Positions 1 to 60,790 of a stretch of DNA of 60,790 bases are shown here, in pieces. Source of the DNA: Candidatus Wolfebacteria bacterium. GTDB taxonomy: Bacteria; Patescibacteriota; Minisyncoccia; UBA6257; UBA9933. The position numbers and the translations under genes are program-made. Below the pieces are notes generated by a model. That model did not search any database. It was given only the letters and a program-made list of their open reading frames with translations, and was not told where the DNA came from. How positions within the stretch are numbered: the first letter of the stretch is position 1; each line of letters starts with the position of its first letter. The stretch lies in contig JACPIO010000014.1 of the NCBI GenBank assembly GCA_016188075.1, forward strand, positions 1 through 60,790, read 5' to 3'.

Positions 1-152
1 AGACGAATCAAGGACCCTGATTATCCTAAACCGATATTGACCAATGACGCCTCTTTTGAGGTTTTTACCTCGCCGACTTCCACCGAATCCGTCGGGAAAG
101 CCGGCAATAGTTTTAGGGCGCTCAAGTTGTCGTTTTGATATGGAAGCTCGTT

Positions 153-662
153 ATGAAAGAAATTGAGATAAAATTTAAAGTAGAAAATTTGGAAGGGCCG
201 AGAAAAATTATAAAAAAACTCGGAGCGCGTTTACTTTGGAAGGGGATTGAGGAAAATTACTATTTTGATACCCTGGATAAAAAATTAAAAAAACGCGGCC
301 AGGTTCTGCGGATTAAAAAATGGAAGGGTTTTGAAACCACGCTCACGTTAAAAACGGATTTGGAAGGTTATAACCGCAAAAGATTTAATATCCGCGAGGA
401 GGCGAGAATGCTCATTGATGAGAGTCACGTAAAATTCGCCGCCCGTATTTTGAAGCACTTGGGCTTTGTTGAATTTTTCCGGTATAATAAATATAGGGAA
501 CATTGGGAAGCGGGAAACGTTTCTTTTGAATTGGATAAGGTCGGTAGCCGTTTTTTTGTGGAAATCGAAGCGCCCAAGAAAAAAATAAGAGAGCTGGCGG
601 ATAAGCTTGGTTTGGATTGGGCAGGATCTACTGCGGAGAGTTATATAGAGCTAATAAAATGA
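153..662 (+). CDS. CYTH-domain protein (class IV adenylyl cyclase / triphosphatase-like)
   Basis: N-terminal EIEIKF matches the ExExK CYTH signature; about 170 aa. The ORF track gives 135..662; the ATG at 153 is preferred. Confidence 0.6.
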   Translation: MKEIEIKFKVENLEGPRKIIKKLGARLLWKGIEENYYFDTLDKKLKKRGQVLRIKKWKGFETTLTLKTDLEGYNRKRFNIREEARMLIDESHVKFAARILKHLGFVEFFRYNKYREHWEAGNVSFELDKVGSRFFVEIEAPKKKIRELADKLGLDWAGSTAESYIELIK

Positions 663-1279
663 AATATTTGATCAATCTTTTTAAGATTATAGAGCTATCT
701 AGATCTCAGCCGCAAACTGGATACGTTTTGCATAGCATTCAGCAAAATGAACTAAGTAATTTAGCCGAACACCATTACTTGGTTGCTTTTATTGCGTGGC
801 AACTTGCTTCGAATCTTCAAAATTTGGGCGCAAAGATAAACGTTGTTAAGGTTTTGGAATTTGCTTTAGTTCACGATCTTGGTGAACTTTTCGGAGGCGA
901 TATCTCTATGCCATACGCGCAAATCAATCCGGAAGCGCGCAGGCACGCTAAAGACTTCGAGGCGGAAAATCAAAAGTTTTTGTCGAAATTTTTTGGTCCG
1001 CAAGCCGATTACTTCAAGGCTTTAAGCGCCGAGGTTCTTAATTTTCATTCTGACGAAGCTGCGGTTGCGAAGATTGCGGATTACTTAGAAGTTACGCATT
1101 ATCTTTTGTATATGGGGGTCACTTTAGATTCTGTTATTGATTCTACCAAGGTAAAAATAGAAAAAATGATTTCCGGTATTAAAGATCCGGTCGCCAATAA
1201 AGAATTGACTAATTTTATCGAAGTTTGGGCCGAAGATTTGCAGAAAGGCACTGCTTTAGATGCGTTGCGTGGCGAATGA
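659..1279 (+). CDS. HD-domain phosphohydrolase (YfbR-like 5'-nucleotidase family)
   Basis: HHYLVAF... and LVHDLGELFGGDI metal-binding H..HD..D pattern. The track ORF is 617..1279; the internal ATG at 659 avoids overlap with the previous gene. Confidence 0.6.
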   Translation: MKYLINLFKIIELSRSQPQTGYVLHSIQQNELSNLAEHHYLVAFIAWQLASNLQNLGAKINVVKVLEFALVHDLGELFGGDISMPYAQINPEARRHAKDFEAENQKFLSKFFGPQADYFKALSAEVLNFHSDEAAVAKIADYLEVTHYLLYMGVTLDSVIDSTKVKIEKMISGIKDPVANKELTNFIEVWAEDLQKGTALDALRGE

Positions 1280-1286
1280 ATGATTT

Positions 1287-1697
1287 ATGGAATTACAAAT
1301 AGGAGTTAAGGTATTATTAAAAAATGAAGATGGTAGGTATCTTCTATTGCGGCGTTCGCCCGCGAAATATCCGGACGTGGCGAAGACTGAACTCTGGGAT
1401 ATTCCGGGCGGCCGGATCGAGGCCGGAAAAACGCTTTTCGATAATTTAAAAAGAGAAGTTAAAGAAGAAGTAAATTTAGAATTAGTTCGCGAGCCGAAGC
1501 TCGTGGCGGCCCAGGATATTTTGCGTTCTCCGGAAAAACACGTGGTTCGATTAACCTACGCGGGCGAAATTGAAGGAGAGCCCCGGCTCGATAACGATCA
1601 CACGGAATTCGGGTGGTTTACGCTAGACCAACTGAAAAACCTCGACAATCTTGATGATTACTTTGGAGAGCTTTTAAGATTGAGGTATTTTTCCTAA
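1287..1697 (+). CDS. NUDIX hydrolase
   Basis: Nudix box GGRIEAGKTLFDNLKREVKEEVNL (GX5EX7REUXEEXGU). Confidence 0.8.
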   Translation: MELQIGVKVLLKNEDGRYLLLRRSPAKYPDVAKTELWDIPGGRIEAGKTLFDNLKREVKEEVNLELVREPKLVAAQDILRSPEKHVVRLTYAGEIEGEPRLDNDHTEFGWFTLDQLKNLDNLDDYFGELLRLRYFS

Positions 1698-1755
1698 AAA
1701 ATTGCAGTTATTTCAGCTATAGCAAATAAAACTGCGAGTTTTTGGAGTGACGCAG

Positions 1756-1796
1756 TTTTGTATTTCTTATAAGATTAATCTCGTATAATGTACACA
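1756..1796 (+). repeat. 41-nt direct repeat copy 1 (TTTTGTATtTCTTATAAGATTAATCTCGTATAATGTACACA), carrying TATAAT and the palindromic core AGATTAATCT
   Basis: Near-identical (one mismatch) to 3629..3669; related copies at 24134..24177 and 34366..34393. Confidence 0.85.
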
Positions 1797-1806
1797 CTTT
1801 TCCCTA

Positions 1807-1834
1807 TTGACATCGTTGATTAGTTTGGTAATAT
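1807..1834 (+). promoter_or_regulatory. Sigma70-like promoter (TTGACA-16 nt-TAATAT)
   Basis: TTGACA at 1807-1812 and TAATAT at 1829-1834, upstream of a leader with two terminator-like hairpins. Confidence 0.45.
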
Positions 1835-1883
1835 CTTAAATATAAATGAATAGCTCAAAAGTCAAAACTTTCTTTAATCATCA

Positions 1884-1963
1884 CAACCTCCCCTTATAGG
1901 AAGGGGTTGGTTGTTTTTCTTTCAATAAAAAGACCATCTACCCCTTCTTGGAAGGTTTTTTTA
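1884..1963 (+). promoter_or_regulatory. Leader with two tandem hairpin+T-run elements (possible attenuator or riboswitch expression platform)
   Basis: CAACCtCCCCTT..AAGGGGttGGTTG+TTTTT (1884-1918) and CCTTCttgGAAGG+TTTTTTT (1940-1963). A 17-codon ORF (1846..1899) ends inside hairpin 1. Confidence 0.35.
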
Positions 1964-2011
1964 TTTTCTAAGAAGGGTGTTCCTTAATAAGCGGAATAGG
2001 AGGGATGGGCA

Positions 2012-2695
2012 ATGGTCGATCTCTTCGAGGCGTTAAGGCGGTTTGAGACCGTAGAGAAAGTGAGCTATCTTTATCCGAATGTAGTCGGTCAAGGCGCGAT
2101 AGATTTTTTCTTTTTTGTCTGTCCGGCACGAAAGCCTTTTAGACTGAATGCCTACGGTACTGGTTTTACCACTGCCTACAGAGAGGGCGTAACGCCTTCT
2201 TCTCTCGAGCGGGTCAAGAGGGTATCTGCCTTTTTGTCTGAATTCGAGAAGAAGGTTACGTTTCCGTTTTCATGTCGTTGTATTTTCGCGAGCGCCGATG
2301 CCTTAATTTTATTTCCTATTCCAATCGATCCTCCCTCACTTCCTTCGGAGGTCGCGGGATTCCCCGTGGTTTCTAACTACGACCTGGTGGCTAAAAATAG
2401 CCAAGTGTGGGCTCGCCTTATGCGAGATAAGCCGTGGGAAAAGGTGCCGGAGAGGATTTCAAATCAGGAAAGAGAAAGATTTTCTTCTCTTTTCTGGTCT
2501 CGTCCTCCGGCGAACCTCATCCGTGAATTCATCGACCGTTCATTCGCTGGATTCGCTTTGGACGGAATTCTCGCGAGGCAAGGCTGTTTTGGCTCGAATC
2601 CGGTTTTACTAGGAGTAGAAGGCGAGGGCGTGGCTATTCTTCAGAACGCCGGCCTTTCTAAGCCAGAATGGCTGCCTGTTGCTTTGCTTAAATAA
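2012..2695 (+). CDS. Hypothetical protein (uncharacterised family, CPxR motif)
   Basis: 227-aa ORF. Distantly similar in motif order to the next ORF (VCPAR / ECPPR; FASADALILFP / IADTNAYYITP; SFAGFALDGI / TYAAEGITF). Confidence 0.5.
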   Translation: MVDLFEALRRFETVEKVSYLYPNVVGQGAIDFFFFVCPARKPFRLNAYGTGFTTAYREGVTPSSLERVKRVSAFLSEFEKKVTFPFSCRCIFASADALILFPIPIDPPSLPSEVAGFPVVSNYDLVAKNSQVWARLMRDKPWEKVPERISNQERERFSSLFWSRPPANLIREFIDRSFAGFALDGILARQGCFGSNPVLLGVEGEGVAILQNAGLSKPEWLPVALLK

Positions 2696-2711
2696 GAAGG
2701 GAGGAGGTCTT

Positions 2712-2748
2712 AGAGCGGGAGGAAGAAATTTTTTCTTCCTCCCGCTCT
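2712..2748 (+). terminator. 17-bp perfect hairpin between the two paralogous ORFs
   Basis: AGAGCGGGAGGAAGAAA ttt TTTCTTCCTCCCGCTCT; no clean T-run follows. Confidence 0.4.
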
Positions 2749-2756
2749 CTCAAAAT

Positions 2757-3599
2757 ATGTACAATAAAACCGATTTTATTGTAGAAAAAATTAAAAAGTT
2801 TTCTCAAAAACCTCCAGAAAATGAGAGGGTGATTAGACTTTGCATAAACCAGTCTTTAAGAGGAACCCCTATAACTTTTTATAACTGGGAGTGTCCGCCT
2901 CGGGTTTTAATCCGGGATAGGCAAGGCCGATTATTGCTTAATTATTTGGTTGATATAGATAAGGTATTTAGAGGAGAAAAAATTGATAAATACACAGAGA
3001 TTCCTCGGGTAGTGAAAGATCAAAATAGAGAGATAAAAATTTTAAAATTATTAAATTCTCTGGGTATTAAATTCCGTTTTGTGAAAATCATTGCCGATAC
3101 CAATGCTTACTACATTACCCCAAATTCTTTGGAGGCTTTGGGAGAGAAAAATATTCGGCGGAGCCTTTCTATTTTTAAAAGAAAAATAAAAGAGATAACG
3201 GATAAGGCGTATAGCGTCAAACCCAAAGTTTACCTGTTTACAAAGTTAATGTCTGGATTTCGCAGCGACTACGATACGGTCTTTAACGAATCTTTAAAAT
3301 TATTAGCCAAGCCGGCTGATTTAATCCGTCAGAAAACCTGGAATGAAGAAATTAATTATTTAAGACGGCACATTGGTTTTAGAAATAATCAAAAAGACGA
3401 GCTCGTAAATTTCGCGCGGAGAACCATAGCTACTTACGCGGCCGAAGGAATAACTTTTGATTTGCTTTCCCGAACTGAATATTTTTCTAATTGCGTTTGG
3501 TTAAATATTGAAGAGATGAGTGATAGAGTTGTTGAAATAACCAACTGTTTAAGAATTAAAAAAGGACTCGGCGCAATGCCCATGATTTTTCCAGTTTGA
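2757..3599 (+). CDS. Hypothetical protein, paralogue of the 2012..2695 family
   Basis: The track ORF is 2679..3599; the ATG at 2757 lies after the hairpin. Shares motifs with the upstream ORF. Confidence 0.5.
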   Translation: MYNKTDFIVEKIKKFSQKPPENERVIRLCINQSLRGTPITFYNWECPPRVLIRDRQGRLLLNYLVDIDKVFRGEKIDKYTEIPRVVKDQNREIKILKLLNSLGIKFRFVKIIADTNAYYITPNSLEALGEKNIRRSLSIFKRKIKEITDKAYSVKPKVYLFTKLMSGFRSDYDTVFNESLKLLAKPADLIRQKTWNEEINYLRRHIGFRNNQKDELVNFARRTIATYAAEGITFDLLSRTEYFSNCVWLNIEEMSDRVVEITNCLRIKKGLGAMPMIFPV

Positions 3600-3628
3600 T
3601 TATTAACGTTTTGCGATGACGTCCAAAA

Positions 3629-3669
3629 TTTTGTATCTCTTATAAGATTAATCTCGTATAATGTACACA
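3629..3669 (+). repeat. 41-nt direct repeat copy 2 (with TATAAT at 3657-3662)
   Basis: Matches 1756..1796 with one mismatch. Confidence 0.85.
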
Positions 3670-3718
3670 TTTTTACACTGTCTTGATTAATAAGGAGAAA
3701 TGGTGTTATACTTAGTTG

Positions 3719-3871
3719 ATGAAATACCCTTGGGCGAGCGTGGCAATTATCGCGGTCTGGGGCGGATCGCTTTTAATCTCTGTTTTCAGAGCCAATTCTG
3801 ATCCGGCCATGGTTTTGGTTTTCGCCACTTTGGCCACGGCCATTATCGCGATTCTTGGCTTTCGCTCGTAG
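3719..3871 (+). CDS. Small 2-TM membrane protein (50 aa), MKYPW family
   Basis: Not in the track (under 60 aa). MKYPWASVAIIAVWGG...ILGFRS is a paralogue of the 52-aa ORF at 5400..5558. Confidence 0.45.
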   Translation: MKYPWASVAIIAVWGGSLLISVFRANSDPAMVLVFATLATAIIAILGFRS

Positions 3872-3897
3872 AATAAATTGCGAGGATTACGAAACTA

Positions 3898-5382
3898 ATG
3901 GAAAGAATCCCCATAATTTTAGTTTTTCGGAGAATAGGGCAGATTATTCTCGCCCTTTTTAAATACTTGCCGAAATTAAAACAAGGCGGACCGCGATACT
4001 GGCGTTTCGTGATTGAAGATTTAGGCGGCGGCATTATAAAAATTGCCCAAATTTTGGCAATGCGTTATGAGATTCTGCCGAAACGTTACTGCGAAGAATT
4101 TGCCGGCTTGTTCGATGCGGTCGCGCCTATTTCTCCAAAAGAAATTCAAGAAGTTTTTAAAGAAGAATTCGGTGCTTTGCCGGAATCAATTTTCGAGAAA
4201 TTTTCTTATGAATCTTTTGCCAGCGCTTCTTTTGGTCAGGTTCATATCGCGGAATTAAAAAATCAAAAACTGGCGGTCAAAATTCAAAAACCCGATGTCC
4301 AAAGATGGGCGTTGGCTGATATCCTGATTATTAAATTCTTGGCCTTTGGGGCGCGGCTCGTAATTCGAGCGCCGGTTGATCTTCGGGAGGCTGTTCGGGA
4401 GTGGGAAAGCTGGACGCTCCGGGAATTGGATTATCGGTTGGAGGCGGAGAACGCCGAGCGTTTTCGGGCGCAAAACACTAATCCCGAAGTTTATATCCCT
4501 AAAGTTTTTAAGGAATATAGCAGGGCTAAAATTTTGACGGAGGAATTTTTAGAAGGAGTAAGTTTGAATGAAATTCATAGAGATACGGAAATCCTTTCGT
4601 TGGAGGATCGGACGCGAATTACAAAAAAGCTTGTTTACGCCCAACTTTGGGCTTATTTTAAAACCGGATTTTTTCACGCTGATCCGCATCCGGGGAATGT
4701 TATTCTTTTGGGTGATGGGCGTTTGGCTTTTGTTGATTTCGGAATTATGGGCCAAGCCGGCACGCCAAGAGAAAACCATCATTTCGCCAATTTTATTAAG
4801 TTTTCGGCGGAGGGTGTAATTGAGGAGGCAGTTGGTCATTTTAGGAAGGTTATGACTGGAGCGGGAGCCTTGCCCATCATTGCCGAAATTCTTCCGGGCC
4901 GGTTGCGGAGAAAGCCAGCAGCTAAGTTAGAAAAGGGATTTAACCGCTTTTTAGTGCATAAGCTCGGCGCCGTAATTTTGAGATGGGGGGAGCGGGTTGG
5001 TTCACAAGAGGAAAGTCTCTTAGAGCGGAGCACGGCCCGGCATTTTCTTTCCCTGCTTTCTCTTGGACAGAGATTCGGGTTAGAGATGCCCGTGAACCTT
5101 TTAGCTTTTATTCGTTCTACGATTATCGTTGATATGATTTGTTTGCTTCTGAATCCGGAATTCAATATGAAAGAAGAGCTTTCTTCTTACTTTCGCGAGT
5201 ATCCGGAGGTTTGCGGCTCGCCGGTTTTGGAAATGTCGTCGGTCGCGGAAACAAAAGTAAGTCTAATGTTTGGGTCTCGCGAGAGATTGATTGAGAAATA
5301 CCGCGAAGATATTTTTAGAATACTGGAAAAGATAATAGAGGAGGGCTCCCACGCTCTGGCCTATTTTTCAACTCGGTTATAG
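3898..5382 (+). CDS. ABC1/UbiB-family atypical protein kinase
   Basis: FASASFGQVH..AVKIQKPDV and HADPHPGNV...VDFGIMG motifs. Confidence 0.85.
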   Translation: MERIPIILVFRRIGQIILALFKYLPKLKQGGPRYWRFVIEDLGGGIIKIAQILAMRYEILPKRYCEEFAGLFDAVAPISPKEIQEVFKEEFGALPESIFEKFSYESFASASFGQVHIAELKNQKLAVKIQKPDVQRWALADILIIKFLAFGARLVIRAPVDLREAVREWESWTLRELDYRLEAENAERFRAQNTNPEVYIPKVFKEYSRAKILTEEFLEGVSLNEIHRDTEILSLEDRTRITKKLVYAQLWAYFKTGFFHADPHPGNVILLGDGRLAFVDFGIMGQAGTPRENHHFANFIKFSAEGVIEEAVGHFRKVMTGAGALPIIAEILPGRLRRKPAAKLEKGFNRFLVHKLGAVILRWGERVGSQEESLLERSTARHFLSLLSLGQRFGLEMPVNLLAFIRSTIIVDMICLLLNPEFNMKEELSSYFREYPEVCGSPVLEMSSVAETKVSLMFGSRERLIEKYREDIFRILEKIIEEGSHALAYFSTRL

Positions 5383-5399
5383 TGTATACTAAATAATAT

Positions 5400-5558
5400 A
5401 TGAAATATCCGTGGGTCGGATTATCAATCTTAATTATTTGGCTCGTTGGCGCGATCATCGGAATCGCGAGAAAAGACGTGCGGATTGAGTATCTTTTGAC
5501 GCTGATTCTCCTGTCAACGCTGATTTTGGGCTTTGTCGGTTTTCGATCGCCAAAATAA
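5400..5558 (+). CDS. Small 2-TM membrane protein (52 aa), MKYPW family
   Basis: MKYPWVGLSILIIWLVG...ILGFVGFRSPK. Shares the N-terminus, W14 and the GF.GFRS C-terminus with 3719..3871. Confidence 0.45.
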   Translation: MKYPWVGLSILIIWLVGAIIGIARKDVRIEYLLTLILLSTLILGFVGFRSPK

Positions 5559-5677
5559 GCCATATTCAGGCCTCTAATTCTGTCTTTTTTGTCCCGTAGG
5601 GGCTTGTTCCCCGGCTATATTTTTGATATACTGAAGTTACCCGTTGGGGTATATTTTGTTTTGAATAAATAAAAACC

Positions 5678-7768
5678 ATGCCCAAGAAAGCTTTAAAAAC
5701 AGAAAAAAAACCGCCTGTAATCGGCCAAAATCAAAAACCGGAAAATAATCACAACGCCTCGGCTTCCTATGGAGCCAAGGATATTTACGTTCTCGAAGGT
5801 TTGGAGCCGGTCCGGAAACGGCCGGGAATGTATATCGGCTCAACCGGAGTGGATGGCTTACATCATTTGATTTGGGAAGTTTGCGACAACAGCCTCGACG
5901 AGGCAATGGCTGGTTTTGCCAAAAATATCCGGGTGGAGCTTTTGCCGGATAACAAAGTGGCGGTGACTGACGACGGCCGAGGCATTCCGGTTGATATTCA
6001 CTCGCAGACAAAAAAATCAGCCCTGGAAACCGTGATGTGTACTTTGCATGCCGGCGGAAAGTTCGGCGGCGAATCCTATAAGGTCGCGGGCGGTCTTCAC
6101 GGCGTAGGCGTTTCTGTGGTTAACGCGCTTTCCCAGTGGATGCGGGTTGAGGTTTGTCGCGAAGGCGAGCTCTGGTCCCAGGAATACGAGCGCGGTAATC
6201 CGAAATATAAAGTTAAAAAAGAAGGGAAATGCGGCGAGAATGGCACAAGGGTAACTTTTTCTCCGGATCCCAAAGTTTTTTCCAAAATCGAATTTGACCG
6301 TAAAAGAATTTTAGATCATCTTCGCCAGCAGGCTTTCTTAACCAAGGGTGTTAAAATCGAAATTATGGATTCCCGGGACGATCCGCCTTTTTACTACGGT
6401 TTTCAATTCGAGGGCGGGCTTTTATCTTTTATTCAATATCTCGACGAATCCAATGAAGAGATTCAGAAGGAGATTTTTTATACGCATAAAAATTATGAGG
6501 ATATCGATGTTGAAGCAGCTTTTTCTTACAACAAAGAAAGCGATACGCAAGAATTGAGTTTTGCCAACAATATTTATACTCCGGATGGCGGAATGCATTT
6601 AACCGGATTTCGATCAGCCTTGACCAGAACCTTAAACGATTACGCCCGAAAAGAAGGATATCTCAAAAATTCTGATGAAAATCTGATTGGTGACGATGTG
6701 CGGGAAGGGTTAGTCGCGATCGTTTCTGTCAAACTTCGCGAGCCGCAATTTGAAGGTCAAACCAAGGCGCGATTGGGCAATCCGCCGGCTCGAACCGCGG
6801 TTGAGGCGGTGGTGGCCGAAGCTTTAAAAGAATTTTTAGAGAAAAATTCTAATGACGCCCGCGTCATCCTTGACAAGTGTTTGCTTACGCAAAAATCCCG
6901 CAAAGCGGCCCGGGCGGCAAAAGAAAGCGTTTTAAGAAAAGGCGTGCTTGACGGAATGACTTTGCCGGGCAAGCTGGCCGATTGCTCGAGTCGTAATCCA
7001 GAGGAATCGGAATTATTTATCGCGGAAGGCGATTCGGCCGGAGGCTCGGCCAAATCAGCGCGCGACAGGCGATATCAGGCGATTCTTCCTTTGCGCGGAA
7101 AAATTTTAAATGTTGAAAAATCCCGGATTGATAAAATGCTTTTAAATAAAGAAATCCGGTCATTGGTTATGGCCATTGGCACCGCTATTGGCGACGAGTT
7201 CGATATTTCGAAAATCAGATATCATCGGGTGATTCTCGCGACGGACGCCGACGTCGACGGCGCGCATATCCGAACTCTGCTTTTAACGCTGTTTTACCGT
7301 TATTTTATTCAGATAATTGAAAAGGGCCATCTTTACATTGCCCAACCGCCGCTCTATCGTATTCAATCCGGAAAGGAGGCGAGATACGCTTATACAGATT
7401 ATCAAAAGGAATTGATCGTTGCTGATTTTCAAAAAATTAAAGATCAAAAATTATTTTTGCGAAGCAAATCCCCGGAGGGTCAGATTAAAAATACAGATCA
7501 AAAAGTAAAAATTGAGGAAAAAGAAGAAAAGGAAGGAGAGGGCACGAAAGGCATCAGTATCCAGCGTTATAAGGGTTTGGGCGAGATGAATCCGGAACAA
7601 CTTTGGGAGACAACCATGGATCCGGAAAAAAGAATTTTGAAATTGGTAATGATTGAAGACGCTAAAGAGGCGGAACGGTTGTTTGATATTTTGATGGGCG
7701 AAGCAGTCGAGCCGCGAAAGCATTTTATCCAGAGTCAGGCGACAATGGTTAAAAATCTTGACGTTTAA
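5678..7768 (+). CDS. gyrB: DNA gyrase subunit B
   Basis: GLHHLIWEVCDNSLDEA, LHGVG, EGDSAGG, PLRGKILNVE, IATDADVDGAHI, YKGLGEMNPEQLWETTMDP. Confidence 0.97.
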   Translation: MPKKALKTEKKPPVIGQNQKPENNHNASASYGAKDIYVLEGLEPVRKRPGMYIGSTGVDGLHHLIWEVCDNSLDEAMAGFAKNIRVELLPDNKVAVTDDGRGIPVDIHSQTKKSALETVMCTLHAGGKFGGESYKVAGGLHGVGVSVVNALSQWMRVEVCREGELWSQEYERGNPKYKVKKEGKCGENGTRVTFSPDPKVFSKIEFDRKRILDHLRQQAFLTKGVKIEIMDSRDDPPFYYGFQFEGGLLSFIQYLDESNEEIQKEIFYTHKNYEDIDVEAAFSYNKESDTQELSFANNIYTPDGGMHLTGFRSALTRTLNDYARKEGYLKNSDENLIGDDVREGLVAIVSVKLREPQFEGQTKARLGNPPARTAVEAVVAEALKEFLEKNSNDARVILDKCLLTQKSRKAARAAKESVLRKGVLDGMTLPGKLADCSSRNPEESELFIAEGDSAGGSAKSARDRRYQAILPLRGKILNVEKSRIDKMLLNKEIRSLVMAIGTAIGDEFDISKIRYHRVILATDADVDGAHIRTLLLTLFYRYFIQIIEKGHLYIAQPPLYRIQSGKEARYAYTDYQKELIVADFQKIKDQKLFLRSKSPEGQIKNTDQKVKIEEKEEKEGEGTKGISIQRYKGLGEMNPEQLWETTMDPEKRILKLVMIEDAKEAERLFDILMGEAVEPRKHFIQSQATMVKNLDV

Positions 7769-7815
7769 TCGCGATACCAATATACTAATGCATACTAATT
7801 TGTTAGCATCGGCTT

Positions 7816-8001
7816 ATGCTTTTGCGTCTTAAATCTTATCTTCAAGAATCGCGGCAGGAGTTTCGCCGGGTCAATTGGCCGACGCGCCAGGAAACGATTC
7901 GTTTGACGTTGATTGTTATCGGTATTTCTCTTGGCGTAGCTGTTTTTTTGGGCATTTTGGATTTTGTTTTTGGCTATGCTTTAGAGAAATTTTTAGCGTA
8001 A
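7816..8001 (+). CDS. secE: Preprotein translocase subunit SecE
   Basis: 61 aa with EFRRVNWPTRQE plus a single TM helix, directly upstream of nusG. Confidence 0.8.
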   Translation: MLLRLKSYLQESRQEFRRVNWPTRQETIRLTLIVIGISLGVAVFLGILDFVFGYALEKFLA

Positions 8002-8619
8002 ATGGAAGAATCAAATAAAAAAGTTAATCAGGAAGCCGGGTCGGAAAAGCCGGCCAAGTCCGGCACGCGATTCCCGGAGGGCGTAAAGAAGGGCGAGCGG
8101 CATTGGTACGCGGCGCACACTTACGCCGGCTACGAAGACGCGGTGGCGCGCTATTTGCGTCAAAGAGTGGACACGCTGATGATGAATGACAAGATTTTCA
8201 ACGTTATTGTTCCCAAGGAGAAAAAGATTAAAATTAAAAACGGCAAGCGGAAAGTAATCGAGGAAAAGCTTTATCCGGGCTATGTTCTGGTTGATATGGT
8301 GATGAGCGAAGATTCTTGGTATATCGTCAGAAATACTCCTCGCGTCACCGGCTTTGTGGGCGCGGATTCAACCGAACCCACCCCGCTTTCCAAAGAAGAA
8401 GTGGATGCTTTGATGGGTAGGATGGAGGGTGAGGAGCCGAAGTTTAAAATTGAATTAAGAATCGGCGATGCTATAAAAATTATCGACGGGCCGTTTAAGG
8501 ATTATGACGGAAAAGTTTCATCCGTTGACGATGAGCACGGAAAAGTGAAAGTAATGGTCCCGATTTTCGGCCGCGAAACGGCCGTGGAATTGGATTCGCT
8601 GCAGGTACAGAGGATATAA
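8002..8619 (+). CDS. nusG: Transcription termination/antitermination factor NusG
   Basis: WY..HTYAGYE NGN domain and a KOW motif (GDAIKIIDGPFKDYDGKV). Confidence 0.9.
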   Translation: MEESNKKVNQEAGSEKPAKSGTRFPEGVKKGERHWYAAHTYAGYEDAVARYLRQRVDTLMMNDKIFNVIVPKEKKIKIKNGKRKVIEEKLYPGYVLVDMVMSEDSWYIVRNTPRVTGFVGADSTEPTPLSKEEVDALMGRMEGEEPKFKIELRIGDAIKIIDGPFKDYDGKVSSVDDEHGKVKVMVPIFGRETAVELDSLQVQRI

Positions 8620-8623
8620 GTTG

Positions 8624-8701
8624 ACTACAGACTACAGTCTACGGACTACGGCCGAATAGTAAAATGCTGTAGTCGGTAGTCTGTAAGCCGTAGACTTTTT
8701 T
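8624..8701 (+). terminator. Long imperfect hairpin of CTACAG/CTACGG words plus a T-run
   Basis: gactacagactacagtctacggactacgg...ctgtagtcggtagtctgtaagccgtagac TTTTTT. A related module lies at 25261..25330. Confidence 0.6.
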
Positions 8702-8705
8702 CGTT

Positions 8706-9131
8706 ATGACTAAGCCGATTAAGACAACTTTAAAATTACAGATTGAGGCTAGTAAGGCCAATCCGGCTCCTCCGGTGGGTCCGGCTTTGGGCCAACACGG
8801 AGTCAATATCCAGCAGTTTTGTCAGCAGTTTAATGAAGCCACGAAAAATATGACCGGCGATATTGTGCCGGCGGAAATTACCATTTATGAAGACCGGACT
8901 TTTGATTTTAAATTAAAAACGTCGCCAGCCTCGGCCCTGCTTAAAAGGGCGGCTGGTATTGAAAAAGGTTCTGGCGATCCCTTAAAGAAAAAAGTCGGCA
9001 AAATTTCGCGTGAAGATCTTCGTCAAATCGCCGAAAAGAAAATGGTTGATTTAAACGCCAATGATATTGAAGCGGCAATGAAAATCATCGAAGGTACGGC
9101 AAAAAATATGGGAATCGAGATAGAGAAATAG
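8706..9131 (+). CDS. rplK: 50S ribosomal protein L11
   Basis: [26 protein letters not shown] signature. Confidence 0.95.
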
Positions 9132-9142
9132 ATAGAGCGCTA

Positions 9143-9176
9143 AAATTATCGAGGTTGAACCTCGATAATTTTGTTT
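9143..9176 (+). terminator. Hairpin AAATTATCGAGGTTgAACCTCGATAATTT plus a T-rich tail
   Basis: Perfect 13-bp stem after rplK. The same hairpin recurs inside gatB (14775..14800). Confidence 0.6.
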
Positions 9177-9191
9177 TAATTTAATAATTTA

Positions 9192-10163
9192 ATGCCGAAA
9201 AACCTTTTTCTCCAGAACATCATCGCGCTTATTTGGGATTTCGACAAAACTTTGACTCCCGGCTATATGGAAGAGCCGCTCTTTCGGCATTTTAACGTTG
9301 AGCCGAAGAAATTTTGGGAAGAAGTCAACGGCCTGCCTGATTTTTACAAACAGAGCGGTTTGGAATTGGTCTCTAAAGACACGCTTTATCTGAACCACAT
9401 TTTAACTTACGTTCGGCAAAGTATTTTTAAGGGACTAAATAATAAATTATTGCGCGAACTTGGTTCGCAAATTGAATTTTATCCGGGCTTGCCGGATTTT
9501 TTCGCGCGCGTAAAAGAACGAGTAAAAAGTAATTCGGTCTACGCTGGTCATGAAATTGCGGTGGAAAACTATGTTGTAAGTACTGGTTTAAGACAAATGA
9601 TTTTGGGCAGTAAAATTGTTTCTTATGTGGATTACGTGTGGGGATGTGAATTTATTGAAAACATCGCTCCACCGGGATATCTAAATAAGGGAGGTGGGAA
9701 GTTAGAAGTGGGAAGTGAGAAGGGTGAAATAATTGATATTGGTTATGTTTTGGACAATACCACCAAGACCAGGGCAATTTTTGAAATTAATAAAGGCGCC
9801 AATAAACTCACGGATATTGATGTTAATGCCGCTATCAAACCCGAAGACCGAAGAATTCCTTTTCAGAATATGATTTATGTGGCTGATGGTCCGAGCGATA
9901 TTCCGGTTTTTTCGATTGTGAACCATAATAGCGGCAAAACTTTTGCTGTTTACAATCTTCAAAAGCCAGAGGAATTTCGGCAAGTGAACGAACTTCAAAA
10001 ACAAGGCCGGGTGCAGTCATTCGGCGAGGCGAATTATAAAGAAGGCTCGCAGACCTTTATGTGGTTGACGAACGCAATTGAGGAGGTCGCGAGCCGGATT
10101 GTCCGCGACCGCGACCGGGCTGTCGGCGACAAAGTCGGTTTGCCGCCCAAGCATTTGGGGTGA
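9192..10163 (+). CDS. HAD-superfamily hydrolase-like protein
   Basis: DFDKTLTP (motif I DxD) and YVADGPSDIP (motif IV). Confidence 0.55.
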   Translation: MPKNLFLQNIIALIWDFDKTLTPGYMEEPLFRHFNVEPKKFWEEVNGLPDFYKQSGLELVSKDTLYLNHILTYVRQSIFKGLNNKLLRELGSQIEFYPGLPDFFARVKERVKSNSVYAGHEIAVENYVVSTGLRQMILGSKIVSYVDYVWGCEFIENIAPPGYLNKGGGKLEVGSEKGEIIDIGYVLDNTTKTRAIFEINKGANKLTDIDVNAAIKPEDRRIPFQNMIYVADGPSDIPVFSIVNHNSGKTFAVYNLQKPEEFRQVNELQKQGRVQSFGEANYKEGSQTFMWLTNAIEEVASRIVRDRDRAVGDKVGLPPKHLG

Positions 10164-10169
10164 AATTTT

Positions 10170-10745
10170 ATGAAAATTATTTTAGGTTCGGCTTCGGAAA
10201 GGAGGCAGCGGATTTTGAAAGAGATGGGATATGAGTTTGAAGTGATGACCGCTGATATTGACGAGAAGGCGATTCGGCATAATGATCCGCGGGAGTTAGT
10301 TTTGATGTTGGCACGGGCCAAGGCCGAGGCACTACTTTCTAAAATTAAAGAGCCGGCTTTACTTATTACTTCTGACCAAGTTGTTTTCTCTAATGGAAAA
10401 ATTCTTGAGAAGCCGGAAAGCGCGGAAGAAGTGCGCAATAATTTAGAATCCTTTACGGATTATCCGCCGGAGACCATCACATCAGTTGTGGTTACTAATA
10501 CGGGAAATGGAAAGAGAGTTGAGGGGGTGAATGTCGCCAAGGTGATACTTAAGCCGATTCCGGAGAGAGTGATTTTAGAGTTAATTAAGCAAGACAAGGT
10601 TTTTGACCTGGCCGGCGGCTTTACCATTGAAGAGCCGCTTCTCAAAGATTATATTGAGAGAATTGAAGGTGAAAAAGAAAGTGTGATTGGTTTGCCAAGG
10701 GTGCTCACAGAAAAGTTAATAAGAGAAGTTCAGGTCTTGCCTTAG
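10170..10745 (+). CDS. maf: Maf-like nucleoside triphosphate pyrophosphatase
   Basis: ILGSASERRQRIL...ADIDE...TSDQVV pattern. Confidence 0.85.
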   Translation: MKIILGSASERRQRILKEMGYEFEVMTADIDEKAIRHNDPRELVLMLARAKAEALLSKIKEPALLITSDQVVFSNGKILEKPESAEEVRNNLESFTDYPPETITSVVVTNTGNGKRVEGVNVAKVILKPIPERVILELIKQDKVFDLAGGFTIEEPLLKDYIERIEGEKESVIGLPRVLTEKLIREVQVLP

Positions 10746-10748
10746 AAT

Positions 10749-10789
10749 AAAAACATTCCAACATTCTATAGAATGTTGGAATGTTTTTT
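10749..10789 (+). terminator. Rho-independent terminator (AAAAACATTCCAACATTC tata GAATGTTGGAATGTTTTT)
   Basis: Perfect hairpin flanked by A and T runs, so bidirectional. Near-identical stem at 59894..59927. Confidence 0.8.
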
Positions 10790-10829
10790 ATTGGAGGTTA
10801 ATAACCTGGATAACTAATAAACTAATTCG

Positions 10830-11384
10830 CTATACCTGCCTTTCTCTTTGTCGGGTGGTTTGTTTTGTGGTTACTCTCCCGTGTTGCCATTGGCCGCGAT
10901 ATAAGTTATTTCTGCCCTTCACGGTAAAAAACTGAATGTGGACTACGCGGCTGCCCATTTCAAGATAAAACGGCACTGGCCGCAAATTCACCATTCCGAA
11001 ATTTAATTGGCCTTTGTAGCCGGGTGCCACTTGCCCTAATAAGAGGTGTACGCCGGAGCGAAAAAGAGTGGTGCGCGGCCGCATCAAAGCTACTAAATTG
11101 TCAGTCAGATTCACTTTTTCGATCGTGCCCATCAGGTAGTAGGTGTTGGGTTTTAAGGTGATTTTTTTCTCGCCGTCTTTGGCAAAAGAGGCGATTAATT
11201 TTATTTTCGGTGTTTCGCGGTCAGTCACACCCAAAAACCCGGAGCCGGATAATTCATAAAGTTCGCCGATCCGCAAATCAAAGCCCGCGCCCTCGGGATT
11301 TTGCAGTTCGCGGTCCGATAGGCCTTCGACGAGTTTTTTTGATTTGACTAATTTGTGGAGTTCGGAGATTCCGAGGATTGCCAT
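10830..11384 (-). CDS. dCTP deaminase / dUTPase-superfamily protein (divergent)
   Basis: AGFDLRIG and RTTLFRSGVHLLLGQVAPGYKGQL resemble the Dcd trimeric fold motifs. Confidence 0.65.
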   Translation of the reverse strand: MAILGISELHKLVKSKKLVEGLSDRELQNPEGAGFDLRIGELYELSGSGFLGVTDRETPKIKLIASFAKDGEKKITLKPNTYYLMGTIEKVNLTDNLVALMRPRTTLFRSGVHLLLGQVAPGYKGQLNFGMVNLRPVPFYLEMGSRVVHIQFFTVKGRNNLYRGQWQHGRVTTKQTTRQRERQV

Positions 11385-11429
11385 AGTATTTAGTAGTTAG
11401 AATTTAGTATATAGAATTTAGCTAATTTA

Positions 11430-13148
11430 TTAAGCACAGACCCCAGTTGGGTCGTTGGGGTCGCAAACATTTTGTTTACTATCACGTGTGATAGTAGCGT
11501 CGGGTTCGCAAACTCCATTTGGCTCGCAAACGCCGGAGTCGCTTGGACTACAGACTCCGTCGCTTGCCGCGTTTTTATCGTAAAATCCGCTGCCAGAGAC
11601 ATCTTCTATTTTTCGCACATCACCCATCTTGGCACCGCTGCCGGATCTAACATTCCTCTTTCCGTTTGGCGACTTGCCGCAGATCACTTCTAAATTCGGC
11701 ATATTATCCTGCCGGAAATCAAACCCGTATTTTAAGGAGAGATCAGCCCAGCCCAATTGTTTGCCTAAATCAAAAGCATGGCCGATGGCGGAAATCCATT
11801 CATACATTACCATTTTTTCCATTGCTTCCACGGAATCGCGCGCGTCCATCTGCGCCACGAGCTCGCCGCGCGGGGACAAGAGCGATAATTCAATTAAGCC
11901 TTTTTCCTGATTAGTCGCGATAATCACATTGCCGCGCGGATCTGGAATACAGCGGAGTTTAGTCTCTTGTTTTACAATTTTGTTCGCGTCATTCCACTCC
12001 TTTTTATAAATGTGGGCGCTCGCGGAAACAACGGTTAACGGCCCCATTGGCACGCCCACTGCTTCGGAAATTTCTTTTTGGATTTTAAGTAAGCCGAAAC
12101 AATTGCGCGGCCAGGCTTGATACATATCGTTTGAGCGGATGTAGGAGAGAAGATGAAGAAGATCGTCTTGGATTAAAGCTTGAATCAAAATAATACAGGG
12201 CCGTTTTTTCATTCCTAAATCGCGGTCAGCGTCCCATGTCACAGCGCAGGCGCCGCGGTCGTCTTTCTCTTCCTTCAAGCGATTGATAATAAATTCAATT
12301 TGATTTTTGCCGCGCATTGAACGCATTCTATTTCCATAGCCGTAATGAGCGCCGGGGTGCAATTTATCGGTTGTGTATTGGGTGTAGTATTCGAAAAGTT
12401 CGTTTTTGTTTAAGCCGAGAAGCCAATCGGGGAGATAGGGATTATCTGGGTCTTCGTTTTCGATTACGGTTGAGACCCCTACTAATTCACGGATGTCGTC
12501 ATCATAGTGCGAAGTTTTTATGGCGCCGAAGCGCATTATGTTTTTTAAAACTTCGGGCCAGACGTCAGCCACGCGCTCGCCGCGGAGCTTGAAAACAGCC
12601 GGATCTGTAGGGAAGCGATCGGTTGAAGGAGGCGGCGGATCAGGGAAAATGGCGGCTTCGCGAAACGGGCCTTGGGGTTCGAATTTGTTAATGACAGAAC
12701 TCACTTTTCCCGCATCTTGCTCTTCGCGCATATCAATTACTTCAATGTTTTTTCTAAAATCCTCGATGGCTTTGCGGTCAATTTCTTTTTCAACATAGGC
12801 ATCGGATACTCCTAAAATTTTATTGTCATTATCCAAGCCGTTTTTTATGAGATTCACAATAGCTTGACCGGAACCGGATAAATCCGAACCGCAAACAATA
12901 AGATGGCGAATAAAGGGCCGGGCTAAGATATTTCTGATAATGAAGTTAATCCCTTTTTTGGAATAAAGCTGGCCCACGAGATTGTAGCGGGATTTGTCGA
13001 GGCCCTCCGCGATAAGTTCGCGGCGAGTCCACAAAGTCGCCACGCCCACGGAGGCGGTATCGTTTCCGACGTAAAGCTGGTTTTTAAAATAGAGAGGCCA
13101 AGACATACAATGTAAAACTCGAAATTCTAAATCCGAAATCCTAAACAA
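11430..13148 (-). CDS. Thymidylate-synthase-fold protein with an N-terminal extra domain and a Cys-rich C-terminal tail
   Basis: KRPCIILIQ...YIRSNDMYQAWPRNCF resembles the ThyA/dCMP-hydroxymethylase catalytic-Cys and SxD regions. The tail has repeated GVC(S/E)P units. Confidence 0.6.
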   Translation of the reverse strand: MFRISDLEFRVLHCMSWPLYFKNQLYVGNDTASVGVATLWTRRELIAEGLDKSRYNLVGQLYSKKGINFIIRNILARPFIRHLIVCGSDLSGSGQAIVNLIKNGLDNDNKILGVSDAYVEKEIDRKAIEDFRKNIEVIDMREEQDAGKVSSVINKFEPQGPFREAAIFPDPPPPSTDRFPTDPAVFKLRGERVADVWPEVLKNIMRFGAIKTSHYDDDIRELVGVSTVIENEDPDNPYLPDWLLGLNKNELFEYYTQYTTDKLHPGAHYGYGNRMRSMRGKNQIEFIINRLKEEKDDRGACAVTWDADRDLGMKKRPCIILIQALIQDDLLHLLSYIRSNDMYQAWPRNCFGLLKIQKEISEAVGVPMGPLTVVSASAHIYKKEWNDANKIVKQETKLRCIPDPRGNVIIATNQEKGLIELSLLSPRGELVAQMDARDSVEAMEKMVMYEWISAIGHAFDLGKQLGWADLSLKYGFDFRQDNMPNLEVICGKSPNGKRNVRSGSGAKMGDVRKIEDVSGSGFYDKNAASDGVCSPSDSGVCEPNGVCEPDATITRDSKQNVCDPNDPTGVCA

Positions 13149-13161
13149 ATTTCGGATTTTT

Positions 13162-13713
13162 TTACTTTGCCGCGGTTAAACTGCCGGGTTTATTCCATCT
13201 ATTGATTTTTTTCTGGCTGTATCCACGAGAGACCGGTTGAGTGAGAGTTTCAAAAACTAATTGGCAAACGCAGAGGCCCTTATGGAGAATGATTGGTAAT
13301 TTTCCGATATTGTTGATTTCCAGAGTAATGCGGCCGCAAAAGCCCGGGTCAATGTGGCCGGCAGTTTGAATTATTAATCCTAACCTTCCTAAACGACTTC
13401 GGCCGTCAATGCGGGCCGCGATATCATTAGGCAGGCAGACCTTCTCGATGGTTGCGCCCAGCACGAATTGATCTGGATGAAGAACAAATGGTGCGTTAGC
13501 TTTTAGTTTATAATCCTTGGTTATATTTGTGAATGTTTTTTTATCGGAAACGTCAATGAAAGCCGAACGGTTGTATTCGAAAATTTTAAAATCCCCAGAG
13601 AGTTGTAAATCCAGAGAACAAGTGCCGAGCTGTTTTTTTAAGTCCGGTTTCGGCGTAATTTTTATTTGGCCGGAGGTGATGGCTTTTTTGATGTCGAGAT
13701 CCGATAAGATCAT
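13162..13713 (-). CDS. dcd: dCTP deaminase
   Basis: MILSDLDIKKAI...SLDLQL...DGRSRLGRLGLIIQTAGHIDPGFCGRITLEI. Confidence 0.85.
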   Translation of the reverse strand: MILSDLDIKKAITSGQIKITPKPDLKKQLGTCSLDLQLSGDFKIFEYNRSAFIDVSDKKTFTNITKDYKLKANAPFVLHPDQFVLGATIEKVCLPNDIAARIDGRSRLGRLGLIIQTAGHIDPGFCGRITLEINNIGKLPIILHKGLCVCQLVFETLTQPVSRGYSQKKINRWNKPGSLTAAK

Positions 13714-13890
13714 GAATCATAAAACATGAAACTTGAAGCATAAAACGTTTTTTAACGGAGCTAATTTAACAATGCTCCATGCTTTATGCTATGTGCTTCA
13801 TGATATTAGGTTATCTAATTATAGATGGCGATCTTGGGGCGTCAAGGCTTGTCGGACGGTGGTTTTTGACGTAGAATGTGGATAAATGAT

Positions 13891-15378
13891 ATGAATTACG
13901 AACCTGTAATTGGTCTCGAAATCCATGCTGAACTCAAAACCCGAACCAAAATGTTTTGCGGGTGCTTGAATGACCCGGATGAGAAGCATCCGAATATTAA
14001 TGTTTGTCCGGTTTGTCTTGGCCATCCCGGGACTTTACCTGTGCCGAATAAATCCGCGATTGAATCGGTTTTAAAATTAGGTTTGACGTTGGATTCTAAA
14101 ATTCCCGAAGAATCCAAATTCGACCGAAAAAATTATTTTTACCCGGATTTACCGAAAGGATACCAGATAAGCCAATACGATCAACCGCTGGTTTTAGGTG
14201 GAGAATTAAACGCGGTAAGGATTACGCGGATTCATTTGGAGGAAGATACCGGACGATTAGTCCATGAAGCGTATAGCATGAAACATGAAGCAGAAAAAAA
14301 TGTTTCAGGCTTCGGGCTTCATGCTTCAAGTCTCGTCGATTTCAACCGTGCCGGAGTGCCGCTTATGGAATTAGTCACCGAGCCGGATATTAAAAGCGGG
14401 GATGAGACGGTTAGATTCGCGAAAGAATTGCAGCTCATATTGCGTTATTTAAAAATCTCCGACGCTGATATGGAAAAAGGACAGATGCGAGTCGAAGTGA
14501 ATATTAGTCTCGGGCAAATTATAGACGGCAAGCTACAGATGGGAACAAAAGTGGAGATTAAAAATTTGAACTCTTTTAAAGCCGTTGGGGATGCGATTGA
14601 TTACGAAATTAAAAGACAAGCCGAAGTTTTAGAAGCAGGCAAAGAAGTAGTTCAGGAGACGCGTGGCTGGAACGAAGGCCAAGGCAAGACTTTTTCTCAG
14701 CGTTTTAAGGAGGAATCGCATGACTATCGCTATTTCCCGGAGCCGGATATTCCCCCGATGGAATTATCGAGGGAATTATCGAGGTTCAACCTCGATAATT
14801 TGAAAATTGAGATTCCGGAGTTGCCGGCGCAGAAAAGAAAGCGATTCGCGGAAGAATATGGACTCAATGAGGAACAAACGGAAATTCTTGTATCAGACCG
14901 CAGACTCGCGGAATTTTTCGAAGAATCCGTTTCGGAACTGAAATCGCAATTACCAATTACTAATTACCAATTACTAATTAATTATTTAACAAGTGATTTG
15001 ACCGGTTTAATGAATCAAGAAGGGATTTCTATCTCCGAATTAAAAATCACGCCGGAGCACTTGGCGCATTTGGTCGCGATGATTGAAAAGAAAGAATTAA
15101 CCTCGCGGATGGCAAAAGATGTTTTAGCAGAAATGATTGCGACCGGTCTTGACCCGCACGAGATTATAAAAGAAAAGGGGATTGCGCAAGTTTCGGATGA
15201 AGATTCTATTAAAAAAGTAATTGAAGAAGTTATTGCAGAGAATCCCGTAGCTATAAAAGATTATAAAAAAGGCAAACAAAACGCTTTGCAGTTTTTGATC
15301 GGTAAAACAATGGCGAAATTAAAAGGCCAAGGCAATCCGGAGGTGATTGCTAAAATATTAAATAATAAATTGCGGTAG
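13891..15378 (+). CDS. gatB: Asp/Glu-tRNA(Asn/Gln) amidotransferase subunit B
   Basis: YEPVIGLEIHAEL, CPVCLGHPGTLP, RIHLEEDTG, VDFNRAGVPLMELVTEPD. The track ORF starts at 13876. Confidence 0.95.
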   Translation: MNYEPVIGLEIHAELKTRTKMFCGCLNDPDEKHPNINVCPVCLGHPGTLPVPNKSAIESVLKLGLTLDSKIPEESKFDRKNYFYPDLPKGYQISQYDQPLVLGGELNAVRITRIHLEEDTGRLVHEAYSMKHEAEKNVSGFGLHASSLVDFNRAGVPLMELVTEPDIKSGDETVRFAKELQLILRYLKISDADMEKGQMRVEVNISLGQIIDGKLQMGTKVEIKNLNSFKAVGDAIDYEIKRQAEVLEAGKEVVQETRGWNEGQGKTFSQRFKEESHDYRYFPEPDIPPMELSRELSRFNLDNLKIEIPELPAQKRKRFAEEYGLNEEQTEILVSDRRLAEFFEESVSELKSQLPITNYQLLINYLTSDLTGLMNQEGISISELKITPEHLAHLVAMIEKKELTSRMAKDVLAEMIATGLDPHEIIKEKGIAQVSDEDSIKKVIEEVIAENPVAIKDYKKGKQNALQFLIGKTMAKLKGQGNPEVIAKILNNKLR

Positions 15379-15393
15379 CTTTAAAGCTACCGG

Positions 15394-16323
15394 TCAGTTT
15401 TTGAGAAAATTTTTTGCCAGATTAAGCGCTTGATTGTCGTTTCTGATCCACTTAATTTCTTTGTCTTTTTTAAACCAAGTTATCTGCCGTTTGGCGTAAC
15501 GCCAGGTATTGCGTTTTATTAAAGTGATTGCCTCGTTGAGGGAAATTTTGTCTTCAAGATAGTTTATGATTTCGCGGTAGCCGATGGCGTCGAAGGCCGG
15601 CAGATCAGGCGAGTATTTTTTAATGAGATTTTTTACTTCGTCTACGAGTCCGTTTTTTACCATTTGATCAGCGCGTTTATCAATGCGATATTTCAAAATT
15701 TCTTTTTGGGAATTCAGGCCGATTTTTAGGGCGTTAAATAATTGGGGGCCGCGGCGGCGTTGTTTAGAAAAAGGAATTTCGCTTTGGAGAGTGATTTCCA
15801 ATGCCCGAATTACTCGCCGCGGATTATTTCGGTCAATGATATACGCGGCTTCGGGATCGAGCTTAATCAATTTTTCGTAAAGATATTTGAGGCCTTTCTT
15901 TCGGAGTTCTCGCTCTAGTTTTTGGCGGAGTTTTGGATTGGGTTTGACCTTGGGGATTTCTAAATTATCCACCACGGCTTTGATGTATAAGCCAGTGCCG
16001 CCGACAAGAATCGGGATTTTGCCATTTTTTAAAATTTTTCTGATGGCGGCAACGGCGTCTTTTTTGTATTGAGCCACGGTATATTCTTCATTGGGGTTTT
16101 TAATATCAATTAAATAATGCTTAACTTTTTTCATTTCTGCCTTCGTCGGTTTGGCAGTGCCAATGTTGAAGCCGCGGTAAATTTGCCGCGAGTCAGCGGA
16201 AATAATTTCGCCATTAAATTTTCGAGCTACTTTAATTGATAGGGCGGTTTTGCCGGAAGCAGTAGGCCCGACAATAACGATGATTTTTGGTAGGGCGCGA
16301 AGCGTTGATAACTTTTTTGACAT
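15394..16323 (-). CDS. miaA: tRNA dimethylallyltransferase
   Basis: GPTASGKT P-loop, SADSRQIYRG, VGGTGLY. Confidence 0.95.
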   Translation of the reverse strand: MSKKLSTLRALPKIIVIVGPTASGKTALSIKVARKFNGEIISADSRQIYRGFNIGTAKPTKAEMKKVKHYLIDIKNPNEEYTVAQYKKDAVAAIRKILKNGKIPILVGGTGLYIKAVVDNLEIPKVKPNPKLRQKLERELRKKGLKYLYEKLIKLDPEAAYIIDRNNPRRVIRALEITLQSEIPFSKQRRRGPQLFNALKIGLNSQKEILKYRIDKRADQMVKNGLVDEVKNLIKKYSPDLPAFDAIGYREIINYLEDKISLNEAITLIKRNTWRYAKRQITWFKKDKEIKWIRNDNQALNLAKNFLKN

Positions 16324-16856
16324 AGGTTGCGTTTCTATTCTATACTAAAAGTATTCGAGATTGTACTTTGTTGTTTTGATAAAAAAAGGGTGGCGGAGCG
16401 CGTCGCGTTCCGCTTGTGACTGAACATGACTTGCTCTCGGGAGGAGGTGATCTTTATGAGAGGGTTCTACGCGGCGACGACGGGCACGGGGTCCGCGGCG
16501 TGATACGGTAACCTTCAAGGCCCAGAGCCGAGAAAGGAGGTGCCGCTATGGGAGTCGGATTCCGACTCCTCCTGCGGGATTGCGATCTGGAGCGATGAAG
16601 ACGGGGGATGTGGTTTCTATCTCGGCCTAAAGCTGGGAAGTGCTCCGTTTGGGCGCCTGATGAAACCCGGCCTTGCCGCGGTCCAGGTCCCTGTAGGAGC
16701 CGGAGGGAGCCGACTTTCCCTACCACCAAGACGAGGTAACCCCGGTCGGATACGCCTTCGTGGCGGGAAGTCCGGTCGGGACTGGACAGGGTTGGCGTTC
16801 CGGACCCTTCCGCGGGGCGGCAGGCTTCCCCAGCCGCCCAAAAAGGAGGATGTCCA

Positions 16857-16988
16857 ATGAGCACGCGCGGTTCTCCGATGTTCAGCGACGACGCTCAATC
16901 CGGGATCGCGACGTTCATGGCGTTCACCGACACGCGTCCCCCCGACATCCTGGGGACGGCGGCTTCGACGGTCACCCGGAAGACCTGA
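16857..16988 (+). CDS. Possible 43-aa peptide inside island A
   Basis: AAGGAGG sits 7 nt before the ATG, and third codon positions are almost all G/C (MSTRGSPMFSDDAQSGIATFMAFTDTRPPDILGTAASTVTRKT). Confidence 0.25.
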   Translation: MSTRGSPMFSDDAQSGIATFMAFTDTRPPDILGTAASTVTRKT

Positions 16989-17087
16989 GCCATCGAACGG
17001 GGGCATAGCTCACCCCCAACCATGGGAACGGTGCGGCGGAGCACTTCAAGGCCAGCGGGCCAAAGGGTGCTTCGCCGCACCCACACC

Positions 17088-17164
17088 TGAGGGCGGGGAT
17101 TTGAACCCCGTTCGTACAGCGGGGATTCAATTCCCCGGCAGTGGGTCCAGCCCCGCCCTCACCA
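17088..17164. ncRNA. tRNA-shaped element at the edge of island A
   Basis: A 7-bp closing stem (TGAGGGC/GCCCTCA) encloses three hairpins. The minus strand reads a canonical T-arm CGGGGTTCAAATCCCCG; the plus strand ends in ACCA. The anticodon-like loop is 6 or 8 nt, so this is not a standard tRNA. Confidence 0.35.
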
Positions 17165-17347
17165 AAATTTTTTGCACCTTAAAATAATTCAGCACCTTTA
17201 GCCTTTACGGGCTTCGCGGCCGCTCTCTCTTAAGTGGGCGGCTGATTTGTTTCCGGAAATTTTTCCTTTCCCGAATTTATTAACAAATTTTACGATCGTA
17301 AAAAATGTTAACAAAAGTTAGAAGACACAAATAAGCACAAATAAGAG

Positions 17348-18571
17348 TTAAATCACTTTGTCTTTAATTTCCTTTTGGATTTTTTTAAGGAGGTCGGCGA
17401 GTTTCGTTTCGCCCATTTGACCCTGGCGGTAGTGGCGAACATTTACCGAGTTATTCGCAATTTCTTTGTCGCCGACGACCAAAATATAAGGAATTTTCTG
17501 GAGTTCGGCTTCGCGGATTTTTTTGTTGATGGTTTCGTTTTCGTTATTCACTCGGGCGCGGATACCCTTTTTAATAAATTTTTTCGCAACTTGCTCGGCG
17601 TATTTGACGTGTTTATCGGTGATGCTTAAAATTTCCACCTGAACCGGAGAAAGCCAAAGCGGAAGTTTTCCTTCGGCGTGCTCGAGAAGAATGCCGATGA
17701 AGCGCTCAAAAGTTCCTAAAATCGCGCGGTGAATCATCACGGGGCGCTGTTTCAATCCTTTTTCGTCAATGTATTCGAGCTCGAAACGTTCGGGCATTTG
17801 GAAATCCAATTGAATCGTGGCAATGGTCCATTCGCGATTTTGCGAATCAGTGACATTAATATCAATTTTCGGCCCGTAGAAAGCGCCGTCTTTTTCTTTA
17901 ATTTGATATTTCATCTTCGCTTTTTTCAAAACATTTTCCAGATTTTTTTCGGCTTTTTTCCAAAGTTTGGGATCGCCCATTGCTTTGTCCGGTCGAGTAG
18001 CCAAATTAAAAGAGAGCGGCATATTAAAGTTGTCGTAAAATTCTTTGACTAATTTCAGGAGTTTTTTTATTTCGGATTCGATCTGATCGGGCCGGCAGTA
18101 AATATGAGCGTCGTCTTGGGAAAACTGCCGCACCCTTAAGAGCCCGCCCAATACTCCGGAAAGTTCGTTTCGGTGCAGGCGGTCCGTGATTTCGGAAAGC
18201 CGAATGGGCAAGTCTCTATAAGATCTAATTTTGGAAGAATAAATCAAAGTGCTTTCCGGGCAATTCATTGGTTTCAAAGCGTAAGTTTCGTTGTCCACTT
18301 CAAGAGTGAATATATTTTCTTTGAAATGCTCCCAGTGGCCGGATTTTTCAAAGAGCGTTTTTTTGACCATTACCGGAGTCGAGACTTCGGCGTAGCCCTC
18401 CTTGTCTAATTTTTCCCGCAGATATTTTTCGAGCTCCCGCCAAATAATCATTCCTTTACCGTGCCAAAAAGCCGCGCCCGGAGCGTATTCGTGGAAAGAA
18501 AAAAGGTCGAAGTCCCGGCCCAAGTCGCGGTGGTCTTTGCGGTTATTATTTTGTTCTTGCTCTTGTTCCAT
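17348..18571 (-). CDS. thrS: Threonyl-tRNA synthetase, catalytic plus anticodon-binding domains only
   Basis: Starts at the RDHRDLGRDFDLF region that opens the class II core. 407 aa; no TGS or editing domains. Confidence 0.9.
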   Translation of the reverse strand: MEQEQEQNNNRKDHRDLGRDFDLFSFHEYAPGAAFWHGKGMIIWRELEKYLREKLDKEGYAEVSTPVMVKKTLFEKSGHWEHFKENIFTLEVDNETYALKPMNCPESTLIYSSKIRSYRDLPIRLSEITDRLHRNELSGVLGGLLRVRQFSQDDAHIYCRPDQIESEIKKLLKLVKEFYDNFNMPLSFNLATRPDKAMGDPKLWKKAEKNLENVLKKAKMKYQIKEKDGAFYGPKIDINVTDSQNREWTIATIQLDFQMPERFELEYIDEKGLKQRPVMIHRAILGTFERFIGILLEHAEGKLPLWLSPVQVEILSITDKHVKYAEQVAKKFIKKGIRARVNNENETINKKIREAELQKIPYILVVGDKEIANNSVNVRHYRQGQMGETKLADLLKKIQKEIKDKVI

Positions 18572-18576
18572 GTTTT

Positions 18577-21500
18577 TTACAGCGTTATCGCCTGATCGCA
18601 GATAAATTTCGGTTCGTCGTCGCGATAGGACAACTTGCCGGCCATTAAAATCACATTATTTTCCCGCCAAACCGAGGGATTTTTGGAAAGGGTGTCGGCA
18701 AAGACGATGGCTTCCACTCTCCCGCTTGAATCTTCCACTTCGACGAAGAGCACTGGCTGGCCGGATTTGCCCACAATGCGCTTGATTTTGGAGATGATGC
18801 CGCCGATTCGAAATCCGTTTCCGTTCCCGCCGTTTCTTTTAAAAGTCGCGAGCTCTTTGATGGGTTTGGCGTTCGCGCCCTTTAATTTTTCTTGATATTC
18901 GTCAAGCGGATTGCCCGAAAGGTAAAGTCCCAAAAGCTCTTTTTCCCACGCCAGTCTTTCTTTGAATTTATCTTTGCCTCCAGCTGCCGGAGCCACAGGG
19001 CTTTTTAGGAATGACGGAACAGCGTAGCTTTGGCCGAATAAATTTCCTTGCGAGCTTTGAAGTCCGCCTCCCTTTTCCTTTTTAATAGTTTGACTGAAAC
19101 TAAGAATTTCTTCAATATGCCCCAAGAGTTGGTTGCGGTCGATTTTTAATGAATCAAAAACGCCGGCCTTGATCAAACTCTCGAGCGACTTTTTATTCAA
19201 ATCTTTGTGGTAAACGCGATTCAAGAAATCAACGAAATTGTTGAACGGGCCGCCTTTTTGCCGCTCTTCGATAATCGCGTCAACAATATTCTTGCCGACG
19301 TTTTTAATGGCTAAAAGTCCGAACCGAATTGCGTTTCCTTCCGGCACGAAATCCACAAAACTTTGATTGATGTCCGGCGGCAGAATATTTATTCCGGATC
19401 GTTTGGATTCGGAGACAAGAAAGGCGATGCGTTCGATGTCGCCGGAATCGGAATTGAGTAAACTCGTCATAAATTCAATGGGCCAGTGGGATTTAAGATA
19501 AGCGGTACGGTAGCCGATTAAAGCGTATGAGGCGGCGTGGGAGCGGTTAAACCCGTAGCGGGCGAAAGGCGGGAAAAGTTCCCAGACAGCCCTCGCGGTT
19601 TTTTCGTCAATGCCGTTCTCGCGCATTCCCTTAAGCAGTTTTTCCTTTTGGGCGTCAAGTAAAACTTTTATTTTTTTGCCAATGGCTTTGCGGAGAGTGT
19701 CGGCTTCAGCCAAGGTGTAGCCGGCCAAATCTCGGGCAATCCGCATCATCTGTTCCTGATAAACGCCGATGCCGTAAGTGTTTTTCAAGATGGGTTCCAG
19801 TTTCGGATGAATATAACTTACTTTCTCTTTTCCGAATTTGCGATTAATAAAAGAGGGAATAAGTTCCATCGGCCCGGGCCGATAAAGGGACACCATGGCG
19901 ATAATATCTTCAAGTTCGGTGGGTTTTAATTCTTTTAAATAATGACGCATCCCCGATGATTCCAACTGAAAAATTCCGGTGGTCTCCCCGGTCTGGAGAA
20001 GTTCAAAAGTTTTTTTATCATCCAACGGAAGTTTTGACATCTCTATGTTTTCTCCGGTAATGCCGTAAACCAGCCGAACCGTTTCTTCGATGATGGTTAA
20101 ATTTTTTAGTCCCAAAAGATCGATTTTTAAAAGTCCCAAATCTTCAATGGAGTGCATCTCGAATTGGGTAATGACGATATTCGGATCCTGGGGCGAGAGT
20201 TGGAGCGGAACGTAATTCACGAGAGGTTCCTTGCTCAAAACCACTCCGCAGGCGTGAACCGAAGCGTGCCGGGCCACGCCTTCAAGTTTCATCGCCGAGT
20301 CAATCAGGCGTTTGGCCTCCGGATCAGTTTCGTAAATTTGTTTTAATTCCGCGACTCGCTCCAGACACTTTACGAGCCAGCCGCTTTTCATGCCTTGAGT
20401 CGGGTTAAAGGGAATCAGCTTGGCAATTTTGTCGCAAAAGCCGTAGCTCATTCCCAAAGCCCGGCCGGCATCGCGAATCGCGGCTCGGGCCGCCATTGTT
20501 CCGAAGGTGATAATCTGCGCCACCCGCTCCTCGCCGTATTTTTGCCGGACATAAGCAAAAACTTCGTCGCGCCGAATATCGGTAAAATCAATGTCAATGT
20601 CCGGCATGGAAATCCGATCCGGATTTAAAAATCTTTCGAAGAGCAAGTCGTATTTTAAGGGATCAACATCGGTGATGCCTAAAACATAAGAAATTAAACT
20701 GCCGGCAGCCGAACCTCGACCCGGTCCAACCACGATGCCGCGTTCTTTGGCCCAGTTCACGAAATCCTGAACAATTAAAAAGTAATCGGCAAAACCGGTT
20801 TTTTCGATGACGCCGAGTTCGTAATCCAGCCGTTCTTTCACTTTTTCGTCGTGAGCCGGAAAGCGGCTCGATAATTTAGACTCCGTAATTTTTCGAAGAT
20901 AATCGGAAGCGGAAGTTTCGCCCGGCGGCAGGGGAAAATTCGGCAAAAGAGTCTGATTAAGCTTGAGGGTGACATTGCAGCGATCGGCAATTTTAATGGT
21001 GTTTTCGATGGCTTCCGGAGTTTCCTTAAAAGACTCGATCATTTTTTCTTGGGAGGTCATTGAAAAATCATCAGCGCGAAGCGTTAAGCGATCTTCTTCA
21101 CTTAGGCGATTGCCGGTCTGAATGGCGAGAAAGATATCGTGGTATTCCGCGTCTTCGGTTTTTAAATAATGAATGTCTTGGGTGGCAACGAGCGGCAGGT
21201 TGTGTTTTCGGGCGAGTTCAATCACTCCTTTCCCGGCCACGAGGGTTTCTTCGATATTCGGGTGATGCCAAACTTCCATAAAAAAATTGTCTCGTCCGAA
21301 AATTTCAAGGTATCCTTGAAGCGCTTGCTCGGCCTCCTCGTTTTTTTTGTGAAGCAAGAGCCGGGGAATTTCTCCGGAGAGACACCCGGATAAGGCGATC
21401 AGTCCTTCGTGGTACTTCTGAAGAAGTTCTTTGTCGATTCTCGGCCGATAATAAAAACCCTCGAGATGCGCTTTGGTTGTGAGTTCGATTAAATTTTTCC

Positions 21501-21786
21501 AGCCAGTTTCATTTTCGGCGAGAAGCGTCAAGTGGTAATATTTATTTTCTTTATTTTTTTCGAAGTGGCTGCCGTTTACGATATAAGCTTCGACTCCCAA
21601 AATCGGTTTGAGGTCGGCTTTCACGGCTTTTTTGTAAAATTCAACCGCGCCGTAGAGATTGCCGTGGTCGGTTAAGGCAATGGCTTTCATCCGCAATTCT
21701 TTGGCCCGGTCAATTAGATCATCGATTTTCGCCAAACCATCGAGCAGGGAGTAGTGAGAGTGAGTATGAAGATGGACGAATTTCAT
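18577..21786 (-). CDS. dnaE: DNA polymerase III alpha subunit
   Basis: PHP domain HLHTHSHYSLLDG, GPGRGSAAGS, FNRSHAASYA, C-terminal OB fold. Confidence 0.97.
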   Translation of the reverse strand: MKFVHLHTHSHYSLLDGLAKIDDLIDRAKELRMKAIALTDHGNLYGAVEFYKKAVKADLKPILGVEAYIVNGSHFEKNKENKYYHLTLLAENETGWKNLIELTTKAHLEGFYYRPRIDKELLQKYHEGLIALSGCLSGEIPRLLLHKKNEEAEQALQGYLEIFGRDNFFMEVWHHPNIEETLVAGKGVIELARKHNLPLVATQDIHYLKTEDAEYHDIFLAIQTGNRLSEEDRLTLRADDFSMTSQEKMIESFKETPEAIENTIKIADRCNVTLKLNQTLLPNFPLPPGETSASDYLRKITESKLSSRFPAHDEKVKERLDYELGVIEKTGFADYFLIVQDFVNWAKERGIVVGPGRGSAAGSLISYVLGITDVDPLKYDLLFERFLNPDRISMPDIDIDFTDIRRDEVFAYVRQKYGEERVAQIITFGTMAARAAIRDAGRALGMSYGFCDKIAKLIPFNPTQGMKSGWLVKCLERVAELKQIYETDPEAKRLIDSAMKLEGVARHASVHACGVVLSKEPLVNYVPLQLSPQDPNIVITQFEMHSIEDLGLLKIDLLGLKNLTIIEETVRLVYGITGENIEMSKLPLDDKKTFELLQTGETTGIFQLESSGMRHYLKELKPTELEDIIAMVSLYRPGPMELIPSFINRKFGKEKVSYIHPKLEPILKNTYGIGVYQEQMMRIARDLAGYTLAEADTLRKAIGKKIKVLLDAQKEKLLKGMRENGIDEKTARAVWELFPPFARYGFNRSHAASYALIGYRTAYLKSHWPIEFMTSLLNSDSGDIERIAFLVSESKRSGINILPPDINQSFVDFVPEGNAIRFGLLAIKNVGKNIVDAIIEERQKGGPFNNFVDFLNRVYHKDLNKKSLESLIKAGVFDSLKIDRNQLLGHIEEILSFSQTIKKEKGGGLQSSQGNLFGQSYAVPSFLKSPVAPAAGGKDKFKERLAWEKELLGLYLSGNPLDEYQEKLKGANAKPIKELATFKRNGGNGNGFRIGGIISKIKRIVGKSGQPVLFVEVEDSSGRVEAIVFADTLSKNPSVWRENNVILMAGKLSYRDDEPKFICDQAITL

Positions 21787-21990
21787 AAGGAGTAGTCGCG
21801 AATATACGGATTAAAAATTAATATACGAATATACAAATAATCGAATAAGCGAATCACGAGCACACGCATTATTATATATGAATAAGGGATGATTTCAAAT
21901 TGTATAATCATAAGTCCTCTTAAATGTTTAGGAGGGCGCCCCCGGAGTTTTCCACAGGAGGCATTGACAGAAAGACCCCTCGGGTTTAAA

Positions 21991-22155
21991 ATGCAAATAA
22001 TGAGTTATTTAAGAGATAATTTAATCGGCTTAATCAACTTTAATCTCGCGGCTGGCTTTGGTTCGGTCCTTATTCTTGTTGTTTTGTTCATTATCCTTGG
22101 CCTTAAGCGGCGGGGAGGTTTGGTTAAAGAAGAAATTAGAAAATATAGAAATTGA
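21991..22155 (+). CDS. Small single-TM protein (54 aa)
   Basis: MQIMSYLRDNLIGLINFNLAAGFGSVLILVVLFIILGLKRR. The track ORF is 21889..22155. TTGACA at 21964. Confidence 0.35.
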   Translation: MQIMSYLRDNLIGLINFNLAAGFGSVLILVVLFIILGLKRRGGLVKEEIRKYRN

Positions 22156-22180
22156 GAAACTAAGAAATTAAGAAAAAACC

Positions 22181-22210
22181 AAAAACCTCCCAGCCGCTGG
22201 GAGGTTTTTG
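22181..22210 (+). terminator. Rho-independent terminator AAAAACCTCCCA gccgc TGGGAGGTTTTT
   Basis: Perfect stem plus T-run. Sister copy at 23680..23708. Confidence 0.8.
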
Positions 22211-22374
22211 GTTATCGAAGATCGAAAGTTCTTTGTTCCAGCGCAGATTTCCGCGGATCGCAACGCGGATCGGCGCAGATGTAGTAGAGAACTTTTGCTC
22301 TTTGACAGTTGTTGTTTGACTGCGGTAGTTGGCGGTGAACCGGAAGGGATCCGATGGGATCCGGAGGGGGTGCC

Positions 22375-22749
22375 ATGGCAGAGTTGACCATAGCTGAGCC
22401 TAAAAAATGCGTTAATCCGGAGTATCGAGGGTTTAGCGTACGATATTACGATTCGCCGTTAGAGTGTTGTACCTGGATCATCGGGGTCAAGTATGGCCAC
22501 GAGCCGCCCCTTGGGATCGTGGTGTGTCCGGTCGGTGCTCACGTACTTGAAGATGGTTCTGGGGTTGGTCGGGTTGTCTTCGCGTGTTGCACCCTTGAAA
22601 CGCTTGCTTCGGAGGTTGCCCGGCAAACCGCGAACCTGGAGCCGGGTTTTTTCTTGCGGGAACTGGATCCACGGGATCCTTCTCGCAACCTCTGGGGTGA
22701 GATTCTTGCTCTGTACGACAGGAGGGGAGACAATGCTGTCACGGCTTGA
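22375..22749 (+). CDS. Cys-rich hypothetical protein in GC-rich island B
   Basis: GGAGGGGG lies 4 nt upstream of the ATG at 22375. About 125 aa with seven Cys in six positions (KKC, ECC, VVC, ACC). Confidence 0.45.
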   Translation: MAELTIAEPKKCVNPEYRGFSVRYYDSPLECCTWIIGVKYGHEPPLGIVVCPVGAHVLEDGSGVGRVVFACCTLETLASEVARQTANLEPGFFLRELDPRDPSRNLWGEILALYDRRGDNAVTA

Positions 22750-22942
22750 TATCGATCTGGGAGTTCTCGAGGGTACACCGGATGGAGCAATTATGCAGGA
22801 GATTGATGAGAATCTTCATCGCCTTCGTCAAGTGCGCGACACAACGACCTGTTTTATTTTGAAACAGGTTGTGAGGAGGGCAATTGTTGTATATCGAAAG
22901 CGTCGCGCATGCATCATCAAGCGGATTCTGAATCTCGAATAG
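22734..22942 (+). CDS. 69-aa hypothetical protein in island B
   Basis: AGGAGGGGAGACA precedes the ATG. The start overlaps the stop of the previous ORF by 16 nt. Confidence 0.4.
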
Positions 22943-23400
22943 AGAGGAGGTGATCGCGGGTGGTAGATGTATCTCGAGAGGAGTTCGGGCAATAGGCAGT
23001 AAGGATATTACTCGGCCCCTTGGATCCGCACAAGCATCAACCGGATCCAGGGCGTGTCAGGCGGGTGCTTGATCGTGATTCTTTGCCGACCGCTCTGGAG
23101 CAACCCGGAGTGTCGGTAACGCCCCGTTTTTCCGAGGAGCCGGTCGAGGGGCAGCAAGTCGTTGTTTCGCCCTTGCCGGCGGGAGCTCTCAAGCCGCAGT
23201 CATAAACCAAGCCGATCCTTCGGGGTCGGTCAGTGCCCGCGCGTGGGTCATCCCGAAAGCGCGGAGGATGCCGGCCAACACAAATCGCTGGCGTCCAACA
23301 AAGGGAGCCGATTCGCATCATCACAAGGAGTCGGCCCCGCATGGGGAGTGGTAGTCCAGAACATCTACCCCGGACTACCCTCCCCATCTTCACTTTTAAA
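22943..23400 (+). ncRNA. GC-rich structured 3' region of island B, ending in a long terminator hairpin
   Basis: GGATCCG..CGGATCC, CCGATCC-TTCG-GGGTCGG and CCGCGC..GCGCGG hairpins. GGGGAGtGGTAGTCC...GGACTACCcTCCCC is followed by a T-rich tail (23343-23400). Confidence 0.35.
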
Positions 23401-23425
23401 TTTTTACTAAAGTTAAGTTTACTAA

Positions 23426-23467
23426 TTACTAAAGTTATGACGACGGCCGTCGCAGAAACTTTAGTAA
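23426..23467 (+). repeat. Hairpin module TTACTAAAGTT-(n)-CGACGGCCGTCGC-(n)-AACTTTAGTAA
   Basis: Second copy at 29605..29648 with the same arms and the same GACGGCCGTC centre. Confidence 0.8.
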
Positions 23468-23512
23468 CTTAAAGGGTTGACAAAAAATTGCTTTAAACTA
23501 TTCTGAATAATA

Positions 23513-23632
23513 ATGGATCAACTCATCAATACTAAAACATTTTCCCTTAACTTTTTAACCGCTTTTGGTTTCTTTTTTGGTTTTTTCTACTTTGTTTATC
23601 CTGTAAAGGCCAGGAGGTTTATTATGAGTTAG
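23513..23632 (+). CDS. Small hydrophobic peptide (39 aa)
   Basis: TTGACA(23477)-16 nt-TATTCT promoter. MDQLINTKTFSLNFLTAFGFFFGFFYFVYPVKARRFIMS. Not in the track. Confidence 0.3.
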   Translation: MDQLINTKTFSLNFLTAFGFFFGFFYFVYPVKARRFIMS

Positions 23633-23679
23633 AATTTAGAATTTAGAAGTTAGATATTAGAAATTAAGATAACATAATC

Positions 23680-23708
23680 AAAAACCTCCTCGCCGCAGGA
23701 GGTTTTTG
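23680..23708 (+). terminator. Rho-independent terminator AAAAACCTCCT cgccgc AGGAGGTTTTT
   Basis: Stem plus T-run. Confidence 0.8.
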
Positions 23709-23850
23709 CTTTTGAGTGTTGTCGGGCTTCGAAAATTATTCGATTTATAAATTAAATAATTTTCGCAATTTGACAAGTTGTATATGGGCGATAAGGGCGG
23801 TCGGTTGTTCCATAACCGAGGACTCGAGAAGTCCTTAAGAAGGAGATAGA

Positions 23851-24057
23851 ATGTGGGTACATGTTTTTCAGAGGCCGCGACGGAACGGCACCAAAGGTGA
23901 TAACAGAGAGAGGATTGCGTCTTACGGGGAAGGGGTGACTTTGCGGATTACTTCTACTGCGACGGTCGAGGGCGGTATCACCTTGACCGAGGATTTATGG
24001 AATATAATGTTGGCGTTTGGTCAGGATGAGGTTGAACGGCGCCTCAAGGCGCCTTAA
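23851..24057 (+). CDS. 68-aa hypothetical protein in GC-rich island C
   Basis: AAGGAG lies 6 nt upstream of the ATG. TTGACA at 23771, preceded by a 12-bp inverted repeat. A strong terminator follows. Confidence 0.4.
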   Translation: MWVHVFQRPRRNGTKGDNRERIASYGEGVTLRITSTATVEGGITLTEDLWNIMLAFGQDEVERRLKAP

Positions 24058-24089
24058 CCGGCGGATGATCTGTCGGAAGAGAAAATCGC

Positions 24090-24130
24090 GGGGCAGTCTC
24101 TCTGAAAAGAGACTGCCCCTGCTCTTTTTT
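24090..24130 (+). terminator. Rho-independent terminator GGGGCAGTCTCT..AGAGACTGCCCC plus a T-run
   Basis: 12-bp perfect stem followed by TGCTCTTTTTT. Confidence 0.85.
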
Positions 24131-24133
24131 ATA

Positions 24134-24177
24134 TTTGTATATTATAAAAGATTAATCTTATATAAGGTAAACATTTT
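24134..24177 (+). promoter_or_regulatory. Copy of the AGATTAATCT palindrome module upstream of rnhB
   Basis: tttgtatattataaaAGATTAATCTtatataaggtaaacatttt; same core as 1756, 3629 and 34366. Confidence 0.45.
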
Positions 24178-24253
24178 TTGGGAAAGGCGTTTGGCCTCTT
24201 TGAAAGAGCTTCAGCCTTTGAAAGACTTTCAGCCGCGGTGTATTATCTTGTAG

Positions 24254-24934
24254 ATGGTAAGGGATAAAAAGTTTATTATCGGCATTGATGAAGTGGGGAG
24301 GGGGGCTTTGGCCGGAACAGTAACCGTGGCGGCTGTTGCGTTGCCGAGGAATTTTCAATTTCCAATTCTTAATTTTCAATTAAATTCTAAATATAAAATT
24401 TCAAAATTAAAATTACGAGATTCAAAAAGATTGACTCCAAAACGCCGGGAAGTTTGGTTTCGATACGTTAATCAACAAACAACGGCAAATAACAAACGAC
24501 AGCGAATTTTTTATGCCGTAGCTTCGGTGACGCCGAAAGTTATTGATAAAATTAATATTTCAAATGCCGCTGATTTAGCCGCCACGAGAGCTTTAGAGAA
24601 ACTAATTACCAATTACCAATTACCAATTACTAAAACGAAGGTTTTTCTCGACGGCGGACTCTACATTAAAGAATTAAGAATAAAGAATAAAGAATTAAGA
24701 ATTAAAGGTAAGACTATTATAAAAGGTGATGAGAAAATTCCGGCGATTGCGTTGGCTTCGATTATGGCCAAAGTCACCCGCGACCGATATATGAAAAAAT
24801 TCCATAGAAAATACCCGGAATACGATTTTATAAACAATGTCGGTTATGGGACTAAGAAGCATATCAAAGCTGTAAGGAAATATGGTTTGTCGTTAATTCA
24901 TCGTCGAAGTTTCAAAATAAATAAAAATAATTGA
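24254..24934 (+). CDS. rnhB: Ribonuclease HII (with low-complexity insertions)
   Basis: IIGIDEVGRGALAGTVTVAAV, DSKRLT, ASIMAKVTRD. Confidence 0.9.
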   Translation: MVRDKKFIIGIDEVGRGALAGTVTVAAVALPRNFQFPILNFQLNSKYKISKLKLRDSKRLTPKRREVWFRYVNQQTTANNKRQRIFYAVASVTPKVIDKINISNAADLAATRALEKLITNYQLPITKTKVFLDGGLYIKELRIKNKELRIKGKTIIKGDEKIPAIALASIMAKVTRDRYMKKFHRKYPEYDFINNVGYGTKKHIKAVRKYGLSLIHRRSFKINKNN

Positions 24935-24991
24935 CTTTTCCCTTCATTTTCTCTATCCTTACTCATAAAGGTAATCCTTCGGCAAGCTCAG

Positions 24992-25068
24992 GATGCTGAA
25001 TTTTTTCCGCCTGAGGCGGATCTGCCCATGGCAGACAGCTACTCGCGTTGCTCGCAGGAAAAATTCGC
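24992..25068 (+). repeat. About 78-nt multi-hairpin element, copy 1 (5' leader of rpmF)
   Basis: Reverse complement of 29485..29562 with 2 mismatches. GAATTTTTT/AAAAAATTC closing stem around the CCGCC-tga-GGCGG and TCTGCC-cat-GGCAGA hairpins. Confidence 0.85.
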
Positions 25069-25263
25069 ATGGGTGGCGTACCAGTAAAACATCATACGCA
25101 TTCAAAAGTGGGCCGGCGGCGGTCGCATTTGGCGTTAAAACCTTCGCAGATGTTCGCTTGTTCCAATTGCGGCCATCCGATTTTGCCCCATCGTTTTTGC
25201 GTGAATTGCGGAAATTATAAAGGGAGAATTATTAAAGAACCGAAAATAAAGATAAAGAAGTAG
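25069..25263 (+). CDS. rpmF: 50S ribosomal protein L32
   Basis: MGGVPVKHHTHSKVGRRRSH...CSNCGHPILPHRFCVNCGNYKG. The track ORF starts at 25048. Confidence 0.85.
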   Translation: MGGVPVKHHTHSKVGRRRSHLALKPSQMFACSNCGHPILPHRFCVNCGNYKGRIIKEPKIKIKK

Positions 25264-25335
25264 TCTACGGTCTACTGACTACCGACTACAGCTATTTGAC
25301 TGTGGTCTGTAGACTGTAGTCCGTAGTCAGCCAAA

Positions 25336-25764
25336 TTGGCTACTCGACATCTGGTAAGAAGTATCGTCCTTCAGTCGCTCTACGAATGGGATTTTTACGA
25401 TCGGAAGTCTGATTTCACGGAAATTTTGGAAAGAAATTTGGAAGAGTTCGGCCCGGGCATTGACGAGCCGGAATTTGCTTGGCGGCTGGCAAAGGGCATT
25501 ATGGAGAATTTTGATAAATTGAATAAAATTATAGAGAAGGCGGCGCCGGAATGGCCATTGAAACAAATTGCCACGATCGACCGGAATGCCCTGCGCATCG
25601 GACTCTACGAACTTTTATTCGCTGACAAAGAAGAGGTGCCCGCCAAAGTGGCGATAAACGAAGCGATTGAGCTGGCCAAAAACTACGGCGGACCGAATTC
25701 GGGAAAATTCATCAACGGCGTTTTGGGCACGGTGTATAAGGAAATAGAAAATAAAAAAAAGTAA
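25336..25764 (+). CDS. nusB: Transcription antitermination factor NusB
   Basis: [17 protein letters not shown]...[15 protein letters not shown]...[14 protein letters not shown] start. Confidence 0.85.
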
Positions 25765-25792
25765 TTAGTAATTAGCAACTAGGAATAAGGTA

Positions 25793-26482
25793 GTGAATTT
25801 ATCTTCGCTCGAAAAAAATCTCGGAATTGTTTTTGAAAACAAAACTCTTCTTAAGGAAGCCTTAACTCATCGTTCTTATCTTAACGAAAATTCTTCGTGG
25901 GGAATTCTTCATAATGAACGTTTGGAATTTTTGGGCGATGCCGTTTTGGAATTGGCCGTAACCGAAAATCTTTTCAGCCGTTTTCCCAAATACGCCGAGG
26001 GACAGCTTACCAGCATTCGGGCGGCTTTGGTCAATTATCAAATGATGGCCAAAGTGGCGCGGGAAATTGATCTTGAAAATTTTGTTTTGATGTCCCGCGG
26101 CGAGGCGAAAGATGTCGGTCGCGCCCGAGAAGTGATTCTGGCGAACGCGATGGAAGCCTTGATCGGCGCCGTTTACCTTGATCACGGCTACGAAGCCGCC
26201 CAAAAGATGGTTGAAAAAATCGTTCTCGCGCCCAATCTTGAAGTGGTAATGAAAAATCATCTTTACAAAGATCCCAAAAGCGAGCTTCAGGAAATTGTTC
26301 AAGAAAAGCATCGGATTACGCCAATTTATCAAATTATCGAGGAATGGGGGCCGGATCACAAAAAGATTTTCCGGAGTGGCGTTTTGATGGGAGAAAAGTT
26401 ATTGGCCGAAGGCGAGGGCTACTCCAAGCAGGAAGCGGAAACGGAAGCGGCGAGAAACGCGTTAAAGAAGATCAACGAATAG
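25793..26482 (+). CDS. rnc: Ribonuclease III
   Basis: NERLEFLGDAVLEL signature plus a C-terminal dsRBD. Confidence 0.93.
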   Translation: MNLSSLEKNLGIVFENKTLLKEALTHRSYLNENSSWGILHNERLEFLGDAVLELAVTENLFSRFPKYAEGQLTSIRAALVNYQMMAKVAREIDLENFVLMSRGEAKDVGRAREVILANAMEALIGAVYLDHGYEAAQKMVEKIVLAPNLEVVMKNHLYKDPKSELQEIVQEKHRITPIYQIIEEWGPDHKKIFRSGVLMGEKLLAEGEGYSKQEAETEAARNALKKINE

Positions 26483-26559
26483 CGAATCTGTTCGAATAAG
26501 CGAATCAGCGAATTCGTTTATTCGTAAATTCGTATCAATTCGTTATTCGTTGATAAGGC

Positions 26560-28728
26560 ATGTTTCTTAAATCTCTCGAACTCAACGGTTTTAAATCTTT
26601 TGCCTCAAGGACGGTTCTGGAATTTCCGGCCGGTATTACCGCCATTGTCGGTCCGAACGGTTCCGGCAAGTCGAATATCATTGATTGCATCCGTTGGCTT
26701 TTGGGAGAAAGAGAAGCGAAAAATTTGAGAGGCGCGAAAGTCGAAGATTTAATCTGGAACGGCACGCCGAAGAGACCGCGAGTAGGAATGGCGCAGGCGG
26801 GGCTTCATTTTGATAATGGCTCCGGTTTTTTCCCGGTAGATTTTAAAGAAGTGGCGATTGGAAGACGGGTTAGTCGAGACGGCCAGTCCGAATATTTTTT
26901 GAATAAATCCGAGGTTCGACTTAAAGACATTGTTGATTTTTTCAGTCGTTCGCGTCTCGGAACAAAGGGTCTTACCGTTATTGGGCAAGGATCAAGCGAT
27001 CTTTTCGTTCGCGCCACGCCCGAAGAGCGGCGGCTGATGATCGAGGAAATTCTCGGACTTCGCGAATATCAGATAAAAAAAACCGAAGCGGAAAGAAAAT
27101 TAAAAAACACCGGCTTCAACTTGGAAAAGGCGCGGGCGATGATTGAAGAAGTTTTGCCGCGTCTCCGGCTGCTAAAACGCCAGACCAACAAGTGGAGTAA
27201 AAGGGTTGCCCTAAGCGAAGAGCTGCGTCAGATGGAAGACAATTATTTTTCTTTAAAATTGGGAGACATCGATCGATCGGAGACCGAAATTGAGCCGAAG
27301 CTAAAAAGCATCGAGGCTTCGATCCAAGCTTTAAAAGCGGAGGTTCGCGGACTGGAATCGGAAATCCGCGAGATAGAATCCCAGCCTCGCGAGTATGAAG
27401 AAATAAAAAATATCAAGAAAGAACAGGCCGTTCTTTTCGCGGAAAGGAACAGGATCGAAAAGGAATTGGGCCGGGTCGAGGCGAGGCTGGAATTCGCGAA
27501 GCGAGAGGCGTCAGCCGGCAGTCAGTCTTTCGAAGCCGGAGAGCTTTTGGGATTGGTCGGCGAAATCAAAAGAGAACTCGAAGCGGGCATGGAAGAGTCA
27601 AACATTGATAAATTTCGGGGAATGGCGAAAAAAATTATAGTGAGAATTTCGGATTTTTTGAGCGGACGCGACGGCCAAAAAGAAATCGGAAAAGATTTTG
27701 GGGAGATTGAATCTCTGCGGGAAGGGCTGGTTTTAAAAGCTCGAGAGCTGGAGGACAAATTTAAGGAAATGGAGGCGAAAGAAGCTAAAATCACCAAGGG
27801 TTTGGAAGATTTTAACCGGCAGTTTCAGAAAATTTTTGAAGCTATTGACGCGAAACGAAGAAGGCTGGGAGTCTTCGAAGAAGAAAGAAGTAAAATGACT
27901 TCTCTGAGGGAAAGACTGGAATTTAGAAAAGGGGAGTTGAAAAATCAGATGGTTCAGGCCGGAAGGGGCATCGACGAATTTAAGTCGGATCCTTACGCGC
28001 GCCTCGGAGAGGCCGAGTTTTTGAATCTGGAGAAAAAAATGTTCCGATTAAGAGGGGAGCTCGGCGCGATCGGCGAGATAGACGAAACCTTGATCAAAGA
28101 AGCCGAAGAGGTCGAAAATCATTATAATTTTTTGGAGAGTCAATCGAAAGATTTGGATTCCGCCCGGGAAGACCTAAAAAAATTAATCAAGGATTTAAGT
28201 GAAAAAATTCATAACGACTTTAATAAATCGTTGAAGCTGATTAACGAAGAGTTTAATAAGTTTTTCCGCTTGATGTTCGGCGGCGGAAGCGCGAAGTTGA
28301 GAATCATGAAGCGTGAAGCGCGAAGCATGAAACAGGTTCACGAGGAGGGATCTGAAACGGAAGGAGGAAGGGATGTCTTAGAAACGGACGATTTGTCGGG
28401 TATTGAGATTGATTTGAGTTTGCCGAAAAAAAGAATCACCGGACTCGAAATGCTTTCCGGCGGCGAGAAAAGTCTGGTTTCGATCGCCGCTCTTTTTTCT
28501 TTAATTTCGGTAAGTCCGCCGCCATTTTTGGTTTTGGATGAAATTGACGCGGCGCTTGACGAAAGCAACTCGCGGCGCTTTGCCAATTTGGTTAAAGAAT
28601 TTTCCAAGAAAACTCAATTTATTATTGCCACTCACAATCGCGCCACGATGGAAGGGGCGGACGTTTTATATGGGGTGACGATGGGAGAGGATGGAGCATC
28701 AAAGGTGCTGTCTTTAAAGCTTGAATAA
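26560..28728 (+). CDS. smc: SMC-like chromosome partition ATPase, short form (722 aa)
   Basis: FKSF...GPNGSGKSNIIDCIRWLLGE head and LSGGEKSLVSIAALF...LDEIDAALD tail. The coiled coil is short and no obvious hinge is seen. Confidence 0.8.
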   Translation: MFLKSLELNGFKSFASRTVLEFPAGITAIVGPNGSGKSNIIDCIRWLLGEREAKNLRGAKVEDLIWNGTPKRPRVGMAQAGLHFDNGSGFFPVDFKEVAIGRRVSRDGQSEYFLNKSEVRLKDIVDFFSRSRLGTKGLTVIGQGSSDLFVRATPEERRLMIEEILGLREYQIKKTEAERKLKNTGFNLEKARAMIEEVLPRLRLLKRQTNKWSKRVALSEELRQMEDNYFSLKLGDIDRSETEIEPKLKSIEASIQALKAEVRGLESEIREIESQPREYEEIKNIKKEQAVLFAERNRIEKELGRVEARLEFAKREASAGSQSFEAGELLGLVGEIKRELEAGMEESNIDKFRGMAKKIIVRISDFLSGRDGQKEIGKDFGEIESLREGLVLKARELEDKFKEMEAKEAKITKGLEDFNRQFQKIFEAIDAKRRRLGVFEEERSKMTSLRERLEFRKGELKNQMVQAGRGIDEFKSDPYARLGEAEFLNLEKKMFRLRGELGAIGEIDETLIKEAEEVENHYNFLESQSKDLDSAREDLKKLIKDLSEKIHNDFNKSLKLINEEFNKFFRLMFGGGSAKLRIMKREARSMKQVHEEGSETEGGRDVLETDDLSGIEIDLSLPKKRITGLEMLSGGEKSLVSIAALFSLISVSPPPFLVLDEIDAALDESNSRRFANLVKEFSKKTQFIIATHNRATMEGADVLYGVTMGEDGASKVLSLKLE

Positions 28729-28810
28729 GGAATTACGAATAATGAATTACGGAGTTGACTTTTGAAATATAAGCTTTTATTCTTGATTCATTATTCTTAA
28801 TTCATAATTC

Positions 28811-29089
28811 ATGCTCGCCATTAAACTAATGCGTATCGGAAAAAAGCATCAGCCCTCGTACCGGGTTATTATTAAAGAAAAGCGTTCCAAGCTGGGAGGT
28901 CGGTATGTTGACGACGCGGGATGGTTGAATCCCCGCGATAAGTCATTTAAACTTAACAAAGAAAGAATTCTTTACTGGCTCCAAAACGGAGCCCAACCGA
29001 CTGACTCGGTTCGTAATTTATTGGTTAGGGCCGGAGTTGTATCTGGTCCGAAAATAGCGGTGCATAAAAAAAAGAAAGAAAAAGGCTGA
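28811..29089 (+). CDS. rpsP: 30S ribosomal protein S16
   Basis: MLAIKLMRIGKKHQPSYRVI. Confidence 0.93.
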   Translation: MLAIKLMRIGKKHQPSYRVIIKEKRSKLGGRYVDDAGWLNPRDKSFKLNKERILYWLQNGAQPTDSVRNLLVRAGVVSGPKIAVHKKKKEKG

Positions 29090-29171
29090 TTTGTTAAAGG
29101 TCGAAAGTCAAAAATGAAATGAATGCGTGGAAAGTTCAAGTTAAATCCGCGTAAATCAGAATTATACTAAA

Positions 29172-29483
29172 ATGGATATGGAAGCGGATAAGAAATTCCT
29201 GGAATTTCTTGTTAAGTCGATTGTGGACCATCCGGATGACGTGGAGGTTAATCGGAAAGTTGACGAGATGGGAGTTTTATTGACTCTCAAAGTCCACCCC
29301 ATGGATATGGGACAGGTGGTGGGAAAGGGCGGTTCTACGGCTCAAGCCATCCGCGCCCTTCTTCGGATCGTCGGCATTAAAAATAATGCCCGCGTGAATC
29401 TGAAAATTTTGGAGCCGGAAGGCGGGCACGGCGGAAGAGGCGGGAGTAGAGTGGACGAAGCGGCGCGAGAAATGAATTTGTAG
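29172..29483 (+). CDS. KH-domain RNA-binding protein (YlqC/UPF0109-like)
   Basis: GQVVGKGGSTAQAIRALL GxxG motif, in the usual position after rpsP. Confidence 0.8.
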   Translation: MDMEADKKFLEFLVKSIVDHPDDVEVNRKVDEMGVLLTLKVHPMDMGQVVGKGGSTAQAIRALLRIVGIKNNARVNLKILEPEGGHGGRGGSRVDEAAREMNL

Positions 29484-29484
29484 G

Positions 29485-29562
29485 TGCGAATTTTTTCTGC
29501 GAGCAACGCGAGTAACTGTCTGCCATGGGCAGATCCGCCTCAGGCGGAAAAAATTCAGCATC
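29485..29562 (-). repeat. About 78-nt multi-hairpin element, copy 2 (inverted)
   Basis: Starts 2 nt after the KH gene stop. See 24992..25068. Confidence 0.85.
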
Positions 29563-29563
29563 C

Positions 29564-29601
29564 CGCCCCCACGCTTACGCGTAAGTGTGGGGGCGTGTTT
29601 T
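29564..29601 (+). terminator. Rho-independent terminator CGCCCCCACgCTTAC gc GTAAGtGTGGGGGCG plus TGTTTT
   Basis: GC-rich stem plus T-run. Confidence 0.7.
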
Positions 29602-29604
29602 AGA

Positions 29605-29648
29605 TTTACTAAAGTAATCGCGACGGCCGTCGCCATAACTTTAGTAAA
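29605..29648 (+). repeat. Hairpin module TTTACTAAAGT-(n)-CGACGGCCGTCGC-(n)-ACTTTAGTAAA
   Basis: Sister of 23426..23467. Confidence 0.8.
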
Positions 29649-29788
29649 TTGAGAAACTGCTAAATTGTTGAAAAATTTTCAAATTTCAAATCAAGGTTAT
29701 TTCTAAGGACATCGCAAGTCCTTAGTTAGATTGAATAGTGGTTAATTTTCTGGTTAGATTATAGCGACATCGGGACCGCCATAGTTAT

Positions 29789-30478
29789 ATGAAATTTGAT
29801 ATCATTACAATTTTTCCCCATATTTTCGATTCTTATTTCAATGAATCCATTATTAAACGCGCCCGCGAGAAAAAATTGATTCAGGTAAAAATTTGGAATC
29901 TCCGCGATTTCGCGGTTGGCAAACACAAGTCGGTTGATGATTCTCCTTTTGGCGGCGGTCCGGGGATGGCATTAAAGATTGAACCGATAATTAAAGCGGT
30001 TCAATCTTTAAATTCAAAAATCATTTTTGCGAAGCAAATCCCCGGAGGGTCAAATAAAAAATCAAAAATCATTCTTTTTTCCGCGCGCGGCCAGCAATTT
30101 GATAATAAAATGGCGAGCAGACTCGCAAAAAATTATGAGCGACTGATTTTAATCTGCGGCCGCTATGAGGGGGTGGACGAACGAGTGAAGAAAGCGATAG
30201 GCGATTTAGGATTAGAAATTCAGGAGTTATCCATTGGGCCGTATATTTTGACAGGCGGAGAGGTACCGGCAATGGTTGTCGTAGATGCTGTTTCAAGGCA
30301 TTTGCCCGGAGTTTTGGGTCGGCGGGAGTCGCTCGAGGAAATTAAAGGTTCTTATCCGGTTTATACGCGGCCAGAGGTTTTTGAATTCCGGGGTCGGAAA
30401 TACCCGGTGCCTAAGATGCTGGTTAGGGGAGATCACGAGAAAATTGAGCGTTGGCGGAGGAGTCGGGGCCGGTCGTGA
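29789..30478 (+). CDS. trmD: tRNA (guanine37-N1)-methyltransferase
   Basis: FDIITIFP, DDSPFGGGPGM, ICGRYEGVDERV, GGEVPAMV. Confidence 0.93.
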   Translation: MKFDIITIFPHIFDSYFNESIIKRAREKKLIQVKIWNLRDFAVGKHKSVDDSPFGGGPGMALKIEPIIKAVQSLNSKIIFAKQIPGGSNKKSKIILFSARGQQFDNKMASRLAKNYERLILICGRYEGVDERVKKAIGDLGLEIQELSIGPYILTGGEVPAMVVVDAVSRHLPGVLGRRESLEEIKGSYPVYTRPEVFEFRGRKYPVPKMLVRGDHEKIERWRRSRGRS

Positions 30479-30545
30479 TTGACACCAATCAAAGTCTTTT
30501 GGTATATTTAAGCAATGCCCAAGGGGCTATTTATAGTGCTTTATT

Positions 30546-31304
30546 ATGGAAGAACAGGTTTTAGACCAAGAAAAAATTGAAAAAGAAGATGATTTATTGC
30601 CCCCGAATGTTTCGAAAGAAGATTTGGCGATTTTGGAGGAGATGATGCGAGCCGGAATGATGTACGGCCACAAAAAATCGAAGACCAATCCCAAATTCCG
30701 TCCGTATATCTATACCACTCGCAACGGCCTGGAAATTATCGATTTAGCGCAGACGATTCCGGCGTTGGAGAGCGCGGCAGAGTTTTTGAAAGGAAAAATA
30801 AAAGAAGGGGCTGTTGTTTTGGTCGCGGCTACCCAGCCAGCCGCGAGGGATGCCGTGGAGGCATTGGCCAAAAAATTCAACTTTTCTTTCATCAACGAAC
30901 GCTGGATCGGCGGTCTTTTGACGAATTTCAAAGTTATCTCCAGCCGGATTGAATACTTCAAAAAAATTAAGGCTGATTTTGACGCCGGCCGATTCGAGAA
31001 ATACACTAAAAAAGAACGAGTGATGATCAATCGCGATATCGACCGGATGAAAAAAATGTTCACCGGTTTGGAGAATTTGCTGAAAGTGCCGGATGTTCTT
31101 GTGATCATCGATCCCATCTTGAAAGGGCACGTGACAGCCCTAAGGGAAGCGAAGCGATTAAAAATTAAAACCATCGCGATTGTAGACAGCGATGACGATC
31201 CCGAAGCGGTGGATTTCCCGATTCCGGCCAATGACCATTCGAAAGCCAGCATTGATTGGATTATTGAAAAAATTTCAGCGTATTTGGAGAAAATCAACGA
31301 ATAA
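30546..31304 (+). CDS. rpsB: 30S ribosomal protein S2
   Basis: MMRAGMMYGHKKSKTNPKF...ERWIGGLLTNF...AIVDSDDDP. Confidence 0.95.
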   Translation: MEEQVLDQEKIEKEDDLLPPNVSKEDLAILEEMMRAGMMYGHKKSKTNPKFRPYIYTTRNGLEIIDLAQTIPALESAAEFLKGKIKEGAVVLVAATQPAARDAVEALAKKFNFSFINERWIGGLLTNFKVISSRIEYFKKIKADFDAGRFEKYTKKERVMINRDIDRMKKMFTGLENLLKVPDVLVIIDPILKGHVTALREAKRLKIKTIAIVDSDDDPEAVDFPIPANDHSKASIDWIIEKISAYLEKINE

Positions 31305-31402
31305 CGAATCTGTTTCGAATAATCGAATAATCGAATATACGAATCCGTAATTCGTTTATTCGTAAATTCGTAATAAATTCGCTATTCGATGATACTCATC
31401 AA

Positions 31403-31846
31403 ATGACCAATGACGACATTAAGAAATTAAGGGAGCTGACTGGCGCCGGCGTCGTGGAGTGCCGGAACGCCCTCAAAGACGCGGGGGGCGACCTCGAAAG
31501 AGCCCGCCAGATTATCCACGAGAGAGGGCAGGTGAGGGCGGAGAAAAGAAAAGACAGGTTAACCGGCGCCGGTATTTTGGAATCTTACATTCATAACGAA
31601 AGAGTGGGTGTGCTTTTAGAACTTCGATGCGAGACGGATTTCGTGGCTCGTTCCGAAGATTTTCGCGAACTCGCTCATAATTTGGCAATGCAGATTGCCG
31701 CGATGAATCCGGCTGATATTGATGAATTGATAAAGCAGGTGTATATTAAGGAGGAAACGCTCGCTGTGGACGGGCTTATTGGGCGAGTAATGGCCAAGAC
31801 TGGAGAAAATATAAGGGTCGAAAGATTTACGAGGTACGAAATTTAA
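31403..31846 (+). CDS. tsf: Elongation factor Ts, short form (147 aa)
   Basis: IKKLRELTGAGVVECRNALKDAGGDLERA UBA-like N-terminus; ETDFVARSEDF. Confidence 0.85.
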   Translation: MTNDDIKKLRELTGAGVVECRNALKDAGGDLERARQIIHERGQVRAEKRKDRLTGAGILESYIHNERVGVLLELRCETDFVARSEDFRELAHNLAMQIAAMNPADIDELIKQVYIKEETLAVDGLIGRVMAKTGENIRVERFTRYEI

Positions 31847-32023
31847 AGGGCTTTCTCTGAAATTTCGAGCCGCAAGGCGAAGAAATTTCAGATAGAAAAC
31901 CTTTACCCTGAGCCTGTCGAAGGGTTACTATACTATAATGTAATTCTTCGACTTCGCTCAGAATGCTCAATGTTGTAGCTAAATTTATTTCGCTCGACAT
32001 TGAGTCTCACTCATAAATTTGGC

Positions 32024-32383
32024 ATGTACAACTTCATTCTTCAATTTTCGTTAATGGTCAGTTTGGGCGTGATGATTTATTTGATGGCGCGAGCCCTGCC
32101 GCGAGTAGGAGATGAAATCGTCCAATCCGAACAAAGCAAGATTGATCAGTGGTTTTCCGCGCTTCCCTTGGACAAAATTGATTCCGCTTTTGGCAATTTT
32201 GCCGAAAAGTTTTTGCGGCGGTTCAGGCTGATTTTGATGAAGTTGGATAATCTGGTGGGCGGCTATCTTCATAGAGTGAAAAAATTTAACGGCAACGGCG
32301 GAGGAAACGGTCCCCAAAAACCAAGTCTTTTTACTAATGGTTCCGCCGGCGGAGAAGAGAAAAGGGAAGAGGATGCTATTTAA
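32024..32383 (+). CDS. Hypothetical membrane protein
   Basis: N-terminal TM helix (FILQFSLMVSLGVMIYLMA). The track ORF starts with TTG at 32000. Confidence 0.4.
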   Translation: MYNFILQFSLMVSLGVMIYLMARALPRVGDEIVQSEQSKIDQWFSALPLDKIDSAFGNFAEKFLRRFRLILMKLDNLVGGYLHRVKKFNGNGGGNGPQKPSLFTNGSAGGEEKREEDAI

Positions 32384-32385
32384 GA

Positions 32386-32469
32386 GGGCAGGTGGCAGAG
32401 CGGTCAATTGCACGAGACTGTAAATCTCGCGCCTTCACGGCTACGGGGGTTCGAATCCCTCCCTGCCCA
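32386..32469 (+). tRNA. tRNA-Tyr (GTA)
   Basis: Cloverleaf with anticodon loop CTGTAAA, a long variable arm, and T-loop GGTTCGAATCC. Confidence 0.9.
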
Positions 32470-32477
32470 CTACATAT

Positions 32478-32515
32478 GCCGGAATAGCTCAACGGCAGAC
32501 TTGCCCGCCATCGCC
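32478..32515 (+). pseudogene. Orphan tRNA 5' fragment (acceptor plus D-arm) fused to a GC-rich repeat
   Basis: GCCGGAATAGCTCAACGGCAGAC is followed by TTGCCCGCCATCGCC. No matching 3' half is seen. Confidence 0.4.
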
Positions 32516-32518
32516 TAA

Positions 32519-32702
32519 GCCCGCGTAGCTCAACTGGCAGAGCAATGCTTTTGCCCGCCTGCCATCGCAATTTGCCAGCGTAGCTCAGTGGTAGAGCAAT
32601 CCCTTTGTAAGGGAAAGGTCGTGGGTTCAAATCCCTCCGCTGGCTCAGGCAAATGGCGGGCAGGTAAAGCAGAGGTTGTCGGTTCGACTCCGACCGTGGG
32701 CT
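32519..32702 (+). tRNA. Interrupted tRNA-Thr-like gene (5' half 32519-32551, 3' half 32663-32702) enclosing a complete tRNA-Thr(TGT)
   Basis: The halves give a 7-bp acceptor stem (GCCCGCG/CGTGGGC), canonical D and T arms, and an anticodon stem ATGCT/AGCAG. The joined loop would read TTGGTAA or TTTGTAA. The insert is bounded by TGCCCGCC(TGCC) / (GGCA)aatGGCGGGCA. Confidence 0.45.
32574..32645 (+). tRNA. tRNA-Thr (TGT)
   Basis: GCCAGCG acceptor, anticodon loop TTTGTAA, T-loop GGTTCAAATCC. Confidence 0.85.
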
Positions 32703-32757
32703 CAGGCTTTGGCAGGCGGGGCAGCGCTTTTTTAAAAAGTTAGGGTAAATTGAGGCT

Positions 32758-32829
32758 GCCGATGTAGCTCAGTGGCAGAGCACGTTCTTGGTAAGAACGG
32801 GGTCGGGAGTTCAATCCTCCCCATCGGCT
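32758..32829 (+). tRNA. tRNA-Thr (GGT)
   Basis: GCCGATG acceptor, anticodon loop TTGGTAA, T-arm GGGAGTTCAATCCTCCC. Confidence 0.9.
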
Positions 32830-32890
32830 CAAATAAGATAGGATGCATCAGAATATTGATAATTGGTACTATTGATGATATGCTGTATAA

Positions 32891-33574
32891 ATGAAATCAA
32901 AGTGGTTCCGATATAAAGACGAGGCGATTCGTTTAAGAAAAAAAGGATTTTCGATTGGTAACGTTGAAAAGTGCTTAGGGATTCCTCGTTCTACCCTGAG
33001 CGGCTGGTTTAAGGACGTAAAGCTTTCGGAAAAGCAGAAACATAAACTATGGCTTAATTGGAAAAATGGTTTAACTAAGGCACGAAAAAAGGCAGTTCTT
33101 TGGCATAATCAACAAAAGCAAAATAGGTTGAATGAGGCAAGGGAAGCATCGTTAGGGGTACTGCGGAGAATAAATCTTAAAGATAAAGATATTTTAGATT
33201 TGGCCTTGGCTATGTTATATTTGGGGGAAGGAGCGAAGAAAAACGCAGAAACAGCTATGGGCAGCTCGGATCCATTGATACTGAGATTTTTTATTGCCGC
33301 TTTACGAAAAATTTATAATTTTGATATCTCAAAGATGCGTTGCGAACTCTATTTAAGAGCAGATCAAAACCCAGACGTAATTAAAAGATTTTGGTCCAGC
33401 GAGTTAAATTTGCCGATAAGAAATTTTAAACAAGTTAGTATTGACAAGAGGACGATTGGGATAAAAACTTACCCTGGATATAAAGGGGTGTGCAACATAC
33501 GCTGTAGCAATGTTGCAATTAAAAGAAAGTTATTATATCTAAGCGAGCTGTTTATTAAAAAATTTATATCTTAA
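32891..33574 (+). CDS. HTH plus LAGLIDADG-like homing-endonuclease-type protein
   Basis: The N-terminal segment GFSIGNVEKCLGIPRSTLSGWFK is HTH-like. LALAMLYLGEGAKK resembles a LAGLIDADG motif. The gene sits between tRNA genes. Confidence 0.45.
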   Translation: MKSKWFRYKDEAIRLRKKGFSIGNVEKCLGIPRSTLSGWFKDVKLSEKQKHKLWLNWKNGLTKARKKAVLWHNQQKQNRLNEAREASLGVLRRINLKDKDILDLALAMLYLGEGAKKNAETAMGSSDPLILRFFIAALRKIYNFDISKMRCELYLRADQNPDVIKRFWSSELNLPIRNFKQVSIDKRTIGIKTYPGYKGVCNIRCSNVAIKRKLLYLSELFIKKFIS

Positions 33575-33576
33575 CG

Positions 33577-33651
33577 GGGTGATTAGCTCAGTGGCAGAGC
33601 GCTTCCTCGACACGGAAGAGGTCACTGGTTCAAATCCAGTATCACCCACCA
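33577..33651 (+). tRNA. tRNA-Val (GAC)
   Basis: GGGTGAT acceptor, anticodon stem CTTCC/GGAAG with GAC, encoded CCA. Confidence 0.85.
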
Positions 33652-33697
33652 GATAGGAAATTGCAAATTAGGATATTTTTTATTAGTATTTAATTTT

Positions 33698-33865
33698 ATG
33701 CCCAAATCTAAACTTTCCGAAAATTTAATAAGACTGCGTTGCTCCGTTTGTAAACGTTATAATTATTACACGCGCAAGAAAAAAACCTTGGAGCGGAAGC
33801 TTGAATTTAAAAAATATTGCCGCTGGTGCCGCAAACATACGATTCATAAAGAAGCAAAGAAATAA
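33698..33865 (+). CDS. rpmG: 50S ribosomal protein L33
   Basis: 55 aa, not in the track: ...RLRCSVCKRYNYYTRKKK...LEFKKYCRWCRKHTIHKEAKK (two CxxC pairs). Confidence 0.85.
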   Translation: MPKSKLSENLIRLRCSVCKRYNYYTRKKKTLERKLEFKKYCRWCRKHTIHKEAKK

Positions 33866-33877
33866 ATTTTTAGAATG

Positions 33878-33948
33878 GGGTCCATAGTTCAATGGCAGAA
33901 CGACGGTCTCCAAAACCGTTAATGGGGGTTCGACTCCCTCTGGACCCG
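33878..33948 (+). tRNA. tRNA-Trp (CCA)
   Basis: GGGTCCA acceptor, anticodon loop CTCCAAA, T-loop GGTTCGACTCC. Confidence 0.9.
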
Positions 33949-33950
33949 CA

Positions 33951-34340
33951 ATGGACTATCGCGGCGTCATAATTGAAGAAAGTTTGGAGAATGCCGAAGC
34001 GCTAAAAAAAGTGAAACTCCTCTGGACTAACGTCGAAGGCGTCACGGATTCTCATGATACTCCTTGGCTTAAAAAATGGACGCTCCATCATGTTTTAGTT
34101 CCGGAAGAAGAAGCGGAAGCAGCGGCAAAAATTTTAAGCGAGTCGCTGGATAAAGAGCGGCCGTGGTACGCGGATTTTAAAAATGAATCCACGCATTTCG
34201 TAGTTTTTCGGGACAAGGTTTTTAAAATCAATCGCGAAAGCAAGGAAGAATATAAAGAAGCGGTGAGATATGGATTGTCTCTGGGTATTCCAGCGCATCA
34301 GCTGGATTTTTCCCCTGATATTCGGGATTGGAAAAGATAG
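33951..34340 (+). CDS. Hypothetical protein (129 aa)
   Basis: Clean ORF with protein-like composition. No family recognised. Confidence 0.5.
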   Translation: MDYRGVIIEESLENAEALKKVKLLWTNVEGVTDSHDTPWLKKWTLHHVLVPEEEAEAAAKILSESLDKERPWYADFKNESTHFVVFRDKVFKINRESKEEYKEAVRYGLSLGIPAHQLDFSPDIRDWKR

Positions 34341-34365
34341 CATAGACTCTAACAGAAATTTGGTA

Positions 34366-34393
34366 CCTCTTATAAGATTAATCTTATAAGAGG
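34366..34393. promoter_or_regulatory. 28-bp perfect palindrome CCTCTTATAAGATTAATCTTATAAGAGG
   Basis: Self-complementary. Shares the AGATTAATCT core with 1756, 3629 and 24134. Confidence 0.6.
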
Positions 34394-34598
34394 TAAACAT
34401 TTTATTTAAGAATAAATTAGCCCCGGCGCTGGATTGGACAGACGCCGGGGCTGGTTTTCGGGTCCGCGGTGCTCGGTGGGATCCCTTGCTGGCTAGCTTT
34501 TGCCAGCAAGGGCAGTGACCCCGACTTTTCGATTGGACGAGCCACCAAGATAGCCGAGGCCTATTCGTCATAGGCGTCTCCTTTCTCTGGCTCCGGCA

Positions 34599-34808
34599 TT
34601 ATTGCCGGAGGCGCGTGGACTGGTTGAAGCGGGGATCGTGGCGAACGGTTCTTCCTTCTCCGTTATGTTCATCGCGGAGAAAGACGAATTCGAGACGTCG
34701 GCACCCCTCCTCTTTTTTATCATCAATGAAGTCGTGGAGGCGGGTTTCGTCGATGATTTCTTGGCCGCGTCCGTTATCCCTTCGCTTCCACCTGACTAGG
34801 ACCTGCAT
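34599..34808 (-). CDS. 69-aa hypothetical protein in GC-rich island D
   Basis: AGGAGGGG lies 4 nt upstream of the ATG. Second gene of a two-ORF unit. Confidence 0.4.
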   Translation of the reverse strand: MQVLVRWKRRDNGRGQEIIDETRLHDFIDDKKEEGCRRLEFVFLRDEHNGEGRTVRHDPRFNQSTRLRQ

Positions 34809-34826
34809 GATCCCCTCCTGTGGCGG

Positions 34827-35036
34827 TTAATGGGTCCGCGCCGAGCGGACCCGGTGCAAAACGCCGACCGGTAGTTGTAGTACCACTACCGGTATTACTT
34901 CGTTGGGAGTAATCCAAAGAAGGTTTTTACAGCCGGGGCATTTTTCGTTGCGTCCCCTTGGTACTAAATCGATCCGGCGCAACCTCGTTAGATTGCGCGG
35001 CAACTTCGTTTGACAAAGCGGACACTTGCTTTCCAT
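34827..35036 (-). CDS. 69-aa zinc-ribbon-like protein in island D
   Basis: CPLC...CPGC pairs. GGGAGGGTG upstream of the ATG. TTGACA(35107-35112, minus)-18 nt-TATTCT promoter. Confidence 0.4.
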   Translation of the reverse strand: MESKCPLCQTKLPRNLTRLRRIDLVPRGRNEKCPGCKNLLWITPNEVIPVVVLQLPVGVLHRVRSARTH

Positions 35037-35224
35037 CGCCGCACCCTCCCTTCTTCTTTTGTTCTTGTTCTATAAATTAGAATACAAAAAATTGATAATC
35101 TTTGTCAACCGTTGGATAGCGCCGTTTGGCGCCGCGCCGTTTTTAGGGATTATCGAATAAGCCGTTATTCAACATAGAAATTCAATTAAATTTCCAATTG
35201 TTTTATTTACATTGTTCCTTTTTA

Positions 35225-35520
35225 ATCTAAGTGAACCCGTCCGCGCCGCAAGCGGCGCGGCATCAGGGCGGGTTCGATCCAATAAGGGTCGGCTCCGCCG
35301 AGATTCATAGTTGCGCCATTCATCCTCGCCGCAAGCGGCGAGGAATTGCTGGCGCTTGGATTAAATCGCTACGTTTAAACGTAGCGCCGCGAGATCGGCG
35401 TATTAAACCATCGCATCCTTCCAGGCGTGGGGTAAAATACTTTATGAACGGCGTTTTGGCGATGGCAGTAGTCGCGAAAAGAAACGCGCGCGAGTTGAAC
35501 TCGCTTGCTCTTAAATTTTA
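35225..35520 (+). ncRNA. GC-rich island E: candidate structured RNA or long 5' leader of pcm
   Basis: Nested helices GAACCCG/CGGGTTC, ATCCAA/TTGGAT, GCGCCA/TGGCGC and CCATCGC/GCGATGG. Two GCCGCAAGCGGC hairpins. GCGCTACGTTTAAACGTAGCGC. The track ORF 35231..35539 is not protein-like. Confidence 0.4.
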
Positions 35521-35535
35521 CTTTATAATTTACAT

Positions 35536-36168
35536 ATGAATCCCGACTGCGATAATCTTATAAATTCTTTAATTAAGGACGGCTACTTGAAGACGCCGGA
35601 AATTATTGAAGCTTTCCGGGCGATTGATCGGCAGGATTTTGTGCCGGAGGAATACAAAAAAGACGCTTACGTGAACGCGCCCTTGCCCATTGATTTTGGC
35701 CAGACCATTTCCCAGCCTTTGACTGTGGCTTTTATGTTGGAACTTTTGGAGCCGAAAAAAGGGGAAAAGATTTTGGACGTCGGCGCCGGCTCTGGCTGGG
35801 TAACAGCGCTTTTATCTTGGTTAGTAGGTGAGACTGGCAGGGTTTTGGCTATCGAAAGGATTCCGGAGCTTCAAGAATTTGCCGAAAAAAATACGGCTAA
35901 ATACAGCTTTGTGGAAAGGGGAATAGCGAAGATTGTTAAAGCAGACGGCTCCAAGGGCTATTCCAAAGAAGCGCCCTATGATAAAATTATTGGAGGAGCC
36001 GCTAGTCAGGGCGAGATTCCGCCAGCGTGGCGGCGGCAGCTTAAAATCGGCGGCCGGATAGTGGCGCCTGTTGATCAGAGTGTCTGGATGATTGACAAAA
36101 CCGGCAAAAACCAATATAGTCAAAAAGAATATTTCGGCTTTAGTTTTGTGCCATTAGTAAAAGATTGA
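35536..36168 (+). CDS. pcm: Protein-L-isoaspartate O-methyltransferase
   Basis: QTISQP...ILDVGAGSGW SAM motif. Confidence 0.88.
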   Translation: MNPDCDNLINSLIKDGYLKTPEIIEAFRAIDRQDFVPEEYKKDAYVNAPLPIDFGQTISQPLTVAFMLELLEPKKGEKILDVGAGSGWVTALLSWLVGETGRVLAIERIPELQEFAEKNTAKYSFVERGIAKIVKADGSKGYSKEAPYDKIIGGAASQGEIPPAWRRQLKIGGRIVAPVDQSVWMIDKTGKNQYSQKEYFGFSFVPLVKD

Positions 36169-36211
36169 GATGCGGGAAGGAGCTTAAAAATATTAATTAA
36201 TCTTAGTAAAA

Positions 36212-37816
36212 ATGGGCGAAGGAAGCGGTAATAGAGAAAAAATAAAAGGAACAGGATTCAGAGGGGGCGTGGAAGCCGCCGGTCAAACTCAATCGAAGAA
36301 AGTTCCAAGAAGAGGATCCCGGAGGGGATCATCAACGGAGGAGCGACTCGTTAGTCGACGTCGGTCGAAGAAATTTCGGAAGGAGCAACTTGAAGCAGTA
36401 ATAACTGCTTTTGAAGAAGCGGTTCGCGGTGGCGAGGAAAATCAGATTGAAATCCTTCGTCAAGAATTACGGAAGAGCTGGCAGAAGAATATACCGGAAA
36501 CAAGCAGGGAAAAGCTTGATGAGTTTATTAGAAGGATAGAAGATGGGGCTTTGGAAGGGCGGATTGAAGCGGAACCAGCAAGGAACGCAGAGCATCTTGA
36601 AGCGGACTACGAAGCGGCATTCCGCAGGTATCTAGAAAGTTTTCAGGAGGAGAAAAGAAGGAGGCTTAGCCCGGAAGAATTAGATGAATCCTATTTAAAG
36701 AAATCTGATAGTAAGGTTAGATGGAGGGAATTTCTGATTCGAGAATTCAAAAAAACTCAATCTGAATTATCTGACGAAGAAGCGAGTAAATTGGCAGACA
36801 GAGCGATAGATGAACTTCAAGAAAGAGTTGTCGAGGAAGTAGGGGTGAAAAAACCGAGAAAGCCGGTTCCTCCAATAGAAGAAGCCTTAATTTTAGGAGC
36901 GGATGAGGAATACACGCCGCGGAGGCATGAAGAGCGGCGCGATCCGGATTTGATTAAAAAGGATCTGTACAATGTTTTAAAAATTCTATATCCCGCGGAT
37001 TCTCAAGGACCCAGTTATAAAGAAACAGCCGAATATAAAGATGCTGTTGTTCAATTAAGAGATTTGGGAAGTGAGTTAAGAAATTTTCATACTCATGAAG
37101 GAGTAACTGTTGATGAGGCTAATAAAGCAGTGCGCGATACCATTCGAGAAGTGCGGGATACTATTCTAGAAACGCGGGAACGAGTTCGTAGAGAATCAGA
37201 GGTGGGGAAGCGGGCGCCGGCGCCGGAACCAGCGTCGACTCTCGAACAGCTTCCGGAAAGTATTCAAAACTTTATCAGAGAAGAATTTACACCTTCATAT
37301 CGAGAGTTTTTTGAATTTGAAGAACAAAATAAAGGCAAACCGGAAACCGATAGAACCGCCAAAGATTTATCTCGAGAGAATACCTTAAGGGCAATGTATT
37401 TCGCTAAATCAATAAGGTTAGCAGAGTTATTAACTGCTTTTTGGGGAGAGTCTTACACTAAAGAACAAGCGGGGAATTTGGCAGTTAAGATATCTAATGC
37501 CATCGAAGAAAAAGTTAAGCAAGAAGTAAGAGCGGAAATAGAAACGGGCGCGCCAGTCGTCGGAGGAGAATCATTGGAGCGGCCGGCGGAAGAAGCAGGA
37601 GCGCCGGTACTCGAGGCGGAAGCGGCGCCTCCGCGGGAAACAAGAATTACTAAGATATTTGATCAAGTGATGGAATCCGCAAGAAAATCCCTTGAGGAAA
37701 AGTATAAAGATTTTGATTCGGAAGAACGAGCAGTTCTCGTTGTGGCAGATTTAATAATCCTTCGCCCGCAGATAAGAAAAAAAATTGAAGAAACAATTCC
37801 CAATCCCAACGAATAG
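36212..37816 (+). CDS. Highly charged (E/R/K-rich) hypothetical protein
   Basis: 534 aa, helical low-complexity. First of three consecutive ORFs. Confidence 0.5.
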   Translation: MGEGSGNREKIKGTGFRGGVEAAGQTQSKKVPRRGSRRGSSTEERLVSRRRSKKFRKEQLEAVITAFEEAVRGGEENQIEILRQELRKSWQKNIPETSREKLDEFIRRIEDGALEGRIEAEPARNAEHLEADYEAAFRRYLESFQEEKRRRLSPEELDESYLKKSDSKVRWREFLIREFKKTQSELSDEEASKLADRAIDELQERVVEEVGVKKPRKPVPPIEEALILGADEEYTPRRHEERRDPDLIKKDLYNVLKILYPADSQGPSYKETAEYKDAVVQLRDLGSELRNFHTHEGVTVDEANKAVRDTIREVRDTILETRERVRRESEVGKRAPAPEPASTLEQLPESIQNFIREEFTPSYREFFEFEEQNKGKPETDRTAKDLSRENTLRAMYFAKSIRLAELLTAFWGESYTKEQAGNLAVKISNAIEEKVKQEVRAEIETGAPVVGGESLERPAEEAGAPVLEAEAAPPRETRITKIFDQVMESARKSLEEKYKDFDSEERAVLVVADLIILRPQIRKKIEETIPNPNE

Positions 37817-37842
37817 AATTTAGCGTTTGAAGGTCAGTTTTT

Positions 37843-39414
37843 ATGGCAACAAATACCGATAAGACTTCGGGGATTGATAGAGAAAAGATTCGGGAAGAAA
37901 CGAGGGCATTAGCTTTCGACGAAATCGACCGTTTGGCGGCCGAGGAAGTTTCTATTTCGAAAACGAAGAGGATTGGCGGCGAAGGGGTCGTACTCGATCG
38001 GGAAAAGATTCGCGAAGAGGTGAGAGACGAGGCTTTTGGTCAGATTGATCGGTTGGCCGCTGAGATCCCGGTGTCGGCCGAACCGTCACCGGCGTCTCGT
38101 ATTCCAGAGAAATGGGAAGATTTGCCTGCGGATTTGCAAAAATTAAAAGACGAAGTGCTCCCGCTTTTTAGAAAGTACTATGCTGGTACGATGATAGAGG
38201 TGATTCAAGGGCGGGAAGAAGTTAATAAATTAGGAATTAGAACGGGCGATCTTTACAGTACCGCTTCCGAGAGGTCTGATCGTATTCAAGATGAATTGCG
38301 TCAGCATTTTGAATCGCTTGATCCGCAGACGCCAAATCAGATTTACGTAGAAAGACTAATGAACCGTTTGAATGATCAGGCCATCGAAGAAGCGGAATCA
38401 GAAACAGGGCTTAGTTGGGTAGAGGCACAAAGGATGCTAAATGAGAGAGAGCGGAAGCGTGAAGAAGCAGGTAGAAGGAGAATGCCTTCACCGGAGCCGC
38501 CGCGAGTACCCGAACCTGCATCTCCGCCATCTGGCCCAGAACCGCCGGCGCAACCCGTACCGCCGCCGCGAAGAGAACCGACTCCGGAAAAAACTTCAGA
38601 GGAAGCGTGGAATGTTTTGAAGGAAGCAAGAACAGCCTACGCGGAAGCGTATCGCAAACACCAACATAGTCATAAAGAGAGACTGGGATTTTTGAGAAAA
38701 ATCATTTTTGAAATCAAAGGCGGAGAATACCCAGGTGATGATTTTTTGGCTCAAGTCAAAGCTAAATATGATGAGGCCAAGCTGGTTTATGGTCAGGCTT
38801 TGCGCCGCGAGGGAGTAGAAGCGGGTCAGATTTTCAAAGAGGTAATTATAGCCGAGAAACTCTCGCTCCAAAAAGAACAAATTGAGACTTTGCCGCCGAA
38901 GGAAAAAAATTTATTGGGTAAAGCTTGGGATTTATGGAATAGACAGAGTAGATATACGAAGGTGGGTGTTTCCGTTTTTATAGCAACCGGAGCGTTTGCC
39001 AGCGCGCCTCTGGTTATGGCTGGAGCAACGGGTTTTACCAGTATTTCAGCCGCTTTGCTTTTTGCCGGACAGCGTTTTATTCGGGCTGCGGCTATTTCTT
39101 CACCGATTGTCGCGGGATTTTTCGAGCGCACTGGAGAATTCTTTTTTTCCGAAGGCAAGACTCAAGATAGAAAAGAACAGGCCATTTCGCGTTTGCAAAG
39201 CAAGTTTTCCTTAGATGCTATTGGAGCAGCAGACGAAGAGTATGGTCAGATTTTGCGGGAAGAAGCGAGAAGACAAAAAATGAAGTTCGCGGTTAAAGCA
39301 GGAGGACTTGTTGTAGCTGGGTCTGGATTAGGTCTTTTAACGTACTATCATGGCGGTGGATTGGTAGGGCGCGGGGGAATTAGGTGGAGTGAGAACATTG
39401 ATGCCTGGCGATAA
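37843..39414 (+). CDS. Charged repeat protein with C-terminal transmembrane segments
   Basis: Tandem units IDREKIREETRALAFDEIDRLAAEE / LDREKIREEVRDEAFGQIDRLAAEI, a Pro-rich linker, and hydrophobic helices near the C-terminus. Confidence 0.5.
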   Translation: MATNTDKTSGIDREKIREETRALAFDEIDRLAAEEVSISKTKRIGGEGVVLDREKIREEVRDEAFGQIDRLAAEIPVSAEPSPASRIPEKWEDLPADLQKLKDEVLPLFRKYYAGTMIEVIQGREEVNKLGIRTGDLYSTASERSDRIQDELRQHFESLDPQTPNQIYVERLMNRLNDQAIEEAESETGLSWVEAQRMLNERERKREEAGRRRMPSPEPPRVPEPASPPSGPEPPAQPVPPPRREPTPEKTSEEAWNVLKEARTAYAEAYRKHQHSHKERLGFLRKIIFEIKGGEYPGDDFLAQVKAKYDEAKLVYGQALRREGVEAGQIFKEVIIAEKLSLQKEQIETLPPKEKNLLGKAWDLWNRQSRYTKVGVSVFIATGAFASAPLVMAGATGFTSISAALLFAGQRFIRAAAISSPIVAGFFERTGEFFFSEGKTQDRKEQAISRLQSKFSLDAIGAADEEYGQILREEARRQKMKFAVKAGGLVVAGSGLGLLTYYHGGGLVGRGGIRWSENIDAWR

Positions 39415-40351
39415 AATGCCGCGGGTCCCTGAAAGCCCAATAAGAGAGGTTGAAATTCCTAAGGGGGTTATGCCAGCGGAGGTAGGCAAATCATCAGCCG
39501 AAGCCGCGCCGCCGGAGAATGTGGTTCCAACACGCGAATATCTAAGCTCAACTAAGATAGAGAAGGGCGAAGGTGTCTGGCATGGTGTTTACCGAATTCT
39601 TGATCAAGAACTCAAGGGCGATCTTAAGGAGTTTAATTCGAGATTCGGGAAGTTTGGTGTTCAAATTAAGCCCGAAGATTTAGAAAATCCCGTTAAACTA
39701 AAGCGGATTTTGAATAAAGTAACCGGAAAACTTTTAGTAGAGCAGGGTTATATGAACGACGTTGAGTTGAGAGTTACGAGGCCTGGAGTGGAAATAATTT
39801 TGAATTCGGATGACACCATTAGTTTTGGAGAGACAGGCAGAGTTCTCCGTGAAGTGCCAAGAGGAACAGTGGAAACAGTGGGCGGAGCAAGGGTCGAACC
39901 GGATTCAGTCGCGCCCGAAACACCCGAATACCAAATACACGAACCCGGCAGAAGTCCTCTCGGTATTCAAGAAGAACGCGGCATAAGAAGTTTTGAGGCC
40001 CCGCAACCCCTAAGGGACCCCTTGGAACCTATTCCCGGGATTACCGACATCCTATCTTCTGGCCAAAGGGAAATTTTGGAACATACCTTTAACAGAAATC
40101 TTCTTGTCCGCGACGAGCTCTTGGAGGCGGGATTAGATAATATAGCAAATCAAATCCAACGGGGGAAATTAGGAGTGGAACATTTTAACGAATATCTCTG
40201 GGAAAATAAATTTATTGCCGAACCGCTGCCCCGGCACACGGTGGAAAATTTTAAGCATAGTTTTAAAATTATAGGCGGATCGAACGAAGCGGCGAAGAAA
40301 GTCGCGTTAGAGTCAATGAGGGATTTTTTGAAGAGAATTATTAAGCAGTAG
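39401..40351 (+). CDS. Hypothetical protein (third gene of the charged-protein operon)
   Basis: The track ORF is 39389..40351 and overlaps the previous stop. The ATG at 39401 is preferred. Confidence 0.45.
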   Translation: MPGDKMPRVPESPIREVEIPKGVMPAEVGKSSAEAAPPENVVPTREYLSSTKIEKGEGVWHGVYRILDQELKGDLKEFNSRFGKFGVQIKPEDLENPVKLKRILNKVTGKLLVEQGYMNDVELRVTRPGVEIILNSDDTISFGETGRVLREVPRGTVETVGGARVEPDSVAPETPEYQIHEPGRSPLGIQEERGIRSFEAPQPLRDPLEPIPGITDILSSGQREILEHTFNRNLLVRDELLEAGLDNIANQIQRGKLGVEHFNEYLWENKFIAEPLPRHTVENFKHSFKIIGGSNEAAKKVALESMRDFLKRIIKQ

Positions 40352-40408
40352 GAAGAGGCAAAAGGTCGTGAGAGTAATCGCAAATAATGCGAATAAAAAA
40401 GTAACTTT

Positions 40409-40717
40409 ATGGATTCGATTCTTAAGCAAAATATTATTCAAGATTTAGGTATTGACCGCTTGCCGGCAGACGAACAAGAAGAAGCCTTGCTTTCCATCGG
40501 CCGGATTATTTTTCAAGGAGTTTTAATTCGAGTGATGGGGCTTTTGGGCGAAAAAGACAAAGATGAGTTTGATAAATTATTGACGGAAAAAGCCGACGAC
40601 GAAGAAGCGGTTCTGAAATTTTTACAGGCAAAATTGCCCAATTTGGACGAAATCGTTAATAATGAAATCGCCATGTTCAAGCGTGAAAGTCTGGATTTTA
40701 TGCAGGCTTTGAAGTAA
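40409..40717 (+). CDS. Small acidic hypothetical protein (102 aa)
   Basis: Clean ORF. No family recognised. Confidence 0.45.
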   Translation: MDSILKQNIIQDLGIDRLPADEQEEALLSIGRIIFQGVLIRVMGLLGEKDKDEFDKLLTEKADDEEAVLKFLQAKLPNLDEIVNNEIAMFKRESLDFMQALK

Positions 40718-40961
40718 GATAATGTTGTGATTGATGCTCGGGCGCTTGACATTTGATACTTGACACTGGTAATCTTATCTTTAATCCGCAGACAAGAGGT
40801 GGACCGTTGCGCGGTCAGAAAACCTCTCGAGGATGTTTGTTTTTTCGTCTGCGGCTCTGGTCGCGGATTTTTTATTAGAGTAATCGCTAATAATGCCAAT
40901 GACTGCAAATAACGCGAATTAGCATTATTTGTTTTTAATTCGCATTATTCGCGAACACTCT

Positions 40962-41444
40962 ATGCTTACCAAGCTCCAAAAATCCAAGCAAATCGAAATC
41001 GGGAAAAAGCTTATTGAGGAAAGCCGGAGTTTGATTTTTGTTGATTTCGGCGGAGTGAGCGTAAAAAATTTGGAGAGCTTGCGCCGGAAATTGAAAGAGA
41101 TCGGCGCCCAGCTTAAAGTTATAAAAAAGCGTCTGCTTCGCATAGCTTTCGAGAAAAGAAATTTAGATTTTAATCCGGAGCAATTTGAGTTGCAAGTGGG
41201 GACGATTTTTTCGCCGAAAGAAGTTTATGAAGTGGCTGGTTCGATTTCGAAATCCGGAGTGAAAATTTTAGGCGGATACGATTTAGAGTTGAAAAGTTTT
41301 TTTGACGCGGAAAAAGTGAAATTCTTCGGCAATTTGCCGTCTCGGGAAATTTTATTGGGACAATTAGTGGGAATGATTGCGGCGCCAATTAAGATGCTGA
41401 TGTATGTGTTAAAAGAGAAGTCAAAAATGGTCGATACGAAATAA
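40962..41444 (+). CDS. rplJ: 50S ribosomal protein L10
   Basis: LIFVDFGGVSVKNLESLRRKLKE. Upstream of rplL. The track ORF starts at 40929. Confidence 0.85.
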   Translation: MLTKLQKSKQIEIGKKLIEESRSLIFVDFGGVSVKNLESLRRKLKEIGAQLKVIKKRLLRIAFEKRNLDFNPEQFELQVGTIFSPKEVYEVAGSISKSGVKILGGYDLELKSFFDAEKVKFFGNLPSREILLGQLVGMIAAPIKMLMYVLKEKSKMVDTK

Positions 41445-41534
41445 TCCATACGAAAATACGAAAACATACGAAATTACGAAATATACAAAACACCTTTCGT
41501 ACTTTCGTAAAATTTCGCGATTTCGTAAGGGGCT

Positions 41535-41903
41535 ATGGATAAATTCAACGATATTATCGAAAAAATTGAAAAATTAACCGTTGTCGAACTCGCCGAATTA
41601 GTGAAAACCCTTGAGGAAAAATTTGGCGTCTCGGCAACCATGGCTGTCGGCGCTCCCGCCTCCGCCGAAGCTTCGGCGGGCAAGGAAGAAAAATCAACCT
41701 TTGACGTTATCCTTAAAGCTGTCGGCGATCAAAAGGTTAATGTTATAAAAGCGGTCAAAGAAATTACGGGCTTGGGCCTCAAAGAATCCAAAGACTTGGT
41801 TGATGGCGCGCCCAAACCGATTAAGCAGGGACTTAAAAAAGAAGACGCGGAAGAAATAAGAAAGAAATTGTCAGATGTGGGAGCAGTGGTGGAGTTAGCA
41901 TAA
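41535..41903 (+). CDS. rplL: 50S ribosomal protein L7/L12
   Basis: [19 protein letters not shown]...[28 protein letters not shown]. Confidence 0.95.
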
Positions 41904-41992
41904 AGCATGAAGCATGAATCATGGAGCATGAAGCGTAGATAGAAAAAAGGCGTCTTGAAGAAGGCGTCTTTTTGTTCTATTTTTAAGGAGAA

Positions 41993-42066
41993 GGGCTCGT
42001 AGCTCAGCTGGTTAGAGCGTTCCGTTCACATCGGAAAGGTCAGCCGTTCAAGTCGGCTCGAGCCCA
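41993..42066 (+). tRNA. tRNA-Val (CAC)
   Basis: GGGCTCG acceptor, anticodon loop TTCACAT, T-arm AGCCGTTCAAGTCGGCT. Confidence 0.88.
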
Positions 42067-42086
42067 CAGTAAAAAAATCAAAGATT

Positions 42087-42446
42087 ATGCAGGAATTTTT
42101 CACAAAGAATAAAATTGTAATCGCCATATTAGTCGGTTCGGTTATAGTCGGAGGCGCTATTTATCTCTCGCGTTCGCCGGAGTCGCCGGGAATTCAACCG
42201 ACATATCAATTTAATAATGCTCCGAGCGAGGCTAGCATTCTTGATTCGATTACAAAGTCGCCTCAAGGGGCAAATACCAGTTGTGTTATTAAGGGTAATA
42301 TTAGCTCAGGCGGAGAAATTTATCATTTACCCGAGTGTGCTTCTTATGATAAAACTGTAATTAATGAAAACGCAGGAGAAAAGTGGTTTTGCACTGAAAC
42401 CGAAGCAGTTAGTGCCGGTTGGCGCAAGGCGAAAAATTGTCCGTAA
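42087..42446 (+). CDS. Membrane-anchored protein with a C-terminal Cys-containing 'sunset'-like domain
   Basis: N-terminal TM helix. CVIKGNISSGGEIYHLPEC...WFCTETEAVSAGWRKAKNC. Confidence 0.5.
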   Translation: MQEFFTKNKIVIAILVGSVIVGGAIYLSRSPESPGIQPTYQFNNAPSEASILDSITKSPQGANTSCVIKGNISSGGEIYHLPECASYDKTVINENAGEKWFCTETEAVSAGWRKAKNCP

Positions 42447-42487
42447 CGATTCAATTTAAAAGGGACGCTTTGTTTATTTTATAAAAA

Positions 42488-43420
42488 ATGTTTTCAAAAC
42501 CCGTAATACTGGATTCATCCGAGATAAAGAAGTTTGCACAAGGAGACATAATGGACTTGGTTATTAAAGTCGATAAAAATAGATACTTTAATGTAATATT
42601 TGGCGAAGATATACTATTCCGTATCTTAAAAAGAGATTCAGTTATAAAAGAAAAAAATAACCTTAAAAAACTTGTTCGTCATAAAAACCTCGTTGAGAAA
42701 AATAATCTCGAGATCATAAACCAAATAATTGCTCTTGATACAGAAATAAAAGCAATAATTAATAATGATAGATTTTCCGTTAATAAAAAAAGTGGCTACG
42801 ATGACAAAATCGTTTTGATAGAAGATAAAACAAAGCGATTAAAAAACTTAGAAAAGATTTTAGGAGTAGGATTATCAAAAGAAGATGAGATTAGTATTTG
42901 CGGACATTGTAATGCATTTAGATTCGGAGAGGTGATAGGTAAAAGTTTAGGATCTAAAAACCAAGAACGGGAATGTCCTATATGTTCGAGAATTATAAAT
43001 AAATCTTTTGATGTTTTATGTCTTCCCAATGCGATAAAGGATTTTTTAGCTGGAGAATGGTTTGAATTTTATGCATCTAAATTTTTCGAATTAAATGAAT
43101 GGAAAATATTTACAAGGGTTTATGTCTTTGGATCTTCTGGGGTGGAGCATGAGGTTGATTTTTTGGCAGTGAAGAAGGGAATTTCAATTATCGGAGAATG
43201 CAAGACTGGTAATATAACGAGGAGGGATGTTTCAAATTTTATTGCAAAGTATTATGATATAAATTGTACTTACGCAATGTTGATAAGTATAAATAGAGTA
43301 GATCCAGGTACATTAAAATATATAAGAAAAAATCCAAATCTTATATATCTCGATAATATAAAGAAAGATTCTAATATTAACAAGAAAATATTACAATTAG
43401 ATAAAGCTTTAGTAAATTAA
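42488..43420 (+). CDS. Zn-ribbon plus PD-(D/E)xK nuclease-fold protein
   Basis: CGHC...CPIC pairs. HEVDFLAV...IIGECKTG fits D...ExK. Lies in the AT-rich islet. Confidence 0.5.
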   Translation: MFSKPVILDSSEIKKFAQGDIMDLVIKVDKNRYFNVIFGEDILFRILKRDSVIKEKNNLKKLVRHKNLVEKNNLEIINQIIALDTEIKAIINNDRFSVNKKSGYDDKIVLIEDKTKRLKNLEKILGVGLSKEDEISICGHCNAFRFGEVIGKSLGSKNQERECPICSRIINKSFDVLCLPNAIKDFLAGEWFEFYASKFFELNEWKIFTRVYVFGSSGVEHEVDFLAVKKGISIIGECKTGNITRRDVSNFIAKYYDINCTYAMLISINRVDPGTLKYIRKNPNLIYLDNIKKDSNINKKILQLDKALVN

Positions 43421-43423
43421 AAC

Positions 43424-43699
43424 ATGTCTCAGGTTTTGAATTGGACACGTGAGAATATAGAATCAGTTCCAAACGGAATGGGTTTATACGTTCTTAGAAA
43501 TTTCCCCGGGTTAAATGGAATTATTTATATTGGTAAAAGCCTGACTTTAAAAAATAGACTGCTTGAGCACTACAATCTCGGAGATGTGCCGGAAGTGTTA
43601 TATTTTGATTGGTATCCTATAAATACTTCTTCGGAAATAGATAGATTAGAAAGAGAATGGATAATTCAATATAATCCTAAATATAATCAGAGAATATGA
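43424..43699 (+). CDS. GIY-YIG nuclease-domain protein (91 aa)
   Basis: GLYVLRN...GIIYIGKSLTLKNRLLEHYN. Confidence 0.65.
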   Translation: MSQVLNWTRENIESVPNGMGLYVLRNFPGLNGIIYIGKSLTLKNRLLEHYNLGDVPEVLYFDWYPINTSSEIDRLEREWIIQYNPKYNQRI

Positions 43700-43790
43700 T
43701 AGGTGATGGGTTTGTATGCCGAAGTCCCCGCAAAATGTGGGGATTTTTGGTGTTTGTTGCTAAAAAGAAAATCTGTCATAATTGTTTATT

Positions 43791-44636
43791 ATGGAGCCGT
43801 ATTACGAGAGAGATAATTTTATTTTGTATCATGGCGATAGTTTAGAGTTCTTAAAAGAATATCCAGAAAATTCCGTGGATATGGTTTTTGCGGATCCGCC
43901 ATATAACTTATCTAACGGCGGATTTAGTGTTCATGCTGGAAGGAGGGTTAGCGTTAATAAAGGAAATTGGGATAAGAGTAGAGGATTCAATGACGACTAT
44001 AATTTTCACTATGGATGGCTCGAAGTTTGTAAAAGAGTTTTGAAACCTCACGGAACGATTTGGGTGAGTGGGACCTATCACTCGATTTATCAATGCGGAT
44101 ATGCTATTCAAGCGCTGGGCTATCATATTCTGAATGATGTTTCTTGGTTCAAACCGAATGCTTCGCCTAATTTAAGTTGTCGTTTTTTTACTGCAAGCCA
44201 TGAAACTTTGATTTGGGCCAGAAAAGATAAAGAAACCAAGCACACTTTTAATTATAGTCAGATGAAAAATGGTTTTTGGCCAGATGATTTTATTAAAAAA
44301 CCAAATATGCAAATGCGGTCGGTTTGGGCGATTGGGACACCAAAAGGTATTGAAAAAAAGTTTGGCAAGCACCCAACACAAAAGCCGGAAGATTTATTAA
44401 AAAGGATTGTGCTTGCGAGTACGAACAAGGGTGATTTAGTGGTTGATCCTTTTACTGGTAGTTCAACAACTGGTATAGCAGCTTATCTTTTAGGTAGAAA
44501 ATTTATTGGCATTGATAATGAGAAAAAATATTTAGATTTATCAATCAAGCGATTTGAGGAGTTAGATAAAAATTTAAAAAATAAACTGAATTTTAAAAAT
44601 TTTAACATAAAGACGCCGAGTTATATCACAAAGTAA
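43791..44636 (+). CDS. Beta-class N4/N6 DNA methyltransferase
   Basis: Motif IV FADPPYN precedes motif I VVDPFTGSSTTG. HPTQKPEDLL. Confidence 0.88.
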   Translation: MEPYYERDNFILYHGDSLEFLKEYPENSVDMVFADPPYNLSNGGFSVHAGRRVSVNKGNWDKSRGFNDDYNFHYGWLEVCKRVLKPHGTIWVSGTYHSIYQCGYAIQALGYHILNDVSWFKPNASPNLSCRFFTASHETLIWARKDKETKHTFNYSQMKNGFWPDDFIKKPNMQMRSVWAIGTPKGIEKKFGKHPTQKPEDLLKRIVLASTNKGDLVVDPFTGSSTTGIAAYLLGRKFIGIDNEKKYLDLSIKRFEELDKNLKNKLNFKNFNIKTPSYITK

Positions 44637-44648
44637 CAATCAAAGAAT

Positions 44649-45176
44649 ATGATCGAAAAAGGTAAAGGAGGGGGAAATACTCTTACGGGACTTAATTTTG
44701 AAAGGAGAAGCGATATTTTATCTCTTATAAAAAATCTGCGTGGGTATTCTATAAAAGGCAACGTTATCTATTTTGAAAGTAAAGAAGTCGCCAAAAGTTT
44801 TAAGAAATACGGCCTTTATCGTTATTTGAAGTTGGGGGGTGTTGATTACCAAAAATATATATCTAAGCGATTAATGCCGGATGAGGCGATTTATGTAATT
44901 CGCAATAATACACTTTTTGTTATCGAGATGAAGTTTCAAAAAGTTTCTGGATCGGTGGATGAAAAACTGCAGACATGCGATTTCAAAAAGAAACAATACA
45001 AAAAATTAATGGCTCCGTTAAACATTGAAGTTGAATATATTTATATTTTGAGCGATTGGTTCAAAAAACCTGAATATAAAGATACGTTGGATTATATAAT
45101 TTCTGTTGGTTGCCAATATTATTTCCATTATTTGCCGTTACAAAAATTAGGATTACCGGTACCCGATACGAAATAG
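44649..45176 (+). CDS. Putative type II restriction endonuclease
   Basis: Immediately downstream of the methyltransferase. PDEAIYV...FVIEMKFQK fits PD-(D/E)xK. Confidence 0.5.
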   Translation: MIEKGKGGGNTLTGLNFERRSDILSLIKNLRGYSIKGNVIYFESKEVAKSFKKYGLYRYLKLGGVDYQKYISKRLMPDEAIYVIRNNTLFVIEMKFQKVSGSVDEKLQTCDFKKKQYKKLMAPLNIEVEYIYILSDWFKKPEYKDTLDYIISVGCQYYFHYLPLQKLGLPVPDTK

Positions 45177-45268
45177 AGGGTGAGTATATTTAAATCGCTT
45201 CAGTATAAATTCGTCCGATAAACTTCATTCGTCCTTATAAAAATTATACAACTGGTAAAAATTTTAAT

Positions 45269-45297
45269 TGGTGCAATTAATTGCACCACTCATTTTT
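45269..45297. terminator. Bidirectional terminator (GGTGCAATTAATTGCACC flanked by A/T runs)
   Basis: 18-bp perfect palindrome between convergent genes. Confidence 0.6.
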
Positions 45298-45412
45298 TCC
45301 GATTTTACCGATGTTAAATTAGGGAAACCGAAGGAAGCAGCCATTGAACAATTCTATAGAATTGTTCAATGGACCATAGGCTATCTTCCGGGGAGACAAT
45401 TCCGGGGATGCT

Positions 45413-46639
45413 TTATTTCTTCACAAACGCCTCTTTCGGCGAAAGATAAGTGGCTCGTTCGGCTGGCCAGAAACCGGAGACGATTCCAATGAATGCCGAG
45501 GAAACGAGAATCACTAAAATGAACCACGTTGGCGTGATAAACAAAGTGAACGGTTTTCCGCCAAATTGCCGAGCCAAAAGATTCAGTGATAAATTGGCAA
45601 TCTGTCCCAGTCCGGTTCCGAAAACCACGCCGCCCACTCCGCCCAAAAATCCCATCATTAAAGATTCGGTTAAAAATAGGTTTCGGATGTCCCGGTCAGT
45701 CGCTCCCAGGGATTTCATAATTCCGACCTCGTAAATTCTTTCCAGAAATCCGATAATCATCGTGTTAAACATTCCGATGGCCGAGACGATTAAAGCGGCA
45801 ATTCCGAAAACTCCCAAAACAATAGTGATGATGTTCATCACCTTTTTCGCCTGATTGACCAAATCTATTCTGGCCGAAATGACAAAACCTTTGGCAATTA
45901 ATTTATCCCGCAGGATTTCAATGGAATCAATGCTTTTGGACTTGACCAGTATTCTTTTGTAGAAAGGAGGCTCTTTGGTTGAAAAGCCGTAAGGAAGAAG
46001 AGCAAAGGGCGGCTGAACCTCGTCGGTAATCACGCCTTTGAGATTTAATGGTTTTTGCAACTCAATTTCTTCAACGTTCACGTCGTTTTCTTTTTGGTAA
46101 AAAATTTTAAAGGCAAAAGATTTGTTTAAAGTCGAAGCATCGGGAATAAGTTCGGTCAATTTTACCGCTTGACTCGAAAGCACGGCGCCGGCTTCATCCT
46201 CTCGATAGGGAAAGCCGATATCCGGCACAATCCCTGACAGCCGAAAATAATTCGGCCTGGCAATCCTGATTAAAGTGAAGCCGGAGGAATCTCCGTAGCG
46301 GATTTCTCCGGGAAATTCCGCCACCAAACTGATTTCGCCGGTTTCCGGCAGCGCCAAAATCTCTTCGGCCGTTTCTTTGGTGACGTTTAAGCCGGATTCG
46401 CCCGGGTAAAAGGCTTCCATCGTAATTAAAGAATCTTCGGTGGCGACCAGTTTCCCGATTAAAATATATTGAAGTCCGTATCCCAGAGAAATTAAAAACA
46501 AAACCGTTCCGATCCCCACCGACATTCCCAAAATGGTGAGGAATGTCCGCAGGGGCTTGGTTTTGAAAATCCGGAAAGACAGACGAAGCAAGTCTATAAA
46601 GCTGATGTTGTGCGTGGCTCCTCCCCATTCGCCGTTCAT
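45413..46639 (-). CDS. ABC transporter permease, FtsX/MacB type
   Basis: N-terminal TM helix, a large periplasmic-type domain, and a C-terminal FtsX 3-TM bundle (GMFNTMIIGFLERIYEVGIMKSLGA). Confidence 0.8.
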   Translation of the reverse strand: MNGEWGGATHNISFIDLLRLSFRIFKTKPLRTFLTILGMSVGIGTVLFLISLGYGLQYILIGKLVATEDSLITMEAFYPGESGLNVTKETAEEILALPETGEISLVAEFPGEIRYGDSSGFTLIRIARPNYFRLSGIVPDIGFPYREDEAGAVLSSQAVKLTELIPDASTLNKSFAFKIFYQKENDVNVEEIELQKPLNLKGVITDEVQPPFALLPYGFSTKEPPFYKRILVKSKSIDSIEILRDKLIAKGFVISARIDLVNQAKKVMNIITIVLGVFGIAALIVSAIGMFNTMIIGFLERIYEVGIMKSLGATDRDIRNLFLTESLMMGFLGGVGGVVFGTGLGQIANLSLNLLARQFGGKPFTLFITPTWFILVILVSSAFIGIVSGFWPAERATYLSPKEAFVKK

Positions 46640-47964
46640 ATTGTTTCTTGGGCTAATTTCTCCGAGGGGTCGACTCCTAAAATGGTATCAATTTTTTCAG
46701 CCAACCGTTGGGCGGCGCGATAGGATAAGCCGACCCCAAATTTACTTTTGGAGAGACTTAAAACTTTTCGGAAATCCGCCGAGCTTATAATTTTCCGTAT
46801 GCGTTCGCCGATAATCTCGTCAAGGCGCAGCCGTTGAATGTCGTTTATCTTTCCTTTGTATTCGTTTAAGAGCCAGGCTCTGATTCTGTCAACTTCTTCC
46901 TGAATGGATGAAAAAGGGTTGGCTGCCAATTCTTTTTCGACCGCCTCCAGGCCTTTCTTTTGTTTAATAATGTCTTCGGTCCATTTGGTTATTTTTTCGA
47001 CTTTGGTTCTCCAAAGACCAACCCCGCCGTCTTTAAATGGCTTGTCCAAAAGCGTGGCGAATAAGTCGCTCTCGATTTGATTATTAAATCTTTGCTTCAG
47101 GAAAAATTCAAATCGTTTCACTTCCTCGATGGAATATCCCCGAAGCAGAAGGTGGGCCAATGATTTGGCGATCGCTTCATTCGAAGAAAGCTCGGGATGA
47201 AGCTCTTTGTAAAGATAGGTGGAGAGAGCCGCTTTCGCGGTCTCCGCCGGGGCCTTGGGTATCTCCACTTTGATAATTGATCCGTCCCTCATGTAAAAAA
47301 CTCTTTTGCAGTCCCTTAGACTCCAGGCTTCGTGGGTTACCATAATAATGGTGCGGCCGTCTTTTTCGTTCAATTCTTTCAAAAATTCCAAAACCTTATT
47401 GGCATTTTCCGAATCGAGATTGCCCAGTGGTTCATCGGCGACGATGATCGGAGGATTATTGGCCAGGGCCCGGGCAATGCCGACGCGCTGTTGTTGTCCG
47501 CCGGAGAGTTCGTAGGGGTGTCTTTCCGCGAGGTCTTTTATGCCAAGCCGCTCCAAGAGCCGCGTCGCTTCTTCGTGCCGTCGTTTTAGGGAAATTCCCA
47601 TTCCCAAGAAAGACAAAGGCAAGGCGACGTTGTCGAGAACGGTGATCGAAGGAATAAGATTGAATTGTTGAAAAACTATTCCCACGCCGACCTGCCGATA
47701 AATCGCCAATTCTCTTTTGGAAAGATGAGTGATGTCTTTTCCATTAATTAACACTTCTCCTTGTTGCGGCTGTTCGATGCCGGCCAAAGTGTAAAGCAAT
47801 GTTGTTTTGCCGCAGCCCGAAGGACCGAAGAAAGCCACGTACTCTCCCTTTTTTATTTCCATATTGATGTTTCGCAAAGCCCAAGTTTCCGCTGGTTTGC
47901 CCTTGTCGTACCAGAGGTCCACGCTTTTCATTTGAATGATGGATGCTGAAGAAATAGTAGGCAT
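46636..47964 (-). CDS. ABC transporter ATP-binding protein with an about 210-aa C-terminal extension
   Basis: GPSGCGKTT, LSGGQQQRVGIARAL, VADEPLGNLD. A non-ABC helical tail follows. Confidence 0.85.
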   Translation of the reverse strand: MPTISSASIIQMKSVDLWYDKGKPAETWALRNINMEIKKGEYVAFFGPSGCGKTTLLYTLAGIEQPQQGEVLINGKDITHLSKRELAIYRQVGVGIVFQQFNLIPSITVLDNVALPLSFLGMGISLKRRHEEATRLLERLGIKDLAERHPYELSGGQQQRVGIARALANNPPIIVADEPLGNLDSENANKVLEFLKELNEKDGRTIIMVTHEAWSLRDCKRVFYMRDGSIIKVEIPKAPAETAKAALSTYLYKELHPELSSNEAIAKSLAHLLLRGYSIEEVKRFEFFLKQRFNNQIESDLFATLLDKPFKDGGVGLWRTKVEKITKWTEDIIKQKKGLEAVEKELAANPFSSIQEEVDRIRAWLLNEYKGKINDIQRLRLDEIIGERIRKIISSADFRKVLSLSKSKFGVGLSYRAAQRLAEKIDTILGVDPSEKLAQETI

Positions 47965-47966
47965 GA

Positions 47967-48410
47967 TTATTGAGACGGAGTTACTGGGGCGTATTTTTCA
48001 ACGCAATTCAAAATATCCTGCGAAAGGTTTTCTCCTTTTTCGAGAAAAGCCTCGGCTCCCAGTTCTAGGGCTTGGTTTTTAAAATCGCCTTGTGTAAAGC
48101 CGGAAAAGATGACGACTTTTATATTTTGGAGCTCCGGATTGCTTTTTATTTTTTTCAAGAGATTCAAGCCGGCTTCCGGCGTGCTTTCGATTCTCCCGTC
48201 TTTTTGCGTGGGCATCACCAGGTCCAAAAAAATCAGCCGCGGTCTGGTTTCCGGATTATTAATAAGTTCCTCGGCCTTCTCCGGAGTATTGACGTCGTCA
48301 ATTTCATACTTCGCTTCCAGGCCGTGAACCCAAAAAATCTCCGTGAGATAAATGCGGATCATCTCATCATCGTCCACGAGAAGAATTTTTATCTTTTTTT
48401 GGTCAGCCAC
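47967..48410 (-). CDS. Stand-alone response-regulator receiver domain
   Basis: KILLVDDDEMIR...FLDLVMP...KVVIFSG. Confidence 0.8.
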   Translation of the reverse strand: MADQKKIKILLVDDDEMIRIYLTEIFWVHGLEAKYEIDDVNTPEKAEELINNPETRPRLIFLDLVMPTQKDGRIESTPEAGLNLLKKIKSNPELQNIKVVIFSGFTQGDFKNQALELGAEAFLEKGENLSQDILNCVEKYAPVTPSQ

Positions 48411-48772
48411 CTTCGAGGAGTCTTAAGTCAATGCTTTTAGAAAGCATATCATAAATTAGGATATTTTTTCTAATCAGTTATCCACAAAGAGGGGAAAGGA
48501 CGTTATTCCCAGAATGGGTTATACTTAATGTTAGCCATCCCGGGGATCAGACTGGATAAATTAACATTGCTCTTTTGCGTTTAAGGTTATATAATTTGCG
48601 GTTTCAGAGAAGAAGAAGTCCCCGAAGCATTTAACGCTATGCTATAGCATAGTACCCTAACCGGTTTAAGAGAAGAATTTCAAAATGAACAGCCGCCTGA
48701 CTAAATTAAAGAAACGCACTAGGCCACATTTCAAAATCTTGTTTTGTAAATAAATATAGTATAATAAAACTA

Positions 48773-49438
48773 ATGGCAGATATTAAAGAATCTCGAGAAT
48801 CTTTCCCGCCGGATTTGAGCGAAAAAGAAAGAGGAGCTTATCAGCTTTTGCGGGAGGCGATGGACGGATACAATGAGGCGGTCTGGAAAGCGCTGGATGC
48901 CGACGCTGTCCAGTCCCGCGAGGAAGAGAGAGAAAGAGCTATTGCTGAAGTTTCAAAGAGTTTGGCCGGCGCCACCCGTTTTGGCGGCAAGGAGGGCATT
49001 GCCCCGCCCGACCTTCCTTATTTTATAATGCGCCGAATCGCGCTGGAAGCGCCGGAGCATTCCGGGGGTTACCGCGGTATTTTAAAAAGCGCGATGTTTT
49101 TTGAATTAGAGGAGGCGCGGCGGGAACAGCGGGGAGCCACTCGTCAATATCGGGAAAATAGTCACGATTCAGAGACGCCGGATCTGCAGATTCTTCGGGC
49201 TTGTCAAAAGAATATGAGCGATCATATTGGAGTTTTAAATCGAGCCATTGACGAGGCTAATGCCGGCAAGTTGACCGTGAGCCCGATGTATCTTGGCGGA
49301 CAAATTGCCGAGCTTTTAAGAAAACGGGATATTTTAAGTCCCAACGCCGAAGAGCGAATAAGAAAGAAATACCGAGAACTTTTGAAAGAAGAGGATGCGA
49401 AAGAGGTTTTGAGACTGCTTGATTCAATCGCGTGGTAG
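48773..49438 (+). CDS. Hypothetical protein (221 aa)
   Basis: Clean ORF. No family recognised. Confidence 0.45.
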   Translation: MADIKESRESFPPDLSEKERGAYQLLREAMDGYNEAVWKALDADAVQSREEERERAIAEVSKSLAGATRFGGKEGIAPPDLPYFIMRRIALEAPEHSGGYRGILKSAMFFELEEARREQRGATRQYRENSHDSETPDLQILRACQKNMSDHIGVLNRAIDEANAGKLTVSPMYLGGQIAELLRKRDILSPNAEERIRKKYRELLKEEDAKEVLRLLDSIAW

Positions 49439-49490
49439 CGACGCCCGCGAGTCTTTGCTTATTTTTGTTTTTTTGGTAGGCTATATTTAA

Positions 49491-49565
49491 TCCGGGGTAG
49501 TTCAGCGGTAGAACGGCGCCCTGTTAAGGCGAGAGTCGGAGGTTCGAATCCTCCCCCCGGAGCCA
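49491..49565 (+). tRNA. tRNA-Asn (GTT)
   Basis: TCCGGGG acceptor, anticodon loop CTGTTAA, T-arm GGAGGTTCGAATCCTCC, encoded CCA. Confidence 0.9.
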
Positions 49566-49573
49566 AATTGGAT

Positions 49574-49605
49574 GAGCAGAGCCAAAAGCTCTGCTTTTCT
49601 TTTTG
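49574..49605 (+). terminator. Rho-independent terminator AGCAGAGC caaa GCTCTGCT plus a T-run
   Basis: Follows tRNA-Asn. Confidence 0.7.
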
Positions 49606-49953
49606 TTTTCAGCCAAATTTTTGATACAATCGGATTGTTACGAAAATTAAAGGTTTACCCAGAATAAGCGGTTAGATTATACTCACGTAAACATGGCAAG
49701 CCATTAATAGTCTTCCACAGCCCCAATACGCCACCCGCATGGCGCATTCAGCAGGCGAAAACAGGATTTGCGCATAGTTTTAGGCCTAGATGTGTAGATT
49801 GTGGTATTTTTGTGTAGTTTTGACTATGACTTGTGTAGATTTAAAGTCCATAGTATATCTAAAGGGTGCCGATAAAACTTTTCGTGTTACACGGGGTCGA
49901 GACAACGTGCGAGGATGTTTAGCAAAAATAGAATTTTAAAAATAAAATATTTC

Positions 49954-50244
49954 ATGAAACTACAACTGGAAAAATTCGGCACCACTCTCTTATCCCGTGA
50001 ATTAGGCAGCGAGGCGTTCAAAGCGTTTCAGCCCGCCTTACTGGAATTTTCCCCGTCCGATGAATTGGAAATTGATTTTTCCGGCGTATTAACATTGCCA
50101 TCTTCATGGGCGGACGAGTTTTTGAGCCCTCTGCTTGAAAAATTAGATGAGCGGCTGGTGTTATTACCCTCTGACAATCTCTCGGTGCAGGCAACCCTAA
50201 AGATTCTGCAAGAGGCGAATAAACGCCCATTCAAATTTAGATGA
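49954..50244 (+). CDS. Small STAS-like (DUF4325-type) protein
   Basis: ELEIDFSGVLTLPSSWADEFLSPLL resembles STAS-like anti-anti-sigma folds. The track ORF starts at 49915. Confidence 0.4.
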   Translation: MKLQLEKFGTTLLSRELGSEAFKAFQPALLEFSPSDELEIDFSGVLTLPSSWADEFLSPLLEKLDERLVLLPSDNLSVQATLKILQEANKRPFKFR

Positions 50245-50502
50245 AAAGGGAGATCTTCATACTTCGCCCGGTAGTGAATGGGTTTAGGGTGCTTATCAAA
50301 GACACCCGGTTTTTTGATGTAAGCGTTGATGATGTAATGAAATAAATTTATGAGAATAAAAGATTTACCAAAAAGCATGCCCCGTAGTGAACTTGCCTGC
50401 CCCGCTGGAAGCTTGCTTTCCTGCGGGGTTCTCCTTCGGGGTCAATGCGCCACCCGGGTGGCGTATTGGAGAAAATGGGGCTTAATCTAAGTGACTATTG
50501 AC

Positions 50503-50532
50503 AAAAGAGCTTATCATATGATAAGCTCTTTT
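50503..50532. promoter_or_regulatory. 30-bp perfect palindrome AAAAGAGCTTATCAT|ATGATAAGCTCTTTT next to a TTGACA box
   Basis: Lies immediately 5' of hsdM, whose product has an N-terminal HTH. TTGACA at 50498-50503. Confidence 0.5.
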
Positions 50533-50536
50533 GTAT

Positions 50537-52333
50537 ATGGATAATAAAACACAATATATAACCACTACGGAACTGGCCAAAATGCTTGGTATCAGCCGCG
50601 TTTCCGCGGCCAAGCGGGTTACGAAGCTCATTAAAGAGGGCGCTATTACAGCTGCGGAAAGGGGCAAGGGCTACATCATAGACAAAGATTCTCTGCCTGA
50701 TGAAATAAAAGACGAAATCCGCAAACAGCAGGATGAAGCCGCTAAAAAAATCACCGAACTTGGCAAAAAAGCAGGCCACGATCTTGAATTTGAAAAAGAG
50801 CTTTGGAAGGCCGCGGATAAATTACGCGGGAGTATTGATGCCTCCGAATACAAGCACATTGTTTTGGGTCTTTTATTTTTAAAGTATGTTTCTGATTCCT
50901 ACTATCAGCGGCGCTGGCAGTTGGAGCAATGGACGAGCGATCCGAAAAACAGGGACTATTTTATAAAAAACGAGGCGGAGAGAAAACATATCATCGGCGA
51001 TAAGGACCAGTACAAGAGCGCCGGAGTTTTCTATATTCCGGAAAAATCCCGATGGGAGCAGTTGCGAAATCACGCGATGCACCATGACATCGGAAAATAC
51101 ATTGATGAGGCGATGGAAGTGATTGAAAACGAAAACCCGAAGGAATTGAAAGGCGTATTGCCGAAAATTTACACAAAAACTACTCTGGACTATCAAATTC
51201 TCGGCGAGCTAGTAAATATTTTTTCAAAAATCAAATTTGACCACGATATAGACAAAGAAAAGGACATCCTTGGCCGCGTGTACGAATACTTTTTGGGGCA
51301 GTTCGCTTCCGCCGAAGGGAAAAGAGGCGGAGAGTTCTATACTCCGCGCTCCATTGTTCGACTTTTGGTTGAAGTATTATCGCCGTATGAAAACGCTCGT
51401 GTCTTTGATCCTGCTTGCGGGTCGGGCGGAATGTTTGTGCAGTCCAACGAGTTCTTGAAGATGCACCAAAAGGACCCGACTAAAATTTCGTTCTTCGGGC
51501 AGGAAAGCAACCCGACAACGCTTCGGCTTTGTAAGATGAATCTTGCCATCCGAGGCATCATCGGCCAAATGGAAATCGGAAATTCCTATTATGATGATAA
51601 ATTTCCAGACCTTCGCGCGGACTTCGTGCTTGCCAATCCTCCTTTTAACGCTGACTGGGAACCGGACCGGCTTTCTGACAAAGACCCGCGCATTAAATTC
51701 GGCACGCCGCCCGGAAGCAACGCCAACTTTTTATGGATTCAGCATTTTATTCATCATCTTTCGCCCAACGGAATGGCAGGTTTTGTTATGGCAAATGGGG
51801 CACTTGCAGTAGGTGGGCGTGAGGGCGAGATACGCAGAAAAATTATTGAAGAAGATTTGGTTGATGTGATTATCGCCTGTCCGCCGAAACTTTTTTACAA
51901 TGTCGCGCTTCCTGTTTCTCTCTGGTTTGTGTCTAAAAACAAAAAAAATGGTAGATTCCGAAATCGCACCGGTGAGACGCTTTTTATAGACGCGCGCGAG
52001 ACATTTGAGCAGATTTCCCGCAAGCAGGTTACATTCACTAAAGAACAAATAAAAAAAATCGCGGGTACAGTTCGCGCATGGCGTGGCGAAGTGGGCGCGG
52101 ATAAATACGAAGACATCGCTGGTTTCTGCAAAGGAGTCAAAAAAGAAGAAATCGCCAAAAACGGCTATGTCCTCACCCCCGGCCGGTATGTTGGCGTTGC
52201 GGAAGAAGAAGACGACGGGGTGCCGTTTGAGGAGAAAATGGCCGTATTAAACAAAGATTTGAATAAATACTTTGAAGAAGGTCGAAAATTAGAGATAGAA
52301 ATTAAAAGTAATTTAACCAAATTAAATATATGA
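50537..52333 (+). CDS. hsdM: Type I R-M methyltransferase subunit with an N-terminal HTH extension
   Basis: LWKAADKLRG..YKHIVLGLLFLKY, GEFYTPRSIV, DPACGSGGM, LANPPFN. The first about 80 aa are HTH-like (TTTELAKMLGISRVSAAKRV). Confidence 0.92.
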   Translation: MDNKTQYITTTELAKMLGISRVSAAKRVTKLIKEGAITAAERGKGYIIDKDSLPDEIKDEIRKQQDEAAKKITELGKKAGHDLEFEKELWKAADKLRGSIDASEYKHIVLGLLFLKYVSDSYYQRRWQLEQWTSDPKNRDYFIKNEAERKHIIGDKDQYKSAGVFYIPEKSRWEQLRNHAMHHDIGKYIDEAMEVIENENPKELKGVLPKIYTKTTLDYQILGELVNIFSKIKFDHDIDKEKDILGRVYEYFLGQFASAEGKRGGEFYTPRSIVRLLVEVLSPYENARVFDPACGSGGMFVQSNEFLKMHQKDPTKISFFGQESNPTTLRLCKMNLAIRGIIGQMEIGNSYYDDKFPDLRADFVLANPPFNADWEPDRLSDKDPRIKFGTPPGSNANFLWIQHFIHHLSPNGMAGFVMANGALAVGGREGEIRRKIIEEDLVDVIIACPPKLFYNVALPVSLWFVSKNKKNGRFRNRTGETLFIDARETFEQISRKQVTFTKEQIKKIAGTVRAWRGEVGADKYEDIAGFCKGVKKEEIAKNGYVLTPGRYVGVAEEEDDGVPFEEKMAVLNKDLNKYFEEGRKLEIEIKSNLTKLNI

Positions 52334-53352
52334 ACGAAAGACCAAGCGAAATAAACGATCAAAATGTTCTTACTGCAGATATAGAATCTATTGCTCAAGA
52401 TAGAAGATTTGATGAGCTAAAGTTTGAGAATGCAAAGGATAAATTAAGCAAGGTTCAAAAATGGCTTGTTGAAGCAAAAGAGCTAAATTTTGAAAAGCTT
52501 TTAATATCAGAAGATATAACTCGAATATCAGATATTAAAAATCAGCTAATAAAATACCTGCAAGATCTTTTAACTTTTGATAATAGGACAACAAGAGAGA
52601 ATGCTAAACAAGAACACGATAGTTTAGAAAACCAGGTTGAAAAATATTATAACGGGGCGTATCAACATATCGCGATGCGCATTCTTCCGTTTTTGAGGCA
52701 GGAAGTGGCTAGAAGTAGTGAAGATGCCAAAGAACTTGAGAAACGACAAAAATCCGCATCCCAAGCTGAAAAAAAGTATAAGGAGTTGTCCGAAAAATTA
52801 GAAACACGATTTCAAGAATTAGATCAGCAAGAGAAAGAACTTGATGAGAAAAAGAAACAAGTAGAGTCGGGGCATGGCGAGCTTGCCGCAGTACGTCTTA
52901 CCAAGCACTTTCAAGGAGAAGCTGATAATTATGCAGAACTATCGAACAACTGGTTAAAAATAAGATCTAAATTTTACTGGGGCATTATAATCATAATTCT
53001 TATATTGGCAGCTATTTATTTTTATGTCGGATGGGAAAAGATTTCTTTACAGTTGGGAGTTGCAAAAATAATATTTTTGTCTGCCCTGTGGTATGGATTA
53101 GCTTTTGCCACTCGCAATTATAACATCAACTCTCATTTAGCAGCCGTAAATAGACATCGGGCAGCAGTTGCGCGTACCCTCGAAGATTTTCTAGAATCGA
53201 ACCCAGAAAGAAAATCAGAGATGTTAAAAAATGCCACCGAAGCCATGTTCAAACATGCACCGATTGGTTTTGTTACAAAAGCGGAAAAAGATTCCGGAAA
53301 CCCTCTTTTTGAGATTATAAATAAAATTATTAATCCGAGGGACGGTCAATAG
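52330..53352 (+). CDS. Coiled-coil protein with two C-proximal TM helices (R-M-embedded)
   Basis: The start overlaps the hsdM stop (ATGA). Long E/K-rich helix, then YWGIIIIILILAAIYFYVGW and IIFLSALWYGLAFA. Confidence 0.6.
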   Translation: MNERPSEINDQNVLTADIESIAQDRRFDELKFENAKDKLSKVQKWLVEAKELNFEKLLISEDITRISDIKNQLIKYLQDLLTFDNRTTRENAKQEHDSLENQVEKYYNGAYQHIAMRILPFLRQEVARSSEDAKELEKRQKSASQAEKKYKELSEKLETRFQELDQQEKELDEKKKQVESGHGELAAVRLTKHFQGEADNYAELSNNWLKIRSKFYWGIIIIILILAAIYFYVGWEKISLQLGVAKIIFLSALWYGLAFATRNYNINSHLAAVNRHRAAVARTLEDFLESNPERKSEMLKNATEAMFKHAPIGFVTKAEKDSGNPLFEIINKIINPRDGQ

Positions 53353-53358
53353 TGATTT

Positions 53359-53424
53359 ATGAATCAAACAATTAAAGATACGACTTGGCGGAAGGTGAAG
53401 TTGGTAAGAAAAATTTATGAATAA
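53359..53424 (+). pseudogene. Remnant of an hsdS 5' end
   Basis: MNQTIKDTTWRKVKL... parallels the hsdS N-terminus MKTNIKTTWWKVKL. 23 of 25 nt are identical (53380-53404 versus 54261-54285). Confidence 0.5.
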
Positions 53425-54253
53425 CATACAGATTGAGCAATTCGATAAGCGACTCAGAGAGCTTGGTAAATTTACCCAAGACCGTGACGGTGGCTACAAA
53501 GAAACGGAAATCATCGACTGGATTGCTGATTGCACAAACCTTTTCTATGAAGTTGGGGTTGATTCTGTGGCAATTCGCCACTTTTTGGATTACTTCAATT
53601 TTAGGATTGAAGAAGTAAAAATTAATAATGACATGGTTATATTCCCAGGCCATAATGACCGTTTTGAAAAAGTAAGGGTCATAGGCCCTTTTCAGGAGGA
53701 GTATAACGATGATGGTTTCTTTCGCCGCAAAACGGGGAATTATATTTTGGCGGGTAGCTTCTATTATGCGAGGGTTGCTTTTTCAGCAGCAAAAAATACC
53801 CTGAAAAGAAAAATCGAAGAAAAGAGACTTGTGCCTTTCTGGCTTGTTGAACAAACAGCGACTCAAGACAAACTCAAACATCTTACCTCATCGTTAGAGT
53901 TGATTGAAAATAAATATGAACAAAGGGATGCTCACGGCCTTGTCACAGAATCTATCACCCTACTGGATAGTGTTTTAAATTTAGATGAGGATTTGAAAAC
54001 AAAAGACAGTATAGGAGGTAAATTAAACTCATTAATTGAGAATGAATCGAAGCGCCAATCTTTTGGTGTAAGCAGAGATTTAGTTGTGGGTCTTAACAGC
54101 GGCCGAATCTTAAGAAACGAGAAAGTGATTCACAAAGAAGCACCGCTGAAATACGAAATACCTTTTTTGATCGCCACGAGTTTTGCGTATTTGGTTTTAT
54201 TTTTTGTAGAGTGTGCCATTTTAAATGGAAAAGTTATTCATTATGAAAACTAA
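53417..54253 (+). CDS. Hypothetical protein with a HEPN-type motif (R-M-embedded)
   Basis: 278 aa. C-terminal GRILRNEKVIH fits R-[NDH]-x(4-5)-H. Confidence 0.55.
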   Translation: MNNIQIEQFDKRLRELGKFTQDRDGGYKETEIIDWIADCTNLFYEVGVDSVAIRHFLDYFNFRIEEVKINNDMVIFPGHNDRFEKVRVIGPFQEEYNDDGFFRRKTGNYILAGSFYYARVAFSAAKNTLKRKIEEKRLVPFWLVEQTATQDKLKHLTSSLELIENKYEQRDAHGLVTESITLLDSVLNLDEDLKTKDSIGGKLNSLIENESKRQSFGVSRDLVVGLNSGRILRNEKVIHKEAPLKYEIPFLIATSFAYLVLFFVECAILNGKVIHYEN

Positions 54254-55478
54254 TATCAAAACAACTTGGTGGAAGGTGAAGTTGGGAGAATTTGCAAACA
54301 TAAACCCAACGGTTCAGCTTCAACGCGGCAAAGAGTATTCATTTTTGGATATGGCGGATGTCACGCCGCTTTCGCGCACAACAAACTGGCAAAAGCGGAA
54401 AATTTTCAAAGGTTCCGGGGCGAGATTTGAAGAGGGCGACACTCTATTTGCTCGCATTACTCCTTGTTTAGAGAATGGAAAGATAACGCAAGCTCAAGAG
54501 CTAAAAAGTCCCGCGTTCGGATCAACTGAATTCTATGTATTACGTGGCATACAAGGTGTATCTGACAGCGACTTTATTCATTATTTATCTCGCACATTCC
54601 GTATCCGAAAACTAGCCGAAGGAAGCATGGTTGGTGCTTCTGGTCGTCAGCGTGTAGAACGCGTTGCTTTTGAAAATATAGAGACAGAAGTTCCAGAAAG
54701 TCTAGAGATCCAAAAACGCATTGCGGACATTCTTTCCGCTTTTGATGACAAGATTGAACTGAACAATAAAATCAGCAAAAATTTGGAGGCAACGGCGCAG
54801 GCGATTTTTAAGGAGTGGTTTGTAAATTTCCGTTTTCCCGGCCATGAAAAAATAAAAATGATTGATTCTGAATTGGGGGAAATTCCAGAGGGGTGGGGGG
54901 TGAAAATGTTGCCCGAGGTTTTTGATTTTCTTGAAGGGCCTGGCATTAGAAACTGGCAATATGCCCCAGAGGGGTGCCGCTTCATCAACATTCGTCTTAT
55001 CCAAAATAATGATATAGACATTAAGTCAGCAAATTCCATTTCAGAAAAAGAAGCAAATGGAAAATATAAACATTTTCACCTTCAAGAGCGAGATATGGTC
55101 GTATCAACATCAGGAACGCTTGGAAGATTGGCCATCGTTAGAGAAGAACACCTGCCATTATTACTTAACACCTCGGTCATTAGATTTAAGCCAAAAGATA
55201 AGCAGAACTACGGCTTTATGTACCAATTCCTAAATTCCGCTTACTTCCAAAACAAGGTATTAAGTATGGCATCAGGAAGCGCACAACCAAACTTTGGCCC
55301 AGTACACTTAAAACAAATTGAGGTGCTTATGCCGGACAAGAGCATATTGGGTACTTTTGGAAGTTCGGTAAATTCAATTTACGAAAGAATCATCGCCATT
55401 AAATCAGAAAACCAAAAATTAGCCGCGCTCCGCGATTTGCTTTTACCAAAGTTAATGAGTGGGGAGATTCTTGTTTAA
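54243..55478 (+). CDS. hsdS: Type I R-M specificity subunit
   Basis: Two TRD halves with conserved spacers (ILSAFDDKIELNNKI...; LAALRDLLLPKLMSGEI). The track ORF starts at 54225. Confidence 0.9.
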   Translation: MKTNIKTTWWKVKLGEFANINPTVQLQRGKEYSFLDMADVTPLSRTTNWQKRKIFKGSGARFEEGDTLFARITPCLENGKITQAQELKSPAFGSTEFYVLRGIQGVSDSDFIHYLSRTFRIRKLAEGSMVGASGRQRVERVAFENIETEVPESLEIQKRIADILSAFDDKIELNNKISKNLEATAQAIFKEWFVNFRFPGHEKIKMIDSELGEIPEGWGVKMLPEVFDFLEGPGIRNWQYAPEGCRFINIRLIQNNDIDIKSANSISEKEANGKYKHFHLQERDMVVSTSGTLGRLAIVREEHLPLLLNTSVIRFKPKDKQNYGFMYQFLNSAYFQNKVLSMASGSAQPNFGPVHLKQIEVLMPDKSILGTFGSSVNSIYERIIAIKSENQKLAALRDLLLPKLMSGEILV

Positions 55479-55481
55479 ATT

Positions 55482-56444
55482 ATGAAATCCCGACATCAAA
55501 TTTTATTGGATAATTCAATTTCAGCCACACTTGCTGGAATTGAGATTTATAACAAGCCGATTTTTTCAAATAGAGAAGCTAGTTTCTGTTTTCAAATTGT
55601 GAATGCCTGGGAACTTTTGCTAAAGGCAAAAATCCTCAAAAACAATCGTAATCAACTTAAACATATCTATAAATACGAGGGACGATTTATTAAACGAAAT
55701 CGATCCAGTAACCCAATGACCATTGGCATTTATGAGGCATTTGGGAAAATAAGAAATCTTGACACGCGAATCAAGAGTAATCTTGAGGAATTAATAGCTA
55801 TTCGTGACGCCGCTACTCATTTTTATTACAAATCAAAAGCACTTCCGTATTTGGTGTTTACGCTCGGCACAGCAGCATTAAGGAATTACGAAAAATGTTG
55901 TCGCGATTGGTTTTCCACAAATCTAGATAAATATAACTTCTACATTTTGCCGATAGGGTTCGGTTATACATTTCAAACCTTTTCTAAACTTACTACGCGA
56001 GACGAAACAGAAGAAATAGCAAACATTATGCGTTCTGTTTCAAAAAAACAATCGCGCTTAAAGTCGGCATCACCTACGGATTTTCAGTTTATCTGCGAGA
56101 TTAAAATTCAAACAGTTTCGGTCAAGAAAGCGAAGGACGCCGACATAGTTGCAAGTATTGATAGTAGCGGGGCAGACGCTCAATTTATAGAACGCGAGGT
56201 TAATAAATTAGACAAATATCCATATACTTTTAGGCAGATTCTAGCTGAGGCAAAGAAACAAAAGAATATCAAACCAAATAAATTATCAAGTTTTATAAGA
56301 GAGCGGAACATTAAGGACAATCCGGCATATCACGACTATACCTACCGAAGCAAGAAACACGAATCAGAAAATAAACCATCTTCTGATATTTATAACTACG
56401 CCTTTTTGCAATTAGTAATTAATGATCCGTACTTTAAATCATGA
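55482..56444 (+). CDS. Hypothetical protein with a HEPN-type motif (R-M-embedded)
   Basis: Starts 3 nt after the hsdS stop, and its stop overlaps the hsdR start (ATGA). IAIRDAATHFYY fits R-D-x3-H. Confidence 0.55.
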   Translation: MKSRHQILLDNSISATLAGIEIYNKPIFSNREASFCFQIVNAWELLLKAKILKNNRNQLKHIYKYEGRFIKRNRSSNPMTIGIYEAFGKIRNLDTRIKSNLEELIAIRDAATHFYYKSKALPYLVFTLGTAALRNYEKCCRDWFSTNLDKYNFYILPIGFGYTFQTFSKLTTRDETEEIANIMRSVSKKQSRLKSASPTDFQFICEIKIQTVSVKKAKDADIVASIDSSGADAQFIEREVNKLDKYPYTFRQILAEAKKQKNIKPNKLSSFIRERNIKDNPAYHDYTYRSKKHESENKPSSDIYNYAFLQLVINDPYFKS

Positions 56445-59400
56445 AAAAACTTAACGAAGACACACTAACCGAACAGCCGGTCATAGAGTGGTTCAAGGAG
56501 ATGGGCTATGACCACGAAAAAGGGCCTGACATAGCGCCTGGACAAATTACCGGCGAGCGCGAGGACTTTCGCGAGGTAGTTTTGGTTGGACGGCTTAAGC
56601 GGTATATTCGTCGTCTCAATCCTGATTTACCGGAAGCCGCTATTGATGATGTCGCGCGGAGTTTGAAATCAGAACATCCGAATTTGGAAATCGCGAATAA
56701 AGAAATTTATACTATGCTGACGCAAGGTGTGCGCGTTAATTTTCGGGGCGCGGACGAAGAAGATATTTGGCGATTCGCGAAAATTGTTGATTTTGATAAC
56801 CCCCAGAATAATGAATTTCTTGTCATCAATCAATTCGCGATTCAGGGATCGGAAAAGGTTCGCCGACCGGATGTGGTTGTTTTTGTAAACGGAATCCCGC
56901 TTGCGATTTTCGAACTCAAAAACCCAGCGCTTGAAAATGCGACAATCTACACTGCCTATGAGCAGCTGCGGGAGTATAAAAAAGATATTCCGGAGATCTT
57001 CAAATACAATCAGGTACTTGTTGTTGGCGATTTAATTGAAGCGAGACACGGCACAATTTCATCGTCGTGGGAGTGGTTTTCGCACTGGAAAGGCATTGAA
57101 AGCGAAGATGAGCAGAATCACGGCATTTCTGAGCTTGAAACCTTAGCGCGAGGAATTTTTCATAAAATTCGATTTTTGGATATTGTCCGGAACTTTATTA
57201 TTTTTGAGGCCGATGCCGAAAAAGACGCAAGTAAATTCACAAAAAAGATGGCAATGTACCATCAATACTTTGGCGTAAACAAAGCCGTGAATGAGACTTT
57301 GCGCGCCGCAAAGCCGAGGGGAAATAAAAAAATCGGTGTTTTCTGGCATACGCAAGGATCGGGCAAATCGCTTTCAATGGTTTTTTATACAAACAAAGCC
57401 AAGCGGTTGGAAGAATTAAAAAGCCCGACATTTGTATTTTTGACTGACAGAAACGATCTTGATGGACAGTTTTATAAAACATTTTTGCGAAGTGGCTATC
57501 CAAGCGCGAAGCAAGCGGAAAGCGTCACTGGATTGAAAGAAAGATTACGCGAAGCGGCCGGCGAACTTATTTTTACGACAATTCAGAAATTTGATACTGA
57601 ATATGAGGTTTTGAGCGAACGAGAAAATATCATTGTTATTGCGGACGAAGCGCATCGCTCGCAGTATGCGAAATTTGCTGGCAATGTCCGAGTTGCTTTA
57701 CCGAACGCCTCGTTCATGGGCATCACGGGTACCCCGATAAGTCTGCAAAATCGCGAAACGCGACTTGTATTTGGAAACCACATCAGCGAATACAAGATAA
57801 ACCAAGCCGTAGAAGACGGCGCAACCGTTCCGATTTATTACGAAGGTCGCCTCGTGCCTTTGCATCTGGCGAATCAATTTATTGATGAGGAGTTTGAGGA
57901 CTTGACCGGCGAGATAGAATTTGAGGCAAAAGAAGTGTACAAGCGTAAATGGGCGCGACTTGAGCAAGCCGTAAGCGCAAAAGATCGTCTGGAGCAAGTG
58001 GCAAAAGATATAGTTTCGCATTTTAACAATCGCGGGCTTGAGGGAAAAGGAATGATTGTGACAATTTCGAGAAAGACGGCGGTTGAGATGTATAAAATAA
58101 TTTCAAAGTTATTGAGCGCGCCCGCCTACGCCGACCTGCGCTTCGCCGATGGCTCCATCAAGGCGAGGGCTTCGGCGGGCAAGCCGGAAGTGGCGGTTGT
58201 TATTTCAAAACCGGAAGATTTTCCGGAACTTCATCAAAGCAGAGATACAAAAGAGCTGGAAAAAAGATTTAAAAATCCCGATGACTCATTGAAACTCGTG
58301 ATTGTATGCGATATGTGGTTGACCGGCTTTGATGTTCCTTCGCTTCACACTATGTATATTGATAAGCCGCTCAAAAATCATACCTTGATGCAAGCGATAG
58401 CTCGCGTCAATAGAATTTTTAAGGACAAGCCCGGCGGTCTTATCGTGGACTATATTGGAATTGCTGACGATCTAAAGAAAGCCCTCTCAATTTATAGTTC
58501 AGGCATACAGAAGGAGGCAATGATACCGATTGAGGAAATTATTGCCAAGATGATGGAAAAATACGATATCGTTCGCGCGATGTTTGCTGGCGTTGAATAC
58601 AAGGAATGGAAGAAGCTGAAAGGCTCGGACCTGGCGCAGCTATTTCAAAAAGCGGTCAATACGATTATCACGAACGAAAGAAGCGGAATGGTTGATGATG
58701 AACAGAAAAAACGATTTGCGAAAGAAACAGAACTACTCTCACAGCTTTTTGCATTTGCTATGCCGCACAAGGAAGCAAACGCCATACGAAATGAAGTTGA
58801 ATTTTTCCAAGCAGTGAAGCGTGCGGTTATTAAACGGATAATCATCCAGCCCGAAGGCATTGGGTTTGATATTGAATCTGCTGTACGAGAGCTTGTTTCC
58901 AAGGCCATATCTGCCGAGGGAGTCATTGATATTTTTGACATGAAGGGCAAAGGAAGGCCGGACATTTCTATTTTTGATGAGAAGTTTTTGGAAGAGGTGA
59001 AAAATCTGAAGTACAAGAATCTTTCCGTGGATGTGCTTCGCAAACTCTTGAATGATGAGCTCCGAGTGAGGATGAGGAAAAATCTGGTTCGTTACAAATC
59101 GCTTCTTGATATGTTGGAAGATATAATTGAAAAATACGAAAACAACATCATCAATTCCACGAAAGTTATTGAGAAACTGATTGAATTGGCAAAGGAAATC
59201 CGGAAGGTTGAGAAACAGGGCGAAGGCATCGGCTTGTCAGAGGAAGAAATGGCGTTTTATGATGCGATATCCGTCGGACGCAAAGCAATCAACGGAAATG
59301 GAAAATTTAAGGAATTGGTACGCGAGCTTGTAAAAATCATCAAGAGAGATTTGGCGATTGATTGGATGAATAATGATATAATCAAAGCGAGGATTCGTGC

Positions 59401-59521
59401 GAATGTTAAGCTGCTATTGTTACGAAAAGGATACAAGGCGGAAGAAAGCGAAAAGGTTTTAGATTTGATATATCAACAAGCATTTTCATTGTACAGAGAT
59501 TTTGTGCCAGCTATGGCGTAA
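56441..59521 (+). CDS. hsdR: Type I restriction enzyme R subunit
   Basis: RPDVVVFVNGIPL nuclease region, GSGKS, VIADEAHRSQ, GITGTPI, QAIARVNR. Confidence 0.95.
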   Translation: MKKLNEDTLTEQPVIEWFKEMGYDHEKGPDIAPGQITGEREDFREVVLVGRLKRYIRRLNPDLPEAAIDDVARSLKSEHPNLEIANKEIYTMLTQGVRVNFRGADEEDIWRFAKIVDFDNPQNNEFLVINQFAIQGSEKVRRPDVVVFVNGIPLAIFELKNPALENATIYTAYEQLREYKKDIPEIFKYNQVLVVGDLIEARHGTISSSWEWFSHWKGIESEDEQNHGISELETLARGIFHKIRFLDIVRNFIIFEADAEKDASKFTKKMAMYHQYFGVNKAVNETLRAAKPRGNKKIGVFWHTQGSGKSLSMVFYTNKAKRLEELKSPTFVFLTDRNDLDGQFYKTFLRSGYPSAKQAESVTGLKERLREAAGELIFTTIQKFDTEYEVLSERENIIVIADEAHRSQYAKFAGNVRVALPNASFMGITGTPISLQNRETRLVFGNHISEYKINQAVEDGATVPIYYEGRLVPLHLANQFIDEEFEDLTGEIEFEAKEVYKRKWARLEQAVSAKDRLEQVAKDIVSHFNNRGLEGKGMIVTISRKTAVEMYKIISKLLSAPAYADLRFADGSIKARASAGKPEVAVVISKPEDFPELHQSRDTKELEKRFKNPDDSLKLVIVCDMWLTGFDVPSLHTMYIDKPLKNHTLMQAIARVNRIFKDKPGGLIVDYIGIADDLKKALSIYSSGIQKEAMIPIEEIIAKMMEKYDIVRAMFAGVEYKEWKKLKGSDLAQLFQKAVNTIITNERSGMVDDEQKKRFAKETELLSQLFAFAMPHKEANAIRNEVEFFQAVKRAVIKRIIIQPEGIGFDIESAVRELVSKAISAEGVIDIFDMKGKGRPDISIFDEKFLEEVKNLKYKNLSVDVLRKLLNDELRVRMRKNLVRYKSLLDMLEDIIEKYENNIINSTKVIEKLIELAKEIRKVEKQGEGIGLSEEEMAFYDAISVGRKAINGNGKFKELVRELVKIIKRDLAIDWMNNDIIKARIRANVKLLLLRKGYKAEESEKVLDLIYQQAFSLYRDFVPAMA

Positions 59522-59538
59522 AAATCGTCGACAAAATT

Positions 59539-59889
59539 ATGACTCTCATTCTCATCTCCATAATTATTTTTCTGGCCGCGGCGGTTGTGGCGCTGGTTGT
59601 TTTCGCGCGCAAAGAGGCGGGGAAACACGGCACAAGCGTGAAGGAAGAATTTGTCGGGATCTGCGCCTCGGCCATTGAAACGGCTTCGCAGAAGGAGGCT
59701 CGCAAGGAAAGCGCGCTCGCGTATCTACGCTCGCGCGGTGAGCTTTCCAACTCCGAAATCCGCAAAGCGCTTGGTGTTTCCAGCCGTACAGCCGTGCGCT
59801 ATCTGGACGAATTGGAGGCGGAAGGAAAAGTGGAACAGGTCGGCAAAATCGGCCACACCGTCACTTATCGTCTAAAACACACCGCCTAG
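59539..59889 (+). CDS. Membrane-anchored winged-HTH protein
   Basis: N-terminal TM helix. SNSEIRKALGVSSRTAVRYLDELEAEGKV. Confidence 0.55.
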   Translation: MTLILISIIIFLAAAVVALVVFARKEAGKHGTSVKEEFVGICASAIETASQKEARKESALAYLRSRGELSNSEIRKALGVSSRTAVRYLDELEAEGKVEQVGKIGHTVTYRLKHTA

Positions 59890-59893
59890 AATA

Positions 59894-59927
59894 AACATTC
59901 CAACATTCTGCAGAATGTTGGAATGTT
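59894..59927 (+). terminator. Hairpin AACATTCCAACATTC tgca GAATGTTGGAATGTT
   Basis: Same stem as 10749..10789. No T-run here. Confidence 0.5.
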
Positions 59928-60138
59928 GCGAATACGCCACCCGCCTGGCGTATTGAGAGCGAGGTGCTCCCTCCAGAAGCGGGCAGGCACCACGGAGGAC
60001 CCCAGTAGTAGAGCGCAAAGCGTTCACTACGGGGCAAGGATTAAAATTGTGGAAAATAAATAAAATTATGAATAATCAAAACTCAAAAAAATATTTGCTT
60101 CAGTTTTAGTCCGTCCAATGAAGTGATAATATAAGCTC

Positions 60139-60369
60139 ATGATCCTGAAAGAAAACAATTTTGCATACATAGACGGCGCGAACTTGCACAAAGGTGTGGC
60201 TGGTTTAGGCTGGAGGTTAAATTACAAACGATTCAGAGTGTGGCTGTCTGAAAAATATGGAGTGCGCGCCGCATATCTCTTCATGGGGCTCATACGTGCC
60301 CATTTAGAGCTTACCCAAAAAGAAAAAGCCCCCGGCGGGGACGGAACCCCGCAAGGGTCTTTTTCGTGA
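60139..60369 (+). pseudogene. Truncated NYN/LabA-like (PIN-fold) gene
   Basis: FAYIDGANLHKGVAGLGWRLNYKRFRVWL matches NYN N-termini. The ORF ends after 76 aa in unrelated sequence. Confidence 0.45.
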
Positions 60370-60613
60370 GTATTACTTGTAGTATAGCAAGTGCTCGGTA
60401 GAAGTCAATAGTTTTCCACAGGCGGTAAATATAGGGAGTAAATCTATGGAAATCGAAACCAAACAACCCCATACCAGTTCGCTACGGGGCATGCTTTCCG
60501 CATAAAGTCATCGGCGGACTCTCGCCGGCAGAGAAACTTTTAGAACACCATCAATCCCACAAATAACATCCTTATAAACTGGAGTTTGTAAGGATGTAGT
60601 GTATAATGAAATT

Positions 60614-60790
60614 ATGGCGAAAATGAAAACAGCAAAACAAATGGAGCGGCATTTAAAGGGAATGGCCAACCATTATCGCATTGAAATACTGCTTCTCGTT
60701 GCGCAGCGTGACGGTATAACGTTGGAAGATGTTGTCGATACACTTGGTGCTAATGAAAAAACGATCGGTGAACACACACGCCGGCTCTAT
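60614..60790 (+). CDS. ArsR-family HTH regulator (partial, runs off the window)
   Basis: LKGMANHYRIEILLLVAQRDGITLEDVVDTLGANEKTIGEHTRRLY. TATAAT at 60602. Confidence 0.6.
   Translation, partial: MAKMKTAKQMERHLKGMANHYRIEILLLVAQRDGITLEDVVDTLGANEKTIGEHTRRLY

What the first reader, a model, noticed from the sequence alone, without database searches (positions are those of the whole stretch)
50371..60496. The type I R-M operon is bounded by inverted repeat modules downstream of tRNA-Asn
- Left end: aagcatGCCCCGTAGTGAACt at 50373-50393.
- The same 21-mer is inverted at 60476-60496 (one mismatch), and its 14-nt core is inverted at 60022-60035.
- A degenerate copy (cgCCCGGTAGTGAAt) lies at 50265.
- A 24-nt hairpin, AATRCGCCACCCGnnTGGCGTATT, sits just inside both ends (50444-50467 and 59931-59954) and once more at 49725-49748.
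- The enclosed 9.6 kb holds the R-M operon plus a wHTH gene. A truncated NYN gene lies between the two right-hand copies.
- I see no transposase or integrase.

This architecture fits a non-autonomous, trans-mobilised cassette, or a recombination hotspot that exchanges defence cargo.
Basis: seen in the sequence. Interest (0 to 1): 0.7.

Follow-up and report, generated by a model that had tools for sequence, protein, structure and literature searches.

The report
Dispersed hairpin repeats flank restriction operon
The inverted repeats around this restriction-modification operon are real, but they are copies of short hairpin elements found between genes in many Parcubacteria (ultra-small, uncultured bacteria), so they mark junctions in a patchwork variable region next to tRNA-Asn rather than the ends of a mobile cassette.

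Summary
The 21-mer, its inverted copies and the 24-nt hairpin lie where stated and are far beyond chance.

The cassette interpretation is not supported.
- The 24-nt hairpin (P1) occurs in 78 genomic stretches from many Parcubacteria lineages. It is mostly intergenic and sits next to tRNAs, housekeeping genes and accessory genes.
- The 21-mer is one arm of a local ~40-nt hairpin (H2). H2 also lies beside 5S rRNA, at a trmD 3' end and in small ORFs in other metagenomes. The single T/C mismatch covaries with the local partner arm.
- Two further palindromes (P2, P3) belong to the same mosaic. P2 also lies between the convergent core genes maf and dcd at 10.7 kb.
- Each flanking module belongs to a neighbouring small-gene unit found in distant genomes, and several of these units are remnants here.
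- Fourteen contigs with HsdM 84-90% identical carry no exact P1 or H2 core.
- There is no target-site duplication. Two relatives diverge at the tRNA-Asn 3' end, not at the repeats.

Best reading: the operon is cargo in a tRNA-Asn-proximal variable region whose junctions carry REP/BIME-like palindromes. The recombination-hotspot alternative is plausible. The trans-mobilised transposon is not.

The parts
49491..49565 (+). tRNA-Asn (GTT). Its 3' end is the left synteny breakpoint of the variable region.
   Evidence: ARAGORN; Rfam. L002 and L085 diverge from the window at 49566.
49574..49606 (+). Canonical intrinsic terminator after the tRNA. Logan contigs L001 and L003 end at 49599.
49725..49748 (.). 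P1 palindrome, copy 1 (loop CCCGCA). It is the left edge of the MerR-like/DUF4325 module, as in L030.
49760..49939 (+). TGTGTAGATT-type iterons, then only the last 28 codons of a MerR-like gene (an internally deleted remnant).
   Evidence: 71% identity to aa 212-239 of the 239-aa L064 protein, E = 5e-13
49915..50244 (+). DUF4325 (STAS-like) gene, partner of the MerR-like gene. It is 78-85% identical in four distant Parcubacteria loci.
50266..50312 (+). Degenerate H2-like arm followed by a terminator-like hairpin with a T-run, downstream of DUF4325.
50350..50374 (+). Remnant of the radC start (ATGAGAATAAAAGATTTACCAAAAA). Similarity to radC ends where the 21-mer begins.
   Evidence: L024 RadC confirmed by Pfam UPF0758_N, 4e-26.
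50369..50451 (+). H2 hairpin, left copy.
   Evidence: 33.7 bits, E = 7e-8; this copy was not in the training set
50444..50467 (.). P1 palindrome, copy 2 (perfectly palindromic loop CCCGGG).
50489..50530 (+). hsdM promoter with the palindromic operator CTTATCATATGATAAG. It is conserved with related R-M operons and belongs to the cargo.
50531..52333 (+). hsdM with an N-terminal HTH fusion.
52330..54253 (+). Two genes of unknown function (340 aa and 278 aa) embedded in the operon.
   Evidence: the 340-aa protein has weak LmuB/LeoBC-like matches only
54225..55478 (+). hsdS
55482..56444 (+). DUF3644, which matches the PADLOC candidate defence gene PDC-S19.
56441..59521 (+). hsdR. The right end of the R-M cargo lies at 59522-59538, where other genomes carry a P2 palindrome upstream of the wHTH gene.
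59539..59889 (+). Membrane-anchored wHTH gene. It is followed by P2 or P3 and then P1 in the window and 8 of the 11 other loci with a homologue (P1 alone in two, no palindrome within 100 nt in one).
59894..59927 (.). P2 palindrome (AACATTCCAACATTCTGCAGAATGTTGGAATGTT).
   Evidence: (I14)
59931..59954 (.). P1 palindrome, copy 3 (loop CCCGCC).
59991..60045 (-). H2 hairpin, middle copy. Together with P2 and P1 it forms the upstream region of the NYN gene. It is ~95% identical to L036 2600-2740 outside a 31-nt gap in L036.
   Evidence: 54 bits
60139..60369 (+). Truncated NYN gene (76 aa; intact homologues are 194 aa).
60446..60564 (+). Small ORF that contains the right-most H2 copy (60455-60500, minus strand, with the inverted 21-mer at 60476-60496). 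The conserved C-terminal peptide is in the +1 frame relative to the ATG.
60566..60597 (.). P3 palindrome, immediately upstream of the ArsR-family gene and followed by TGTATAAT.
60614..60790 (+). 5' part of an ArsR-family gene, cut by the contig end. ArsR-TspO is a conserved pair elsewhere, so this is probably core genome and the right edge of the variable region.
10752..10785 (.). A second P2 palindrome, with a T-run, between the convergent core genes maf and dcd. It shows that P2 is not specific to the island.

Best explanation
The type I R-M operon, from its own promoter at about 50489 to the hsdR stop at 59521, is cargo inside a variable, patchwork region. That region runs from the 3' end of tRNA-Asn (49566) to the P3-ArsR core genes (about 60566). 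The genome belongs to the Parcubacteria group and is close to a Magasanikbacteria MAG.

The 'inverted repeat modules' are not ends of the operon. They are mosaics of four families of short palindromic or hairpin elements:
- P1: 24-28 bp, TC-AATACGCCACCCGGGTGGCGTATT-GA
- H2: ~40 nt, (AAGCAT)GCCCCGTAGYGAAC-loop-GTTCTRCTAC(T)GGGGT
- P2 and P3: 32-34 bp

These elements are dispersed through intergenic DNA of many Parcubacteria. Each cluster in the window belongs to a neighbouring small-gene unit:
- Left: the 3' flank of a MerR-like/DUF4325 pair plus a radC start.
- Right: the 3' flank of a wHTH gene, the upstream region of an NYN gene, and a small ORF.

The inverted appearance arises because hairpin elements of the same sub-family happen to lie in opposite orientations.

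*Shown:* family membership, dispersal, local pairing with covariation, module homology, gene remnants, and absence of the exact repeat cores from related operons.

*Inferred:* the elements act locally as DNA or RNA hairpins, that is as transcript-end, terminator or insulator structures and possibly as protein-binding sites. As dispersed homology or fragile palindromes they promote deletion and module swapping, so cargo such as this R-M operon is gained and lost by recombination rather than transposition.
For: **P1 is generic**
- P1 occurs in 78 stretches from many lineages: Sung-, Yanofsky-, Niyogi-, Harrison-, Giovannoni-, Wolfe-, Kaiser-, Nomura-, Doudna-, Portnoy- and Staskawicz-bacteria among others. 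One genome holds up to about 8 copies.
- 78 of 90 copies are intergenic.
- Copies sit next to tRNA or tmRNA genes and next to housekeeping and accessory genes.
- The first two flanking base pairs usually extend the stem, and inner pair 14:31 is AU in 68 copies, GC in 8 and GU in 5.

**H2 is a local hairpin family**
- 91.9% of cells are paired. The T/C position of the 21-mer pairs as UA in 9 sequences and CG in 7, with none unpaired.
- The exact 21-mer lies just downstream of 5S rRNA (L099-L101), at a trmD 3' end (L096) and in small ORFs (L097, L098).
- The covariance model finds 8 strong copies in the P1-centred loci.

**P2 is generic**
- P2 also lies between maf and dcd at 10752.
- P2 brackets ArsR and wHTH genes in arrays, for example at least five copies within 3.2 kb in L036.

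**The modules belong to neighbouring genes**
- The right module is ~95% identical to the NYN upstream region in L036.
- Window 50350-50374 matches the radC start at 23 of 25 positions.
- Window 49853-49939 corresponds to the last 28 aa of a MerR-like gene.
- Homology to the wHTH unit starts at its ATG, where other genomes have P2.

**Related operons lack the repeats**
- Fourteen loci with HsdM 84-90% identical have no exact P1 or H2 core.
- Operon DNA that is 99.5-100% identical lies in three different contexts without terminal repeats.

**The region is variable**
- L002 (99.6% identical upstream) and L085 (identical tRNA-Asn) each carry different DNA from position 49566 onward.

**No transposon or classical island signatures**
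- There is no target-site duplication.
- There is no repeat of the tRNA 3' end in the window.
- There is no recombinase.
Against: - The two outer copies share 7 extra bases (AAAGCAT) beyond the H2 core and match at 21 of 22 positions. All P1 and H2 copies in this 60.8 kb lie in the island. A specific relation to this locus, or a local inverted duplication, is therefore not excluded.
- The contig ends 300 bp after the right-most copy, so the right-hand synteny breakpoint is inferred from other genomes (L097, L036) and not seen in a close relative.
- P1-containing longer repeats do bracket small gene groups elsewhere: L065 has a 128-nt inverted repeat and L044 a 105-nt direct repeat. That pattern also fits a cassette mechanism.
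- One 90%-identical HsdM contig (L105) has an H2-family hairpin upstream of hsdM.
- No transcript, protein-binding or recombination data exist. The function of the elements is inferred.
Confidence: 0.6

Rival explanations
1. Positions 50373-60496 form a discrete non-autonomous element with 21-22 bp terminal inverted repeats and sub-terminal hairpins, and a transposase encoded elsewhere moves it.
For: - The 22-bp inverted repeat is 95% complementary and its arms lie 10,082 bp apart.
- The same H2-then-P1 order occurs at both ends in inverted orientation.
- Similarity to the radC start stops exactly where the left repeat begins.
Against: - There is no target-site duplication.
- The 21-mer is a dispersed ~40-nt hairpin found beside 5S rRNA and trmD, not a cassette end.
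- Each copy pairs with a local partner arm, and the pairing covaries.
- The right-hand modules are the native flanks of the wHTH, NYN and small-ORF genes.
- No second copy of the unit was found, and 14 related operons lack the exact repeat cores.
- No cognate transposase was found.
Confidence: 0.05
2. P1, and perhaps P2 and P3, are core sites for an unidentified site-specific recombinase. P1 has the 11-6-11 geometry of dif/attC-type sites. On this reading the region downstream of tRNA-Asn is an array of cassettes delimited by P1 (49725 | 50444 | 59931). The array would resemble integron cassettes or the Acinetobacter pdif modules.
For: - P1 has invariant arms and a variable central 6 bp.
- P1 sits at both edges of the MerR-like/DUF4325 unit in the window and at its left edge in L030.
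- Different cargo follows the same junction in different genomes.
- A 105-nt direct repeat (L044) and a 128-nt inverted repeat (L065), each containing P1, bracket 2-kb gene groups.
- P2 brackets single small genes in arrays.
- Diverged duplications of 20-63 nt of gene ends bracket H2 or P1, like the att scars of elements that carry a copy of their target.
Against: - No recombinase recurs next to the sites, and none is in the window.
- Many copies lie between core genes or after tRNAs, where a hairpin with A and T runs looks like a bidirectional terminator.
- The loop orientation of P1 relative to the wHTH gene flips between genomes.
- P1 lacks the dif consensus (ATAA-N6-TTAT) and the attC features. 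These consensus sequences are from my own knowledge.
- The cargo of the P1-bracketed segments elsewhere is ordinary metabolism.
Confidence: 0.15
3. The palindromes are purely cis-regulatory and play no part in genome plasticity. P2 and P3 would be operators of the conserved ArsR-family and wHTH regulators, forming a small regulon. P1 and H2 would be RNA hairpins. Their arrangement around the operon would then be incidental.
For: - P2 or P3 lies 0-30 nt upstream of the ArsR, wHTH and TspO genes and of an unannotated 331-aa ORF, and about 120 nt upstream of NYN.
- In the window P3 is followed by TGTATAAT and then the ArsR ATG.
- The regulators and the palindromes are conserved together.
- The H2 stem covaries.
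Against: - P2 also sits between convergent core genes, where no promoter is expected.
- Gene remnants and duplicated gene ends cluster at the elements.
- P1, P2 and H2 in the island lack the T-run of intrinsic terminators.
Confidence: 0.12
4. The two AAGCAT-H2 copies result from a local inverted duplication, or from an inversion between H2 copies, that happened to span the operon. On this reading the inverted repeat is a by-product of rearrangement and not an agent of mobility.
For: - The two copies match at 21 of 22 positions, including 7 bases outside the family core.
- Orientation flips of hairpin loops occur between genomes.
Against: - The same AAGCAT prefix occurs in unrelated contexts in six metagenome contigs, so it marks a sub-family.
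- The right-most copy and its flanks are conserved as a unit with L097.
- No inversion breakpoint can be reconstructed.
Confidence: 0.08

Closest known systems
REP / BIME elements (repetitive extragenic palindromes and their mosaics) of Enterobacteria and Pseudomonas
   Same: - They are short imperfect palindromes (24-40 nt), almost all extragenic and present in several copies per genome.
- They are clustered in mosaics of different units with alternating orientation.
- They often lie at the 3' ends of genes.
- They can serve as terminator-like or mRNA-stabilising hairpins and as substrates for rearrangement.
   Different: - Copy number is low, about 4-10 exact P1 copies per roughly 1-Mb genome.
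- The sequence is nearly identical across many candidate phyla, whereas REPs are species- or genus-specific.
- No RAYT-type transposase was seen near them.
- Some copies lie inside small ORFs or next to duplicated gene ends.
MITEs and other non-autonomous elements with terminal inverted repeats and target-site duplications
   Same: A 22-bp inverted repeat pair lies at the outer edges of a 10.1-kb segment that has no transposase.
   Different: - There is no target-site duplication and no second copy of the unit.
- The 'terminal repeats' are individually complete hairpin elements found alone elsewhere.
- The cargo, at 10 kb, is far larger than a MITE.
Integron attC cassette arrays and Acinetobacter pdif (XerC/D) modules
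   Same: - Imperfect or perfect palindromes of fixed geometry delimit single genes or small gene groups.
- Different cargo follows the same junction in different genomes.
- pdif modules are likewise bracketed by sites in inverted orientation and have no recombinase of their own.
   Different: - There is no integrase, attI site or Pc promoter.
- P1 and P2 lack the attC R/L boxes and the dif consensus.
- The sites also occur between core genes and after tRNAs.
- No recombination was shown.
tRNA-adjacent genomic or defence islands, and the variable hsd 'immigration control region' of E. coli
   Same: - A type I R-M operon with embedded accessory or defence genes lies directly downstream of a tRNA gene.
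- Relatives carry different content at that position.
- A second R-M-like island lies after tRNA-Val in the same window.
   Different: - There is no integrase.
- There is no direct repeat of the tRNA 3' end within the contig.
- The island is a patchwork of small modules and remnants separated by palindromes.
Neisseria DUS pairs and Correia elements
   Same: A conserved short sequence occurs as an inverted pair that forms terminator-like hairpins downstream of genes, in organisms thought to depend on DNA uptake.
   Different: - There are orders of magnitude fewer copies.
- No over-representation of the single half-site was tested.
- No target-site duplication or IHF site like those of Correia elements is present.

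Membership tests
Non-autonomous TIR transposon / MITE-like cassette | Terminal inverted repeats at both ends | tested here: met
   The 22-nt inverted repeat 50372-50393 / 60476-60497 is 95% complementary.
Non-autonomous TIR transposon / MITE-like cassette | Target-site duplication directly flanking the terminal repeats | tested here: not met
   The flanks ...gatttacca | ... | ccgcataaag... share no duplicated bases.
Non-autonomous TIR transposon / MITE-like cassette | The same unit occurs at other sites with different flanks, or empty sites exist | tested here: not met
   The 21-mer scan of metagenomes returned only short hairpins in unrelated contexts. Fourteen related operons lack the exact repeat cores. 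Relatives diverge at the tRNA, not at the repeats.
Non-autonomous TIR transposon / MITE-like cassette | An autonomous partner with matching terminal repeats and a transposase | tested here: inconclusive
   None was found in the window or in any fetched locus. Whole genomes were not available.
REP/BIME-like extragenic palindromes | Short imperfect palindrome able to form a stem-loop | tested here: met
   Folds. H2 has 91.9% of cells paired, with one pair showing complete UA/CG covariation. For P1.
REP/BIME-like extragenic palindromes | Extragenic location and several dispersed copies per genome | tested here: met
   78 of 90 P1 copies are intergenic. One Yanofskybacteria MAG has up to about 8 copies on 3 contigs.
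REP/BIME-like extragenic palindromes | Clusters or mosaics of different units in alternating orientation | tested here: met
   P2-P1, P3-P1 and H2-P1 composites recur in at least 10 loci.
REP/BIME-like extragenic palindromes | Associated RAYT (Y1) transposase flanked by the repeats | not tested
   No such family appeared among the recurrent neighbours. Genomes were not searched for RAYTs.
Integron cassette array | intI integrase with attI and the Pc promoter next to the array | tested here: not met
   There is no integrase in the window or among the recurrent neighbours.
Integron cassette array | attC sites with R''/L''/L'/R' boxes (RYYYAAC ... GTTRRRY) and extrahelical bases | tested here: not met
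   P1 has none of these boxes. P2 contains TTCTAAC ... GTTAGAA (6 of 7 each) but is a perfect 34-bp palindrome. This was judged by inspection; the consensus is from my own knowledge.
dif/pdif (Xer) modules | 28-bp site made of two 11-bp arms and a 6-bp centre that matches the dif consensus | tested here: inconclusive
   The geometry fits (TCAATACGCCA-CCCGGG-TGGCGTATTGA). The conserved ATAA-N6-TTAT of dif, recalled from my own knowledge, is absent. The dif site of Parcubacteria is unknown.
dif/pdif (Xer) modules | Recombination by XerC/D at the sites | not testable with these tools
   This needs biochemistry or population read data.
Integrase-mediated tRNA-linked genomic island | Insertion at the 3' end of a tRNA gene, with variable content among relatives | tested here: met
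Integrase-mediated tRNA-linked genomic island | Integrase gene, and a direct repeat of the tRNA 3' end at the distal border | tested here: not met
   There is no integrase. There is no second copy of the last 23 nt of the tRNA at <=3 mismatches. The contig ends at 60790, so a more distal repeat cannot be excluded.
Type I restriction-modification system | HsdM, HsdS and HsdR in one operon | tested here: met
   Pfam. PADLOC MTase_I at 9e-160 and REase_I at 7e-280.

The most novel reading that the evidence does not exclude
P1, P2/P3 and H2 are the cis sites of a gene-exchange system shared across the Parcubacteria. Small accessory and defence modules (R-M, MerR-like/DUF4325, NYN, Fic, Panacea antitoxins) would be inserted, swapped and deleted at these conserved palindromes. 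The agent would be an unidentified host recombinase or a hairpin-specific nuclease. Each event would leave duplicated gene ends (5S rRNA, trmD, radC) as scars. This would be a functional analogue of integrons or pdif modules in ultra-small bacteria that otherwise have few recognisable mobile elements.
Probability: 0.13. Interest if true: 0.8.

Novelty: new variant of a known kind. Interest (0 to 1): 0.4.

Why it matters
**For the finding as written.** The result is deflationary. The operon is not a repeat-bounded mobile cassette. It is ordinary defence cargo in a tRNA-proximal variable region.

**What emerged on the way may be of some use.**
- A small set of palindromic elements keeps almost the same sequence across many candidate phyla of the Parcubacteria group.
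- These elements cluster at the junctions of small accessory-gene modules.
- They are sometimes bracketed by duplicated gene ends.

**Why this could matter.**
- Candidate phyla radiation (CPR) bacteria have tiny genomes and few recognised mobile elements or known regulatory signals.
- Conserved intergenic elements of this kind could serve as markers of module boundaries.
- They are candidate terminators or operators for a group whose transcription signals are undescribed.
- They offer a testable lead on how defence genes are exchanged in these organisms.

Four full-text searches found no description of them.

Tried and rejected
**Searches that found nothing**
- Rfam at gathering and at permissive thresholds on both repeat clusters gave only tRNA and noise.
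- Viral-contig scans for an 18-mer sub-pattern of the 21-mer (CATGCCCCGTAGYGAACT), for P1 and for P2 gave 0 hits each. The elements are therefore cellular, not phage-borne.
- Exact-protein look-ups for the DUF4325 gene and the NYN fragment, meant to extend the contig, found nothing on record.
- Other Logan contigs of the same organism are short. They stop at 49565/49599 and inside P2 at 59920.
- No target-site duplication was found by inspection, and no repeat of the tRNA 3' end was found.

**Ideas considered and dropped**
- *The 21-mer as degenerate radC coding sequence (MPRSEL against RPREKL).* tblastn gives E of about 0.4-1. Only the first 25 nt are convincingly radC.
- *The sequence after the right-most copy (..SPAEKLLEH..) as the continuation of radC, which would have made 50373-60496 a clean insertion.* This was rejected. 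The stretch is the conserved C-terminus of a separate small ORF shared with L097 and L098.
- *The three MPRSE-starting small ORFs over the 14-mer as real genes.* This was rejected as a by-product of identical DNA.
- *Terminal repeats on the near-identical P0003-type operons.* Their boundaries were examined and none was found.

**Lost analysis**
The Python machine was lost. The planned statistics on T-runs and flank pairing were replaced by the count of structure pairs.

Full report
**1. Observation**

- The core GCCCCGTAGTGAAC is exact at 50379-50392 (+) and 60022-60035 (-). It has one mismatch at 60477-60490 (-) and two at 50266-50279 (+). No shuffle gave as many hits.
- The outer pair extends to a 22-nt inverted repeat, 95% complementary (I7).
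- The hairpin AATRCGCCACCCGNNTGGCGYATT occurs at 49725, 50444 and 59931, against an expectation of zero.
- Pfam shows the enclosed genes to be HTH-HsdM, two unknown proteins, HsdS, DUF3644, HsdR and a wHTH protein. No transposase or integrase is present.
- tRNA-Asn lies at 49491-49565.

The window is the whole contig of 60,790 bp. The right-most repeat is therefore only 300 bp from the end of the available sequence.

**2. The 24-nt hairpin (P1) is a generic Parcubacteria element**

- A scan of one genome per species found the exact pattern in 78 stretches. Nearly all come from MAGs of the Parcubacteria/Paceibacterota radiation: Sung-, Yanofsky-, Niyogi-, Harrison-, Giovannoni-, Wolfe-, Kaiser-, Nomura-, Doudna-, Portnoy- and Staskawicz-bacteria, among others. 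Many genomes hold several copies.
- 78 of 90 copies are intergenic by a simple ORF map.
- Copies lie directly after tRNA or tmRNA genes, between housekeeping genes, and next to accessory genes (SocA/Panacea, RhuM-Fic, NYN, Schlafen-like helicase, MerR).
- In an 85-copy alignment the palindrome extends to TC-P1-GA. The next flank positions pair in 52-68 of 85 copies, through different base pairs.
- Some copies have A-runs before and T-runs after the stem, like bidirectional terminators. The three copies in the window do not.
- P1 was not found in viral contigs or in Rfam.

**3. The 21-mer is one arm of a dispersed ~40-nt hairpin (H2)**

- Each copy in the window folds with a partner a few bases away.
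- Sixteen copies from the window, the P1 loci and metagenomes align as (AAGCAT)GCCCCGTAGYGAAC-loop-GTTCTRCTAC(T)GGGGT.
- 91.9% of cells are paired. The local hairpin, not the 10-kb-apart pair, is therefore the conserved unit.
- The exact 21-mer occurs in six metagenome contigs. Three copies lie just downstream of 5S rRNA (Rfam). One is at a trmD 3' end. Two are in a small ORF homologous to window 60433-60616.
- A covariance model recovers the left copy, which was not in the training set, at E = 7e-8. It finds no further copy in the first 49 kb. It finds eight strong copies in the P1-centred loci.

**4. Two more palindromes belong to the same mosaics**

- P2 (59894-59927) and P3 (60566-60597) are conserved across the same lineages.
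- P2 also lies at 10752-10785 between the convergent core genes maf and dcd, where it carries a T-run.
- In L036, P2 copies separate nearly every gene over about 3.2 kb. ArsR genes are bracketed by two P2 copies in at least four genomes.
- P2-P1 and P3-P1 pairs with 2-5 nt spacing recur in more than ten loci.

**5. The flanking modules belong to neighbouring genes, not to the operon**

*Left side*
- P1 at 49725 is followed by iterons and only the last 28 codons of a MerR-like gene (E = 5e-13). The gene is intact in L030 and L064, upstream of the same DUF4325 gene (78-85% identical).
- Positions 50350-50374 match the start of radC at 23 of 25 nt. The L024 RadC is confirmed by Pfam. The match stops where the 21-mer starts.
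- Downstream of the same DUF4325-radC' junction other genomes carry an intact radC (L024, after a P1) or RhuM-Fic (L030, no P1).

*Right side*
- The wHTH gene recurs in 11 other loci (58-87% identical). In 8 of them, and in the window, it is followed by P2 or P3 and then P1; two show P1 alone and one shows no palindrome within 100 nt.
- In other genomes a P2 precedes the wHTH ATG. In the window, hsdR ends 17 nt before it.
- Window 59895-60065 is ~95% identical to the region upstream of an intact NYN gene in L036, outside a 31-nt gap in L036. The window's NYN gene is truncated to 76 aa.
- The right-most H2 sits in a small ORF that L097 also has. In L097 this ORF is followed by P3, a SWIM gene, P3, ArsR, P3, TspO and mnmA.

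The true cargo limits are therefore about 50468-50489 and 59522-59538. The variable region as a whole runs from 49566 to about 60566.

**6. Comparative test of the cassette idea**

- HsdM has many homologues at 70-90% identity.
- Fourteen contigs with 84-90% identical HsdM were fetched. None contains the exact P1 pattern or the exact H2 core.
- One of them, L105, has a divergent H2-family hairpin upstream of hsdM in an otherwise unrelated upstream region.
- Operon DNA that is 99.5-100% identical occurs in three different contexts. It has a sharp left breakpoint about 340 bp upstream of hsdM and no terminal direct or inverted repeats.
- What is conserved with the operon is its promoter and operator, TTGACA...CTTATCATATGATAAG.

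Operons of this family therefore change place, but not by means of these repeats.

**7. The region is variable**

- A conspecific Logan contig (L002, 99.6% identical upstream) and a Magasanikbacteria MAG (L085; flanking protein 81% identical, tRNA-Asn identical) both diverge from the window exactly after the tRNA. Each carries different genes there.
- Two other conspecific contigs end at 49599, just after the tRNA terminator.
- There is no copy of the tRNA 3' end elsewhere in the window.

**8. Interpretation**

The evidence fits REP/BIME-like palindromes that sit at module junctions in a patchwork island. The remnants (the MerR-like gene, radC, NYN) and the missing P2 upstream of the wHTH gene are consistent with deletion or replacement at or near these elements.

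Elsewhere the same elements are bracketed by diverged duplications of the adjacent gene end: the 5S rRNA 3' end, the trmD 3' end and the radC 5' end. Longer repeats containing P1 bracket 2-kb gene groups in direct (L044) or inverted (L065) orientation.

These features keep alive a more interesting reading in which the palindromes are recombination sites. However, no recombinase was found, and many copies lie between core genes. I rate that reading at about 0.13-0.15, and the transposon-like cassette at about 0.05.

**9. Limits**

- The contig ends at 60790.
- The loci were retrieved by exact pattern, so the conservation of the P1 core is partly imposed by the search.
- Gene maps of the loci rest on ORFs only.
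- The script machine was lost.
- The function of the elements is inferred, not shown.

Noticed in passing
window 42087-45176: A second island lies directly after tRNA-Val(cac), with low GC (0.32-0.35). It encodes an N6/N4 DNA methylase (5e-58), a GIY-YIG protein, and weak Mrr-like and PD-(D/E)XK nuclease matches. The relative L085 lacks it, going from tRNA-Val straight to MacB. It carries none of the P1, P2, P3 or H2 elements.
   Followed up: partly
window 60446-60564 (also L097 4630-4743, L098 1931-2129): This small ORF spans the right-most H2 hairpin. The ATG frame gives MEIETKQPHTSSLRGMLSA*. The +1 frame after the hairpin (..VRYGACFPHKVIGGLSPAEKLLEHHQSHK*) is the one conserved with mostly synonymous or conservative changes in two other contigs. 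Only L098 has an in-frame ATG. Possible explanations are a +1 frameshift, a non-canonical start, or an H2 insertion into a small gene.
   Followed up: partly
window 50489-50537; L086 9960-10000: The hsdM promoter carries a perfect palindromic operator (aaagagCTTATCATATGATAAGctcttt) between TTGACA and TATATGG. The operator is conserved in related operons, and HsdM has an N-terminal HTH fusion. This suggests controller-protein-like autoregulation by the methylase itself.
   Followed up: partly
window 55482-56444: The DUF3644 gene between hsdS and hsdR matches the PADLOC candidate defence family PDC-S19 (3.5e-63). Related operons carry other genes at this and neighbouring positions: PemK toxin, NYN, an RNase H-like RVT_3 protein, or an unannotated ORF.
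   Followed up: partly
L086 9664-18754, L087 5126-14216, L090 3825-12940: A related type I R-M operon (HsdM 89% identical to the window's) is 99.5-100% identical at the DNA level in three different genomic contexts. It has a sharp left breakpoint about 340 bp upstream of hsdM and no terminal repeats.
   Followed up: partly
L099 5096-5288; L096 110-280; L024 388-591: Copies of H2 or P1 are bracketed by diverged (71-90%) direct duplications of 20-63 nt of the adjacent gene end: the 5S rRNA 3' end, the trmD 3' end and the radC 5' end. They look like scars of elements that carry a copy of their target.
   Followed up: partly
L065 2123-4296; L044 2077-4535: In one Yanofskybacteria MAG, a 128-nt inverted repeat (90%) with P1 at its outer ends brackets 1.9 kb next to tRNA-Leu. 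A 105-nt direct repeat (96%) with P1 brackets 2.35 kb that encodes a HAD hydrolase, an unknown protein and a uridine-kinase-like protein.
   Followed up: partly
L036 1830-4982: This is an array in which P2 palindromes separate nearly every small gene. The order is P2, wHTH, P2, P1, a 50-aa acidic ORF, P3, P2, H2, NYN, P2, a 331-aa ORF, P2, ArsR, P2, TspO. ArsR genes are bracketed by two P2 copies in at least four genomes.
   Followed up: partly
L056 2491-2543: An H2 hairpin sits immediately 5' of a sequence that looks like a tRNA 3' end (..GGGGTTCGATTCC..CCCACCA). ARAGORN does not call a tRNA there. It may be a disrupted or unusual tRNA gene.
   Followed up: no
window 49760-49850; L030 4190-4270: Three or four iterons (TGTGTAGATT in the window, TGCATAGATTT in L030) lie between P1 and the MerR-like gene. 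They are probably its operator. The MerR-like N-terminus matches PADLOC mad1 (2.6e-14).
   Followed up: no

Follow-up and report, generated by a model that had tools for sequence, protein, structure and literature searches.

Does a set of genes inserted between the subunit genes of a restriction-modification (R-M) operon form one defence module with the R-M enzyme, or do such genes act on their own? This question is raised by a type I R-M locus of Candidatus Wolfebacteria (contig JACPIO010000014.1), in which three additional genes, encoding proteins of 340, 278, and 320 aa (ORF340, ORF278, and ORF320), lie within the operon. The original prediction, made from the 60,790-nucleotide stretch of DNA analysed here (the window), was an undescribed R-M-guarded abortive-infection module that pairs RNase-type effectors with a membrane protein. 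The reading that best accounts for the results, with a probability of roughly 0.6, is that of an intact type I R-M system whose inter-subunit slots have taken up three single genes as independent passengers, which are probably accessory anti-phage or anti-plasmid effectors. It is already appreciated that accessory immune genes nested between R-M subunit genes are a fertile place to find new defence systems, and the locus adds two families, ORF278 and ORF340, that are unnamed in Pfam, NCBIfam, PADLOC, and PHROGs. Most members of both families belong to the candidate phyla radiation, a group about whose immune repertoire little is known.

The host operon and its junctions

All six genes are read on the + strand in the predicted order hsdM, ORF340, ORF278, hsdS, ORF320, and hsdR. 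The host is an intact type I R-M system, with diagnostic Pfam domains in all three subunits. HsdM (50531..52333, 600 aa) has an extra N-terminal HTH domain (HTH_11 at residues 3-49) in addition to HsdM_N (2e-25) and N6_Mtase (3.6e-105), HsdS (54243..55478) has two Methylase_S domains, and HsdR (56441..59521, 1026 aa) is intact and has HSDR_N, SWI2_SNF2, T1R_D3-like, and T1RH-like_C domains.

Three tight junctions lie where they had been placed: the hsdM stop overlaps the start of ORF340 (52330..53352) in an ATGA at 52330-52333, a 3-nt spacer separates the hsdS stop (TAA, 55476-78) from the ATG of ORF320 (55482..56444), and the ORF320 stop overlaps the hsdR start in an ATGA at 56441-56444. The wider claim that the inserted genes are coupled holds only in part. 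ORF278 (53417..54253) does overlap the likely hsdS start, by 11 nt, but it is not directly coupled to ORF340, from which it is separated by a 64-nt gap occupied by a 21-codon upstream ORF (uORF, 53359..53424, + strand, MNQTIKDTTWRKVKLVRKIYE*). The hsdS start is likely to be ATG 54243 (MKTNIKTTWWKVKLGE) because this codon aligns with the uORF copy and with the hsdS starts of other loci (L028, L112-L115); a further in-frame ATG lies upstream at 54225. A search for an att-like copy of the tRNA-Asn 3′ end that might delimit an island was negative, as was a blastn comparison of the 4.1-kb region with plasmids.

The three inserted protein families

By its sequence, ORF320 is a member of a known HEPN family previously described in R-M operons. 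Residues 8-190 match Pfam DUF3644 (PF12358; 4.5e-43, 147 bits against a cut-off of 27.6) and are followed by a C-terminal domain, while the PADLOC family PDC-S19 (PDLC04954) matches across residues 1-310 of 320 (3.5e-63). A zinc finger was sought in the C-terminal 130 aa, with no match. The R/H motif picked out originally, IAIRDAATHFYY at residues 105-116, contains R108-D109-x3-H113, in which R108 and H113 are invariant and D109 is at least 90% conserved (alignment A3, 28 sequences, ~40% identity). The DUF3644 or “EC042_2821” family was assigned to HEPN and associated with R-M operons by Anantharaman et al. (2013, PMC3710099), and ORF320 agrees with this description in its domain match, its invariant R-D-x3-H motif, and its location in an R-M operon. 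In HEC-08, a DUF3644 protein, mutation of the motif histidine H128 abolishes defence (Payne et al. 2024, preprint), and Ishtar (2026 preprint), representing a type related to ORF320, drives plasmid loss and has a β/α C-terminal domain; a literature search under the name “PDC-S19” returned no papers. DUF3644 genes lie within four genes of an hsd gene in at least 16 of 77 loci, and ~79% of the 77 have no type I system. The label “undescribed” is accordingly not supported for ORF320, a DUF3644/PDC-S19 protein published in R-M operons; the families of ORF278 and ORF340 are without annotation.

The ORF278 family comprises 92 clusters among 1.84 billion representatives, and an exhaustive profile search never left the family. 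ORF278 has no match in Pfam, PADLOC, NCBIfam, or PHROGs, and Pfam is also blank for all 53 aligned members. The AF2 model (pLDDT 81.5 overall, <50 over the motif loop 235-244) has an α/β N-terminal domain (~1-115) and a helical C-terminal domain. The motif GRILRNEKVIH was correctly placed near the C-terminus (229-239); it contains R233-N234-x4-H239, with a polar residue after the arginine, and precedes the last helix (248-269). Alignment A4, with 53 sequences that reach as low as 18% identity, has R233 and H239 as its sole invariant columns; conservation exceeds 90% at N234 and R230. The R-x4-6-H motifs of both ORF320 and ORF278 are thus conserved and of catalytic type, as had been proposed.

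The fold of ORF278 is less clear-cut. The best Foldseek match in the PDB is the HEPN structure 2hsb (E 0.69, probability 0.69, TMt 0.48), and the top ten include the HEPN toxin 7ae6 (TMt 0.47) and the HEPN-containing AbiA 8oz7; none of these matches is significant. An hhalign comparison of the ORF278 and DUF3644 families aligned the motif only (probability 0.17, not significant), a Foldseek search of the model against BFVD returned nothing, and PDB sequence-profile searches with the family alignments A1 and A2 (the latter of ORF340) returned nothing meaningful. ORF278 is a candidate for a new HEPN-like family, the resemblance to a HEPN fold falling short of statistical significance. The last helix is very hydrophobic (251-269, KD 2.24), enough that it could be a membrane anchor rather than part of the bundle core. 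A 278-aa gene in the same slot of another locus (L042) was rejected as a relative and encodes a KilA-N-type protein.

ORF340 has 94 homologues and an all-helical AF2 model (pLDDT 83.8) made up of an N-terminal helical domain, a coiled coil, a TM hairpin, and a C-terminal segment. The long helix followed by two hydrophobic helices that had been read from the sequence is confirmed, with hydrophobic segments at 215-233 and 242-260. This hairpin is kept across the family (two hydrophobic peaks in most of 41 members, at least one in all). The C-terminal juxtamembrane segment “NRHRAAVA” is conserved, with N274, H276, and R277 invariant (alignment A2). A conserved segment of ~80 aa follows TM2, a part of the protein that the original prediction had passed over.

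Pfam, NCBIfam, PADLOC, and PHROGs gave no real family for ORF340 and coiled-coil-type matches only; those to LmuB, LeoBC, and tape measure proteins are of this type and were not taken as homology. Foldseek against the PDB returned only generic helical bundles (PE/PPE, apolipoprotein). ORF340 resembles SLATT-type 2TM effectors in its conserved TM hairpin, the predicted cytoplasmic location of both termini, and its defence context. It differs from them in that, at E≤0.1, neither Pfam nor PADLOC assigns it to SLATT or another 2TM family. It also has a large N-terminal helical/coiled-coil part and a distinct “NRHR” juxtamembrane helix, and is seen with no nucleotide-signal generator. Since ORF340 has neither a catalytic motif nor a fold relative, it is the genomic context that points to an effector role. 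Family members lie within or beside type I, two-gene RM+S, or type III-like R-M systems in ~12 of 27 loci, where they follow hsdM or precede hsdR in type I loci (L017, L021, L022, L024, L026, L027), separate the M/RM and S genes (L012, L015, L126, L129), or stand beside a mod/res pair and a TIR-like gene (L132-134). At least 12 loci have no type I system.

ORF278 and the duplicated hsdS start

ORF278 homologues are located directly 5′ of hsdS, overlapping its start, in each of the 10 type I loci whose downstream sequence could be read (the window, L003, L028, L112, L113, L114/115, L116, L117, L120, and L121), and in L005 and L124 hsdM is upstream of the homologue. Type I linkage is found for ~12 of 17-19 loci, while 5-7 have no hsd gene nearby and L001, L002, L004, L122, and L125 have no type I system; phmmer gives a minimum count of hsd genes, and many of the contigs are short.

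A repeat search in the window identified a 57-nt direct repeat flanking ORF278. Copy 1 (53348..53404, + strand) corresponds to the hsdS 5′ region, copy 2 (54229..54285, + strand) takes in the 3′ end of ORF278 together with the true start of hsdS, and the two are 74% identical at a spacing of 881 nt. The repeat core TGGYGGAAGGTGAAGTTGG is found at 53386 and 54267 alone, with 0 occurrences expected by chance. The uORF represents the hsdS 5′ end in its upstream copy, and the uORF stop (53422-24) overlaps the ORF278 ATG (53417-19). Equivalent uORFs, ending in RK[IM]YE and a stop codon, precede the ORF278 homologues of L028, L112, L113, and L114/115, and the duplicated hsdS 5′ end flanking ORF278, together with a uORF over the start codon, is found in five loci. 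This architecture was not met in the retrieved literature on embedded defence genes, and no recombinase or transposase travels with ORF278 among the clustered neighbours.

In the sequence of events that we infer, ORF278 would have been brought in when the conserved 5′ end of hsdS recombined. The start of hsdS would thereby have been duplicated, its upstream copy now serving as a uORF that passes ribosomes to ORF278. The cassette may thereby offer a concrete entry route (hsdS 5′ recombination, duplicated start, coupling uORF), and the hsdS-5′ duplication signature could be searched systematically for more embedded cargo.

Independent passengers or a guarded module

All three families recur within or adjoining R-M operons in other genomes, as the original prediction had proposed to check. 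They do not co-occur in any locus outside the window (27 ORF340, ~19 ORF278, and 77 DUF3644 loci), and neighbour clustering revealed no dedicated partner gene for ORF278 or ORF340 beyond hsd or other R-M genes. The three families are therefore taken to be independent, and the copies of each outside type I operons argue against obligate R-M dependence. The strict coupling of ORF278 to hsdS is the sole feature that hints at such dependence. This adjacency might reflect a functional requirement, in which case ORF278 would not be fully “independent”, and a PrrC-like guard relationship is possible that would be confined to ORF278 with HsdS.

The same slots in sister operons hold DRT UG13b, PARIS AriAB, Schlafen/AlbA_2, Abi_alpha, PDC-S05, Bro-N, and KilA-N genes. 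In L022, hsdM and hsdR are 72% and 66% identical to those of the window, the ORF340 homologue is just 32% identical, and the other slots hold different cargo. Such nesting of unrelated defence genes between R-M subunit genes is the pattern described as “guilt-by-embedding” for type I R-M, BREX, DISARM, and Hma systems (Payne et al. 2024), although the ORF278 and ORF340 families are not in PADLOC v2. As independent passengers, the three genes would be co-expressed with the R-M genes. ORF320 would be an RNase of the DUF3644-type HEPN class acting via R108/H113, a PDC-S19 family protein with HEC-08 and Ishtar-type relatives, and ORF278 a predicted RNase acting via R233/H239 with an N-terminal α/β sensor domain. 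ORF340, a two-TM protein with predicted N-in/C-in topology, would combine a coiled-coil “sensor” in the cytoplasm with its conserved juxtamembrane helix and may act at the membrane as an abortive-infection-type effector.

The other readings draw to differing extents on PrrC and RloC, with which the locus shares an R…H HEPN-type motif and a gene set tightly among the hsd genes of a type I operon. In PrrC and RloC, an ABC-ATPase domain serves regulation. Neither ORF278 nor ORF320 has an N-terminal ABC-ATPase or P-loop match, both families also occur outside R-M loci, and prrC lies between hsdS and hsdR, whereas ORF278 lies 5′ of hsdS. The boldest proposal, which we regard as doubtful, is that ORF278 is a HEPN ribonuclease of a new kind, latent and coupled to HsdS, which would do the work of PrrC/RloC without an ATPase domain and occur mainly in the candidate phyla radiation. 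It would spread on a ~880-nt cassette that includes an hsdS 5′ copy and inserts itself into any compatible hsdS by homologous recombination, the displaced start being reused as a coupling uORF, and ORF340 would represent a new R-M-associated membrane effector family.

A guard relationship limited to ORF278 is unlikely as well. ORF278 alone would depend on HsdS, as a latent HEPN RNase silenced by M2S1 or R2M2S1 and a third, ATPase-less analogue of PrrC/RloC, with ORF340 and ORF320 as independent passengers. The overlap with the hsdS start is consistent with this, as it is retained in all readable type I loci despite differing other cargo, and so are the predominance of type I linkage, the uORF and overlap architecture that ties ORF278 and HsdS synthesis together, and the hsdS 5′ end copy that the cassette brings with it. 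However, the adjacency could follow entirely from the way the cassette inserts, through homologous recombination with the conserved 5′ end of hsdS, and the ORF278 loci with no nearby hsd gene also count against dependence. Should HsdS prove to silence it, ORF278 would add a new and simpler case of an R-M-guarded suicide RNase.

The single module of the original prediction is improbable. In that model, the three genes and the R-M enzyme would work as PrrC/EcoprrI does: the Hsd complex would hold the HEPN RNases latent, and phage inhibition of restriction would free them to act with the membrane protein. The tight or overlapping junctions fit co-translation, ORF278 in type I loci always adjoins hsdS, ORF340 mostly comes straight after hsdM, and PrrC provides a published precedent embedded almost exclusively in type I R-M systems. 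Against the model stands the distribution of the families, which come together in no other locus examined, have no recurrent partner except hsd genes, and each occur without a type I system, ORF340 also with non-type-I R-M systems. It is further weakened by the unrelated defence genes that fill the same slots in sister operons and by the absence of the regulatory domain of PrrC/RloC from the proteins. In addition, TgvAB of V. cholerae VPI-2 is embedded in a T1RM and works independently of it (PMC11411939).

A role outside defence is most improbable: passengers acting as R-M accessory or selfish elements (ORF340 tethering or regulating the R-M complex at the membrane, ORF278 as a toxin-like addiction or mobility cassette spreading among hsdS genes) would fit the presence of ORF340 with three R-M architectures, always near methylase or specificity genes, and the repeats bounding ORF278, which would permit recombinational gain and loss, but no recombinase or transposase accompanies ORF278, members of both families are also found where no R-M gene is present, and the slots of sister operons hold recognised defence genes rather than R-M regulators.

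Operon anatomy and the DUF3644 guest

The type I restriction-modification (R-M) operon of the window comprises six genes, all on the + strand and in the order originally read: hsdM (50531-52333), ORF340 (340 aa, 52330-53352), ORF278 (278 aa, 53417-54253), hsdS (54225/54243-55478), ORF320 (320 aa, 55482-56444), and hsdR (56441-59521). The three R-M subunits are intact on the basis of their Pfam domains: HsdM_N and N6_Mtase in HsdM, two stretches of Methylase_S in HsdS, and HSDR_N, SWI2_SNF2, T1R_D3-like, and T1RH-like_C in HsdR. The ATGA overlaps at 52330 and 56441, the 3-nt spacer ahead of ORF320, and the R/H peptide motifs of ORF278 and ORF320 all read exactly as the original prediction described them. 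Of the coupling that it reads for all three guest genes, the hsdM/ORF340 and ORF320/hsdR overlaps are confirmed; ORF340 and ORF278 are not directly coupled but lie 64 nt apart, with the gap occupied by a short upstream ORF (uORF). The tight junctions would secure co-expression of the guest genes with the R-M subunits.

HsdM carries an extra N-terminal winged-HTH (HTH_11, 5e-06; window 50531-50700, residues about 3-55) and is 600 aa long versus the usual ~500, with the same extension in the homologue of locus L022 (596 aa; L-numbers denote loci in other genomes that carry homologues of the guest genes). This HTH might autoregulate the operon in the manner of a controller protein. A 116-aa protein that starts 18 nt after hsdR (window 59539-59889) combines an N-terminal TM helix (residues 3-21, KD 3.35) with a C-terminal winged HTH and could be a membrane-anchored regulator.

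In Pfam, ORF320 falls in DUF3644 (4.5e-43), and PADLOC PDC-S19 (3.5e-63) covers it from end to end. R108 and H113 are invariant in the family alignment, and D109 is nearly so. DUF3644 was identified as a HEPN family by Anantharaman et al. 2013, who listed R-M operon occurrence under the overlapping EC042_2821 family. HEC-08, whose N-terminal domain is DUF3644, confers phage defence that is abolished by mutation of the motif histidine (Payne et al. 2024), and a 2026 preprint describes 'Ishtar', DUF3644/DUF4145 HEPN proteins that drive plasmid loss. Given these matches, the literature, and the invariant R108/H113, the HEPN call is right and ORF320 is not new, contrary to the view of it as undescribed. 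The family has at least 1,815 matches in many phyla; hsd genes lie at most four genes away in at least 16 of 77 DUF3644 genome loci, and the hsdS-DUF3644-hsdR order of the window is also present in L042.

ORF278, a candidate HEPN-like family at the hsdS 5′ end

None of the profile libraries scanned, including Pfam, PADLOC, NCBIfam, and PHROGs, recognises a family in ORF278. A word-indexed search retrieves 33 homologues, mostly from Patescibacteria, and an exhaustive profile search of 1.84 billion representatives yields only 92 clusters, all about 250-290 aa. Across 53 diverse members, with identities as low as 18%, R233 and H239 are the sole invariant columns and N234 and R230 are at least 90% conserved, the pattern expected of a catalytic R-N-x4-H HEPN dyad. 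In the AF2 model (pLDDT 81.5), an alpha/beta domain forms the N-terminal part and a helical domain the C-terminal part; the R/H motif lies just ahead of the last helix. The model's top PDB match is the HEPN protein 2hsb (prob 0.69, TMt 0.48), and the HEPN toxin 7ae6 and AbiA 8oz7 are within the ten best, none of them significant. The hhalign comparison of the family with DUF3644 is likewise not significant, the sole aligned segment being the R[ND]..H..P-hydrophobic stretches of both. ORF278 probably belongs to the HEPN superfamily (about 0.7), with the caveat that its last helix (251-269, KD 2.24) is hydrophobic enough for a membrane anchor.

An ORF278 homologue lies directly 5′ of hsdS, overlapping its start, in every type I locus with readable downstream sequence (the window, L003, L028, L112, L113, L114/115, L116, L117, L120, and L121). 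In L005 and L124, hsdM is upstream and the contig stops within the homologue. R-M genes are absent from five to seven loci: L001, L002, L004 (whose contig is also that of L123), L122, and L125, and probably L118 and L119. ORF278 appears to represent a new, HEPN-like family with ties to hsdS.

Of the new details at this locus, the architecture of the ORF278 cassette is of most interest. In the window, L028, L112, L113, and L114/115, the gene is bracketed by two direct copies of the 5′ end of hsdS, spaced 881-887 nt apart. In the window, the repeat core TGGYGGAAGGTGAAGTTGG is confined to 53386 and 54267, against a chance expectation of none. The upstream copy is the uORF (53359-53424, + strand), whose 21 codons encode MNQTIKDTTWRKVKLVRKIYE and mirror the true hsdS start (MKTNIKTTWWKVKLGE, ATG at 54243); its stop and the ORF278 ATG share an 8-nt overlap. 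Counterparts of this uORF, with RK[IM]YE before the stop, are found in L028, L112, L113, and L114/115. The cassette presumably arrived by recombination at this conserved 5′ end of hsdS. The displaced hsdS start would now couple translation into ORF278, whose stop overlaps the real hsdS start. Immediately upstream of the L003 homologue, an ORF (L003 8050-8093) ends in TNWEVRKLQ; this end is similar to LDWQQVKLGD at the hsdS start of that locus and may mark an older remnant of the hsdS 5′ end that has since degraded.

ORF320 and ORF278 would act as HEPN RNases through the R/H dyad of each, the remaining domains would serve as sensors, and ORF340 would act at the membrane. Of the three, only ORF278, given its invariant coupling to hsdS, is a plausible case of a latent RNase masked in PrrC-like fashion by the R-M complex. 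This adjacency could also be explained by the insertion mechanism alone, and ORF278 occurs in stand-alone copies too.

ORF340, a candidate R-M-linked membrane family

Pfam domains are absent from all 94 ORF340 homologues found. Their alignment combines a helical N-terminal domain with a coiled coil, a TM hairpin, and a conserved 'NRHRAAVA...MFKH.PIGF' stretch in the C-terminal part, with N274, H276, and R277 invariant. Hydropathy (41 members, most with two hydrophobic peaks and all with at least one) and the AF2 model (pLDDT 83.8, long helical hairpins) agree with the helical part and two hydrophobic helices of the original prediction, which is refined by a conserved cytoplasmic segment after the second TM helix. 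Flanking charges suggest an N-in/C-in topology. The model has no meaningful relative in the PDB.

Over 27 distinct loci, the ORF340 homologue lies directly after hsdM in type I loci (L017, L021, L022, L026, and the window), directly before hsdR (L024, L027), between a fused RM gene (Pfam-confirmed HSDR_N_2, N6_Mtase, and Eco57I) and an S gene (L126, L129), or between another N6-methylase and an S gene (L012, L015). In L132-134, its neighbours, within an element that includes a serine recombinase, are a TIR-like gene and a mod/res pair, and in L135 it adjoins an EVE-domain gene; in the remaining loci, R-M genes were not seen nearby. R-M linkage holds in about 12 of 27 loci, far above chance adjacency, and ORF340 appears to be a new R-M-linked membrane family.

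In L132-134 (L132 7001-13297), a 429-aa protein that weakly matches a CAP12/Pycsar-type TIR (5.6e-4) comes after the homologue, as does the mod/res pair, which is type III-like. In L133 and L134 a large serine recombinase is upstream, suggestive of a mobile defence element. The closest relative on a long contig (62% identity; L030 1-18665) sits in a roughly 12-kb insertion between S12/S7/EF-G and EF-Tu/S10 genes that also contains an N6_N4 methylase and a PIF1-type helicase.

Probably independent cargo in the guest slots

Homologues of all three guests recur inside or beside R-M operons elsewhere. A fixed three-gene module does not fit: no two of the families co-occur in the other loci examined, neighbour clustering finds hsd genes as the sole recurrent partners, and in sister operons these slots are occupied by recognised defence genes, namely DRT UG13b (L017), a PARIS AriAB fusion and a Schlafen/AlbA_2 ATPase (L113), Abi_alpha (L121), PDC-S05 (L115), and Bro-N and KilA-N proteins (L003, L042). 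L022 is 72% (hsdM) and 66% (hsdR) identical to the window, with its ORF340 homologue at only 32% and different cargo in the two remaining slots. This pattern matches the embedded defence genes, variable and acquired independently, that Payne et al. 2024 describe and of which TgvAB, functional without HsdR, is an example. The original observation is confirmed and its interpretation stands in part, with ORF278 and ORF340 as new candidates within a known class of R-M-embedded defence genes.

Just upstream of the DUF4325 and R-M genes, tRNA-Asn (49491-49565) is followed by a strong terminator-like hairpin (window 49491-49596); a search downstream, as far as the contig end, revealed no att-like repeat of the tRNA 3′ end. 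The DUF4325 (STAS-like) protein, 109 aa long (window 49915-50244), is encoded just upstream of hsdM. L016 also encodes a homologue of this protein (12248-12517, 5e-06), two genes downstream of ORF340's counterpart there. Beside tRNA-Val (41993-42067), a low-GC stretch (window 41993-45176, 32-35% versus about 44%) contains a second R-M pair, which is type II-like. It consists of an N6_N4_Mtase (43782-44636, 5.4e-58) and a candidate small PD-(D/E)XK nuclease (44649-45176), preceded by two unannotated ORFs. Several MAGs labelled 'uncultured Gammaproteobacteria' (L008, L022, L003, L042) hold the closest relatives of genes otherwise found in Patescibacteria, and these labels may be wrong.
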